IMG/VR virus record: IMGVR_UViG_3300045988_100918
Length of the DNA: 32,289 nucleotides
DNA from: a virus
Reading direction: 5' to 3' (one strand)
Part shown: positions 1-32,289 of the stretch, in pieces
Numbering within the stretch: the first letter of the stretch is position 1
Layout: each line of letters begins with the position of its first letter
Made by a program: the position numbers and the translations under genes
The notes under the pieces: generated by a model
The model's input: the letters and a program-made list of their open reading frames with translations, nothing else
Told to the model about the DNA's origin: nothing
The model's database searches: none

Positions 1-55
1 CACCTACTCAACGCCAGTGCTGCCGAAGCCGCCCGCGCCGCGCTCGGTGTCGCTC
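1..55. repeat. 55-bp terminal direct repeat; bases 1-55 are identical to 32235-32289, giving a circular or terminally redundant contig
   Basis: Exact identity of the window's start and end, read directly. The dut stop codon and the GTG start of ORF 31827..32237 both lie inside the repeated segment. Confidence 0.9.
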
Positions 56-444
56 AGCTCATCGACCGGCACAAGCTCGCACGGCACGTAAGGCATCACG
101 ACAAGCTGGCAGACGCGCGTTCCCGCTTCGAGCGTAACCGTCTCGTAGCTCTGATTGATGAGAGTCGCGCAGACCTCGCCGCGATATCCGCTGTCGATAA
201 CGCCAACGCTGTTCGAAAGCGTGATGCCCTGCTTTGCGGCAAGGCCGCTGCGCGGGAACACCAGCCCCACGCAGCCGCTAGGAATCTCGACGGCAAGACC
301 GCAGCCGACAACGCACTTCTGCATCGGTTCGAGCGTGACAGTCTCGGTGATTCGGAGGTCAAGCCCAGCGTCGCCATCATGGGCATATGTCGACATGTCG
401 ATACCCTCGGCGACCTTCTTAGCCCGCATCTTGCGACCGATCAT
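4..444 (-). CDS. dut: dUTP diphosphatase (trimeric dUTPase)
   Basis: Motifs AGLDLR, RSGLAAKQGI, GVIDSGYRGE and a C-terminal GGFGSTG. ATG at 444 is preceded by an AAGGAGA RBS. The ORF track extends to 498. Confidence 0.88.
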   Translation of the reverse strand: MIGRKMRAKKVAEGIDMSTYAHDGDAGLDLRITETVTLEPMQKCVVGCGLAVEIPSGCVGLVFPRSGLAAKQGITLSNSVGVIDSGYRGEVCATLINQSYETVTLEAGTRVCQLVVMPYVPCELVPVDELSDTERGAGGFGSTGVE

Positions 445-445
445 G

Positions 446-727
446 TTAGTTCTCCTTCCGCGCGTGGCGCTTAACGAGCGTGCAGTTACAAGCGGCAACC
501 CAGAAACCGCCCTTTTTCTTTCCGGGCGTGCGAAGTACGACCTTCTGCTTATGGCTCATCGCCACGACCTGAAGCAGCGTGCCGCGATAGGAAACGAGGT
601 CATCGAGGGCGATAAGCGAACCTGCGGAATCGACGGGCTGAGTGTCGAACAGCTCCACCCATAGCGGCTTGCTCTCATCGGTAGCCGTCGCGCTCGGCTT
701 CGCCTTCCTCTTCAAGAAATCGAACAT
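446..727 (-). CDS. hypothetical protein
   Basis: 93-aa ORF with an AGGAGG RBS upstream of the ATG at 727. Confidence 0.5.
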   Translation of the reverse strand: MFDFLKRKAKPSATATDESKPLWVELFDTQPVDSAGSLIALDDLVSYRGTLLQVVAMSHKQKVVLRTPGKKKGGFWVAACNCTLVKRHARKEN

Positions 728-738
728 CGGTAAACCTC

Positions 739-1194
739 CTAAAACGGTATGTCATCGTCGTAAATGTCGGGCGCTGCCGGTTGCGCTGGTGCAACGGGCG
801 ACGGGTCGCCGGTAGCCATCGCAAGACCGGGCGCGGCTGCGTTAGCCGGTGCTGGCGATTGCGCATCGCGCTTGTACTGCATCAGTTCCACGTCATCAAC
901 GCGCACTTCCCAGCGCTTGATGCTCTGGCCGTCCTTCTGGTAGCTTCGCGTGTGGATGCGCCCGATAAGCGAAATCTTGGTTCCCTTACGAAGCCACGGC
1001 GCGAGCGCTTCGGCGCGCTTACCGAACATGACGCAATCAGGCCAGTTCGTGTATTCGCCCCATGTGCCGTCGCCGTTCGGCGTTCGCTCGTTGACAGCCA
1101 GCGAGAACGAAACGACAGGGTTTCCGCTCTTCGTATAGCGCAGCTCGGCATCTGCGCCGAGATTGCCCGAAAGCGTGATCTTGTTTAGGCTCAC
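739..1194 (-). CDS. ssb: single-stranded DNA-binding protein
   Basis: N-terminus MSLNKITLSGNLGAD with an OB-fold pattern, a Gly/Pro/Ala-rich linker and the acidic C-terminal tail DDDIPF typical of SSB. Confidence 0.85.
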   Translation of the reverse strand: MSLNKITLSGNLGADAELRYTKSGNPVVSFSLAVNERTPNGDGTWGEYTNWPDCVMFGKRAEALAPWLRKGTKISLIGRIHTRSYQKDGQSIKRWEVRVDDVELMQYKRDAQSPAPANAAAPGLAMATGDPSPVAPAQPAAPDIYDDDIPF

Positions 1195-1508
1195 TGCGCA
1201 CCCCCGAACAGCTCGACAAGCGCCGCGCGCTGGTTCGCTCCAAGACCGCGAAGGCGGCGCGATTCGGAAATATGAAGCTTGCGCATGGTCTGCTGCGTGC
1301 GGGCGAAGCCGTAGCCCGGTGCTGCCTTGATGAGCGTAAAGACCTTCATTCGCGCCACGGTGTCATCGGTGCCAGCCATGTTGAGCACGTCGGGCACGCC
1401 GTAAGAGCCGTCGGCAACGCCCTTCAAGATCGCGGCGCGGCGCTGGCGTGCTGCCTTCGCCTTTTCGAGGTTTTCGCGGCGCTGCTCAGTTGTCAGATTC
1501 GGAATCAT
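1191..1508 (-). CDS. mIHF-like actinobacterial integration host factor homolog
   Basis: TEQRRENLEKAKAARQRRA...RMKV..L......G...A.....L.I...RRLRGLG..QR.AL.E.FG resembles Mycobacterium/Streptomyces mIHF. Confidence 0.55.
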   Translation of the reverse strand: MIPNLTTEQRRENLEKAKAARQRRAAILKGVADGSYGVPDVLNMAGTDDTVARMKVFTLIKAAPGYGFARTQQTMRKLHISESRRLRGLGANQRAALVELFGGAQ

Positions 1509-1668
1509 CTTCGTAGCCTTCCTTCTCGTAGGTGATGTACTCGGTTCCGTGCGTCAGAGTGACGGGCGGCGTGTAGTCCTTCAGGGCATCGTCAACGCTC
1601 TGCGTCATGAGCCTGCGTTTGAGCCGTGCCCAGTCATCGTCGTTAAGCTCAATGGTCTTCATCGCACC

Positions 1669-1929
1669 TCATTTCTTCGTGACGCGGTAGGTGCCGGAAA
1701 CCCGAATCGCCTTCAGTGACTTCAAGACGTGCTCCGCGTGCTCCTTGCCAACGATGGTCAGCGTTTGGGCGGGAATCGTGATCTCGTAGACCGTCTGCGC
1801 TTCCTGCTTCTCGCGCTCCCACATCCGCTTTAGGGCGGCTTCGGTCTTAGCCAACGTCGCTTGCATTTCCTTGCTTAGCTTCGGCGCGTCAGGCTTGAAA
1901 TCGAACGTTTGCGGCTCCACTGGCACCAT
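1669..1929 (-). CDS. hypothetical protein
   Basis: 86-aa ORF in the operon. An unlisted roughly 57-aa ORF (1489..1662, minus) lies between it and the mIHF-like gene. Confidence 0.4.
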   Translation of the reverse strand: MVPVEPQTFDFKPDAPKLSKEMQATLAKTEAALKRMWEREKQEAQTVYEITIPAQTLTIVGKEHAEHVLKSLKAIRVSGTYRVTKK

Positions 1930-2073
1930 CCCTTCTCACGATTGCCTGATAATTACTTCTTATCTGGCACGGGCGGTCTAAACCCGTGCCGAAAGCGGCG
2001 GTTTATCTCGCGTTTCGTCCTCGGTCGCCGCGATGCCCGAAAACGGCGTTTTGGTTCACCTTTGGCACACCTC

Positions 2074-3258
2074 CTAACCCGACGCGCGGCGCTTCGCTTC
2101 ACTGAAGAGCTGAGCCGCCGCCGCGTCTCGTCCGGGCATCAGGTGGCCGTAGATTCGAAGCGTCGTTGCTTCGTCCGCGTGCCCCATGCGCTCCGATAGC
2201 GTCTTCAGGTCGCATCCGTTGGCGATGAGCCACGAAGCGTGCGTGTGCCGCAGGCTGTGAAACGTGATCTCTCGCGGCAGTCCGCATGCGTCGCGTATGC
2301 GGCTGAAAGCCCGTGAAATCGTCGTTGGGCGCATGTAAGAGCCGTCTAGCGTCACCAGTGGGCAATCAGCGCCCAAGCGCCCCAGAACGTCGCCCTGAAG
2401 CTTCGTGAAGGCATCAATGACCGCGATATCGTCTTGCGTGAGCGCGATGTTGCGGCACTTGCGGCCTTTGGTCACGTTGCGGCGATAAGGCTTCTTGCCT
2501 TTGCCCTCAATGACGTTGCCGCCGACGTGGACGTAAGACAGGGTGCGCTTAACGTCGATGCGCTGCACCGCGCAGACCTCGCCAACGCGCATTCCGGTAA
2601 CGAGCGACAGCCACGAAGCGAAGGCGTAGACGGCGGCGCGGTAATCGGCTCTCGTCTCGACCTCCTTGCTAAGCGCGCCCTCTAGCTTCCCGTTGAAGCC
2701 CTCGAAGTTCCATTCGGTTAGCGCCGAAGCTTCGTGCCGTTCCGGCGATGGTTTGGCGACGTACACCAGCGGGTTAGCGTCGCAAATGCCAGCGTCTACG
2801 AAGTGGTTATAAGCGCCGCGCAAGAAGTTGTGGACGTTGATAACGCTGTTGCGGCAAAGACCTTGCCCGCCTTCGTCCTTCGCCATGAGCAAGCGTTGCT
2901 CAAAGCGGTTGAAGTCCATAACGCCAAGATCGCGTGCGTTTGCGGTCTTCAGATAACGTGCGACGTAGCGGCAAAACAGCCGATAGCTCTTAATGCTGTT
3001 CGGGCTTGCTCCGTTGCGCTCGCGCAGTTGCACGTAGTCTTCGAGCAAATCGGTCAAGCGGGCGCTTCTAACCGTTCCGTCAGCCGTCACGTAAGCCGCC
3101 CACGTCTCAGCGAGGGCTTGCGCTTCCTCTTCGGTTGCCGCATTCGGAAACCGCTTGTAAGGGCGAATCGCCTTGCCGTCGATGCTGCGACCAAGGTACA
3201 ACCGGCACTCGAAAACGCCATCTGCACCGCGCTTGACCTTAACGCCCATCATGACCAC
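2074..3258 (-). CDS. int: site-specific tyrosine integrase (phage-type, with N-terminal arm-binding-like domain)
   Basis: C-terminal catalytic pattern ...GMRVGEV..., HSLRHTHASWL, LGH...TT..Y (R-H-R-Y family). The N-terminal approximately 60 aa resemble an integrase DNA-binding domain. Confidence 0.9.
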   Translation of the reverse strand: MVMMGVKVKRGADGVFECRLYLGRSIDGKAIRPYKRFPNAATEEEAQALAETWAAYVTADGTVRSARLTDLLEDYVQLRERNGASPNSIKSYRLFCRYVARYLKTANARDLGVMDFNRFEQRLLMAKDEGGQGLCRNSVINVHNFLRGAYNHFVDAGICDANPLVYVAKPSPERHEASALTEWNFEGFNGKLEGALSKEVETRADYRAAVYAFASWLSLVTGMRVGEVCAVQRIDVKRTLSYVHVGGNVIEGKGKKPYRRNVTKGRKCRNIALTQDDIAVIDAFTKLQGDVLGRLGADCPLVTLDGSYMRPTTISRAFSRIRDACGLPREITFHSLRHTHASWLIANGCDLKTLSERMGHADEATTLRIYGHLMPGRDAAAAQLFSEAKRRASG

Positions 3259-3471
3259 TCGCAGTTTTCACGAATCCGCGAAGGGCAGTTATTGTCGTGG
3301 CAGTCCGTGCAATCCAACGGCTCTTTCCTGATGTTGAACTCAACGATTCGGTACTTCAGAGAAAATCGGATGAGCAGCAGCAGGGCATGAGCAAGCGAGT
3401 TGGTAAATTGACCGTCCCAGAACGGGCAAAGTCCGCTCATCGCGCCGCGAACCTCGTACTTGCCGCCCATG

Positions 3472-3669
3472 CTACTTGCCAACCTTCATGAACGCGCGCA
3501 TAACGCAGGTGAGCGCGAACACGACGAACACGGCAAAGGCGATAAGCCCGAAACCAGCGCCGAAGAACACGCCAACCGCGATGCTCACAACGAGCGCCAG
3601 AATGGAAAACAGGACGATTGCGGCGCATCCGTATGCGCCATGCTCGATCTCTCTATCTTCTTTCAGCAT
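3472..3669 (-). CDS. small hydrophobic membrane protein
   Basis: 65 aa with two predicted TM helices (IVLFSILALVVSIAVGVFFGAGFGLIAFAVFVVFAL). Confidence 0.35.
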   Translation of the reverse strand: MLKEDREIEHGAYGCAAIVLFSILALVVSIAVGVFFGAGFGLIAFAVFVVFALTCVMRAFMKVGK

Positions 3670-3822
3670 GTGAAACCTCCTAAAACGTGAGCGCTATAAG
3701 CGCGAGAAACACTAGAAACAGCGCGATTGCCAGAAGCGCTTGATAAGCCCAGTAGCAGACGCACCAGAACGCGGCTACGGTAGCTGCGGTGGCAACGGCG
3801 CAAAGTACGATCTGGTAGCGCT

Positions 3823-4128
3823 TCACTTCTTTCCTTCCGTCTCGGCAATCAGGTAGTCGATGCACTGCTTGCACTTCTGCAAGTCCTGAACGCCGTTCTT
3901 GCGCCGCCAGCGCCAAAGGTATTTGAATGCGCAGCCCCACCAGTAGGCCGATTGTGCGGGCAAGGCGTACTGGTCGCCGCTCATCATCGAGCGCATAGCG
4001 TCCATGCACTCAATCTGGCCGTCGCCCGCGTAGTGGTCGGGATGCTCCACGGCATCACCGCGCGAAAGCTCGCCAAGGCTCTTCGCGTGCTTCGTCTCAA
4101 TCATCGGTAGGTAGCTCCAATCATCCAC
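3823..4128 (-). CDS. DUF3310-like phage protein
   Basis: HPDHY..G.IEC.D......YW.....KYLWR.......DL.K...Y matches the DUF3310 pattern, by recall. Confidence 0.5.
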   Translation of the reverse strand: MDDWSYLPMIETKHAKSLGELSRGDAVEHPDHYAGDGQIECMDAMRSMMSGDQYALPAQSAYWWGCAFKYLWRWRRKNGVQDLQKCKQCIDYLIAETEGKK

Positions 4129-4493
4129 TCACAAACCCACTTGTGAAACGCTCTGAGAAATGGCTGAACGTTCGTGTCATCAGCCCAGCCCGCAATGCCT
4201 ATGAATCCGTCTTCGTTGAACGAGATAGCTTCACGGCCTGAGAAGTAGAAGCCGCTAACGCGCAAAAACGCGCTTTTGATGCCTTTACCGCCATCTGCAA
4301 GGTTGATTTGCGGCTGGTACTTCTTGCGGTAGCACGGGTGCATTTCCATGTGCTCGCCGTTGCGCTCATGCTGCGCGTACTCGATTGCAAGGAATCCTTC
4401 GAGCGCTCGAATGTCGTTCGTCGTGATCTGCTCATAGGAAAGATTTCTTGCGAACAGCTCGCGCGCGCCGTCGCGTGTCGTTGGCGCAATCAT
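4101..4493 (-). CDS. hypothetical protein
   Basis: 130-aa ORF, co-directional and overlapping its neighbours. Confidence 0.4.
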   Translation of the reverse strand: MIAPTTRDGARELFARNLSYEQITTNDIRALEGFLAIEYAQHERNGEHMEMHPCYRKKYQPQINLADGGKGIKSAFLRVSGFYFSGREAISFNEDGFIGIAGWADDTNVQPFLRAFHKWVCEWMIGATYR

Positions 4494-4729
4494 TCCATCA
4501 CCTCACAAAGCGGAGGAACGGAAAGCGCGTCGATTCCCTTTGTAGCGCGACATTTCCAGCATGCGTGATACTTGCGGTACCTAACGACCTTCCTAACGGT
4601 TCCGTCCTTCTTGTAGTCAACAAGCTTCTGCTCTTGCCTGAACCAATCGAGCGGACGGGAAACGCCACAAACCGGGCAAGTCTTTGTCACGATTCGGTTT
4701 TGATTGATAACTGGCACCGCTAACACCAC
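4490..4729 (-). CDS. zinc-ribbon protein (CxxC...CxxC)
   Basis: CPVCG ... CWKC cysteine pairs. Confidence 0.4.
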   Translation of the reverse strand: MVLAVPVINQNRIVTKTCPVCGVSRPLDWFRQEQKLVDYKKDGTVRKVVRYRKYHACWKCRATKGIDALSVPPLCEVME

Positions 4730-4734
4730 CCTTC

Positions 4735-5017
4735 ATGCCATTGTTGAAAACTCTGTTGAAAACCTGTGGAAAGCCGTTTTGCTGGCGCTCGAATGAGCCG
4801 CACAAAACAAGACCGCAAAGAGAAGAAGCAAGAGAAAGAACCTTGCTTGTAAGGTTGACTAACAAGCAAGTACGGTGGGTTTTGGTTTTGGTTCGAGGAA
4901 CCAAAACCCACCTCATCTTGTTTTGTTTTGTTTTGTTTTATGGTTAGGCGACCATTTGCGAGTGGGTTTAGCACACCTAAAACCACTGGTTTTGCCTTGG
5001 GTTTGGCAAACATGCTT
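4735..5017. promoter_or_regulatory. non-coding region with direct repeats, a perfect hairpin and a (TTTTG)n tract; candidate replication origin
   Basis: TGTTGAAAAC occurs twice (4742-4751 and 4755-4764). GGTTTTGGTTC-GAG-GAACCAAAACC is a perfect 11-bp stem (4884-4908). (TTTTG)x4-5 runs from about 4918 to 4940. No credible ORF, and the region sits next to a replication-like gene. Confidence 0.35.
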
Positions 5018-5473
5018 TTACACCTCCTGACCTGCTGAATTGTTGTTCTGTGAGTTCTTGCGCGGTCTTCCGCCCTTGCGCCCGTTGGCACGTTGGCGAC
5101 CGAAATAAAGCGCGTTTTTGAGCATGCGAAAGTTCGTCAAGAAGCCGTCTTCGTCGCGTTCGAGAAGCCCTATATCCAACAGCTCTTCGACAAAGGATTT
5201 GCAATCTTCAATCGCCATGTACTCATCGAACGCGCCAGACTGTCCGAAGCCCAGAACGCCCGCGAGAATAAGCGCGTCTTCCTCCGTCTCGAAAGCGATA
5301 CGGTGCCCCTTGGTAGCCGCCAGATATTCGCAGAGCCGCCACCAGCGCCCGTAGCCGTCATATCCCCGGCGATGAATGAGACGTTGGCACTTCACGTCTT
5401 GCGAAGCGTTGGAATCGTGCGAGAAGAAGGCCATAGGCTCTTGCGCAGCGGTCGTTTCCTCCCGTGTAGGCAT
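5018..5473 (-). CDS. putative phage replication/replisome-organizer protein
   Basis: ATG at 5473 with an AGGGGG RBS. The middle region resembles DnaD/replisome-organizer-like proteins and the C-terminus is basic (GRQRANGRKGGRPRK). Weak. Confidence 0.35.
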   Translation of the reverse strand: MPTREETTAAQEPMAFFSHDSNASQDVKCQRLIHRRGYDGYGRWWRLCEYLAATKGHRIAFETEEDALILAGVLGFGQSGAFDEYMAIEDCKSFVEELLDIGLLERDEDGFLTNFRMLKNALYFGRQRANGRKGGRPRKNSQNNNSAGQEV

Positions 5474-5698
5474 GTAGTCACCCCCTAACCGTCTTCCTCG
5501 TCGCAGATCACGTCTGGCGCGCCCTGCTGGTTCCATCCGTCCCATACGCAGTGCCCAACTTCGCGGCAGTTCGTCCAAACGTCGCGCCCAACGAACGTGC
5601 AGCACGTCTTGCCGCGATGCCGCATGCTTTCGAACTCGCATGCTTCGGGGTCTGGCATGGGCGGTTCGCCGAAATCGAGCGGCAAGGTTTCCTGCGCG

Positions 5699-5977
5699 CT
5701 ATTCCTCTTCATCGCTTGAAATGTCGTAGGCAATCGAGCTGCCAACGTAGGTGAGCAGCTTTTGCATGTGCTTAACGGTGCTCGGCTCGGGCTTCGCGCC
5801 ATCTTCAAGCAGAGTGTCAACCCATGCGAGGGTGCCGCGAACGATTGCGAGCGTGGCGCTCATATCAACGTCGAAGCCCTCGCCGGTCTTGGGATTAATG
5901 AGCGACATGCTGCCGTTGAGGGCGAAGGTGCCAGCGCCGACCTTGGCGATAGTCTCGGTGATCTCTTTACGCTTCAT
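5699..5977 (-). CDS. hypothetical protein
   Basis: ATG at 5977 with an AAGGAGAAG RBS. The ORF track extends to 6127. Confidence 0.4.
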   Translation of the reverse strand: MKRKEITETIAKVGAGTFALNGSMSLINPKTGEGFDVDMSATLAIVRGTLAWVDTLLEDGAKPEPSTVKHMQKLLTYVGSSIAYDISSDEEE

Positions 5978-6386
5978 CTTTCTTCTCCTTGTCAAACATG
6001 GATGTTCTAAGCTCGATGCGAAGCTTCGGGTTGCGTTCGAGCAGCCAGCGAGCGAGCAAAGAGCTATCGCTGTTGTTGATTCCGTAGGTGTGTTCGTTGC
6101 CCTGATCGTCAACGAAGGGCACGCCAACGAGCTTCGTAGTGCCCTCGTAGCGCTGCTTCTCGATGAGGTACTTAGTGGAGACGCGAAGCCCGCGCGCGTC
6201 GATTGCGAGCGCTGTAAGCTCGATTTCGCGCATCGCCTTTGGGTTCTTCTCGCACCACTCCTTGAACAGGTAACGTCTGTCCGCGACCTTTAGCGGCATC
6301 GGGTAGACGCGCTGGCGCTCTTCGCGCATGACGGCTTCGAGCGGTTGCGTGTAGTTATCGGTGTCCATGCGGGCACCTCGCTTCAC
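5967..6386 (-). CDS. hypothetical protein
   Basis: 139-aa ORF in the operon. Confidence 0.4.
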   Translation of the reverse strand: MKRGARMDTDNYTQPLEAVMREERQRVYPMPLKVADRRYLFKEWCEKNPKAMREIELTALAIDARGLRVSTKYLIEKQRYEGTTKLVGVPFVDDQGNEHTYGINNSDSSLLARWLLERNPKLRIELRTSMFDKEKKDEA

Positions 6387-6561
6387 GGCTCATGACGCGG
6401 CGCAAGGCCGCTTCTGCTTCCGCCTTGCTCGCCGATGGTGCGACGGGTAGCATCTGGCGGCGGTAGACCCTGCCGATGCCCCGGTTTTCCGGCGTGCTCG
6501 CGTCTTCCTCTATGCGCGCCATCCAGAAGCCCGCGTTGTCGCGGTAGACTTCGGCCTTCAT
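6355..6561 (-). CDS. hypothetical small protein
   Basis: The ATG at 6561 overlaps the upstream stop codon as ATGA, suggesting translational coupling. This is an internal start of ORF 6355..6843. Confidence 0.35.
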   Translation of the reverse strand: MKAEVYRDNAGFWMARIEEDASTPENRGIGRVYRRQMLPVAPSASKAEAEAALRRVMSREARCPHGHR

Positions 6562-6944
6562 GACCAAATCACGCGCCACAAGACGCGACCAACCACGATG
6601 TAAAGCGGAATGAGAAGCCACCAGCCCGCAAGATCGCACAACCACCCAAGCAGGGCGGCAGCAGCCATAGGGAGGATGCCGGTTAGCGTCAGAGCGGCGA
6701 TTGCATACAATCCCCAGCGCTGGTAGCGCGGCATGCGCGCTATACTGTCTTCTGTCAATTGCGCCCTGCAATTTGACACGCCCGTTCGAAGTTGCCGCTT
6801 CGGGCGGGCATCTTTCTTCGCAGCCATTCGCGCGTTTTCGCAACGGCGCATCTGCACCACTGGCGCTGCGCAGCGCTTAGGCCGCACGGTTCGGGCATTC
6901 GTAATACCACCTCCAAAACCAACGGTTTTCTTATCGGTTTTCAC
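6558..6944 (-). CDS. basic N-terminal / C-terminal transmembrane protein
   Basis: GGAGG RBS before the ATG at 6944. The N-terminus is Arg/Lys-rich and the C-terminus has two predicted TM helices. Confidence 0.45.
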   Translation of the reverse strand: MKTDKKTVGFGGGITNARTVRPKRCAAPVVQMRRCENARMAAKKDARPKRQLRTGVSNCRAQLTEDSIARMPRYQRWGLYAIAALTLTGILPMAAAALLGWLCDLAGWWLLIPLYIVVGRVLWRVIWS

Positions 6945-6961
6945 GTTTCGAAACCTCCGCT

Positions 6962-7168
6962 TTAGTTGCTCGAAAGAGCGACGATGCCCAAAAGCTCATC
7001 GGCGGTACACTCATAGAGCTTGCAAAGCTCTATGAGCATGGGCGCTGTCGGCGAAGTCTTGCCCGTCTCCCAATTGCTAAGCGTCGTGATGGAAACGCCA
7101 AGAAGGGTTGCGGCCTTCTGAGCCGTAAGACCTTTCCGCTCGCGCGCTGCCTTATAGTTCTCGCTCAT
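6962..7168 (-). CDS. XRE-family HTH regulator (Cro-like, leads the leftward early operon)
   Basis: LTAQKAATLLGVSITTLSNWETGKTSP HTH_XRE motif. Divergent from the HTH at 7315. Confidence 0.8.
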   Translation of the reverse strand: MSENYKAARERKGLTAQKAATLLGVSITTLSNWETGKTSPTAPMLIELCKLYECTADELLGIVALSSN

Positions 7169-7314
7169 TGTTCACCTCCAATCATCCGAAAGAGAGATGA
7201 AATAAACCATACGGCTTATTTCGGTGCAAGCAAAAGAGTAAGCCGTTTTGTCTAGCGTGTCAACAATAATTTGTATACAATTAGCCGAGACGGTTACGTT
7301 TGATAGGGGTTGCT
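7169..7314. promoter_or_regulatory. divergent promoter/operator region of a CI/Cro-type switch
   Basis: AT-rich segment in a GC-rich genome. Contains the perfect palindrome TTGTATACAA (7271-7280) between two divergent HTH genes. Confidence 0.5.
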
Positions 7315-7563
7315 ATGGATAGCACCGAGACAAAGAAGCTCATTGGCGCTCGAATTGCCATCGCGCGCAAGGCTAATGGCTTCAACCAAGATCAACTTGC
7401 AGAAGCGGTCGGCGTTCATAAGCAGACGATTTCTAGGTGGGAAAGCGGGAAGCGCGCGCCCAACGGCGAAGAAGTCAGGCTAATTGTTGAGACCCTAAAT
7501 TGCTCTGCTGACTTCATCCTTGGCTTGACGGATACGCTGAAGATTGGTGGCGGAAATGACTAG
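7315..7563 (+). CDS. XRE-family HTH regulator (CI-like repressor candidate)
   Basis: FNQDQLAEAVGVHKQTISRWESGKRAP HTH_XRE motif. ATG at 7315. Confidence 0.8.
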   Translation: MDSTETKKLIGARIAIARKANGFNQDQLAEAVGVHKQTISRWESGKRAPNGEEVRLIVETLNCSADFILGLTDTLKIGGGND

Positions 7564-8491
7564 AAAAGAGAAGTTACAAGCGATTGACCCAAAGAAGGTA
7601 ATCGTTTTTGATACCGAGACAACCGGCTTGAACATCGGCGGTTCTCGCCGCGATGAAATACTGTCGCTCGCTGTCATGAATCTTGACGGTGACGTTCTGT
7701 TTTGCGACCTATTGAAGCCATCGGAGCGCAAAAAGTGGCCTAAAGCGGAAAGCATAAACGGAATATCTCCGTCTATGGTGAAGGACAAGCAGACGATTGT
7801 AGAAAGGCGTTCGGAAATTGAACCGATTTTCAAGAACGCTAAGCTATACGTCGCATACAATGCCGATTTCGACCTAGGATTTCTTCGAGCTTCAGGCTTG
7901 GATATACCAGATCATCAGACGTTTGACGTGATGAAGGAGTTTGCGAAGATACACGGCGCATGGGACGGCACGCATGCTGAATGGTCATGGTGCAAGTTGG
8001 AAGATTGCGCAGCGTTCTACGGATATCGTGACTTTGGGGCGCATGACGCCTTGAACGACGTAAGAGCAACAGCGCATTGCTTCAATTCGATTCTCGATGA
8101 TTTTCTTTTTGGTGAGCCGCGCCGCCGCCCGAAGCGCGTAAAGGATGAGTTCGGCGATTCGTATTTCGAGTATGGCGACGAAGAGTTTAGAAGCATCGTT
8201 TGCAGCGGCTATGCTGCCGCATTGGCCGACACTGACGAACATACTAACAACGCGCCATCGGCTAACGAGGTTCAGCAGCAAGCCAAGGATGAAAAAGACA
8301 GCGTGGATAATCAACCGGACAGAAACCATGCCGTGCCAGATCGGCGGAACACGAATAAAGCATTGGTGTTAATCGGTTCCGTTTGCGTATTGATTGGGCT
8401 TGCAATCACTGTTTTAGGCGCAGCAATCGTTGGTGTCCCGATTGCTATATTGGGCGCTTTGCTTGCCATAGGTTCAAAGGGAAGGAAATAG
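7556..8491 (+). CDS. DEDDh 3'-5' exonuclease (DnaQ-like) with C-terminal transmembrane anchor
   Basis: VFDTETTGL (Exo I), YNADFDLGFL (Exo II), HDALNDVRATAHCF (Exo III, H-x4-D). The C-terminus has two hydrophobic helices (LVLIGSVCVLIGLAITVLGAAIVGVPIAILGALLAIG). Confidence 0.8.
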   Translation: MTRKEKLQAIDPKKVIVFDTETTGLNIGGSRRDEILSLAVMNLDGDVLFCDLLKPSERKKWPKAESINGISPSMVKDKQTIVERRSEIEPIFKNAKLYVAYNADFDLGFLRASGLDIPDHQTFDVMKEFAKIHGAWDGTHAEWSWCKLEDCAAFYGYRDFGAHDALNDVRATAHCFNSILDDFLFGEPRRRPKRVKDEFGDSYFEYGDEEFRSIVCSGYAAALADTDEHTNNAPSANEVQQQAKDEKDSVDNQPDRNHAVPDRRNTNKALVLIGSVCVLIGLAITVLGAAIVGVPIAILGALLAIGSKGRK

Positions 8492-8583
8492 AAAACCCTG
8501 CGCGGCTTCTTGGCGGTCGGCGCGCAGGGCAAGTGCAAAGAACGAAGCGCAATTGCGCGCTCGCTCTAAGGGGTGATTTTAGC

Positions 8584-10155
8584 ATGGTGAAGAACCGAGC
8601 TGCCATATACGCGCGGTTCAGCTCGCACAACCAACGCTCAGAAAGCATTGAGATACAAGTTGAGAACTCACGCGAATACTGCGAGCGTGAAGGCTTGCAT
8701 GTCGTGCGCGAATACTGCGACTATGCGCAGACAGGGCGCAACGTAGATCGAGCAGAGTTCCAACGGATGATGAGCGATGCGAAGCTTGGTCTATTTGATT
8801 TTGTGGTGATTTACAAGGTAACTCGCATAATGCGCAACCGCGATGAAATGGCATTGGCGCGAATCATGTTGCGCAAGGCTGGTGTAGAAATACTTTATGC
8901 GGGCGAAGAGATAGCGAGCGGTTCGAGCGGTGTTCTTCAGCTTGGAATGCTCGAAGTTCTCGCAGAATGGGAAAGCGCAATCGACAGTGAACGCATTAGA
9001 GACGGAATCCAGAAGAACGCCGAACGGTGCATGGCTAATGGTCGCACTCTCTATGGATGGGATATCGTAGAAGGACGCTACGCCATCAACGAGCGAGAAG
9101 CCGCAGTGCTTAGGCGCATGAAGAACCTTTTGTTTAGCGGTAACTCAGTAGCGGAGATCGTGCGCGCCGTTGACGCTGAGCGCAGCAAGCGCGGCGCAAA
9201 GTTCAATCAGGATACCGTCACCAAGCTTCTAAAGCGAGTGCAGAACGCAGGTGTCTACAAGTACGCAGGACACGAGGTAGAAGGCGGTATGCCAGCCCTA
9301 TGGTCACAAGCAGAACAGGATATGATAAACAGCATCCTTAGCGACCGTCACCGCCCACGAAGGAAGGTTGACAGCGCGCTAGAGTTCCCGCTTAGCGGAA
9401 AGCTCTATTGCGCTCGATGCGGAATGCCAATGGCCGGAACAAGCGGAACCTCTAAGAATGGTTCTGCCTATCACTATTACAAGTGCCGAAAATGCCGCAG
9501 GACAGTTCGCCGAGACTTGATAGAAGATGCAGTGGTCGATATGACCTATGAAGCAGTAAAGCAAGCTGATGTGAGAAAACGCATTGCCAAGACGCTTGCT
9601 GGCTACGAAGCTGAGCGGGCGACCGAAGAAAAGCCCGAAAGCTACTTCATCAAGAAAGAGATTCGGCGTATCGACACCGCGTTTGAACGCATCTGGCAAG
9701 CGATAGAAGACGGCATAGCGCCGCCCGGTGGCAGAGAGCGTACAACCGAGCTGAAGCGACAGAGAGCGGAGTTAGAAGCCCGCTTGCGCGTTGCAGAGCA
9801 AGCGGAATCGCTCGAACCATCGGTTGACGATGTGCTTTTGTGGCTCGATGATCTCGCGAACGACACAACGCCTTTGGAAATCCTCAACGAGTTTGTCAGA
9901 TTCGTTGAGATTGACGGCAAAGATGTAACCGTCTACTTCATGTTTGACGAACTGCCGGACGATTTCACGCCAAAACAGAAAAAGGCCGAACACCCTTGCT
10001 ACCAAAGGTGTTCGACCAATTCTCTTGTGGTGGAGCTTATGAGAAAAACGGCGAACTCCACCAGTACCGCCAACCGCGCATCTATCCAGCTTGATACTTG
10101 CGTTGTTAGAGTATCGAAAAACTGGTTTGTTGTCGTTGGCACGTGTCAAAAATAG
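8584..10155 (+). CDS. large serine recombinase (phage-integrase type)
   Basis: N-terminal resolvase catalytic domain (AAIYARFSSHNQ..., serine nucleophile). Recombinase domain, zinc ribbon CARCG...CRKC, and a C-terminal coiled-coil. ATG at 8584; the ORF track extends back to 8383. Confidence 0.85.
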   Translation: MVKNRAAIYARFSSHNQRSESIEIQVENSREYCEREGLHVVREYCDYAQTGRNVDRAEFQRMMSDAKLGLFDFVVIYKVTRIMRNRDEMALARIMLRKAGVEILYAGEEIASGSSGVLQLGMLEVLAEWESAIDSERIRDGIQKNAERCMANGRTLYGWDIVEGRYAINEREAAVLRRMKNLLFSGNSVAEIVRAVDAERSKRGAKFNQDTVTKLLKRVQNAGVYKYAGHEVEGGMPALWSQAEQDMINSILSDRHRPRRKVDSALEFPLSGKLYCARCGMPMAGTSGTSKNGSAYHYYKCRKCRRTVRRDLIEDAVVDMTYEAVKQADVRKRIAKTLAGYEAERATEEKPESYFIKKEIRRIDTAFERIWQAIEDGIAPPGGRERTTELKRQRAELEARLRVAEQAESLEPSVDDVLLWLDDLANDTTPLEILNEFVRFVEIDGKDVTVYFMFDELPDDFTPKQKKAEHPCYQRCSTNSLVVELMRKTANSTSTANRASIQLDTCVVRVSKNWFVVVGTCQK

Positions 10156-10161
10156 CATTTT

Positions 10162-10249
10162 CTGGTGTTTGCAAAACACCAGATGGGCGGCTTGCTGTAA
10201 GCCCGTCTAACGCCAGAAAGCGGGGCACCCCTTGTCAGGGTACCCCGCT
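10162..10249. terminator. GC-rich hairpins in the convergent intergenic region (candidate bidirectional terminators)
   Basis: CTGGTGTT-TGCA-AACACCAG at 10162-10181. GCGGGGCACCC...GGGTACCCCGC at 10220-10249. The region lies between the end of the serine recombinase (plus) and the end of the endolysin (minus). Confidence 0.45.
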
Positions 10250-10255
10250 TGAACA

Positions 10256-11320
10256 CTAATAAGAAAGCTTCTGGCCGGGGTAGATCGTATAAGGTGCCCC
10301 AATGCCGTTCTTGCTTGCGATGGTGTGCCAGTCGATGCCGAGCGAAGCGCCAATCTCGCTGAGCGTGTCGCCGCTCTTGACGGTGTAGACGCGCGCAGCG
10401 CCAACGCCCGCCCTCTGGTTGACGATTGCCTGAACCTCGCTGAAGCGGTCGCCCAGAACGTCGCTGCGCGTCGGCACAACGCCGAACATGCCGCGTTCCA
10501 CATCATCTGCGAGCTGAGAAGCGGAAGCGCCGTCAATGTAGTTGATGAGGTCTTGCACCTCTTGGTAACGGTCGCCGAGCTTTTCGCGGCGCTCAGCATC
10601 AACGCCATACTCGCCACGCATTACCGCTGCCGCAAGGTCAAGCGTCGTGCCCTCCGGCGAAGGCTCGGCGACCTCTGCGGGCGGAACGTCTGGTGCTGCC
10701 GCTCCGGACGGGTTGGCGAACTTACCCCACGCTTCGCGCGTCATGTAGGCGATATCGAGATCAAGCGGTGCGTTGAAGCCATCAAGACGGCCATTCGACG
10801 TGTACTGGTGGATTGCGCAGCTATCCCAAGCGCCGAAGCCGCCATCGGGAAGCCACGGCGAAGACTGGTAGCCTGTGCGGTTGTTGTTGGCGTACTGCGC
10901 AACCCAGAGCGCGTGATTCGGCGCAATCTGCGACCAATCTTCTTCGGTGCAAACGCTACGGCTCATGTAGACGATGCAGCGAACGCCGGTCTGATCGTAG
11001 ACGTAATCGAGGAACAGCTTTGCCTTGTCGGTTCCGATGCGCCCGTACATCTCATAATCGAGAACGGGAATGCCGTTACCGAAGTAGTTACGGCAGCTTG
11101 CGACGAAGTGCTTAGCTTGAGCGATGGGGTCTTCTCCGTTCATGAAGTGGTAGAAGCCCCAGAGTTTGCCGAGCTTGATAGCCTGCTGAATCCACGGGTC
11201 GCAGGTGTTGTGAACGATGGTAGTTCCCTCTGTCGCCTTGCAGATCACGAAGTCGCAAGGCACCTGCGCGAGGTCAAGCCCGCGCTGGTAGTTAGAAATA
11301 TCAATGCCGTTGAGTGCCAT
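10256..11320 (-). CDS. endolysin: GH25 muramidase + 2x CW_7-like repeats + C-terminal LysM
   Basis: N-terminus GIDISNYQ...DFVICKATEGT is GH25/Cpl-1-like. Two repeats (...LGDRYQEVQDLINYI / ...LGDRFSEVQAIVNQR) resemble Cpl-7 CW_7. LysM motif YTVKSGDTLSEIG...YPGQKL. Confidence 0.85.
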   Translation of the reverse strand: MALNGIDISNYQRGLDLAQVPCDFVICKATEGTTIVHNTCDPWIQQAIKLGKLWGFYHFMNGEDPIAQAKHFVASCRNYFGNGIPVLDYEMYGRIGTDKAKLFLDYVYDQTGVRCIVYMSRSVCTEEDWSQIAPNHALWVAQYANNNRTGYQSSPWLPDGGFGAWDSCAIHQYTSNGRLDGFNAPLDLDIAYMTREAWGKFANPSGAAAPDVPPAEVAEPSPEGTTLDLAAAVMRGEYGVDAERREKLGDRYQEVQDLINYIDGASASQLADDVERGMFGVVPTRSDVLGDRFSEVQAIVNQRAGVGAARVYTVKSGDTLSEIGASLGIDWHTIASKNGIGAPYTIYPGQKLSY

Positions 11321-12011
11321 AGAAGCCCCCTCTGATGCAGTAGAAGTAATGAAAATCGACCTGCTCTAGCTCTTCGAGCGTGAAGGCGCGCGCCGAGTTC
11401 CCAGCGCTCGCCGGGTCGCGTATCCAGTAGCCGTCATCGTCGGCGCGCCAGATCATCACGACGTGCCCGCCGTAGTCCCTATCTCCGAGTGTTCCGCTCA
11501 TGCCAGCGAACGCCAGCCATCCGTCAGACACGTTCTGAAGGACGGGCGCGAGATCGTAAGAAATCGGCGTGCTCTCGATGCCGTATTCCGGGTAATGCTC
11601 GGCAATCCACGCGCAGAACTTGCCGGGGTCGTTCACGCCATCGGTCAAGCACGTGTCGCCAACGAACGATGCGAGCGTGAGCGGTGTAATGTCCTGAAGC
11701 GTCATGTATTTGACAGCCATAGCCGCGCATGTAAGGCCGCAGCCGTATTCGCCGATAGCGCCGCCCGCATAGGGTATGTAGTCCCATTGCGGGTCGGTCT
11801 GAAGCCATAGCGGCATGCTGTTACCCTCTGCAATCGGCCTATCGACCACGATTGCAAGGCGGTCTTCCTCAGCCGCCGCGTATCCCTCTTCGCGCGCTTC
11901 AGCGAGCGCGCCCGCGTCGCTCTCGATATGGCCGACAATGAGCCAGCCGCAGTAGAGCATTGACGCGAGCGCGCCGGAAAGCACGAGGGCGACAGCCTTT
12001 AGCCTACTCAT
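11301..12011 (-). CDS. membrane-anchored papain-like (C39/BtrH-like) cysteine peptidase, lysis-associated
   Basis: N-terminal signal-anchor helix (LKAVALVLSGALASMLYCGWLIVG). Candidate catalytic Cys in GCGLTCAAMAV and His in GGHVVMIW. ATG at 12011. Confidence 0.5.
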   Translation of the reverse strand: MSRLKAVALVLSGALASMLYCGWLIVGHIESDAGALAEAREEGYAAAEEDRLAIVVDRPIAEGNSMPLWLQTDPQWDYIPYAGGAIGEYGCGLTCAAMAVKYMTLQDITPLTLASFVGDTCLTDGVNDPGKFCAWIAEHYPEYGIESTPISYDLAPVLQNVSDGWLAFAGMSGTLGDRDYGGHVVMIWRADDDGYWIRDPASAGNSARAFTLEELEQVDFHYFYCIRGGFYGTQRH

Positions 12012-12264
12012 AGCGCTTCGGCTCGGTGTAGGTGAGCGCTTGCGCGGAATCGCCAACGCCCGCCGTGGTCGGGTCGGTCACGATGCCCAGAATCGCGAGC
12101 ACGGCGAAAAGCGCGTTGATGATCGCGGCCAACTGCTCGTTCAGAACGCCGAAATCCCACTGGTACCCGAACGGTGCGGCGACCACCTGCACGAGCAGAA
12201 GGACGGCGGGAATGAGGGTCAGCCAAAACGTCTTGTTCTTGATTCGTGCGGTGAAGTTAATCAT
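12004..12264 (-). CDS. holin, phage phiLC3 family
   Basis: MINFTARIKNKTFWLTLIPAVLLLVQVVA...AIINALFAVLAILGIVTDPTT.GV.DS.QA..Y.EPK matches the phiLC3/Holin_LLH-like family. ATG at 12264 with an AAGGAGA RBS. Confidence 0.75.
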   Translation of the reverse strand: MINFTARIKNKTFWLTLIPAVLLLVQVVAAPFGYQWDFGVLNEQLAAIINALFAVLAILGIVTDPTTAGVGDSAQALTYTEPKRYE

Positions 12265-12281
12265 TTCAGTTCTCCTTGTTG

Positions 12282-12617
12282 TTAATCGGATGCGTGCGCA
12301 TCCATAAGCTCTTTCCATAGGTGGGTGCCAACGCCGTTGCCACCAAGTCTCGCGTACACCTCATGAACGCTGTTGGCTTGCTCTTTGATATCGAGCGGAA
12401 CAGGCTTGCCCGTCTGCACGTACTCCGCATGCAGCCTGAACAGCTCTGACTTCATGAGGGCGCGCATGCCTTGAAGCAGCAAATCATGCTCAGCGTCGAA
12501 CTTCGCATCGGCCTTGCGCTCTCGCTCCTTGTGCATCTTGACCGCAGCGCCGAGCGCGCCGACAACCGCTGTCATCACGGCGGAGAACAGCGCTAGAAAA
12601 ACCTCCGATGCTTCCAC
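12282..12617 (-). CDS. hypothetical protein with N-terminal TM helix
   Basis: 111-aa ORF immediately upstream of the holin. Confidence 0.4.
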   Translation of the reverse strand: MEASEVFLALFSAVMTAVVGALGAAVKMHKERERKADAKFDAEHDLLLQGMRALMKSELFRLHAEYVQTGKPVPLDIKEQANSVHEVYARLGGNGVGTHLWKELMDAHASD

Positions 12618-12618
12618 G

Positions 12619-13065
12619 TCAGCCCTCCGTCACCTCTCGCCAGACGGTTGCGGTGCCGGCAGCCCCCGGCTCCCAGACGTTGTTAGCAACGAGGGATTCC
12701 CAGACCTTGCCGTTGTGCTTCACGCGGGCACCGAGCGGATAGGGATTCGTAGAATCGGGCTGCACCCATTCGGGCGCTTCCTCTGTCGGCGTGTCGGGCG
12801 TTCTGGCTTCAAGCACCTTCGCCCAAAGGCTCGGCGCTGCCGTTGGTGACCAATCAGGCTGCGAAGTGTGCGCCTGAAGGCACGTGTAAAGCACGCCCTC
12901 GAAGCTCACGCGCTCGCCCTCGGAGTAGGCGTGGCCGTCGCCGTCCCACGCCGCGAAAAGCGCGGGGCACTTCGCCGCCACATCGCTAGAGAGCGACGGC
13001 GCTTGGCCGTCGAAAATGGCGATGATCGCGCGAAGCTTGCCCTCTTCCTCTTCGGTGAATGCCAT
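12619..13065 (-). CDS. hypothetical protein
   Basis: ATG at 13065 with an AAAGGGG RBS. The ORF track extends to 13089. Confidence 0.45.
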   Translation of the reverse strand: MAFTEEEEGKLRAIIAIFDGQAPSLSSDVAAKCPALFAAWDGDGHAYSEGERVSFEGVLYTCLQAHTSQPDWSPTAAPSLWAKVLEARTPDTPTEEAPEWVQPDSTNPYPLGARVKHNGKVWESLVANNVWEPGAAGTATVWREVTEG

Positions 13066-13084
13066 GTGTTCCCCTTTCTCTCGC

Positions 13085-13119
13085 AACAAAAAAGCCCCCG
13101 CTAATGCGAGGGCTTCGAT
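13085..13119 (-). terminator. rho-independent terminator downstream of the DGR RT gene
   Basis: AAGCCC..GC-TAAT-GC..GGGCTT hairpin followed by TTTTTTG on the minus strand. Confidence 0.6.
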
Positions 13120-13139
13120 ACCTTGCTATGTCGGCTTCC

Positions 13140-14249
13140 TCAGCCGAAAAGCTCCTTGTATAGCGCGTCCATGCGCTTTACCGTCTCGTGCGCGCTAAGG
13201 CGCTTCATGCTGCCGCGCCACGACTGGTAGGATTGGTTGACCTGCTCGACGGTCATAATCCCCTTGGCGACAAGCGCGGCTTGCTTCTTCAGCTTGCGCC
13301 GCTGCCGCGTCACGGAGGAACGGCACGGGCGAACGACAACCTTTCCGCCCTCGCCATATGAAAACCTCTTCTTCAGGAACACGAAGCCGCGCGTCAGCTT
13401 CACAACGCGCGTCTTCTTGCGGTTGATGATGATTCCCAGATCGTCGCAGAGCGCTTCGATGCGCGAAAGAGCGTCCCAAAGCGTCTGCTTGTCAAGGGCG
13501 ATGCAATAGCTATCGTCCATGTATCGCCCGCTCGCCAAGATGCCCGGAAGGGACAGCATCAGATGGTCAACGGGCGACGGCAGGGCGACGGCTAGAATCT
13601 GGTTCGGCTCGCTGCCAAGACCCAAGCCGCGCGCGCCGTGAGCGTCTATCTGGTCGCTCATGACGCGCTTAACGCGCTCATCGTCAATGGCTCGGTCGAT
13701 AAGGCGCTTGCATGCGTCGTGGTCGATGTTTGCGAAGTAGTCCGCGAAATCGACCTGCAAGATGTAGCCTTCCGCTCCATGCTTTCGGTGGTGCTCGACA
13801 AGCTGGCGCTTCATGCGTCGAATCGCGTAGTCGGTGCCGCGCCCCTTGACGTTCGCTGTGCATCCCTCGGTGAGGGTAGGCCAGATCGCGGGCGCAAGCG
13901 CGTGACGGCTCAACGATTTCTGTATAACGCGCTCTGAGAAGTGGACAGAGCAGATGTGACGAAGCTTGCCGCGCTCGAACAAGTCAAACTCAATGAAGCC
14001 GCGCCGGAAGTCAGCGCCCGTGAGAAAGTCGCGCCGTGCTCTCATGATGTTTGGAACGACGCGCGCCATGTAGCGCTGAACGCTCGATTTCCAACGCACG
14101 CCAGCGGCAGCGCCGTTGGCGGCATCGTATAGGTTATCGAGATCGGCGACAGCTTCCAGCGTGCAACCCTCGATGCGCCTAGCCCGGTTCTCAGCGCGCT
14201 TGGCATCGCGCCTTGCGCGCCGCGCAGCCCTGCGCTCTTCAGAGTTCAT
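13140..14249 (-). CDS. DGR reverse transcriptase
   Basis: RT motifs with catalytic YMDD (SGRYMDDSYCIA) and upstream FADYFANIDH. Likely start MNSEERRAA at 14249. The ORF-track extension to 14537 would run across the template repeat and is not credible. Adjacent TR/VR pair and avd-like gene. Confidence 0.9.
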   Translation of the reverse strand: MNSEERRAARRARRDAKRAENRARRIEGCTLEAVADLDNLYDAANGAAAGVRWKSSVQRYMARVVPNIMRARRDFLTGADFRRGFIEFDLFERGKLRHICSVHFSERVIQKSLSRHALAPAIWPTLTEGCTANVKGRGTDYAIRRMKRQLVEHHRKHGAEGYILQVDFADYFANIDHDACKRLIDRAIDDERVKRVMSDQIDAHGARGLGLGSEPNQILAVALPSPVDHLMLSLPGILASGRYMDDSYCIALDKQTLWDALSRIEALCDDLGIIINRKKTRVVKLTRGFVFLKKRFSYGEGGKVVVRPCRSSVTRQRRKLKKQAALVAKGIMTVEQVNQSYQSWRGSMKRLSAHETVKRMDALYKELFG

Positions 14250-14460
14250 GAGGGCACCCCGCGCGGCTCGCAATCGGCATCCAGCAGCCGCTTGACGGTT
14301 GACCATGAAACGCGGTCGAACGCCGAGAACCGCGCCATGCAAGCAGCGAACGGCAACCGTCGCGGGGTGCATATTTACGGGCTTGCGCCCGATGGTCGCC
14401 CCTTCCTTCCTCAAATGCACGGCGCGCGGCGCTTCCGGCCGCACGGTCTGGCAATGCTTG
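14250..14460 (-). ncRNA. DGR spacer region between TR and the RT start, expected part of the TR-containing DGR RNA
   Basis: Non-coding GC-rich segment containing a GCGGC-GCTTCCG-GCCGC hairpin. Its position matches the spacer used to prime cDNA synthesis in characterized DGRs. Confidence 0.4.
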
Positions 14461-14589
14461 GGAATCACGGCAGCGGGCGCACCCAGTCGTTCGTCGGCGC
14501 ATTGTTGTTGGCATTGCCGTTGCTGTTGACATTGCACGCGCTAGACGAAGACCCGCCCATGACCGACCGCAGCCACCAATTGACGCGAT
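14461..14589 (-). repeat. DGR template repeat (TR)
   Basis: 129-bp near-copy of 15162-15290. On the minus (coding) strand it is rich in AAC/AAT codons (AAT GTC AAC AGC AAC GGC AAT GCC AAC AAC AAT). Mismatches to the VR are almost exclusively at template adenines. Confidence 0.9.
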
Positions 14590-14617
14590 GATTTCCAAGG
14601 GACAACGCGCGAACATT

Positions 14618-15028
14618 CTACCCATTTCCAATGAGCTTCACGCCCGCGCGAGCGCCCTTTATGAGCTTTATATCGTTCTCGATGCTCTCTGAGATCTCTT
14701 CGAACTTAGCCACCTTGACGGGTAGCTTCATCGCAAGAAGGCATTGCAGGTCTTGGTAAAGCTGGTTTAGGTCTGCCAAGGCAAGCGTCATGTAATGCTT
14801 GCGTTCCTCGACGTTCCGCTGTGTGTTCGGGTAGAAGGCATCAGCCTTCACAAGGTTGAACACCACGCTTCGCGCCGTCTCCGCCATGGGGACGGCGAAG
14901 ATGAAGCGATAGGATTTGGGCACCGCGCCCGAAGTGACAAGGCGCGTCACCTCGTTTCGAATCGAAACCGCAGTGTTGAAATACTCGAACGTGCTTAGGT
15001 TGCGGTTCCGCACATATACGCCGCTCAA
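14618..15028 (-). CDS. avd: Avd-like accessory variability determinant (small basic helical protein)
   Basis: 136-aa ORF sitting exactly between the target gene and the TR, as in the Bordetella phage mtd-avd-TR-brt cassette. Apparent TTG start preceded by GGAGGGG. Basic, helix-rich composition. Confidence 0.5.
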   Translation of the reverse strand: MSGVYVRNRNLSTFEYFNTAVSIRNEVTRLVTSGAVPKSYRFIFAVPMAETARSVVFNLVKADAFYPNTQRNVEERKHYMTLALADLNQLYQDLQCLLAMKLPVKVAKFEEISESIENDIKLIKGARAGVKLIGNG

Positions 15029-15061
15029 TTTGCAACATCCCCCCCCCCTCCGTGATTTTCA

Positions 15062-15098
15062 AAAAAATACTTCGCCCGCGCTTCGCGCGGGGAAGTAT
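15062..15098 (-). terminator. rho-independent terminator between the DGR target gene and avd
   Basis: TACTTCGCCCGCGC-TTC-GCGCGGGGAAGTA stem (15069-15098) followed on the minus strand by TTTTTTT (complement of 15062-15068). Confidence 0.7.
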
Positions 15099-15150
15099 GG
15101 GCGCATGCGCAAGGCATGCGCCAGACCTGTACCATATACGGCTGATTTTA

Positions 15151-16053
15151 TCAGCCTAGGAGGAAGCACGGCAGCGGGCGCACCCAGTCGTTCGTCGGCG
15201 CAGTGTAGCTGGCAAGGCCGTGGCCGCTGACAATGCACGCGCTAGACGAAGCCCCGCCCATGACCGACCGCAGCCACCAAATGACGCGACCGCCCGCGAT
15301 GCGGCTTGCGGTGTCGGTGAAGATTGGGAACTGCGAATCGAAGCCGACAGAGTAGCCCTTGCTGCCCCATACTGGGCACCCGTAAACCTCCATCTCTGAG
15401 GGCGACCAAATCTTGCCCAAGTCCGCCCAGCTCCAACCGCTCGCTTCGGTGAGCTTGCCCGAAGACGAATAGCGCTCTTCGAGAAGCACGCGCTGCGCGA
15501 GAATGGCGCTCTGAAGCGTGGACGGCAGCGCGGGCAAGAAATCGTTGATCTCCCAATCATGGAGCTTCGAGCACAAGTAAGGGTGCTTATCTTCGGCGGT
15601 GCCGTTGTTGTCGTTTGTCTCGCGCCACTGAAGGTAGCTCGTGTTGGATGCCTTGTCGCCCTTCACGGTGACGGGCGCTTTCGGCACCATGACGATATGA
15701 TGCCCCTTCGCGGTGTCTCCGCACTGGTAATACTGGTCGATAGCGCCGATGCGGTAGCGCACCGTCTGCGCTGGCACGTTAGCGCCCTCGGAAACGGGAA
15801 CGTCGATGTAGTCTCCGATGCGCAGACCGGCGAAGTTGGCGTTTCGCGCGCGGTTGCGAAGCCACGTGTAAATGTCGGTGCTGCCGATCTCGTTAGCGAA
15901 GACCGAAGCGAGCGAGCGCCCCGCGTAAGCGTTGATGTTGTGCTGGCGGTCGTATTCCTCGGCGGTCGTGACAGAATCGGCCTTGCTCTGCGCTGAAGTG
16001 TCCTTCAGGTTGTACGCGGTGCCATTGATAGAAAACTTCGACAAATCAGCCAT
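15151..16053 (-). CDS. DGR target protein: tail fiber / receptor-binding protein with a variable C-terminus (presumed C-type-lectin-like)
   Basis: 300-aa ORF in the tail module. Its C-terminus ...SSSACIVSGHGLASYTAPTNDWVRPLPCFLLG is encoded by the VR. Variable residues I, S, G, H, L, S, Y, T correspond to N/S codons in the TR. Confidence 0.8.
   Translation of the reverse strand: MADLSKFSINGTAYNLKDTSAQSKADSVTTAEEYDRQHNINAYAGRSLASVFANEIGSTDIYTWLRNRARNANFAGLRIGDYIDVPVSEGANVPAQTVRYRIGAIDQYYQCGDTAKGHHIVMVPKAPVTVKGDKASNTSYLQWRETNDNNGTAEDKHPYLCSKLHDWEINDFLPALPSTLQSAILAQRVLLEERYSSSGKLTEASGWSWADLGKIWSPSEMEVYGCPVWGSKGYSVGFDSQFPIFTDTASRIAGGRVIWWLRSVMGGASSSACIVSGHGLASYTAPTNDWVRPLPCFLLG
15162..15290 (-). 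repeat. DGR variable repeat (VR) at the 3' end of the target gene
   Basis: Aligns to the TR with offset +701 and 13 mismatches. The 36 bp at the 3' end of the coding strand (15167-15201 region) are identical to the TR, as expected for an IMH-like invariant segment. It encodes the last 43 codons of ORF 15151..16053. Confidence 0.9.
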
Positions 16054-16068
16054 TGATAGTCTCCCTTC

Positions 16069-16800
16069 TTAGTTGAGCGTCGCCGTCTCGCCGCTCACGG
16101 TGGCTTGCGCAACCGTGACCGTCTCGCCGGATAGGGCGCTTCGTCTGTTTGTGGGCATGTACGCCGTTTCTCCAAGGACTATGTAGCCGTCCTGAAGCTC
16201 GACAAGGGCTGTCGCAAGCGTCGCGTTCTCGTCGCGCAGCTCTTGCACCTCGTCATCTGACGGCGGTTCGATAGCCGCGACAGCGTTTGCGATATTAAGC
16301 GCGTTCTGTGCTGCGGCGGTGGCATCCTCTGCCGCGCCGTTTGCAGTCGCAGCGGCGGTGTTGGCGTTCTTTACCGCCGTCTCTCCACGGTCGATGAGGT
16401 CTTGAACGGCATCGTCCCAGTTCTGCGCGGGCTGCTGCCCGTCAAGAGCGCTGCGCAGGATTTCTATTGCGAATCGCTCTGTCGAATAGGTCTTGCCGCT
16501 CTTCGTGATCGTGAAATAGGCTTCGTCGGTGTAGCCGGACACGCTGCAAAGCTTCGATTCGTCAACCGTGATCGTGGCGGCGTTTCCGCTCACCGAGCAT
16601 TGGCCGCGATAGTAGTTACGTTTGTTAGGCAGCAGCACGACAAGCCATGCCGTAGCACCTGAAAGCGCGAACTCATCGCCGTTGTCGTAGATAAGCGCCT
16701 TGATGGTGGTTCCGCCATCGTCGCCCTGACCAACCTTGATGCAGGTTCCCGCGCCCTCCTTCGAGATATCGAGTTCAAGCGTCCGTGTGTTGCTCATCAC
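16069..16800 (-). CDS. BppU-like tail/baseplate protein
   Basis: The N-terminal domain resembles siphovirus BppU_N. It has an Ala-rich coiled-coil middle and is immediately upstream of the receptor-binding gene. Confidence 0.4.
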   Translation of the reverse strand: MMSNTRTLELDISKEGAGTCIKVGQGDDGGTTIKALIYDNGDEFALSGATAWLVVLLPNKRNYYRGQCSVSGNAATITVDESKLCSVSGYTDEAYFTITKSGKTYSTERFAIEILRSALDGQQPAQNWDDAVQDLIDRGETAVKNANTAAATANGAAEDATAAAQNALNIANAVAAIEPPSDDEVQELRDENATLATALVELQDGYIVLGETAYMPTNRRSALSGETVTVAQATVSGETATLN

Positions 16801-17273
16801 TCGCCGCCTTCCTCGACGGTGCCGTATGCAAGCGCGCGGAGGGCTTCGAGCGCTTCGGCGAAGCTCATAGCAGATCGCGCCTTGCTAGACACGGGCTGCA
16901 CGTCCGCGCTCGCGGCGACGGCTGGCACGCTCGCGGCCAAAGCGTCGAACACATCGACAACCGCCCTCATGCGGTCATCGACGTACAAGGGCTGAACGAG
17001 CGTGAAGGGCTGATCGTCGTTGATTGGCTCCTTCACGTCTTCCGGCTGCACGACGGTTCGGTTTCCGTCTTCGTCAACCGCAATGAAAATCATTCCGTTG
17101 TTCGCGGCGCGGTTGATAAGCTCTTCGTCGTATTCGGTCACCATCGCTTCGCAGTTGCCTATCGGGTCGTGCAGCATGTGATAAAGTGTCTTGCTCATCG
17201 TTCCTCCTAGTCGAAGTTGCATACCGTGCAGAAGCCGTCTACAAAGTCGATGCTTCGCGTTGCGCTCCACCAT
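16797..17273 (-). CDS. hypothetical tail-associated protein
   Basis: 158-aa ORF between the Tal and BppU-like genes. Confidence 0.4.
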   Translation of the reverse strand: MVERNAKHRLCRRLLHGMQLRLGGTMSKTLYHMLHDPIGNCEAMVTEYDEELINRAANNGMIFIAVDEDGNRTVVQPEDVKEPINDDQPFTLVQPLYVDDRMRAVVDVFDALAASVPAVAASADVQPVSSKARSAMSFAEALEALRALAYGTVEEGGE

Positions 17274-19381
17274 GTAATCGTGCCGTCGCCGTTATCCTGA
17301 ATCTTGCTGACGTAATGCAACGTGCAATCTTTCGTGATCGCATGCGTTGTCGTGGTGCTCTCGCTGCTAGATGCAGCGGCGGAAATAAGCGGCGTGGTGA
17401 TTCGGATATGCTGGTTTCCCGTCAACTGAAGACCGGCCGTTAGCTGCCCGGTGCTAACGTTTCGCATGTGCGCTGAGAAGTCGATAGCCCCGATCTGCGT
17501 TCCGTCTTCGTAGCCTTTAATCTCGCCACTGGCAAGACGAATGAGGTTTGAAGCAGAACCGCATTCGAACGTACCGTTAGCGTCGATATTGTTTGCCGTC
17601 ATGTAGTTTGTCGTAAGCGAACCGGTGTTGAGGTTCCACGTGCTGCGACCGTATCTGTCGCTGATGATGCCCGTTTCAATGTAGGTAGCATTGATGTAGA
17701 CTTTACCGCCGCTGAGATAGATTCCCTGCGTCTGCCCGTTGTTGGTCAGCTTGTTGAATATGTCGCGTTGCGTTTGAGCATCGACGGCTGAGCTTGCCGC
17801 ATCGTCGGCGATTTTCTGAACGGTCTTGCCGCCAACCTCGGTGCTTGCGGAAAGCGAGAACTCGCCGTTGGTCAAGTCCCAGAAGTTGTTTCCCTTCTCG
17901 TCGGTCAGAAGACCGGCGCGCACGCGCTCGGCTCTCATGGTGCCCGTGTTGATCGCGTCGGCGCTCACCATAGCGCCTGTCAGGAAGGTTCGCCAGTCCC
18001 ATTGACCGTCAGAAGTGAGGTTCGCGGCAAGTCGCATGCCCATACCGTTAATGTTGACAGCCCACATGCCCGAAGTCGCTTTGACCGGCAAGCCCGTTTC
18101 AGCGTCGATGGGTACATTGCTCCACATCGTGCCAAGTTCGAATGTCTCGACCTTGTAGGTTCCAACGGCGTTGAACTGAGCGTTTATCGCGGCCTGAAGC
18201 TGCTGAAGCCACGAAACCGACGTGCCCGCCGCAGCGTCATAGATTGCGTTCTGTTGGCTGTTGCTCTTTAACGCGTTGCTTACGCTCTGCCACATGTCGG
18301 CCATGCTGTCAGTAAGAGTGCCGAACGTAACGGTAGCGTCGCCGGTGAGCAAGTCGCGCTCAATCTGAGACACGCGGCCATGCAGGCGCACGCCCTCGGC
18401 AGAAAAGCCCTTGTCGATGATCGCCACGTCATCGCCCACGCCCACGCCCTCCCATGAGCGCCCGAACGCGTAAAGGTCGATAACCGAAGCGGTGTAGGTT
18501 ACTTTCGGCTCCTTCACCTGCTCTAGGTAGTCTTTCGTTTCCTGCAAGAGCTGCGCCGCGTCCTCGCACTGCGCGTTGACGTATGACGCGACGGCGGGAA
18601 GAATGCCGCCCTCTCCGTCAGGGTGCCCCCAAACGGTAGTAGCTTCGGCATCCTCCACGTAGTCTTTGCCGCCGTTGATATCGCCGAAGGTGAGACGGCG
18701 ACCGTAGCCGCCACCCTCAGTCTCAACGCCCTTGCCGTAACCGTAGACGCGAGTTTTCGGGTTGTCGCTCGCAACAGAGCGCTTGACGGAAACGAGGTCT
18801 TTAGTCCATGTAAAACGCTTTGCGCTGCTCTGGTTCCCGCGCTTCGCGCGCACGCCCACGCGGCGGCTCACAATGCCCGTACCGTTGTGGACGATGAGCG
18901 TTTCAAGCTCGCCGCCCCACGTCTCGATGATTCCGGCCAATCCCTCGCGCACGCTCTCATGGTAGAAGGTGCGCGAGGCTGTGCCGCCCTGATCGCACGT
19001 GCCGACCTCCCAGCGCGTGTCTGCGAGAATGGACGCGAGCGCTACCGACACGCCGCCAGAAGGCCGCTTATCGTCCAGCCAGTCATCCCACGTTTCGTTA
19101 ACAGAGTTGATGCAGACGGCTTGCGTCTCTGGCGCGCCGTCATCGTCGTGTGCGCGGTCGATGGTGTCAACGATGTGTTCGTGGCACACGCCCTGAAGGT
19201 CAATCCAAACTACGCGGTCGCCCTTCACGAGGTCTTCGGCGCACGTGATGTTGAGTTCGTCGGTTCCGTCCAGCGCGTCGGTGTGCGTCGCGGCGCTCAC
19301 CGTGAGCCGCCCCAGATTGTCGCCCCAGCGGTTGAAGCGGGTGAAGCCGATACGTCTTATTAAAGCCATCGTTCCACCCAC
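17207..19381 (-). CDS. tail-associated lysin / prophage tail endopeptidase-type protein (Tal)
   Basis: 724 aa downstream of Dit, the canonical TMP-Dit-Tal order. N-terminus MALIRRIGFTRF... (ATG at 19369 possible). Confidence 0.6.
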   Translation of the reverse strand: MGGTMALIRRIGFTRFNRWGDNLGRLTVSAATHTDALDGTDELNITCAEDLVKGDRVVWIDLQGVCHEHIVDTIDRAHDDDGAPETQAVCINSVNETWDDWLDDKRPSGGVSVALASILADTRWEVGTCDQGGTASRTFYHESVREGLAGIIETWGGELETLIVHNGTGIVSRRVGVRAKRGNQSSAKRFTWTKDLVSVKRSVASDNPKTRVYGYGKGVETEGGGYGRRLTFGDINGGKDYVEDAEATTVWGHPDGEGGILPAVASYVNAQCEDAAQLLQETKDYLEQVKEPKVTYTASVIDLYAFGRSWEGVGVGDDVAIIDKGFSAEGVRLHGRVSQIERDLLTGDATVTFGTLTDSMADMWQSVSNALKSNSQQNAIYDAAAGTSVSWLQQLQAAINAQFNAVGTYKVETFELGTMWSNVPIDAETGLPVKATSGMWAVNINGMGMRLAANLTSDGQWDWRTFLTGAMVSADAINTGTMRAERVRAGLLTDEKGNNFWDLTNGEFSLSASTEVGGKTVQKIADDAASSAVDAQTQRDIFNKLTNNGQTQGIYLSGGKVYINATYIETGIISDRYGRSTWNLNTGSLTTNYMTANNIDANGTFECGSASNLIRLASGEIKGYEDGTQIGAIDFSAHMRNVSTGQLTAGLQLTGNQHIRITTPLISAAASSSESTTTTHAITKDCTLHYVSKIQDNGDGTITWWSATRSIDFVDGFCTVCNFD

Positions 19382-20097
19382 TCAAGAATCGCGGTGCCGT
19401 TGGTGATGTTCAGGTGGCAGCGACCGTTGATCTCGAAGTAATCCGAGTCAATCGTTACCGGCGCTGTCTGGTTGTTGACCGTCGCGTGCTCGGTCGCCAT
19501 GTCAAGCCGTATGGTGCTCGAAGACGTGAGCGCGGTGTTGATAGCCACGAACTCGCCGGTATCGACGTTCGTAATCCTCCACGTGCTGCCAGCGGCGGGC
19601 TTCGCCGTGACCTTCAGGTATGCGGGTCGGTTGCCGCCAGCGTTCACGTAGATGTTGCCAGCCGAAACCTCCATGCGGCGCTTCTGGCCGTAATAGTCGG
19701 GGTCGCCGACGTGGAACGTCACGGTGGTTGTCGGGCAATCGTCCGTGATCTCGTCTAGGTCGGTGCTGCCGCTCACGATTGCGAGCAGGTAGCGCGTCGG
19801 GTCATCGGGAAGGTAGAGCGGCGCGGGTTCGTCAGTCCAGAGAGCCGCCGCGAGCTTGTGCCGCATCTCCGCGACCTCGCGGCGGTCTTCAGTCCTAAGC
19901 CAAATCTCAACGGGAAGGTCGTAGCCGCCACGGTAGGCGCTCTTGAAGACCTCGCCATGCCGCCCCGGCACGCTCTCGAACGTCGCGTTGACGGTCGCCA
20001 TGATGGGGCGGCGCACCTTGCAGTAAACCAGCTTCGATAGGTCGGTGCCGTTGAAGATGATTCGGTCGTGCTGGTTCCTAGTCCGTCTAAGTTGCAA
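19360..20097 (-). CDS. distal tail protein (Dit, Sipho_tail family)
   Basis: 245 aa immediately after the tape measure gene, with Sipho_tail-like N-terminal beta-sandwich sequence features. Confidence 0.6.
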   Translation of the reverse strand: MQLRRTRNQHDRIIFNGTDLSKLVYCKVRRPIMATVNATFESVPGRHGEVFKSAYRGGYDLPVEIWLRTEDRREVAEMRHKLAAALWTDEPAPLYLPDDPTRYLLAIVSGSTDLDEITDDCPTTTVTFHVGDPDYYGQKRRMEVSAGNIYVNAGGNRPAYLKVTAKPAAGSTWRITNVDTGEFVAINTALTSSSTIRLDMATEHATVNNQTAPVTIDSDYFEINGRCHLNITNGTAILEWVERWL

Positions 20098-22741
20098 CTG
20101 GCACCCCCCTTTGCTTCAGCTTGCTTGCGATGCCAGCGCCGATCTGCTGGCCTGTCTCGTATGCGTCCACTCCGTCAGCGACCGTGGCGTAAACCGTCAC
20201 GGCGACGTTAACGGGCTGGCTCGGCGCGTCGGCGAACCGCGAGAAGGCGCGGTTAACCGACGTTTCGATGAAGCCTTGCAACTGCTTCTCAGGCGCGATG
20301 AACTCGCCGCCAGCTTCGCCAACGCCGACGATTGAAGGCTCATCGAAGTAGCCGCCGCGCGCGTACCAACTGATGCTCACGCTCGGTAGCGAAATCGGGC
20401 CAAACTCGTTCCAACTGACGTTGAAGTGCGGAAGCTTCGGCTTCGGAATGCTGATCTTGATTCCGCCAAAGGCGTTCATGATCTTCTGCGGAATGCCAGA
20501 AATCGCGTTCCACGCGCTTTCAATCGGGTTCTCTATGAAGCCCCTGATGCCGTCGAACACGCCCTGCACCTTAGCGCCAAGGCCGGGAAATCCCAGCTTG
20601 TCGCCGATGCGGTCTGCGACGCTAACCGCCGTGCTCTCGGCAGCGTCAAGCTTCGAGCCGATGTTGTCTTTGATAGCGTTGAAGGCGTTTGCCGCTTGGC
20701 TCTTCGCCGTCTCCCAGTCGCCGTTCATCGCTGCTTGCAGAGCGCCAGCCGCAGAGCTTCCAACGGTCTTCGCGGTGTTCATGTCGTTCTGAACCGTGGA
20801 AGCGATTTGCCCGAAGACCGAATCGGTGTTGCCGGTTAGGTTGTTCCACCAGTTAGACACGGTATCGACCGCGCCTTGCGCGAGGTTCCCGACGTTGGTT
20901 TTAAGATCGTTCCAAGCGTTCGAAGCGCCGGTTTTGATGTTCTCCCAAGTGTCGGAAGCGCCCTGCTTCAACTGCTCCCACTTCTCGCCAACGCCGGTGC
21001 AGAAATCCGAAACGCCGGTGCTGACCTGCTCCCAGATTCCGCCCCAGAACTCAGGCACGCCAGCGAAGAAATCCTGCACGGCTTGCCACTTCTCAGAAAT
21101 CCAGCCGGTGAAGTCAGACCACATCTGCTTGCCCGTCTCGGTCTGCGTGAAGAACCACGTAAGGCCAGCGACGGCGGCGGACACGGCGGCAACGCCAAGG
21201 CCGATAGGGTGAGCGGCGATAAGCCCGGTAAAGCCCGTCCAGCCGCTAGAAAGCGTGCCGGTGAGCATGCTTCCCAGACCGCCCGCCTTGGTGACGATGT
21301 TAGAGAAGCCGGTTCCGATCTTGCTTAGAAAGCCCGTGTCACCCATGAGCTTCTTAGCGCCGCCCCAAAGCTCGCCAGCGGTCTTGAAGGCGCTTCCCAC
21401 GCCCTCTGCGGCCTCCATCGTCTTACCAATGGCGGTTGTCACGCCGCCGAAGGCGACGGCTCCTAGAGCGAGGTTGTTAACAAGCGTCTGCTGCTCTGGC
21501 GACAGGTTCTTGTACCAGCCCGTGACGGCTTCGAGCGCGGGCGCGAGCGTGTTAAGAAGGCTCGTGCCGATCTCGGTAACGGCGGTCTTGACGGGCAAGG
21601 CCGCTTCGCCGAGTTCCTGCATGCTCTGGTTCATCTCGTTCTGCGCGTCGCGCGAAGCGAGAATGTCTTTGTTCGTCTCTTGGTACTGCCGTCCCGCGTC
21701 CGCGTAAAGCCCGGTAAGCGTCTCGGTGATGAGCTGCGACCGCTCCTGCTCGCTTCCGCACGCGGCAAGAGCAGCGTTAAAAGCGTCTTCTTTTGTCTGA
21801 CCCTCGGCGACCGCCTGATTGAAAGCGGCCTGAGCCGAAGAGTGGCCGGACAGCGCGGCGCTCCACTGCTCGGCTGATGCCGTAGACCAGTTGAGAGCGT
21901 CGGCAAGACCGCCAGTGACGGTGCCCGTGTGCGCCGTCTCCTGCGCTGCTTCCGCCAAGTTCTGAAGCGGCAGAGCGTCGCCGAATGTCGCGTAAGCGCC
22001 AGCGGCAATGTCCGTCCACTGCTGCAATTCCTGCTCGTTGGTTGTCAGGCGCGCTAGGTTCTGGCTCGCTTCCGTGGCAGATGCAGAATCGCCAAGGATG
22101 CGGTAGAAGCTCGCATAGGTCGAAGATGCTTGCTCGGCGATGCCGCCAGCGCTCACCCATGCCGTTTCGAGCTGCCCGCTCTGCTGTATCGCTTCCTCTT
22201 GGCTCGATGCAAGGCCGGTAAGCGCGCCAGCCGCGCCGATGATGCCGCCAGACAATGCCGTTCCCGCGCTTGAAATCTTAGACCCGGCGTTTGAAAGCTT
22301 GTCGGCGTTGTCCTCGATGGTCTGACCAACCTTGTAAAGCGCCGTGCGCGATGCGTCCGCTTCGCGCGCCGTGTCCGCAAGCTCGCTGCCGTAGCTGTCA
22401 AGCTGGCGCTCGCACTGCATGATCGCGCGCTTCAGGCTGTCGTACTGCCGTTCCTCCTGAGCCGTGAGCTGCGCGCCGCTCTGCTTCTTGCTCTCCAGCT
22501 GCGCGAGCGCTTGCTTGTAAGCGTCAAGCTTCTGCTTCGTCTCGCCGTAGGCAGAGTTGAGCGCCTTTACCTTCTGCTCTAGCAGCTCGGTGTTTCCGGG
22601 GTCGAACTTCAGCGCCTTGTTGATATCGCGCAAATCGCTTTGGGTGTCGCGCGATGCCTGCTGAACCTTCTTCAGGGCGCTTTGAAGCTCGGTCGTGTCG
22701 CCGCCGAACTTGATAACAAGCCCCTTGTAAGTGACCGCCAC
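20087..22741 (-). CDS. tail tape measure protein
   Basis: 884 aa. N-terminal coiled-coil (LQSALKKVQQASRDTQSDLRDINKAL...), Ala/Gly-rich TM-like segments, and a long W/F-periodic C-terminal region. Positioned after the chaperone genes. Confidence 0.85.
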   Translation of the reverse strand: MAVTYKGLVIKFGGDTTELQSALKKVQQASRDTQSDLRDINKALKFDPGNTELLEQKVKALNSAYGETKQKLDAYKQALAQLESKKQSGAQLTAQEERQYDSLKRAIMQCERQLDSYGSELADTAREADASRTALYKVGQTIEDNADKLSNAGSKISSAGTALSGGIIGAAGALTGLASSQEEAIQQSGQLETAWVSAGGIAEQASSTYASFYRILGDSASATEASQNLARLTTNEQELQQWTDIAAGAYATFGDALPLQNLAEAAQETAHTGTVTGGLADALNWSTASAEQWSAALSGHSSAQAAFNQAVAEGQTKEDAFNAALAACGSEQERSQLITETLTGLYADAGRQYQETNKDILASRDAQNEMNQSMQELGEAALPVKTAVTEIGTSLLNTLAPALEAVTGWYKNLSPEQQTLVNNLALGAVAFGGVTTAIGKTMEAAEGVGSAFKTAGELWGGAKKLMGDTGFLSKIGTGFSNIVTKAGGLGSMLTGTLSSGWTGFTGLIAAHPIGLGVAAVSAAVAGLTWFFTQTETGKQMWSDFTGWISEKWQAVQDFFAGVPEFWGGIWEQVSTGVSDFCTGVGEKWEQLKQGASDTWENIKTGASNAWNDLKTNVGNLAQGAVDTVSNWWNNLTGNTDSVFGQIASTVQNDMNTAKTVGSSAAGALQAAMNGDWETAKSQAANAFNAIKDNIGSKLDAAESTAVSVADRIGDKLGFPGLGAKVQGVFDGIRGFIENPIESAWNAISGIPQKIMNAFGGIKISIPKPKLPHFNVSWNEFGPISLPSVSISWYARGGYFDEPSIVGVGEAGGEFIAPEKQLQGFIETSVNRAFSRFADAPSQPVNVAVTVYATVADGVDAYETGQQIGAGIASKLKQRGVPVAT

Positions 22742-22831
22742 GTAATCACCCCTCTTCGGTTGTCAAAGTCCCATGAGTGCTTGAAGCAACGCGCCCTCGC
22801 GGGTGCGCTGCCGTCAAGAACTCACTTCATG

Positions 22832-23077
22832 TCATGACCAGAACGCGGCTTCGGCCTTGCGCGCCTTCTCGTCCTCGTCGTAGTGCGCCGCAGCGTCTGC
22901 GTAGAACGCGTTGATTTCCAAAAGGTCTTGCACCTGCCGGTAGCTCATCATCTGAAGGTCTGAGAGCGTCAGGCCGCATTGCTGGCAGTTGTAGATGTAT
23001 CGCGCGTCGCACGCGTCTTGCAGGTTACTTGGAAGCGGCGGCGCTGGCCTTTTCGGCTTCCTCGGCTTCCACTGCAT
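22832..23077 (-). CDS. overlapping ORF downstream of the tail chaperone (candidate frameshift 'T' extension)
   Basis: Overlaps the 3' end of the chaperone gene by 53 nt. Sits in the conserved G/GT position between the major tail and TMP genes. Its frame is +1 relative to G. Confidence 0.35.
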   Translation of the reverse strand: MQWKPRKPKRPAPPLPSNLQDACDARYIYNCQQCGLTLSDLQMMSYRQVQDLLEINAFYADAAAHYDEDEKARKAEAAFWS

Positions 23078-23435
23078 CTTGCGCGGCGCTTGGAAAAAAG
23101 TTGTCCATCACAATACGCATCACGTCGGTAGCCCAACCGTCCTTGCGCTCCAAGTCGTAGCCATCGGCGGGGAAGGACGAAACCCACTCATCGAACTTCT
23201 CATCGAACTGAGGGTTTGCCGTCTTGATGCACGCGTAGAAGATTTCGAGAAGCGGCACGAGCGGTGGGAATCCGAACTTGTCCAAGTTCTCCAAGATCGC
23301 GCCGGTATCCTCGTTAATGTCCTTCGGTCTCATGGTGCCGTTGGGCTTCACGACATTGAAGCAGCGGGAAAAGGCAATCGGAGTGAATGCGTTGAAGGTC
23401 GCTTCGAACTCCTTTTCGCCAACCTTGATAAGCAT
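23025..23435 (-). CDS. tail assembly chaperone (gpG-like)
   Basis: ATG at 23435 (MLIKVGEKEF...) with an AGGAGG RBS, acidic C-terminus. Located between the major tail and TMP genes. Confidence 0.6.
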   Translation of the reverse strand: MLIKVGEKEFEATFNAFTPIAFSRCFNVVKPNGTMRPKDINEDTGAILENLDKFGFPPLVPLLEIFYACIKTANPQFDEKFDEWVSSFPADGYDLERKDGWATDVMRIVMDNFFPSAAQDAVEAEEAEKASAAASK

Positions 23436-23445
23436 TCGAAACCTC

Positions 23446-24042
23446 CTAGACCGTCGGTTCGGTCTTGTGCTCAAGCTCGATATTGACCGCATCAAAGAAG
23501 GTGTCGTAATCGGCAAGGCCGGTGAAGCTGTCATAGCCGCTCGTGCGAATGTCGGTGCTCGGGATAGTGACCGGTCGCCACGTGAACGGGTAATCGAGCT
23601 GCGTGATCTCGGGCGTGTCCTGAACGGTGTTAAGCTCCTGTGTCGGCTTCGAGAGCTGGCACATGAGAAGGCAGCGGCGGCGACCGAGCACGTGCCCCGG
23701 CTGCTCGCACATGAAGGCGAACTTCTTGGGCGTGCGGTCGGCGCTCAGGATGGTTCGCCCGTCCTGCGCGATTTCGTAGCCCACGAGGTCTGCGATGAGC
23801 TGCCGCAGCTCGGCGGTGCTCTCGGTGTCGTAGAAGCTCATGGTTCCAGAGCCGCCGTTGTCCTGCTGCTTGTCAAGCCACGGCTCGTTGTCGGCGTAGC
23901 TCGTTGCCGTCTCAACGGTCGGCTCCATGCTGATAGCTACGGTTCCCGCGACATGCACGGGGTCTTCGTAGGTAAGTGCGTCTTCGTCGGTGCAGATCGC
24001 GAAATGCGAGTTCTTCACGCCGAAGAATCCGTTTCGTGCCAT
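23446..24042 (-). CDS. major tail protein (phi13/TP901-1-like family)
   Basis: 198 aa. MARNGFFGVKNSHFAICTDED...TYEDPVHVAGTVAISMEP resembles phi13-family major tail proteins. Confidence 0.7.
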   Translation of the reverse strand: MARNGFFGVKNSHFAICTDEDALTYEDPVHVAGTVAISMEPTVETATSYADNEPWLDKQQDNGGSGTMSFYDTESTAELRQLIADLVGYEIAQDGRTILSADRTPKKFAFMCEQPGHVLGRRRCLLMCQLSKPTQELNTVQDTPEITQLDYPFTWRPVTIPSTDIRTSGYDSFTGLADYDTFFDAVNIELEHKTEPTV

Positions 24043-24052
24043 TTGGTCTCTC

Positions 24053-24382
24053 CTAACTCTCGGCGACGTTCACGGTGAACGCCGCTTCGGTAAGCTCTTC
24101 TGAATCAATCTCTGTGATGCCAAGCGTGTAAGGGCACTCGGCGGCTTCGAGTGCGGCGCGTATGCGCTTCTCGGTCGCGTAGTCCCGGTGCCGCGTGTAG
24201 AGCGCGATATCGTAGGGCATCCACGATAGGTAGGTGTTGTTGTCCGCGTAGGCCGCTTCGTTGTAGCCCGCAACAAGGCAGATGAAGGGCGGTGCCGGTT
24301 CCTCGCCGTCTGCGAATCGCTGGTTAGCCCACGGGATGCCGAGCGAATCGAGCACGCCGCAGAGCGCCTTTAGCTCAATCAT
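24053..24382 (-). CDS. tail terminator/tail completion-like protein
   Basis: ATG at 24382 (MIELKALCG...), about 110 aa. Positioned between the gp10-like and major tail genes. Confidence 0.4.
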   Translation of the reverse strand: MIELKALCGVLDSLGIPWANQRFADGEEPAPPFICLVAGYNEAAYADNNTYLSWMPYDIALYTRHRDYATEKRIRAALEAAECPYTLGITEIDSEELTEAAFTVNVAES

Positions 24383-24750
24383 CGTCCGTCGCCCCCCATC
24401 TCCGCGAACTCTCGCGCCACTTGGTCTGCAACCTTCCTTATAACGCCGTCGCCGGGAACGGTGCCGTAATCCTCGCCGGTCTGGTTCGTGATCTTGTGGC
24501 CGTTCTCCAACAGGTGCGTTAGCTGGTAGCGCCGGTTGTGCACGGTGCATTCGGTGCCCGTCTCATCGGTCTTAACGTCCGCCTTCCAACCCTTCTTGTA
24601 AGCGCCGGTGCGCACCTTGCTTTCTTGCTTCAACAGCTTCACGGCGCGCCTTCCGGCTTCGCCCGCGTTCTCAGCGAGCGCGGAAACGTTGTCTTCCACG
24701 CACTCTTTCATGCGGCTGCGTATGAACCGCTCGATGCTCTGCTCAGCCAC
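24379..24750 (-). CDS. HK97 gp10-family tail-component protein
   Basis: Recalled family resemblance: ...IERFIRSRMKE...AENAGEAGRRAVKLLKQESKVRTGAYKKGWK.... Confidence 0.55.
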   Translation of the reverse strand: MAEQSIERFIRSRMKECVEDNVSALAENAGEAGRRAVKLLKQESKVRTGAYKKGWKADVKTDETGTECTVHNRRYQLTHLLENGHKITNQTGEDYGTVPGDGVIRKVADQVAREFAEMGGDGR

Positions 24751-25054
24751 GGTCGCCCACCACCTCAGCGAGCGTCAGGCGCACGAAGTCGGGGCTTGAC
24801 TTGTCAACGCGCGCGACAGTGAGCCGCGCGCCGTCGAACTCGACTAGCCGCTCTCCGTTGTAGGCGCTCTTGCGAATCTGCAACACCGCTTCGGGGTGAA
24901 TGCCAGCGGCAGCGGCGGCGTAGTAGGCGGCATCGCCCATAGAGAAGACGTTGCAGAACACCTTACGCTTTGTTTCCTCCGTCTGCTGCACGCCGTATTC
25001 GTCCTTCTTGACGGTCTTAGCGATGAGCTGGCACGTGCCAGCCCACATGCTCAT
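24743..25054 (-). CDS. head-tail adaptor / head closure protein
   Basis: 103 aa with a Phage_H_T_join-like sequence pattern. Position after the connector gene. Confidence 0.5.
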   Translation of the reverse strand: MSMWAGTCQLIAKTVKKDEYGVQQTEETKRKVFCNVFSMGDAAYYAAAAAGIHPEAVLQIRKSAYNGERLVEFDGARLTVARVDKSSPDFVRLTLAEVVGDRG

Positions 25055-25353
25055 TTCACGCCCCCGAACTCCGAGCTGCCGCGCATCATGGTTAGCAAAT
25101 CGTCGAAGCTCTGAGTAAGGCGGTCGGCATCGGGGTTGTCCATGCCGAAATTCGCCTTGCAGTAGACCTTCACCGCGAGCCGAACCGTGCTGTTCGAATC
25201 GTCGGCGGCTACGGCATCGGCAACGCCGCCCGCGCGCATCGCGGCGCGGGCGGCTTCGATGAGGTCTTCGATCTCAGCGTCAAAGTCGGTGCAGTCGGCG
25301 GGAATCCTCAGCGCTTCGCGGCACGCGTCAAGCAGCTTCGGCTTCTCTGCCAT
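25051..25353 (-). CDS. gp6-like head-tail connector protein
   Basis: 100 aa, acidic, helical. Canonical position immediately after the major capsid gene. Confidence 0.5.
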   Translation of the reverse strand: MAEKPKLLDACREALRIPADCTDFDAEIEDLIEAARAAMRAGGVADAVAADDSNSTVRLAVKVYCKANFGMDNPDADRLTQSFDDLLTMMRGSSEFGGVK

Positions 25354-25367
25354 CTGTCACCACCTCG

Positions 25368-26648
25368 TTACTTTGCGGCGGTGCCGATGGTGAGCTGGCC
25401 GAAAGACTTAGGCACGACAAGCCCGCCGTCGAAGAGCAGGTATCCGTCAAAGCAGCGCTTCTGCGTACCCGGCTCGACGTAGGGCGTAATGTCCACGCCG
25501 TCGAAGATGTTTCCACGGAACAGGTCGGGATAGCCCGCCTTGATGATGCCATCGGCCATAGAATCGTCGCGCTTAACGAGCTTGCCGAAGATATGACCCT
25601 CAACGGCGGGGTCTTCGGTCTTCTCGTCCACGAAGTAAGAGCACCCGTTGGCATCCTCGACCATCGCAATATGGTTCCAAATGGTGTTGCCGTTGGCGTA
25701 GATAATGCAGCCCTTCGGCGCAGGGTTGCCGTAGGTGTAGAGCATGCCCAGAAGCTTGGTGATATCGGCCTTCTTCAGGGTGCCAGCGGTGGCGCAGTTA
25801 ATCTTGTTGCCGGAATCCATGCCAAGCGTGGTGTCAACCGTCTTGGCGTGGGTGCGCGCGTTGGCGGCGACGGCAAGGCGCGCGCCGGTCTCGTTGACGA
25901 TGTACTGCTCAAAGCCGCTGATAGACTGAACCGCCATCTTGCGGCTCATCTTGACGGTCTTCTTGATCTCCTCGCCCGTAAGGGTGATGGTGTCGAACTC
26001 GTTCTGCTCCTCATCGGTGGGCGCTGCGCCCTCATCGGTCTTCGCCGCGTCGCCAGCCTTGATGCTCTTATGGCGGATAAGCTCGAACTGATGCGGGAAG
26101 TTGTCCTTGTGGATGTCGCCGTAGAGAACAGCCGTGTTGTCAATCAGCGTGAAAATCTGCGTCTGAAGCTCGACGGGGATAACCGCGTCGGTGTTGCTGG
26201 TCAGATGCGTAAACGCCGTGCGCTGCTCGATAAGGTGGTTGTACGCGTCGCGCTCAACCTGCGTAAGCTCGGTGCCGCCGATGAGCTGCACGCCGGAACG
26301 GCTGGCAATGTCCTTCACCCACGCGCGGCGGGCGGCGGCGTTGTAGTCGGTGGTGTCGCGCACCTGCGGAAGGGCACCGCGAGCGCTCGCGGAAGTGCCC
26401 ATCGGCACGGAATCGACGCGGCGGGCGGTGCCGTTCTCGATAGCGGCGCGAGCGGCAGCAACGGTCGCGGTGTGGCTGTCGCGGCGCTGCGCGGCGGCGG
26501 CGTTGCGCTTCTCGATCTCGGCGGTAAGCGCGCTCATGCGCTCTGCGTCCTGCTCGGTCGGCTCGGTGTCGGTGCCGTCATCGGCCTTGTACTTATCGAC
26601 AAGACCCTGAAGCTCGTTAAGCAGGTCATCCATAGTCATTTCGTCCAT
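25368..26648 (-). CDS. major capsid protein, HK97 fold
   Basis: ATG at 26648 (MDEMTMDDLLNEL...) with an AAAGG RBS. Coiled-coil N-terminal delta-like domain followed by an HK97 MCP-like region. Located after the prohead protease. Confidence 0.85.
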   Translation of the reverse strand: MDEMTMDDLLNELQGLVDKYKADDGTDTEPTEQDAERMSALTAEIEKRNAAAAQRRDSHTATVAAARAAIENGTARRVDSVPMGTSASARGALPQVRDTTDYNAAARRAWVKDIASRSGVQLIGGTELTQVERDAYNHLIEQRTAFTHLTSNTDAVIPVELQTQIFTLIDNTAVLYGDIHKDNFPHQFELIRHKSIKAGDAAKTDEGAAPTDEEQNEFDTITLTGEEIKKTVKMSRKMAVQSISGFEQYIVNETGARLAVAANARTHAKTVDTTLGMDSGNKINCATAGTLKKADITKLLGMLYTYGNPAPKGCIIYANGNTIWNHIAMVEDANGCSYFVDEKTEDPAVEGHIFGKLVKRDDSMADGIIKAGYPDLFRGNIFDGVDITPYVEPGTQKRCFDGYLLFDGGLVVPKSFGQLTIGTAAK

Positions 26649-26652
26649 TGTT

Positions 26653-27288
26653 CTAAACCTTTCTGCTCTTGGCGATTGCCAGTGTCGCCCTCGCAACGGC
26701 AAGGGCACTCTTACGGCGCGCAAGCTCCTTGCGCGACTGCTCAATCGCTCCGTTGAGCAGGTTTCTTGCTGATATCTCGGTGTTCGGGTCAGCCGGAAGG
26801 CTGACGGCGGACACGTCGAAAACCTTTTTGACGCGCGTAATGGTCGTGGTGTGCGTCTCGCGGTCGTATTCGTCTGCCGCGACCGTGAAAGCCCATGACA
26901 TGCGCGTGATAAGACCGGCCTTTATCTCTTCGAAGAGATCGCGCGCGCCCTGAGAGCGCGACAGGTCGGCGGCGATGAAAAGCCCGTGCTCGTCCGGCTC
27001 CACAATGAGCGTCCCGTTGCTCATGCGGGCGTACACCCTGCCCGCATGGTCGAACTGAAGGATAACGTCGCTCATGTCCGCTTCGCGGAAGGCATCGGGG
27101 CTGATAACCTCGATGTATTTTGTGCCGTCGAAATCCTCGAACAGAATGTATGGGTCGTTGAATGTCGAAGCGTAGCCCTCAACATAGTATTCCGTGTCGA
27201 AACGCTTCTTGGTTGCGCCGTCAGCCGCCCGCACGTTGAGCGGCACGGCAAGGGAACGGTATTGCCGCTCACTCGGTTTCGTTGGCAT
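26653..27288 (-). CDS. prohead protease, HK97 family (S78)
   Basis: ...FDTEYYVEGYASTFNDPY...VILQFDHAGRVYARM.... Confidence 0.8.
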   Translation of the reverse strand: MPTKPSERQYRSLAVPLNVRAADGATKKRFDTEYYVEGYASTFNDPYILFEDFDGTKYIEVISPDAFREADMSDVILQFDHAGRVYARMSNGTLIVEPDEHGLFIAADLSRSQGARDLFEEIKAGLITRMSWAFTVAADEYDRETHTTTITRVKKVFDVSAVSLPADPNTEISARNLLNGAIEQSRKELARRKSALAVARATLAIAKSRKV

Positions 27289-28546
27289 CGTCTACCTCCT
27301 TCTTGTCGCCGTAGCCGCTGCTCGCGTCGATTGCGGCTATGTTCGCGTTCGTCTCTGCGGCTTGTGCCGCCTGTTCCGCCGTGTGCTCACTGATGAGTGC
27401 AAGGTCGATATACTCGCCGCGTATAACGTGGCGTTCTCCGCCCTCGTAGTGCGGGGACTGGAACACATCGGCTACCTGATTGCCGTTCCAGATGCCACGG
27501 TCGAACAGCGCGACGGAAACGTTAAGCTTCGTCGTGTTGCTGGCGAACTCTAGGCGGTTCGCGCTGAACATGATTGAGTTTCCGTGCGCTATCTCGTTTG
27601 CCGTGTACGTCATGGACGTGATAACGAAGCCGAGCTGAACAGCGAAAGGCTCGATGCGGCCTTCGTAGTAGCTGTTGAAGGTGTCTTCGTCCGCGCAGTT
27701 CGTAACGATATCCTCATTGGAGCCGAAGAAGCGGTAAGCGCTCTTCTCGATTCGCTCCATCTGCGCCGCATCGACCGTGTAGCTTGTCGGCGTGATCTGC
27801 TCAACGTCCGAAAACAGCTTGTCATAGACGGCGATTCCTCCCGCGTTGTCGGCGGAAAGCTGAGCGTTGAACGCCTTTCGCGCTCGCTCTTGGTCGCCTT
27901 CATTGCGGTTCTGGCTCAGCTTGCCGATGAAGCGGATTGCCGCGCCCTGATTGATAGCCGACTGCTCAGCTTCGTTCTGAGCGTGCATGAGCTCTAGCGT
28001 CGGCTGAAGAACGTTCGTGCCGTCGCCGAACAAATCGCTTTGGTACTGGTGGCGTGTCATCACGCCAACGCGCGACCACTCGACAAGCACGCTGTCGCCT
28101 GTCGGGAACGTGAGCTTTAGCCAAAGCTCGCCGTCAACGTCGTATGCTTCGCACTGGCTCGGCAGCACGGGATAGTACCCGGTAATCGTAATGCCGTCGC
28201 CAGCGTCGATAGGAACGATAAGCGCCGTGTCGTTGACCTGAAGAATCGTCCAAATGCGCTTGATGAACTGCGGCGTGGTCATCCACGGGTTAGGCTGCTG
28301 CCTGAGAGCGCGCGCGGCGACAGGCTGAGCAGAGCCGGAAACCTCCGGTTTCAGCTTGCTTGCGTGGTCTGCGCCGCTCTCGATGATGCTTCGCGTAAGC
28401 TCTGCTTCGTAAAGCCCGCCCTGCCATGTCGTGAACGACGGGGCATAGGCCGTGAACGTGGAGAAATAGCCGTTTACCGCTTGCATCTGCGGACGGTGGA
28501 ACACCGCATCGAAGAGCGAGCGCAGAAACGGTTGTGATCTGCTCAA
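27269..28546 (-). CDS. portal protein (HK97 family)
   Basis: Likely TTG start at 28546, 6 nt after an AGGAGG RBS and abutting the terL stop. An alternative ATG lies at 28486. The ORF-track start at 28612 overlaps terL. Confidence 0.85.
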   Translation of the reverse strand: MSRSQPFLRSLFDAVFHRPQMQAVNGYFSTFTAYAPSFTTWQGGLYEAELTRSIIESGADHASKLKPEVSGSAQPVAARALRQQPNPWMTTPQFIKRIWTILQVNDTALIVPIDAGDGITITGYYPVLPSQCEAYDVDGELWLKLTFPTGDSVLVEWSRVGVMTRHQYQSDLFGDGTNVLQPTLELMHAQNEAEQSAINQGAAIRFIGKLSQNRNEGDQERARKAFNAQLSADNAGGIAVYDKLFSDVEQITPTSYTVDAAQMERIEKSAYRFFGSNEDIVTNCADEDTFNSYYEGRIEPFAVQLGFVITSMTYTANEIAHGNSIMFSANRLEFASNTTKLNVSVALFDRGIWNGNQVADVFQSPHYEGGERHVIRGEYIDLALISEHTAEQAAQAAETNANIAAIDASSGYGDKKEVDDANETE

Positions 28547-28548
28547 CT

Positions 28549-30297
28549 CTAACCTCCTATCATCGCGCGGTAATCGTCCGCAATGTTCTTCATCGCAATG
28601 AACGCGTCGCACTCAGCCGCCCACGCGTCTATGCGGTTGCGCGGGTCTTGGTTCTTCTTGTCCGGCTGAATGTTTCCGTTCACGTCGGTTCGAATGGCGA
28701 CGTTCGAGCGGCACCATTCGGCAATCGGGTTGGCGTTGTCCACGATGCGCCCTTCCTTGTAGAGCGCTCGAAGCTCCTTCATCGGCATTGACAGCGTTTG
28801 CGCGCCCTGAATGACCTTTTGCAGGTTGTCAGCGCCGAAATAGTCTTCGTATGCTTCCACGGTCGGAACGTCGCGCATGTGCCACGGGTCGTAGCCGCAA
28901 GAGACGGCGTAGATGCCGAACTTGTCCTGAACCTCGGCCACCCAATCCAGAACGTCGCGCTTGTCCATGATGGGCGTTTCGCACGTGCGCATAAGGCCGC
29001 GCGCAATCCACGCGTCGTAAGGCACGCCGTCGCGCCCTCCGCGCCGCCCCTCGCGCTCTGCTTGCTCCAAAGCGCGAAGCGGAATCCAAGCCATATGAAG
29101 CGCGTAGAAGTTCGGATCGTTAGGCCGCTGCATGAGAAGGCAAGCTGCGGTAAGGTCGGTCGTGTCCGCCGCGTCAACGCCGAGCACGGCATACGTAAAC
29201 GTTCCGTCGCCGGGGTCGAATGTCGCTTCGTTGTGTATCTCAGCCCACGTCAACCAAGCCTGAGACTGGTTTTCAATGAGGTTGAAATCCTTAACAAGCA
29301 GCGTGGGAAGGTATGTCGCATCATCCTTAGCCTTGGAAACGTTCTGGCGAAGCGCCGAAAGCGATTTGATAGTGCCAAGGCCGGGGTTAGCCTTGACCCA
29401 AGCGCCTTCGTCCTGCCATTCCTCGCGCTCGTCAAGTTCGAAGATGAACGCTATGAAGCGCTCTGCCTTCTCGCCGGTCGCCTTGCCGTCAAGCCATTTG
29501 GTCGCGTACTCGTATTGGGCATCGAAGATGCCGTTTCGCACGAAACCGTTAGTCGTGATCTCCAACACGAGCGGCTGGCGGCGCGCGGACGTTCCCTGCA
29601 TCGTAAGGTCGTAAAGGTCGCGGTTCTTCATCGCGGCCAGCTCGTCAACGATAGCGCCGGAAATGTCCAGACCGTCTAGGTGGTTCGTGTTGGCGCTCAG
29701 CGCCTTGATGGTGCCCATGTTCAGATCGCAGTAAAGGTCTGACACGCGCTTTCTTATGTGCTTCGCCAGCGCGGGGCTTGTGAGCACCATACGCCACGCG
29801 TTGTTGAATCCCTTTGCCGCCTGATCGTGGGCGGTGGCGACGTTGTAGACCTCCGGCGCGCCCTCATCGTCGTTCACGAGCAAGTCAAGCTCTATCGCAG
29901 ACGCAAGCGCGGTCTTGCCGTTCTTGCGTCCCATAATCCAGAGCACTTCGCGGTACTGCCGCACGCCCTCAGCATCAACGAAGCCGAAAACGACAGACAG
30001 AATGGCGCGTTGGAAAAGCTCTAGCTTGAAATCGTGCCCCAAGCGCCCGGACGGTAGGCGGCAGAAGCTTTCGATGAACCGAACGTGCTTCTGCGCGAAC
30101 TCTTCGCGGTAGTGGTACGGATAGAGCGGGTCGGTGTTGTCCATGTCGCGCAGGACATGAGCGGCAACCTGCTTCATCTTCTCGCACGCTATGATCTCGC
30201 CGCTCAGTATGCCGCCGAAGTATTCGCGTATCGCGCGCTCGCACGAGCCGCCCTTAGACTTCGCCCTAGCCGTACCGCGTTTCATTGATGAAGTCAA
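28549..30297 (-). CDS. terL: terminase large subunit
   Basis: 582 aa with a Terminase_1-like ATPase (..VLGVDAADTTDLTAA..) and a C-terminal nuclease domain. Canonical position. Confidence 0.9.
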   Translation of the reverse strand: MTSSMKRGTARAKSKGGSCERAIREYFGGILSGEIIACEKMKQVAAHVLRDMDNTDPLYPYHYREEFAQKHVRFIESFCRLPSGRLGHDFKLELFQRAILSVVFGFVDAEGVRQYREVLWIMGRKNGKTALASAIELDLLVNDDEGAPEVYNVATAHDQAAKGFNNAWRMVLTSPALAKHIRKRVSDLYCDLNMGTIKALSANTNHLDGLDISGAIVDELAAMKNRDLYDLTMQGTSARRQPLVLEITTNGFVRNGIFDAQYEYATKWLDGKATGEKAERFIAFIFELDEREEWQDEGAWVKANPGLGTIKSLSALRQNVSKAKDDATYLPTLLVKDFNLIENQSQAWLTWAEIHNEATFDPGDGTFTYAVLGVDAADTTDLTAACLLMQRPNDPNFYALHMAWIPLRALEQAEREGRRGGRDGVPYDAWIARGLMRTCETPIMDKRDVLDWVAEVQDKFGIYAVSCGYDPWHMRDVPTVEAYEDYFGADNLQKVIQGAQTLSMPMKELRALYKEGRIVDNANPIAEWCRSNVAIRTDVNGNIQPDKKNQDPRNRIDAWAAECDAFIAMKNIADDYRAMIGG

Positions 30298-30688
30298 TGA
30301 GCGCGTCGGCAGCGGCGGTGCCGTTCGGCATCATGTCGGTAAGCTGCTTCACGCCGCGCGAAAACGTAGTGAACAGCTTGTTGTATGCACTGAATCCTGG
30401 GTGCTCGCGCAGCCCGGTTTGCCCGCCGCCGTTGTCGTACTCGGTGAAGATGTCTTCGTAGAGCAGATCGGCGCGGGCATCGTCAAGCTTGACCTTCAGA
30501 AAAGCGAGGTTCGCCAGAAGCGGCATGACGGTTTTTCGCTTCTCGTCGGGGATTGCGCCCTTGGTGATCTCGCGCAGCTTGCGAAGCTCGCTCTCTACGC
30601 GCTTCTCCTTGGCAACTCGCCGCTTCGGCGGGCTATTCCCCGCGACTGCGGGCGAAACTTTCGAAGTATTGCCTACTTTTGCCGTCAT
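30266..30688 (-). CDS. terS: terminase small subunit (P27-like)
   Basis: 140 aa. ...MPLLANLAFLKVKLDDARADL...YNKLFTTFSRGVKQL pattern, immediately upstream of terL. Confidence 0.7.
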   Translation of the reverse strand: MTAKVGNTSKVSPAVAGNSPPKRRVAKEKRVESELRKLREITKGAIPDEKRKTVMPLLANLAFLKVKLDDARADLLYEDIFTEYDNGGGQTGLREHPGFSAYNKLFTTFSRGVKQLTDMMPNGTAAADALIDFINETRYG

Positions 30689-30858
30689 CGCAAGACCACC
30701 CCCTTTTGAAAATCCGTCACGCGCAAGAAATTACCTCCCGGCGTTGGTGCCCTAGGCACCACCTGTGTTTTGCAGACCGGGGGGATTGTCTCGCGGGTTT
30801 ACCTGCGGTTTTGCGTCCGCTTTCTCGCGGTCGCTCTGTGTTGTGTTGCGTTTCTGAA
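30689..30858. promoter_or_regulatory. non-coding HNH-terS intergenic region, candidate cos/packaging site
   Basis: 170 bp with no ORF. Contains the perfect 15-bp palindrome GGTGCC-CTA-GGCACC (30746-30760), plus C5 and G6 runs. Confidence 0.4.
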
Positions 30859-31182
30859 TCACTCGCCAAGCGATATCAAATTGCCGTCGCTGTCGAAGGC
30901 CAGCCCTTTCCTTGTCGAACCTTGCCTTATCCAGCCATGCACCTTCTTATGGCATCGGTCGCATAGGCTAACAAGGTTGCTTGGGTCGGTCGCAATGCTT
31001 GGGTCGCTGATGTTCGCTGGCGTAAGCTCGATGATGTGATGCACCATGACTGCGGGCGTGATCTCTCCCTGCTGCAAGCAGTGCTGGCATAGGTGAGCAT
31101 CACGCGTCAATGCCGCGTCTCTGGCGCGTTCCCAGTCGGCGGATGCGTAGAAGGCGCGCGAGAAGTCCTTAGCCATGCGCAC
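30859..31182 (-). CDS. HNH endonuclease
   Basis: CQHC...HHI.......N....NL..LC..CHKKVHG HNH motif, immediately upstream of terS. Confidence 0.85.
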   Translation of the reverse strand: MRMAKDFSRAFYASADWERARDAALTRDAHLCQHCLQQGEITPAVMVHHIIELTPANISDPSIATDPSNLVSLCDRCHKKVHGWIRQGSTRKGLAFDSDGNLISLGE

Positions 31183-31193
31183 CCCCTGAGATA

Positions 31194-31281
31194 TGGCGGA
31201 GCGTGTAGGATTCGAACCTACGGGCGACAGTGCGCCACACGGTTAGCAACCGTGCGCAATAAGCCACTCTGCCAACGCTCC
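31194..31281 (-). tRNA. tRNA-Ser (anticodon GCU), class II with long variable arm
   Basis: Minus-strand sequence GGAGCGT.../...ACGCTCC forms a 7-bp acceptor stem. 3-bp D-stem. Anticodon stem CACGG/CCGTG with loop TTGCTAA (anticodon GCT). Variable arm GGCG-CACTGT-CGCC. T-arm GTAGG-TTCGAAT-CCTAC. CCA is encoded. Confidence 0.85.
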
Positions 31282-31285
31282 AAAC

Positions 31286-31316
31286 AAAAAGGCCACGAGC
31301 GCAATTGCCCGTGGCC
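31286..31316 (-). terminator. rho-independent terminator
   Basis: GGCCACG...CGTGGCC stem (31291-31316) followed on the minus strand by TTTTT (31286-31290), abutting the tRNA 5' end. Confidence 0.6.
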
Positions 31317-31380
31317 TTACTACCTAATCCACCGTACCGAACTTTAGCATAAGTAGGGAACTGAAGGGAACACCCAATTT

Positions 31381-31830
31381 TCAGGCGTTCTTGATGTGCG
31401 CCCAACCTACGCGGTCGATGAACTCAAACCCAACTTCGCAGAGCTTGCGGCACCACTTCTGCGAACACTGCATGATCTCTGCAATCTCGCCCCATGTCTC
31501 GGCTTGACAGTAGTACATGCAGATTGCGTCGGCGTAGTGCGCGCCCTTCAGCTTAGCCAAGCCGCCGCGCCCGTCCGAGCCGTAGAGCACTTCGCACGCT
31601 TCGTCTAGCGTGCCCTCGGCATCGGCGATGCGCTGCCTAAGCTTGCCCTCGAAGTCGATGCGCTGAGATACGGATTCCATCGGGTCGGTAACGTCTCCGC
31701 CACCGCCGCCCGTCTGGTAGCTCTGAGCCTTCGCCCCCTCGCGCGCCTTCATGCGTTCGAGCATTTCCCGCGCCTTGTCGGTCTTCACCACCTCGGCGCG
31801 GATGCCCTCGAAATACTCCTTTGCCCTCAC
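31381..31830 (-). CDS. putative late-gene transcriptional activator (ArpU/RinA-like, sigma region-4-like C-terminus)
   Basis: 149 aa upstream of the packaging module. The C-terminal region TWGEIAEIM.CSQKWCRKL looks like an HTH. Weak. Confidence 0.35.
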   Translation of the reverse strand: MRAKEYFEGIRAEVVKTDKAREMLERMKAREGAKAQSYQTGGGGGDVTDPMESVSQRIDFEGKLRQRIADAEGTLDEACEVLYGSDGRGGLAKLKGAHYADAICMYYCQAETWGEIAEIMQCSQKWCRKLCEVGFEFIDRVGWAHIKNA

Positions 31831-32237
31831 ATGCCGTCACCGCCAGATCGCGCACGCTTGCGCTCTTCGCGCCAAAGCTTGAAGGCTTCCCATAGCCCGA
31901 GCTTCGCAAGGTCTGTGCTCGGCGGCTGAGCCTTTACCAGCGCCACGCCGTCAATAGAGGCAGACACAACCTCAGCGCCGATAAGATACTCAGCCACAAG
32001 CCCCAGCTCATCGACAAGCACGCGTTCGCAACGCATGAGCGAGCCTTTTAGCGGCATGCCCGATAACGACAGGACGGGTGGAATCTGAACGTTCATCCTA
32101 CGCGCCATAAGCTCGATGTTCTCGGCCATTCCGCGCGTTGCGGTCAGGATTGGATAGCCAGTCTCGTTCGACATTGCGATAAGGCACGTGGTCTTGCCCG
32201 TCTGCCTTCCACCGATGATTGCCAGCATTCCAACCAC
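31827..32237 (-). CDS. small P-loop NTPase
   Basis: Walker A GGRQTGKT and a Walker B-like VLVDELG. The GTG start lies in the terminal repeat, directly after the dut stop. Confidence 0.45.
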   Translation of the reverse strand: MVGMLAIIGGRQTGKTTCLIAMSNETGYPILTATRGMAENIELMARRMNVQIPPVLSLSGMPLKGSLMRCERVLVDELGLVAEYLIGAEVVSASIDGVALVKAQPPSTDLAKLGLWEAFKLWREERKRARSGGDGM

Positions 32238-32289
32238 CTACTCAACGCCAGTGCTGCCGAAGCCGCCCGCGCCGCGCTCGGTGTCGCTC

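Follow-up and report, generated by a model that had tools for sequence, protein, structure and literature searches.

Diversity-generating retroelements (DGRs) are best known from Bordetella phage BPP-1, a podovirus of a proteobacterium, whose cassette (mtd-avd-TR-brt) serves as the prototype. The closest characterised cassette to the one described here is that of Roseburia phage Shimadzu (LR596903, orf22-Avd-TR-RT), a P2-like myovirus of a Firmicute in which a target of 431 aa occupies the tail-fibre slot and 16 of the 17 TR/VR mismatches lie at A. Moreover, DGRs acting on DUF6273 proteins have already been published from gut phages. These include nd4/nd12, with their 'tentaclins' and an Mtd-like target2, as well as the Faecalibacterium phages Lelie, Roos, Pioen and Toutatisvirus, and in them the VR lies at the C-terminus of DUF6273, which is reported to be a C-type-lectin-like DGR target (PMC10743442, PMC11792537, bioRxiv 10.1101/2024.10.15.618418). 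The system considered here is of this well-understood kind, and the current understanding of DGRs is unchanged by the present data.

The window, meaning the whole stretch of DNA that was analysed, is a virus record of 32,289 nt (IMGVR_UViG_3300045988_100918). Its minus strand carries, at 13140-16053, a genuine, complete and evidently population-active DGR of a widespread Collinsella (human gut) prophage. The reading of this locus as a phage DGR acting by mutagenic retrohoming is given a probability of about 0.93. Its features are as follows.

13091-13116, minus strand: terminator-like hairpin with T-run closing the avd-TR-RT unit, from a terminator scan
13140-14249, minus strand: DGR reverse transcriptase (RT), 369 aa, with YMDD and LGSEPNQ motifs
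14234-14456, minus strand: TR-RT spacer RNA, Rfam RT-2 (RF03077), full-length, overlapping the first 15 nt of the RT ORF
14461-14589, minus strand: TR, non-coding, with an in-frame TGA where the VR has codon 296
14618-15028, minus strand: avd-like gene (divergent Avd), 136 aa, TTG start, pI 9.4, four-helix bundle
15039-15048, minus strand: poly-G tract (G10) between an SD-like GGA and the avd start
15059-15098, minus strand: intrinsic-terminator-like GC-rich stem with T-run after the target gene, within the fold of 15055-15175
15100-15122, minus strand: hairpin H2, GGCGCATGC-CTTGC-GCATGCGCC, invariant across all Coriobacteriia loci
15140-15156, minus strand: hairpin H1, GGCTGAT-AAA-ATCAGCC, overlapping the stop codon and beginning 5 nt past the end of TR/VR homology
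15151-16053, minus strand: DGR target gene, 300 aa, DUF6273 at residues 142-294, putative baseplate-attached receptor-binding protein
15162-15189, minus strand: IMH-like 3' terminus of the VR, GC-rich and the same in TR and VR, then C (15166) against TR A (14465), a fixed difference
15162-15290, minus strand: VR, codons ~255-298 of the 300-aa target
16069-16800, minus strand: BppU_N baseplate upper protein (PF10651, E 2.4e-7; phrog minor tail protein), directly upstream of the target gene

The first-pass annotation had proposed a complete cassette at the junction of tail and lysis genes, and each element that it listed was found on the minus strand at, or a few bases off, the position given there. 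The order is target gene with VR, terminator, avd-like gene, TR, spacer RNA and RT, so that the comparison drawn with the BPP-1 gene order holds for target, avd-like gene, TR and RT. The 136-aa ORF lies between VR and TR, and the TR is placed ~210 nt upstream of the RT. Upstream of the DGR are Prophage_tail (17207-19381) and BppU_N genes, and downstream are genes for a CBM5/12 protein, a holin, a C39-like peptidase and a GH25 lysin. A sigma-70 promoter scan for the DGR transcript returned one site, which equals the shuffle expectation. None of 50,697 phage records was matched by megablast with positions 11000-20000, and relatives of the locus are detectable at the protein level or in metagenomes only.

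Compared with BPP-1, the RT is 24% identical to bRT and carries LGSEPNQ instead of IGSLTSQ, while the Avd-like protein and the target have no detectable sequence similarity to Avd and Mtd. The spacer RNA is RT-2 (222 nt) here but Phage_DGR (127 nt) at the equivalent place in BPP-1, and the present phage is a siphovirus of a Gram-positive actinobacterium with a BppU-type baseplate. Shimadzu has the same order, the same RT-2 spacer RNA (144.9 bits) and homologous target (36%), Avd (28%) and RT (47%) proteins, without DNA-level similarity to the window. The RTs of the DUF6273-targeting gut phages are homologous to the RT here at about 28-31%. The present locus differs from those phages in its single target, the lack of Ig-like domains and its host phylum (Actinomycetota, Coriobacteriia), and a tblastn search with the target protein against them gave no match at E<=1e-3. 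The target-avd-TR-RT module is common to an Actinomycetota siphovirus, a Firmicutes myovirus and a Treponema element, and it thus moves as a unit.

TR (14461-14588) and VR (15162-15289) are 91% identical over 128 nt with a start-to-start spacing of 701, in keeping with the near-identity to a 129-bp TR noted at first, and the VR encodes residues ~255-298 of the target ORF, as the earlier description of it as the last 43 codons implied. Eleven of the 12 mismatches over 128 nt fall at TR adenines on the coding strand, the sole exception being T to G (TR 14551 / VR 15252). Over the 129-nt core the count is 12 of 13, for which the hypergeometric probability of falling on the 25 adenines is 2.3e-9. 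Furthermore, the conserved repeat blocks of 23 nt (the IMH-like block) and 26 nt occur exactly twice each in the window, with 0 expected by chance, and a search of the window through these blocks therefore yielded no second, remote VR.

The same pattern extends to related Collinsella/Coriobacteriia prophages, from which 18 TR/VR pairs were compared. Here 189 of the 194 variable mismatches lie at TR adenines (A to G 81, A to T 59, A to C 49), and 8 TR variants stand against 18 VR variants, the VRs being all distinct. Non-adenine substitutions that separate the TRs of different lineages are mirrored in the cognate VR in 50 of 50 cases, with 0 unmirrored, and of 29 cases of a new TR adenine, 6 show a new variable site. 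Judged from comparison of these sequences, information passes in one direction, from TR to VR. In five loci from four samples (L002-L006) the TR is identical at 131/131 positions, and these loci carry three further VRs, none equal to that of the window; L003-L005 have one VR in common, with the same protein. In L003 the RT looks truncated, which raised the possibility of a natural loss of the RT with the VR frozen, but the apparent truncation is due to a scaffold gap of 100 N and was dismissed as an artefact. Different VRs are carried by at least six proteins that match the window's target at every residue from 1 to 254, and when the target is clustered with its relatives at 90% identity, a single cluster contains up to 790 distinct sequences. 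Across 46 relatives, the positions that show 7-15 residue types correspond to TR-adenine (mostly AAY) codons, and most adenine-free VR codons are invariant or nearly so. VR polymorphism, which the first-pass annotation had expected at TR-adenine positions, is thus abundant across samples and limited to TR-adenine codons. Because the flanks are ~99.2-99.5% identical to those of relatives whose VRs all differ, VR turnover appears recent. Diversification is evidently ongoing in the population, and this cross-sample diversity suggests that the window's own copy is active as well.

The RT ORF matches Pfam RVT_1 and has YMDD at residue 243, as first annotated, and LGSEPNQ at residue 211. RTs of the DGR clade are recognised by a motif 4 of the [LIV]GxxxSQ type with a terminal Q, a YxDD motif, and a position nearer to bRT than to intron or retron RTs. 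The best solved relative of the RT is BPP-1 bRT (8ub7_A; E 6e-11, residues 32-354 aligned), whereas a group II maturase reaches E 1.5e-4 in the same comparison with solved structures; the feared grouping with group II intron or retron RTs did not appear. The pairwise comparison with bRT gives 24% identity at E 8e-17, and phrog_1423 is matched at 6e-61. The motif LGSEPNQ aligns with bRT IGSLTSQ as an S-to-N variant. The bRT residues F66, R74, I76, G182 and Q187, whose roles are described in bioRxiv 10.1101/2023.10.23.563531, are conserved, with I181 replaced by L and S186 by N. The protein would accordingly be placed in the DGR clade on its motifs and nearest relatives.

The spacer between TR and RT scores 99.9 bits with the Rfam RT-2 model, for which the gathering score is 40 (E 3e-22, model positions 1-222/222), and reaches the same score in relatives. 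It recurs at the equivalent position in Shimadzu, in L017 and in the Treponema locus L025. The presence of RT-2 as the TR-RT spacer in four DGR lineages is a new side point. Weinberg et al. 2017 located RT-10 in the BPP-1 spacer and speculated on other RT motifs for other DGRs (PMC5737381). As RT-2, an orphan motif in Rfam, lies exactly in the TR-RT spacer in four divergent lineages, its function as a DGR template/primer RNA is likely. A role of RT-2 as the spacer RNA that primes in cis throughout a large clade of DGRs, in Actinomycetota, Firmicutes and Spirochaetota phages, is more probable than the poly-G switch considered below. Being structurally distinct from the BPP-1 Phage_DGR RNA, RT-2 could provide a second natural system for the generality of bRT-Avd-RNA priming.

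Under the proposed mechanism, the RT and the Avd-like protein, a basic four-helix bundle, would jointly bind a transcript of the avd 3' end, TR and RT-2 spacer. If priming proceeds as in BPP-1, the spacer RNA would then fold back and prime cDNA synthesis within the TR 3' end, at 14466-14479. The start of the cDNA is bracketed in this way because the TR position equivalent to 14480 is variable (in L020 and L023) while the A/C difference between 14465 and 15166 is fixed in 18 of 18 pairs, and also in the distant L025. The RT would copy C, G and U faithfully and place any nucleotide opposite adenines, and the cDNA would take the place of the target gene's 3'-terminal VR, with a hairpin close by and the GC-rich IMH-like end presumably giving the direction. 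With ~24 TR adenines in 15 codons (nine AAY), roughly 1e14 protein variants and never a stop codon are predicted, and the varied residues would form the C-terminus of the C-type-lectin-like DUF6273 domain.

Two hairpins are candidates for the directing element. H1 sits at the same relative position as the target-site hairpin of BPP-1 and was considered as a hairpin of that type; in the L017-19/23 subgroup it is not conserved, being reduced to GGCT-GATA-AGCC. Neither hairpin has covariation support, since H1 is unconserved in one subgroup and H2 never varies. The distant L025 also has a GC-rich hairpin after the VR. The region 15055-15175 folds with z = -5.7 (0/200 shuffles fold as well), and its GC-rich stem and T-run at about 15059-15098 bear out the terminator that had been annotated after the target. 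This stem is unlisted by the simple terminator scan and absent in the L017 subgroup.

The 136-aa protein encoded between target and TR is small and basic and models as a four-helix bundle, its best fold matches being the Avd/IVP family. The search of its sequence against Pfam, NCBIfam and PDB sequences gave nothing significant, and the Avd family models PF05635 (23S_rRNA_IVP) and PF22296 (bAvd) were not matched. A profile comparison with BPP-1 Avd, of the kind that the first reading had suggested as a check, reached an hhalign probability of 0.1%, and a 50-member profile (Neff 5.3) was still without significant match. Three of the 50 distant family members match PF05635/PF22296 weakly (best E 7.8e-4). 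Weak matches to Abl interactor and designed helical bundles were treated as coiled-coil or helical noise. In place of sequence similarity to BPP-1 Avd, the avd assignment draws on fold, charge, position (synteny) and homology to the Avd annotated in Shimadzu, and the protein is accordingly regarded as a divergent Avd.

In the target protein, DUF6273 has the VR at its C-terminal end. Because the AlphaFold model has pLDDT <50 over residues 216-287 (the VR domain), it was not used for a claim of a CLec fold. The hhalign comparison of the target with Mtd gave nothing, and cytochrome c oxidase matches (E ~0.05) in the profile search against PDB were spurious. The target is most likely a tail receptor-binding protein whose tip is rewritten by the DGR, with the BppU_N protein as its likely docking partner.

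Three other readings were weighed. That the locus is no DGR at all, but a group II intron, retron or defence RT beside an incidental repeat or an assembly duplication, could be argued from NCBIfam, where the best match of the RT is the group II intron model group_II_RT_mat (TIGR04416; E 3.4e-15), and from weak retron/DRT matches. However, all NCBIfam matches are far under the family cutoffs (56 bits vs 300 for the best), the best PADLOC match (58.5 bits) is generic and sub-threshold, bRT is the best solved relative, and the whole window contains no match to a group II intron or retron RNA family at the Rfam gathering threshold. An assembly duplication, which had been named as a possible source of the TR/VR similarity, is ruled out by the adenine specificity of the mismatches and by the presence of this arrangement in 17 independent assemblies, cultured C. 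aerofaciens isolates among them. Together with the copying of every non-adenine TR change into the VR, this leaves the reading effectively refuted. It is also improbable, though less so, that the window's own cassette is frozen and that the cross-sample VR diversity arose in ancestors or relatives. The exact target protein has no replicate, being absent from a 15-billion-protein collection, the VRs of some relatives are near their TR (4-6 mismatches in L014 and L015), and the poly-G before avd is at its longest here. Against this, every part of the cassette is intact, the RT is 99% identical to those of relatives, loci with other VRs share the window's TR unchanged, RT-2 scores as in relatives, and the nearly identical flanks accompany VRs that all differ.

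A different question is what the diversified protein does. It could, with rather low probability, be an accessory adhesin for mucus or other glycans (Hoc-like or 'tentaclin'-like) or a superinfection-related surface protein, the DGR itself being real. DUF6273 is also found in non-phage proteins, for example the IgA protease ThomasA (PMC12402451), among the DUF6273 proteins published as DGR targets are 'tentaclins' with Ig domains and Hoc-like proteins that decorate the head (PMC10743442, bioRxiv 10.1101/2024.10.15.618418), and the gene just past the RT encodes a distinct carbohydrate-binding protein (CBM5/12). Nevertheless, the target gene directly follows the Dit-Tal-BppU baseplate genes, natural BppU_N+DUF6273 fusions exist, the Shimadzu homologue lies after baseplate J/gpI genes, and Pfam detects no Ig-like domains in the target. 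A tail receptor-binding protein therefore agrees better with the setting, and since the target is encoded directly after the BppU gene, the most likely role of the DGR is to adapt the phage's receptor-binding tip as the Collinsella surface changes.

Collinsella aerofaciens is a prevalent human gut commensal. Since the prophage recurs in cultured isolates and many metagenomes, it offers a natural and tractable case in which receptor-binding evolution driven by a DGR can be followed in an actinobacterial host. A final observation concerns the tract of G residues before avd. It could be a slipped-strand 'contingency' switch placing DGR hypermutation under phase-variable control, either by tuned Avd translation or through an overlapping out-of-frame ATG-initiated ORF, although we regard this as doubtful; no relation between tract length and VR/TR divergence was seen among the loci. 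The tract varies from G7 to G10 between near-identical loci, the window's being the longest, and a length-variable poly-G just upstream of avd is itself a new side point.

The cassette lies on the minus strand and comprises a target gene, an avd-like gene, a template region (TR) and a reverse transcriptase (RT) gene. ORF listing and repeat finding place its parts as follows.

15151-16053, minus strand: target ORF, 300 aa
15162-15289 (variable region, VR) and 14461-14588 (TR), minus strand: direct repeat of 128 nt, 91% identity
14618-15028, minus strand: avd-like ORF, 136 aa, TTG start
13140-14249, minus strand: RT ORF, 369 aa, from a plausible ATG start

Read on the coding strand, the two copies of the 128-nt repeat differ at 12 positions, and 11 of these are adenines in the downstream non-coding copy. 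For the 129-nt core, 12 of 13 mismatches fall on such adenines, and the probability of so many on its 25 adenines is 2.3e-9. The upstream copy encodes residues ~255-298 of the target. Since ORF order, repeat, adenine-site differences and VR position all match, the coordinates and description of the diversity-generating retroelement (DGR) in the first-pass annotation, with a VR at the 3' end of the target gene, are correct. A second VR was sought in the window and none was found; the conserved repeat blocks occur exactly twice, and thus there is a single VR.

Closely related prophages occur in Collinsella aerofaciens isolates, in Collinsella and Enorma MAGs and in other Coriobacteriia, and flanking DNA is 99.2-99.5% identical to the window; the prophage of one related locus, L002, is integrated beside host ribosomal protein genes. 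In five loci from four samples (L002-L006), the TR is identical to that of the window (131/131) and three further VRs occur, all unlike the window's; a single VR is common to L003-L005, the three loci having been found through one and the same protein. Eighteen TR/VR pairs comprise 8 TR variants and 18 VR variants, and 189 of their 194 variable mismatches lie at TR adenines, A going to G, T or C. Moreover, every lineage-distinguishing non-adenine TR substitution (50/50) is present in the cognate VR, and new TR adenines have led to new variable sites in 6 of 29 cases. These last two observations are direct comparative evidence for TR-to-VR copying. Among proteins, at least six database entries have zero differences from the window over residues 1-254 and different VR-encoded residues. 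Codons that show 7-15 residue types across 46 relatives are those with TR adenines, mostly AAY, and most codons without an adenine vary hardly or not at all. Clusters of the target at 90% identity hold up to 790 distinct sequences.

The five non-adenine mismatches in the 18 pairs, a small sample, are four T->G and one G->A. The window's own T->G (TR 14551 / VR 15252) corresponds to S268A, and Ala268 is also found in database variants P0253 and P0268. These non-adenine mismatches could be due to an error bias of the RT outside adenines or to ordinary mutation and selection.

At 14465/15166, all pairs, the distant Treponema locus included, have A in the TR and C in the VR; through this fixed difference a TGA of the TR becomes a Cys codon of the VR. 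An IMH/IMH*-type asymmetry located 3' of the point where the cDNA begins is expected to look like this. In some lineages a TR adenine at the position equivalent to 14480 is variable, which puts the predicted start of cDNA synthesis between 14466 and 14479. With the fixed site left out, 24 TR adenines are transferable; nine of the codons concerned are AAY, five others have four options each and one has three; the possible target proteins number ~1.2e14, without a stop codon.

The RT matches Pfam RVT_1 and PHROG 1423 'reverse transcriptase' (6e-61), and NCBIfam and PADLOC searches returned only generic RT matches below threshold. Its closest solved relative is bRT of Bordetella phage BPP-1 (8ub7_A, E 6e-11, residues 32-354), with a group II intron maturase far behind (1.5e-4); pairwise comparison with BPP-1 Brt from NC_005357 gives 24% identity (E 8e-17). 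The catalytic motif is YMDD, and bRT residues F66, R74, I76, G182 and Q187 are kept. Owing to the changes I181->L and S186->N, the DGR-type motif reads LGSEPNQ. No group II intron or retron RNA families were found by Rfam in the window. The earlier proposal of a DGR-type enzyme is supported by bRT as its best solved relative and by this Rfam result. In the related locus L003 the RT seems truncated, which is due to a 100-N scaffold gap (L003 5832-5931) and no deletion.

Searches of Pfam, NCBIfam and PDB did not match the 136-aa protein to Avd by sequence, and neither did hhalign, even with a 50-member profile; PF05635/PF22296 are weakly touched by 3 of its 50 distant relatives. The protein annotated as Avd in Roseburia phage Shimadzu is 28% identical to it (E 2e-15). 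The 136-aa protein is basic (pI 9.44; BPP-1 Avd, 9.55). Judged by fold, charge, position and homology to the Avd of another DGR, it is predicted to be a divergent Avd. The avd-like label given at first pass therefore holds on these four grounds, but not on sequence similarity to BPP-1 Avd in profile searches.

A poly-G tract (G10, 15039-15048, minus strand) lies between an SD-like GGA and the avd TTG start, with an out-of-frame ATG directly after it. Over the window and 17 related loci (n = 18, otherwise ~99% identical), its length is G7 in 4, G8 in 4, G9 in 8 and G10 in 2. A subgroup of relatives (L017-19 and L023) is without the tract and has AGGAGG and a GTG start instead. The length variation may reflect strand slippage that makes Avd expression phase-variable, or it may be noise from assembling a homopolymer; across the window and related loci it showed no correlation with VR/TR divergence.

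The entire TR-RT spacer (14234-14456, minus strand) is a full-length Rfam RT-2 RNA (RF03077), scoring 99.9 bits against a gathering score of 40. Shimadzu (144.9 bits), a Gordonibacter-type relative and a Treponema caballi MAG whose RT has only 42% identity all carry RT-2 at this position. Its coordinates in the related loci are as follows.

L001, 4682-4905: RT-2 spacer
L017, 3794-4016: RT-2 spacer
L025 (distant Treponema locus), 3771-4011: RT-2 spacer

In BPP-1, the equivalent place is taken by a different family, Phage_DGR (RF03022). Weinberg et al. (PMC5737381) put RT-10 in the BPP-1 spacer and offered other RT motifs for DGRs as speculation only, and no paper linking RT-2 to DGRs was found in the literature searched. 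RT-2 is very likely a DGR template/primer spacer RNA. Additionally, the strand downstream of the VR folds into three hairpins (z = -5.7).

H1: overlaps the target stop codon, at the same relative position as the BPP-1 hairpin
H2: 9-bp GC-rich stem
H3: terminator-like stem and T-run

Another terminator-like site lies downstream of the RT, and a promoter scan was uninformative.

BPP-1 has the same gene order and logic; beyond that, the two cassettes have nothing in common but the RT, at 24% identity, and the fold of Avd. In Shimadzu, a myovirus of a Firmicute, all three proteins and the RT-2 RNA are truly homologous to those of the window. Classical mutagenic retrohoming, as in BPP-1, is the best explanation of the cassette. 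RT-2 RNA would prime cDNA synthesis, Avd and RT would form a complex and the hairpins may have roles in the process. The part varied in this way would be the distal face of a protein that is presumed to be attached to the baseplate and to bind the receptor.

The target carries a DUF6273 domain (residues 142-294, Pfam) with the VR at its C-terminus. Gut-phage DGR targets with exactly this arrangement are published, and the domain is described there as C-type-lectin-like (PMC10743442, PMC11792537, bioRxiv 10.1101/2024.10.15.618418). A profile search of the target for similarity to Mtd failed. Because the gene follows those for Dit, Tal and BppU_N, natural BppU_N-DUF6273 fusions exist and the homologue in Shimadzu is encoded at the tail-fibre position, we infer a baseplate-attached receptor-binding protein with a diversified distal face. 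Among proteins more than 90% identical, residues 2-27 (window ~15973-16050) occur as two alleles differing at 17-20 positions, and the rest outside the VR is nearly constant, which suggests a modular exchange of the baseplate-docking part. The BppU_N protein (16069-16800, minus strand) has 243 aa in the window versus 333 aa in L002, L004 and L006. The difference is due to an in-frame loss of ~270 nt from the region that encodes the Ala-rich, stalk-like centre; the junction lies near 16355-16369, and a 15-nt overlap flanks the deletion in alignments.

Gut phages are rich in DGRs, ~31,000 having been surveyed as stated in the introduction of one preprint (bioRxiv 10.1101/2023.10.23.563531), and DGRs with DUF6273 targets are already published. 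A DNA-level comparison of 11000-20000 with phage records gave no match. The literature search found no paper specifically on a Collinsella phage DGR; large surveys would have captured such an element.

Owing to an exact 55-nt terminal direct repeat (1-55 and 32235-32289), the window is a circularly closed assembly of a complete temperate siphophage genome of ~32,234 bp with a GC content of 58.6%. It further contains two recombinases, two putative lysins, a tRNA gene and a carbohydrate-binding protein that is kept between RT and holin in relatives.

2074-3258, minus strand: tyrosine integrase-family protein
8383-10155, plus strand: large serine recombinase (Resolvase + Recombinase + Zn_ribbon_recom)
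10256-11320, minus strand: putative lysin, GH25 + CW_7 + LysM muramidase
11301-12056, minus strand: putative lysin, C39-like peptidase
12619-13089, minus strand: CBM5/12 carbohydrate-binding protein
31194-31281, minus strand: tRNA-Ser, anticodon GCT, inside the phage genome

Follow-up and report, generated by a model that had tools for sequence, protein, structure and literature searches.

A DGR with adenine-directed tail-protein variation in a temperate siphophage of Collinsella

Described relatives and the place of the locus among them

DGRs of the architecture described here have already been catalogued by the thousand in gut viromes. In the prototype, the DGR of phage BPP-1 (mtd-avd-TR-brt), a target with a C-terminal VR is followed by a four-helix accessory protein, TR, a structured non-coding RNA and the reverse transcriptase (RT). 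Substitution in BPP-1 is adenine-specific and falls mostly in AAY codons, the 3′ end of VR is G+C-rich and invariant and is followed by TR/VR mismatch, VR has a hairpin downstream, and the element forms part of a temperate phage's tail-fibre module. The RNA that follows TR in BPP-1 is RT-10, the family that covers the spacer of this phage (Weinberg et al. 2017), and DGR reverse transcription has recently been found to depend on structured RNA around TR. DUF6273 targets in which the C-terminal end of the domain holds the VR are described for the Faecalibacterium prophages Lelie, CP11, Roos and Pioen and the gut phages nd4/nd12, which are temperate gut phages like the one studied here (PMC11792537, PMC10743442). 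The closest described relative is the DGR of Roseburia phage Shimadzu (LR596903.1, orf22-orf24), in which a tail fibre gene with a 129-nt C-terminal VR, an annotated 136-aa Avd, TR, the RNA motif RT-2, RT and then lysis genes follow one another.

The window analysed here is a stretch of viral DNA of 32,289 nt (IMG/VR record IMGVR_UViG_3300045988_100918). The element that it contains is part of a temperate siphophage of Collinsella (Coriobacteriaceae), a phage of about 32 kb with genes for terminase, portal, head, tape measure, Dit, Tal, BppU_N, holin, endolysin and integrase. Between the tail and lysis genes, and in minus-strand order, lie a target gene with a C-terminal VR, a conserved hairpin, an Avd-like gene, TR, an RT-2 RNA and RT (Table 1). 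We conclude with high confidence that this region is a complete, canonical DGR that is currently, or was very recently, active.

The gene order of BPP-1, here with a predicted four-helix accessory protein, and the other BPP-1 features listed above, the RNA family apart, are found again at this locus. It differs from BPP-1 in that its RT aligns weakly with bRT (45 bits), the Pfam Avd model misses the accessory protein, the target is a 300-aa DUF6273 protein rather than Mtd, the RNA after TR is RT-2 (about 220 nt) instead of RT-10, just one TR/VR mismatch marks the IMH side, and the host is a gut actinobacterium. With Shimadzu the locus shares architecture and spacing, the RT-2 RNA (144.9 bits there), an RT 46.7% identical to the window's and the same terminal marker, TGATTCC in TR against TGCTTCC in VR, whereas the host of Shimadzu is from Bacillota and not Actinomycetota, its target is longer (431 aa) and nucleotide similarity is absent. 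The RTs of Pioen and Roos are about 31% identical to the window's, and some DGRs of the Faecalibacterium and nd4/nd12 group have two targets or N-terminal VRs (tentaclins), in contrast to the single VR found here. A nucleotide search of INPHARED phages with the 3-kb cassette gave no match, and Shimadzu was found by protein-level search. No described Collinsella DGR emerged from a literature search, in which the one apparent match was the recombineering protein CspRecT. The window's DGR is a clear but ordinary example of a well-known system that is very common in gut phages, and it leaves the understanding of the DGR mechanism unchanged.

Table 1. Features of the cassette, with positions in the window
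Feature	Position	Strand	Details
Terminator-like hairpin and T-run	13091..13116	-	directly after RT stop codon
DGR reverse transcriptase	13140..14249	-	369 aa, ATG at 14249 (MNSEERR...)
RT-2 RNA (Rfam RF03077)	14234..14456	-	starts 5 nt after TR, ends over RT start codon
Conserved purine box GAGGAAGGAAGGGG	14399..14412	-	single-stranded in RT-2 model
Stem-loop inside RT-2 RNA	14424..14444	-	8 bp, one bulged C, GGAA tetraloop; 17 nt after TR
TR	14461..14588	-	intergenic; 24 adenines in 128 nt; nine AAY codons in VR frame
Fixed TR adenine	14465	-	TGATTCC (TR) opposite TGCTTCC (VR)
Accessory gene	14618..15028	-	136-aa Avd-like protein, predicted four-helix bundle; TTG start
Terminator-like hairpin, then T7	15061..15091	-	in a subset of relatives only
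Hairpin GGCGCATGC-CTTGC-GCATGCGCC	15100..15122	-	about 40 nt 3′ of VR
Hairpin GGCTGAT-AAA-ATCAGCC	15140..15156	-	overlaps target stop codon; partly conserved in relatives
DGR target gene	15151..16053	-	300-aa tail-module protein; DUF6273 at residues 142-294
VR	15162..15289	-	12 differences from TR, 11 at TR adenines
IMH-like 3′ end of VR	15162..15187	-	A-free G+C-rich CTGGGTGCGCCCGCTGCCGTG, then CTTCC; invariant in 47 pairs apart from the fixed A/C difference

Adenine bias in the window and among relatives

An independent repeat search recovered TR and VR as 128-nt direct repeats in two copies, 91% identical at an offset of 701 and coding on the minus strand. The A-rich copy, TR, adjoins the RT gene, is placed between it and the accessory gene, and is non-coding, with an in-frame TGA; the A-poor copy, VR, forms the 3′ end of the DUF6273 tail-module gene, where it encodes residues 256-297. 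When the whole window was scanned on both strands with an adenine-masked TR, only TR and the known VR were matched, with no second VR. Base-by-base comparison at offset +701 reproduced exactly the mismatches that had been listed in an earlier, sequence-only reading of this DNA. Twelve of them (plus-strand TR positions 14465, 14502, 14506, 14508, 14514, 14515, 14521, 14524, 14526, 14532, 14580 and 14589) are T on the plus strand and thus A on the coding minus strand, and the thirteenth, 14551 (A on plus, T to G on the coding strand), is the sole non-adenine TR/VR difference in the window. The codon strings and residue changes quoted in that reading (N to I, S, H, L, S, Y and T, and S to G) are correct as well. 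Far from being spread evenly over the four bases, 11 of the 12 differences fall at TR adenines after re-alignment (12 of 13 if the boundary base 14589 is counted), and the proposed concentration at template adenines withstood a test against random expectation (hypergeometric P = 1.1e-8; 10 of 11 and P = 7.5e-8 without 14465). The further statement that all A-site changes lie within AAY codons is accurate for nine of the twelve, which occupy eight such codons (N258I, N274I, N276S, N278H, N280L with two changes, N282S, N283Y and N284T). The other three lie elsewhere: S277G in an AGC codon, 14465 at the third base of TGA/TGC, and 14589 at the edge of the TR/VR homology, past which the next seven bases are also mismatched (14590-14595 and 14597).

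The sequence-only reading had counted 14465 among the mutagenesis sites, an assignment that must be withdrawn, this position being a fixed TR/VR marker with A in TR and C in VR in 47 of 47 related pairs, a pattern shared by two distant DGRs. The A-free G+C-rich stretch measures 21 nt and is followed by this fixed C in VR (15166) opposite A in TR; apart from that fixed difference, the IMH-like end of VR shows no variation in the 47 pairs. At the sequence level, an IMH in VR is thus distinct from an IMH* in TR, a feature by which DGRs are recognized, and 14465 marks the distinction, without ever being transferred. A 36-bp stretch had been described as invariant and likened to an IMH. It is indeed unchanged in the window's allele but is 35 nt long, and its four adenines (14494, 14491, 14490 and 14487) are mutated in 2, 11, 4 and 3 of 19 pairs, respectively, so that the truly invariant part amounts to at most about 21-26 nt.

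Comparing VR alleles across related genomes, a check proposed in the earlier reading, revealed VR variation concentrated at template adenines. Across 47 distinct TR/VR pairs, 475 of 1170 A sites differ (40.6%) against 18 of 4799 non-A sites (0.38%; by TR base, C 4/1889, G 4/1731 and T 10/1179), and half of the rare non-adenine changes are T to G. The same pairs comprise 13 distinct TRs and 47 distinct VRs. The window's exact TR is common to six genomes or contigs, each with a different VR, as at loci L001, L002, L025, L027 and L060. For two relatives that are 99.4-99.7% identical over about 10 kb, the 128-nt VR holds 15 of 46 and 18 of 50 differences, and these 15-18 sites are all but one at TR adenine sites, the exception (15252) being the window's own T-to-G change. 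Likewise, among database proteins whose first 255 residues are the same, 10-12 of the final 45 differ. Because genomes of 99.4-99.7% identity with the same TR carry different VRs, the element very probably is active or was so very recently, as had been suggested from the window alone; the comparison here is between assemblies rather than reads of one population.

Proteins and RNA elements of the cassette

The RT matches PHROG 1423 (E 3.5e-62) and Pfam RVT_1, and its best PDB match is 8UB7, the Bordetella phage bRT (E 6e-11, 45 bits, over the full length), with residues 33-355 aligned to bRT residues 10-313 and YMDD to YMDD. Identical residues are aligned with bRT R74, D138, Q187 and YMDD, and motif 4 reads LGSEPNQ against IGSLTSQ in bRT, with N where bRT has S (DGR-clade motif [I/L]GxxxSQ). 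Pairwise and profile matches (PDB match, PHROG and YMDD) thus place a bRT-like RT next to TR. Avd proteins are four-helix bundles of family PF05635. Searched against Pfam, NCBIfam and PADLOC, and against the PDB by sequence and by profile, the accessory protein had no Avd match. Its AlphaFold2 model (pLDDT 82) has four long helices. In Foldseek, chains of 2GSC and 2RLD make up the six top matches and BPP-1 Avd 4DWL comes next at TM 0.75-0.82; for so simple a fold as a helical bundle, the E-values (1.4e-3 at best) are marginal. From end to end, the protein also shares 28% identity with the Shimadzu protein annotated as Avd (E 2e-15), and it is on this homologue and the fold comparison that we predict it to be an Avd. 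A frame shift of the accessory gene at a poly-G run was considered and rejected, the conserved start MSGVY lying 10 nt downstream of the run; a sigma-70 promoter scan returned no minus-strand candidate upstream of the gene. Adenine-specific mutagenic homing by a DGR, the process proposed in the sequence-only reading, is supported by the bRT-like RT, the Avd-fold protein, the intergenic TR and the position of VR within a gene.

The target gene comes after the BppU_N, Tal and Dit genes. Its product matches Pfam DUF6273 (PF19789) at E 1.6e-9 and 38.3 bits, above the gathering cutoff of 23.5, and has 691 homologues, with PF19789 on nearly all of the 120 listed. Others have modelled DUF6273 in DGR targets as a C-type lectin (PMC10743442, PMC11792537). 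An AlphaFold2 model of the window's target, built with 21 homologues, reached a pLDDT of 57, and below 50 in the VR domain, which is too low for a fold search, and a profile search of the PDB gave chance matches only, such as cytochrome oxidase. Downstream of VR, the hairpin at 15100..15122 is identical in 18 of 18 Collinsella-group loci despite diverging flanks and is, by analogy with BPP-1, a candidate target-recognition hairpin or cruciform.

The RT-2 RNA scores 99.9 bits (E 3e-22; gathering score 40) and matches the model from position 1 to 222 of 222. At four other loci (L011, L015, L024 and L062) it is found in the same place, and it starts within about 5-7 nt of the TR end in five DGRs from three phyla. 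The motif was described only as being near RT genes, without an assigned role (Weinberg et al. 2017); we propose, by analogy, that it plays the part that the spacer (Sp) RNA has in BPP-1. In minimum-free-energy folding, the TR and RT-2 region did not outdo shuffled sequence (z -0.35 and +0.8), and RNA structure was therefore judged from the covariance-model match and compensatory changes. Two compensatory pair changes in loci L015-L018 affect the stem-loop at 14424..14444. A tetraloop-capped stem just after TR has been described for DGR RNAs (bioRxiv 10.1101/2023.10.23.563531), and the window's stem-loop is by that analogy a candidate Avd-binding element. More speculatively, the purine box GAGGAAGGAAGGGG could pair with the UUCC at the TR 3′ end as the partner in a primer duplex.

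Competing explanations and proposed mechanism

Hypervariable receptor-binding tips are common in phages without a DGR, and the repeat pair could in principle be an ordinary dispersed duplication, or the tail tip could be under diversifying selection through point mutation or recombination, with the adenine pattern a product of chance or codon bias. The enrichment in the window alone (P about 1e-8) and the gap between A and non-A sites in relatives (40.6% against 0.38%) speak so strongly against this that we give it almost no credence, all the more as the second copy is non-coding, lies beside a bRT-like RT and is nearly constant (13 TRs against 47 VRs). Equally remote is an RT and RNA of another retroelement class, be it a retron, a group II intron or a defence-associated RT, that merely lies beside a repeat. 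Such elements do appear among weak NCBIfam and PADLOC matches of the RT (group II intron, retron and DRT RTs), which are far below cutoffs where these are listed, and many RT motifs have been speculated to take part in retrons (Weinberg et al. 2017). The bRT match, however, extends over the full length with an E-value of 6e-11, while a group II maturase matches over 85 residues at 1.5e-4, NCBIfam group_II_RT_mat reaches 55 bits against a cutoff of 300, and retron and Drt models reach 16-21 bits against 200-550. An Rfam search, moreover, found no intron or retron RNA family in the window, and TR, VR and Avd show the same synteny as in phage Shimadzu, where the gene order is annotated as DGR-type.

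A decayed relic, once functional and now inactive, with TR/VR differences of old date, is slightly less remote but still very improbable. Ongoing activity cannot be read from a single window, and the non-adenine difference at 14551 could reflect drift after homing. Against such decay, the open reading frames are all intact, near-identical genomes (99.4-99.7%) with an identical TR have VRs that differ at 15-18 sites, 47 pairs hold 47 distinct VRs, and proteins with the same residues 1-255 differ at 10-12 VR residues.

For the active or very recently active DGR that we favour, a mechanism can be proposed by analogy with BPP-1. An RT/Avd complex would bind an RNA that runs from the 3′ end of the avd-like gene through TR and across the RT-2 region, and cDNA synthesis would be cis-primed from the spacer-like RT-2 RNA, starting within the G+C-rich TR 3′ end, 5′ of the fixed adenine 14465, inside GCGCCCGCUGCCGUG. 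RT would misincorporate opposite template adenines, and the cDNA would then replace VR, guided by the IMH-like end and probably also by the conserved downstream hairpin, with the resulting variants displayed at the putative receptor-binding tip of the tail protein. A tentative extension, which we rate somewhat below an even prospect, is that RT-2 may serve as cis-priming spacer RNA in a widespread lineage of DGRs from phages and prophages of Actinomycetota, Bacillota and Spirochaetota, a lineage whose Avd is too divergent for Pfam. The UGAUUCC (TR) versus UGCUUCC (VR) marker and the conserved GGAAGGA box of RT-2 would then fix the template-primer duplex and the point at which the cDNA begins, and the rare non-adenine changes would be a second, weaker error signature.

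The locus offers a clean natural example of a very probably active phage DGR with many alleles in Collinsella, an abundant human gut actinobacterium, and dozens of public alleles with one TR make it usable in work on tropism switching or, at about 2.9 kb, as a compact DGR chassis. The theoretical diversity of VR is 7e13 nucleotide variants and, because the variable adenines are mostly in AAY codons, about 3e13 amino-acid variants without stop codons.

Adenine-specific divergence between the repeats

The sole long direct-repeat family returned by a repeat search of the 12-18 kb region is a 128-nt pair, 91% identical, comprising the template repeat (TR) and the variable repeat (VR, 15162-15289). 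Base-by-base self-comparison at an offset of +701 places the mismatches over 14461-14589 at plus-strand positions 14465, 14502, 14506, 14508, 14514, 14515, 14521, 14524, 14526, 14532, 14551, 14580 and 14589, exactly as listed in an earlier, sequence-only reading, and every position except 14551 is T on the plus strand, that is, A on the coding (minus) strand. With the last position, 14589, the non-homologous flank begins, and the seven positions beyond it are also mismatched. Within the repeat, which contains 24 adenines in 128 nt, 11 of the 12 differences fall at adenines (hypergeometric P = 1.1e-8, or 7.5e-8 without 14465), so that the proposed adenine excess holds against random expectation. 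All three alternative bases are used as replacements (A to T and A to C four times each, A to G three times). The adenine-biased mismatch pattern is real, and chance is not its source.

Translation in the frame of the 300-aa target ORF reproduced the codon strings and amino-acid changes reported previously, with nine substitutions in eight AAY codons (N258I, N274I, N276S, N278H, N280L through two bases, N282S, N283Y and N284T). The accompanying claim that all adenine changes lie within AAY codons was too broad, as S277G arises in an AGC codon, 14465 is the third base of TGA in the TR and TGC in the VR, and 14589 lies in the flank. The lone non-adenine change, 14551, is T to G on the coding strand (S268A) and is private to the VR of the window among the first 19 pairs compared.

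Variation among related loci

A scan covering one genome per species yielded 22 loci with reverse transcriptases (RTs) 81-99% identical to that of the window, nearly all in Collinsella and other Coriobacteriaceae, along with remoter RT copies at 58% identity in a Prevotella assembly and at 42% in a Treponema MAG. IMG/VR contributed 37 further loci, about 10 of which lie on contigs as long as the window, at 32-33 kb (L027, L028, L031, L041, L042, L047 and L058-L060). Across the 47 distinct TR/VR pairs, which comprise 13 distinct TRs and 47 distinct VRs, the VR is altered at 475 of 1,170 adenines (41%), versus 4 of 1,889 cytosines, 4 of 1,731 guanines and 10 of 1,179 thymines.

Five related loci (L001, L002, L025, L027 and L060) carry the exact TR of the window together with five different VRs. 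Over about 10 kb, two of these, L001 and L002, share 99.4-99.7% identity with the window, and 15 of 46 and 18 of 50 of their respective differences fall in the 128-nt VR. In the protein collection, the 90%-identity clusters of the target hold hundreds of member sequences; six sampled members match the window protein exactly over residues 1-255 but diverge from it at 10-12 of the final 45, the variable residues being those with adenine-containing TR codons. Such VR-concentrated variation is what ongoing or very recent mutagenic homing would be expected to leave. Were the diversity-generating retroelement (DGR) an inactive relic, near-identical genomes would not be expected to differ in their VRs as they do here, and a pattern produced by chance or by selection only is at odds with both the base specificity of the changes and the constancy of the non-coding copy. 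The earlier description and its interpretation as adenine-specific mutagenic homing are essentially right.

The non-adenine differences amount to 18 of 4,799 sites, and nine of the 18 are T to G (14551/15252; L006, L011, L016, L033, L034, L038, L044 and L060). S268A, the window's own change, also occurs in two database alleles of the target (P0253 and P0268). This T-to-G excess may be a secondary RT error signature or drift.

Gene order and proteins of the locus

The DGR sits where the tail genes of a temperate siphophage give way to the lysis genes, and its order, target(VR)-accessory-TR-RT, is the canonical DGR layout.

Features of the locus and its surroundings, with matching elements in related loci (L024, Treponema MAG; L062, Roseburia phage Shimadzu, LR596903.1; L011 and L015, further related DGR loci)
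Feature	Coordinates	Strand	Remarks
Large terminase, portal, major head protein, tape measure, Dit, Tal, BppU_N baseplate protein		minus	Precede target in this order
tRNA-Ser(GCT) gene	31194-31281	minus	Near terminase end of window
Target, 300 aa	15151-16053	minus	Pfam DUF6273 above cutoff; VR at C-terminus
Three hairpins		minus	Between target and 136-aa ORF
Accessory ORF, 136 aa	14618-15028	minus
TR (A-rich repeat)	14461-14588	minus	Between accessory ORF and RT-2 match
TGATTCC/TGCTTCC end marker	14461-14467		L024 ~5761-5767; L062 ~2671-2677
Rfam RT-2 (RF03077), 223 nt	14234-14456	minus	99.9 bits vs gathering score 40; L011 5797-6019; L015 5794-6015; L024 5774-6014; L062 2682-2905
Reverse transcriptase, 369 aa	13140-14249	minus	Followed by terminator-like hairpin
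CBM_5_12 carbohydrate-binding-module protein, 156 aa	12619-13089	minus	Directly downstream of RT, upstream of holin
Holin, C39-like peptidase, GH25 endolysin		minus	Beyond CBM_5_12 protein
Large serine recombinase	8383-10155	plus	Beyond lysis genes
Tyrosine integrase	2074-3258	minus

The top solved relative of the RT is bRT, the DGR enzyme of Bordetella phage (8UB7 and related entries), with an alignment that spans nearly the whole length (E 6e-11); the next match, a group II intron maturase, reaches just 1.5e-4 over 85 residues. R74, D138, Q187 and the YMDD box of bRT are identical in the RT, I181 is replaced by leucine, and motif 4 reads LGSEPNQ versus IGSLTSQ in bRT. An origin in another retroelement class is countered by this bRT-like character, by scores far under the cutoffs for all NCBIfam models of group II, retron and defence RTs, and by synteny with phage Shimadzu, whose annotated gene order is of the DGR type.

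Searches of the accessory protein against Pfam, NCBIfam, PADLOC and PDB sequences gave no match. Its AlphaFold2 model (15 homologues, pLDDT 82) is a four-helix bundle. In a Foldseek search of the PDB its top six matches are to 2GSC and 2RLD chains, with target-normalised TM scores of up to 0.92; both structures are members of PF05635, the family that includes Avd. Avd of phage BPP-1 (4DWL) comes next (TM 0.75-0.82, rmsd 2.3-2.9 Å). The protein also shares 28% identity over its full length with the 136-aa annotated Avd of phage Shimadzu (E 2e-15) and, with the predicted fold, is taken to be a divergent Avd. For the target, the AlphaFold2 model (pLDDT 57) is too poor to confirm a C-type lectin fold, which published models show for other DUF6273 DGR targets (PMC10743442, PMC11792537). 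Its place after Dit, Tal and the BppU_N protein suggests a receptor-binding protein, and its likely role would therefore be host-range adaptation.

The window probably represents a complete phage genome or viral contig. It carries two recombinases within 32 kb, and a separate module or a lysogeny/replication region may occupy the left 8 kb. The tRNA gene may be encoded by the phage or form part of an attachment site.

Repeat ends, RNA elements and proposed mechanism

The 3' end of the VR (IMH) had been described as an invariant stretch of 36 bp. It is indeed invariant in this allele, but it measures 35 nt as quoted and its four adenines (14494, 14491, 14490 and 14487) are substituted in 2, 11, 4 and 3 of 19 pairs, which makes them part of the mutable zone. 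What never varies among the 47 pairs is the A-free CTGGGTGCGCCCGCTGCCGTG (14466-14486 in the TR, 15167-15187 in the VR) and the terminal five bases, ATTCC in the TR and CTTCC in the VR in 47 of 47. Being constant, the A/C contrast at 14465 is a fixed marker of IMH* (the TR counterpart) and IMH rather than a mutagenesis event, and its immunity to transfer suggests that the cDNA information begins 5' of 14465. The TGATTCC (TR)/TGCTTCC (VR) ending is common to the Collinsella prophages, the Treponema DGR and phage Shimadzu, although the RTs of the last two are merely 42-47% identical.

The RT-2 match starts 5 nt past the TR and ends at the RT start codon, and its start lies about 5-7 nt from the TR end in all five loci examined. 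In Weinberg et al. (PMC5737381), RT-1 to RT-19 appear simply as motifs near RT genes; RT-10 is tied there to the BPP-1 DGR, and other RT motifs are speculated to serve other DGRs. The sole later mentions of RF03077 found in the literature were in the Rfam 15 paper and its preprint, both of which just list RT-2 as a structure-refined family. Inside RT-2, 17 nt past the TR, 14424-14444 can form a stem of 8 bp that contains a single bulged C and is capped by a GGAA tetraloop, and two of its pairs are changed on both sides in L015-L018 (G-C to A-U and C-G to A-U). This stem fits, as a candidate, the 'Avd-binding stem-loop just downstream of TR' that Handa and colleagues (bioRxiv 10.1101/2023.10.23.563531) reported in 207 of 278 DGRs. 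The TR-terminal UUCC could pair with a conserved purine box, GAGGAAGGAAGGGG (14399-14412), as a candidate template-primer duplex. Free-energy folding of the TR/RT-2 region gave no gain over shuffled controls, and the support for these RNA statements therefore comes from the covariance model and from comparing related loci.

A hairpin downstream of the VR, GGCGCATGC-CTTGC-GCATGCGCC (15100-15122), is identical in 18 of 18 Collinsella-group loci with divergent flanks; no comparable hairpin follows the TR. By analogy with BPP-1 and the published work on its target recognition, this hairpin may mark the VR as recipient.

The standard DGR mechanism is the best-supported account. RNA containing the TR and RT-2 region would be bound by the RT/Avd-like complex, which would prime in cis and copy the TR with random nucleotides opposite adenines, and the cDNA would replace the VR. 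The 23 mutable adenines, in 14 codons (nine AAY), give a computed capacity of 7e13 DNA variants and ~3e13 protein variants, with stop codons never created.

Catalogues of gut viromes contain DGRs in very large numbers. Counterparts have been described for the architecture, the target domain, the accessory protein and the RNA of this element, phage Shimadzu being the closest, and a literature search found no paper on a Collinsella phage DGR. Two points are new in a modest way: Rfam RT-2 can be placed as the RNA that follows the TR in this DGR lineage, and the repeat ends differ by a conserved marker of one base.

The target-accessory interval also contains a terminator-like hairpin followed by T7 (15061-15091, minus strand), within a segment of about 45 nt that is missing in L011-L013, L021 and L015-L018, so that transcriptional coupling of the target and DGR genes may differ between lineages. 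Between this hairpin and the accessory start lies a G10 run (15039-15048, minus strand) whose length ranges from 7 to 10 among close relatives; situated 10 nt upstream of the conserved TTG start, it leaves the accessory reading frame unshifted, and its variation could come from slippage, from noise in the assemblies, or from a switch acting on the ribosome-binding site or on expression.
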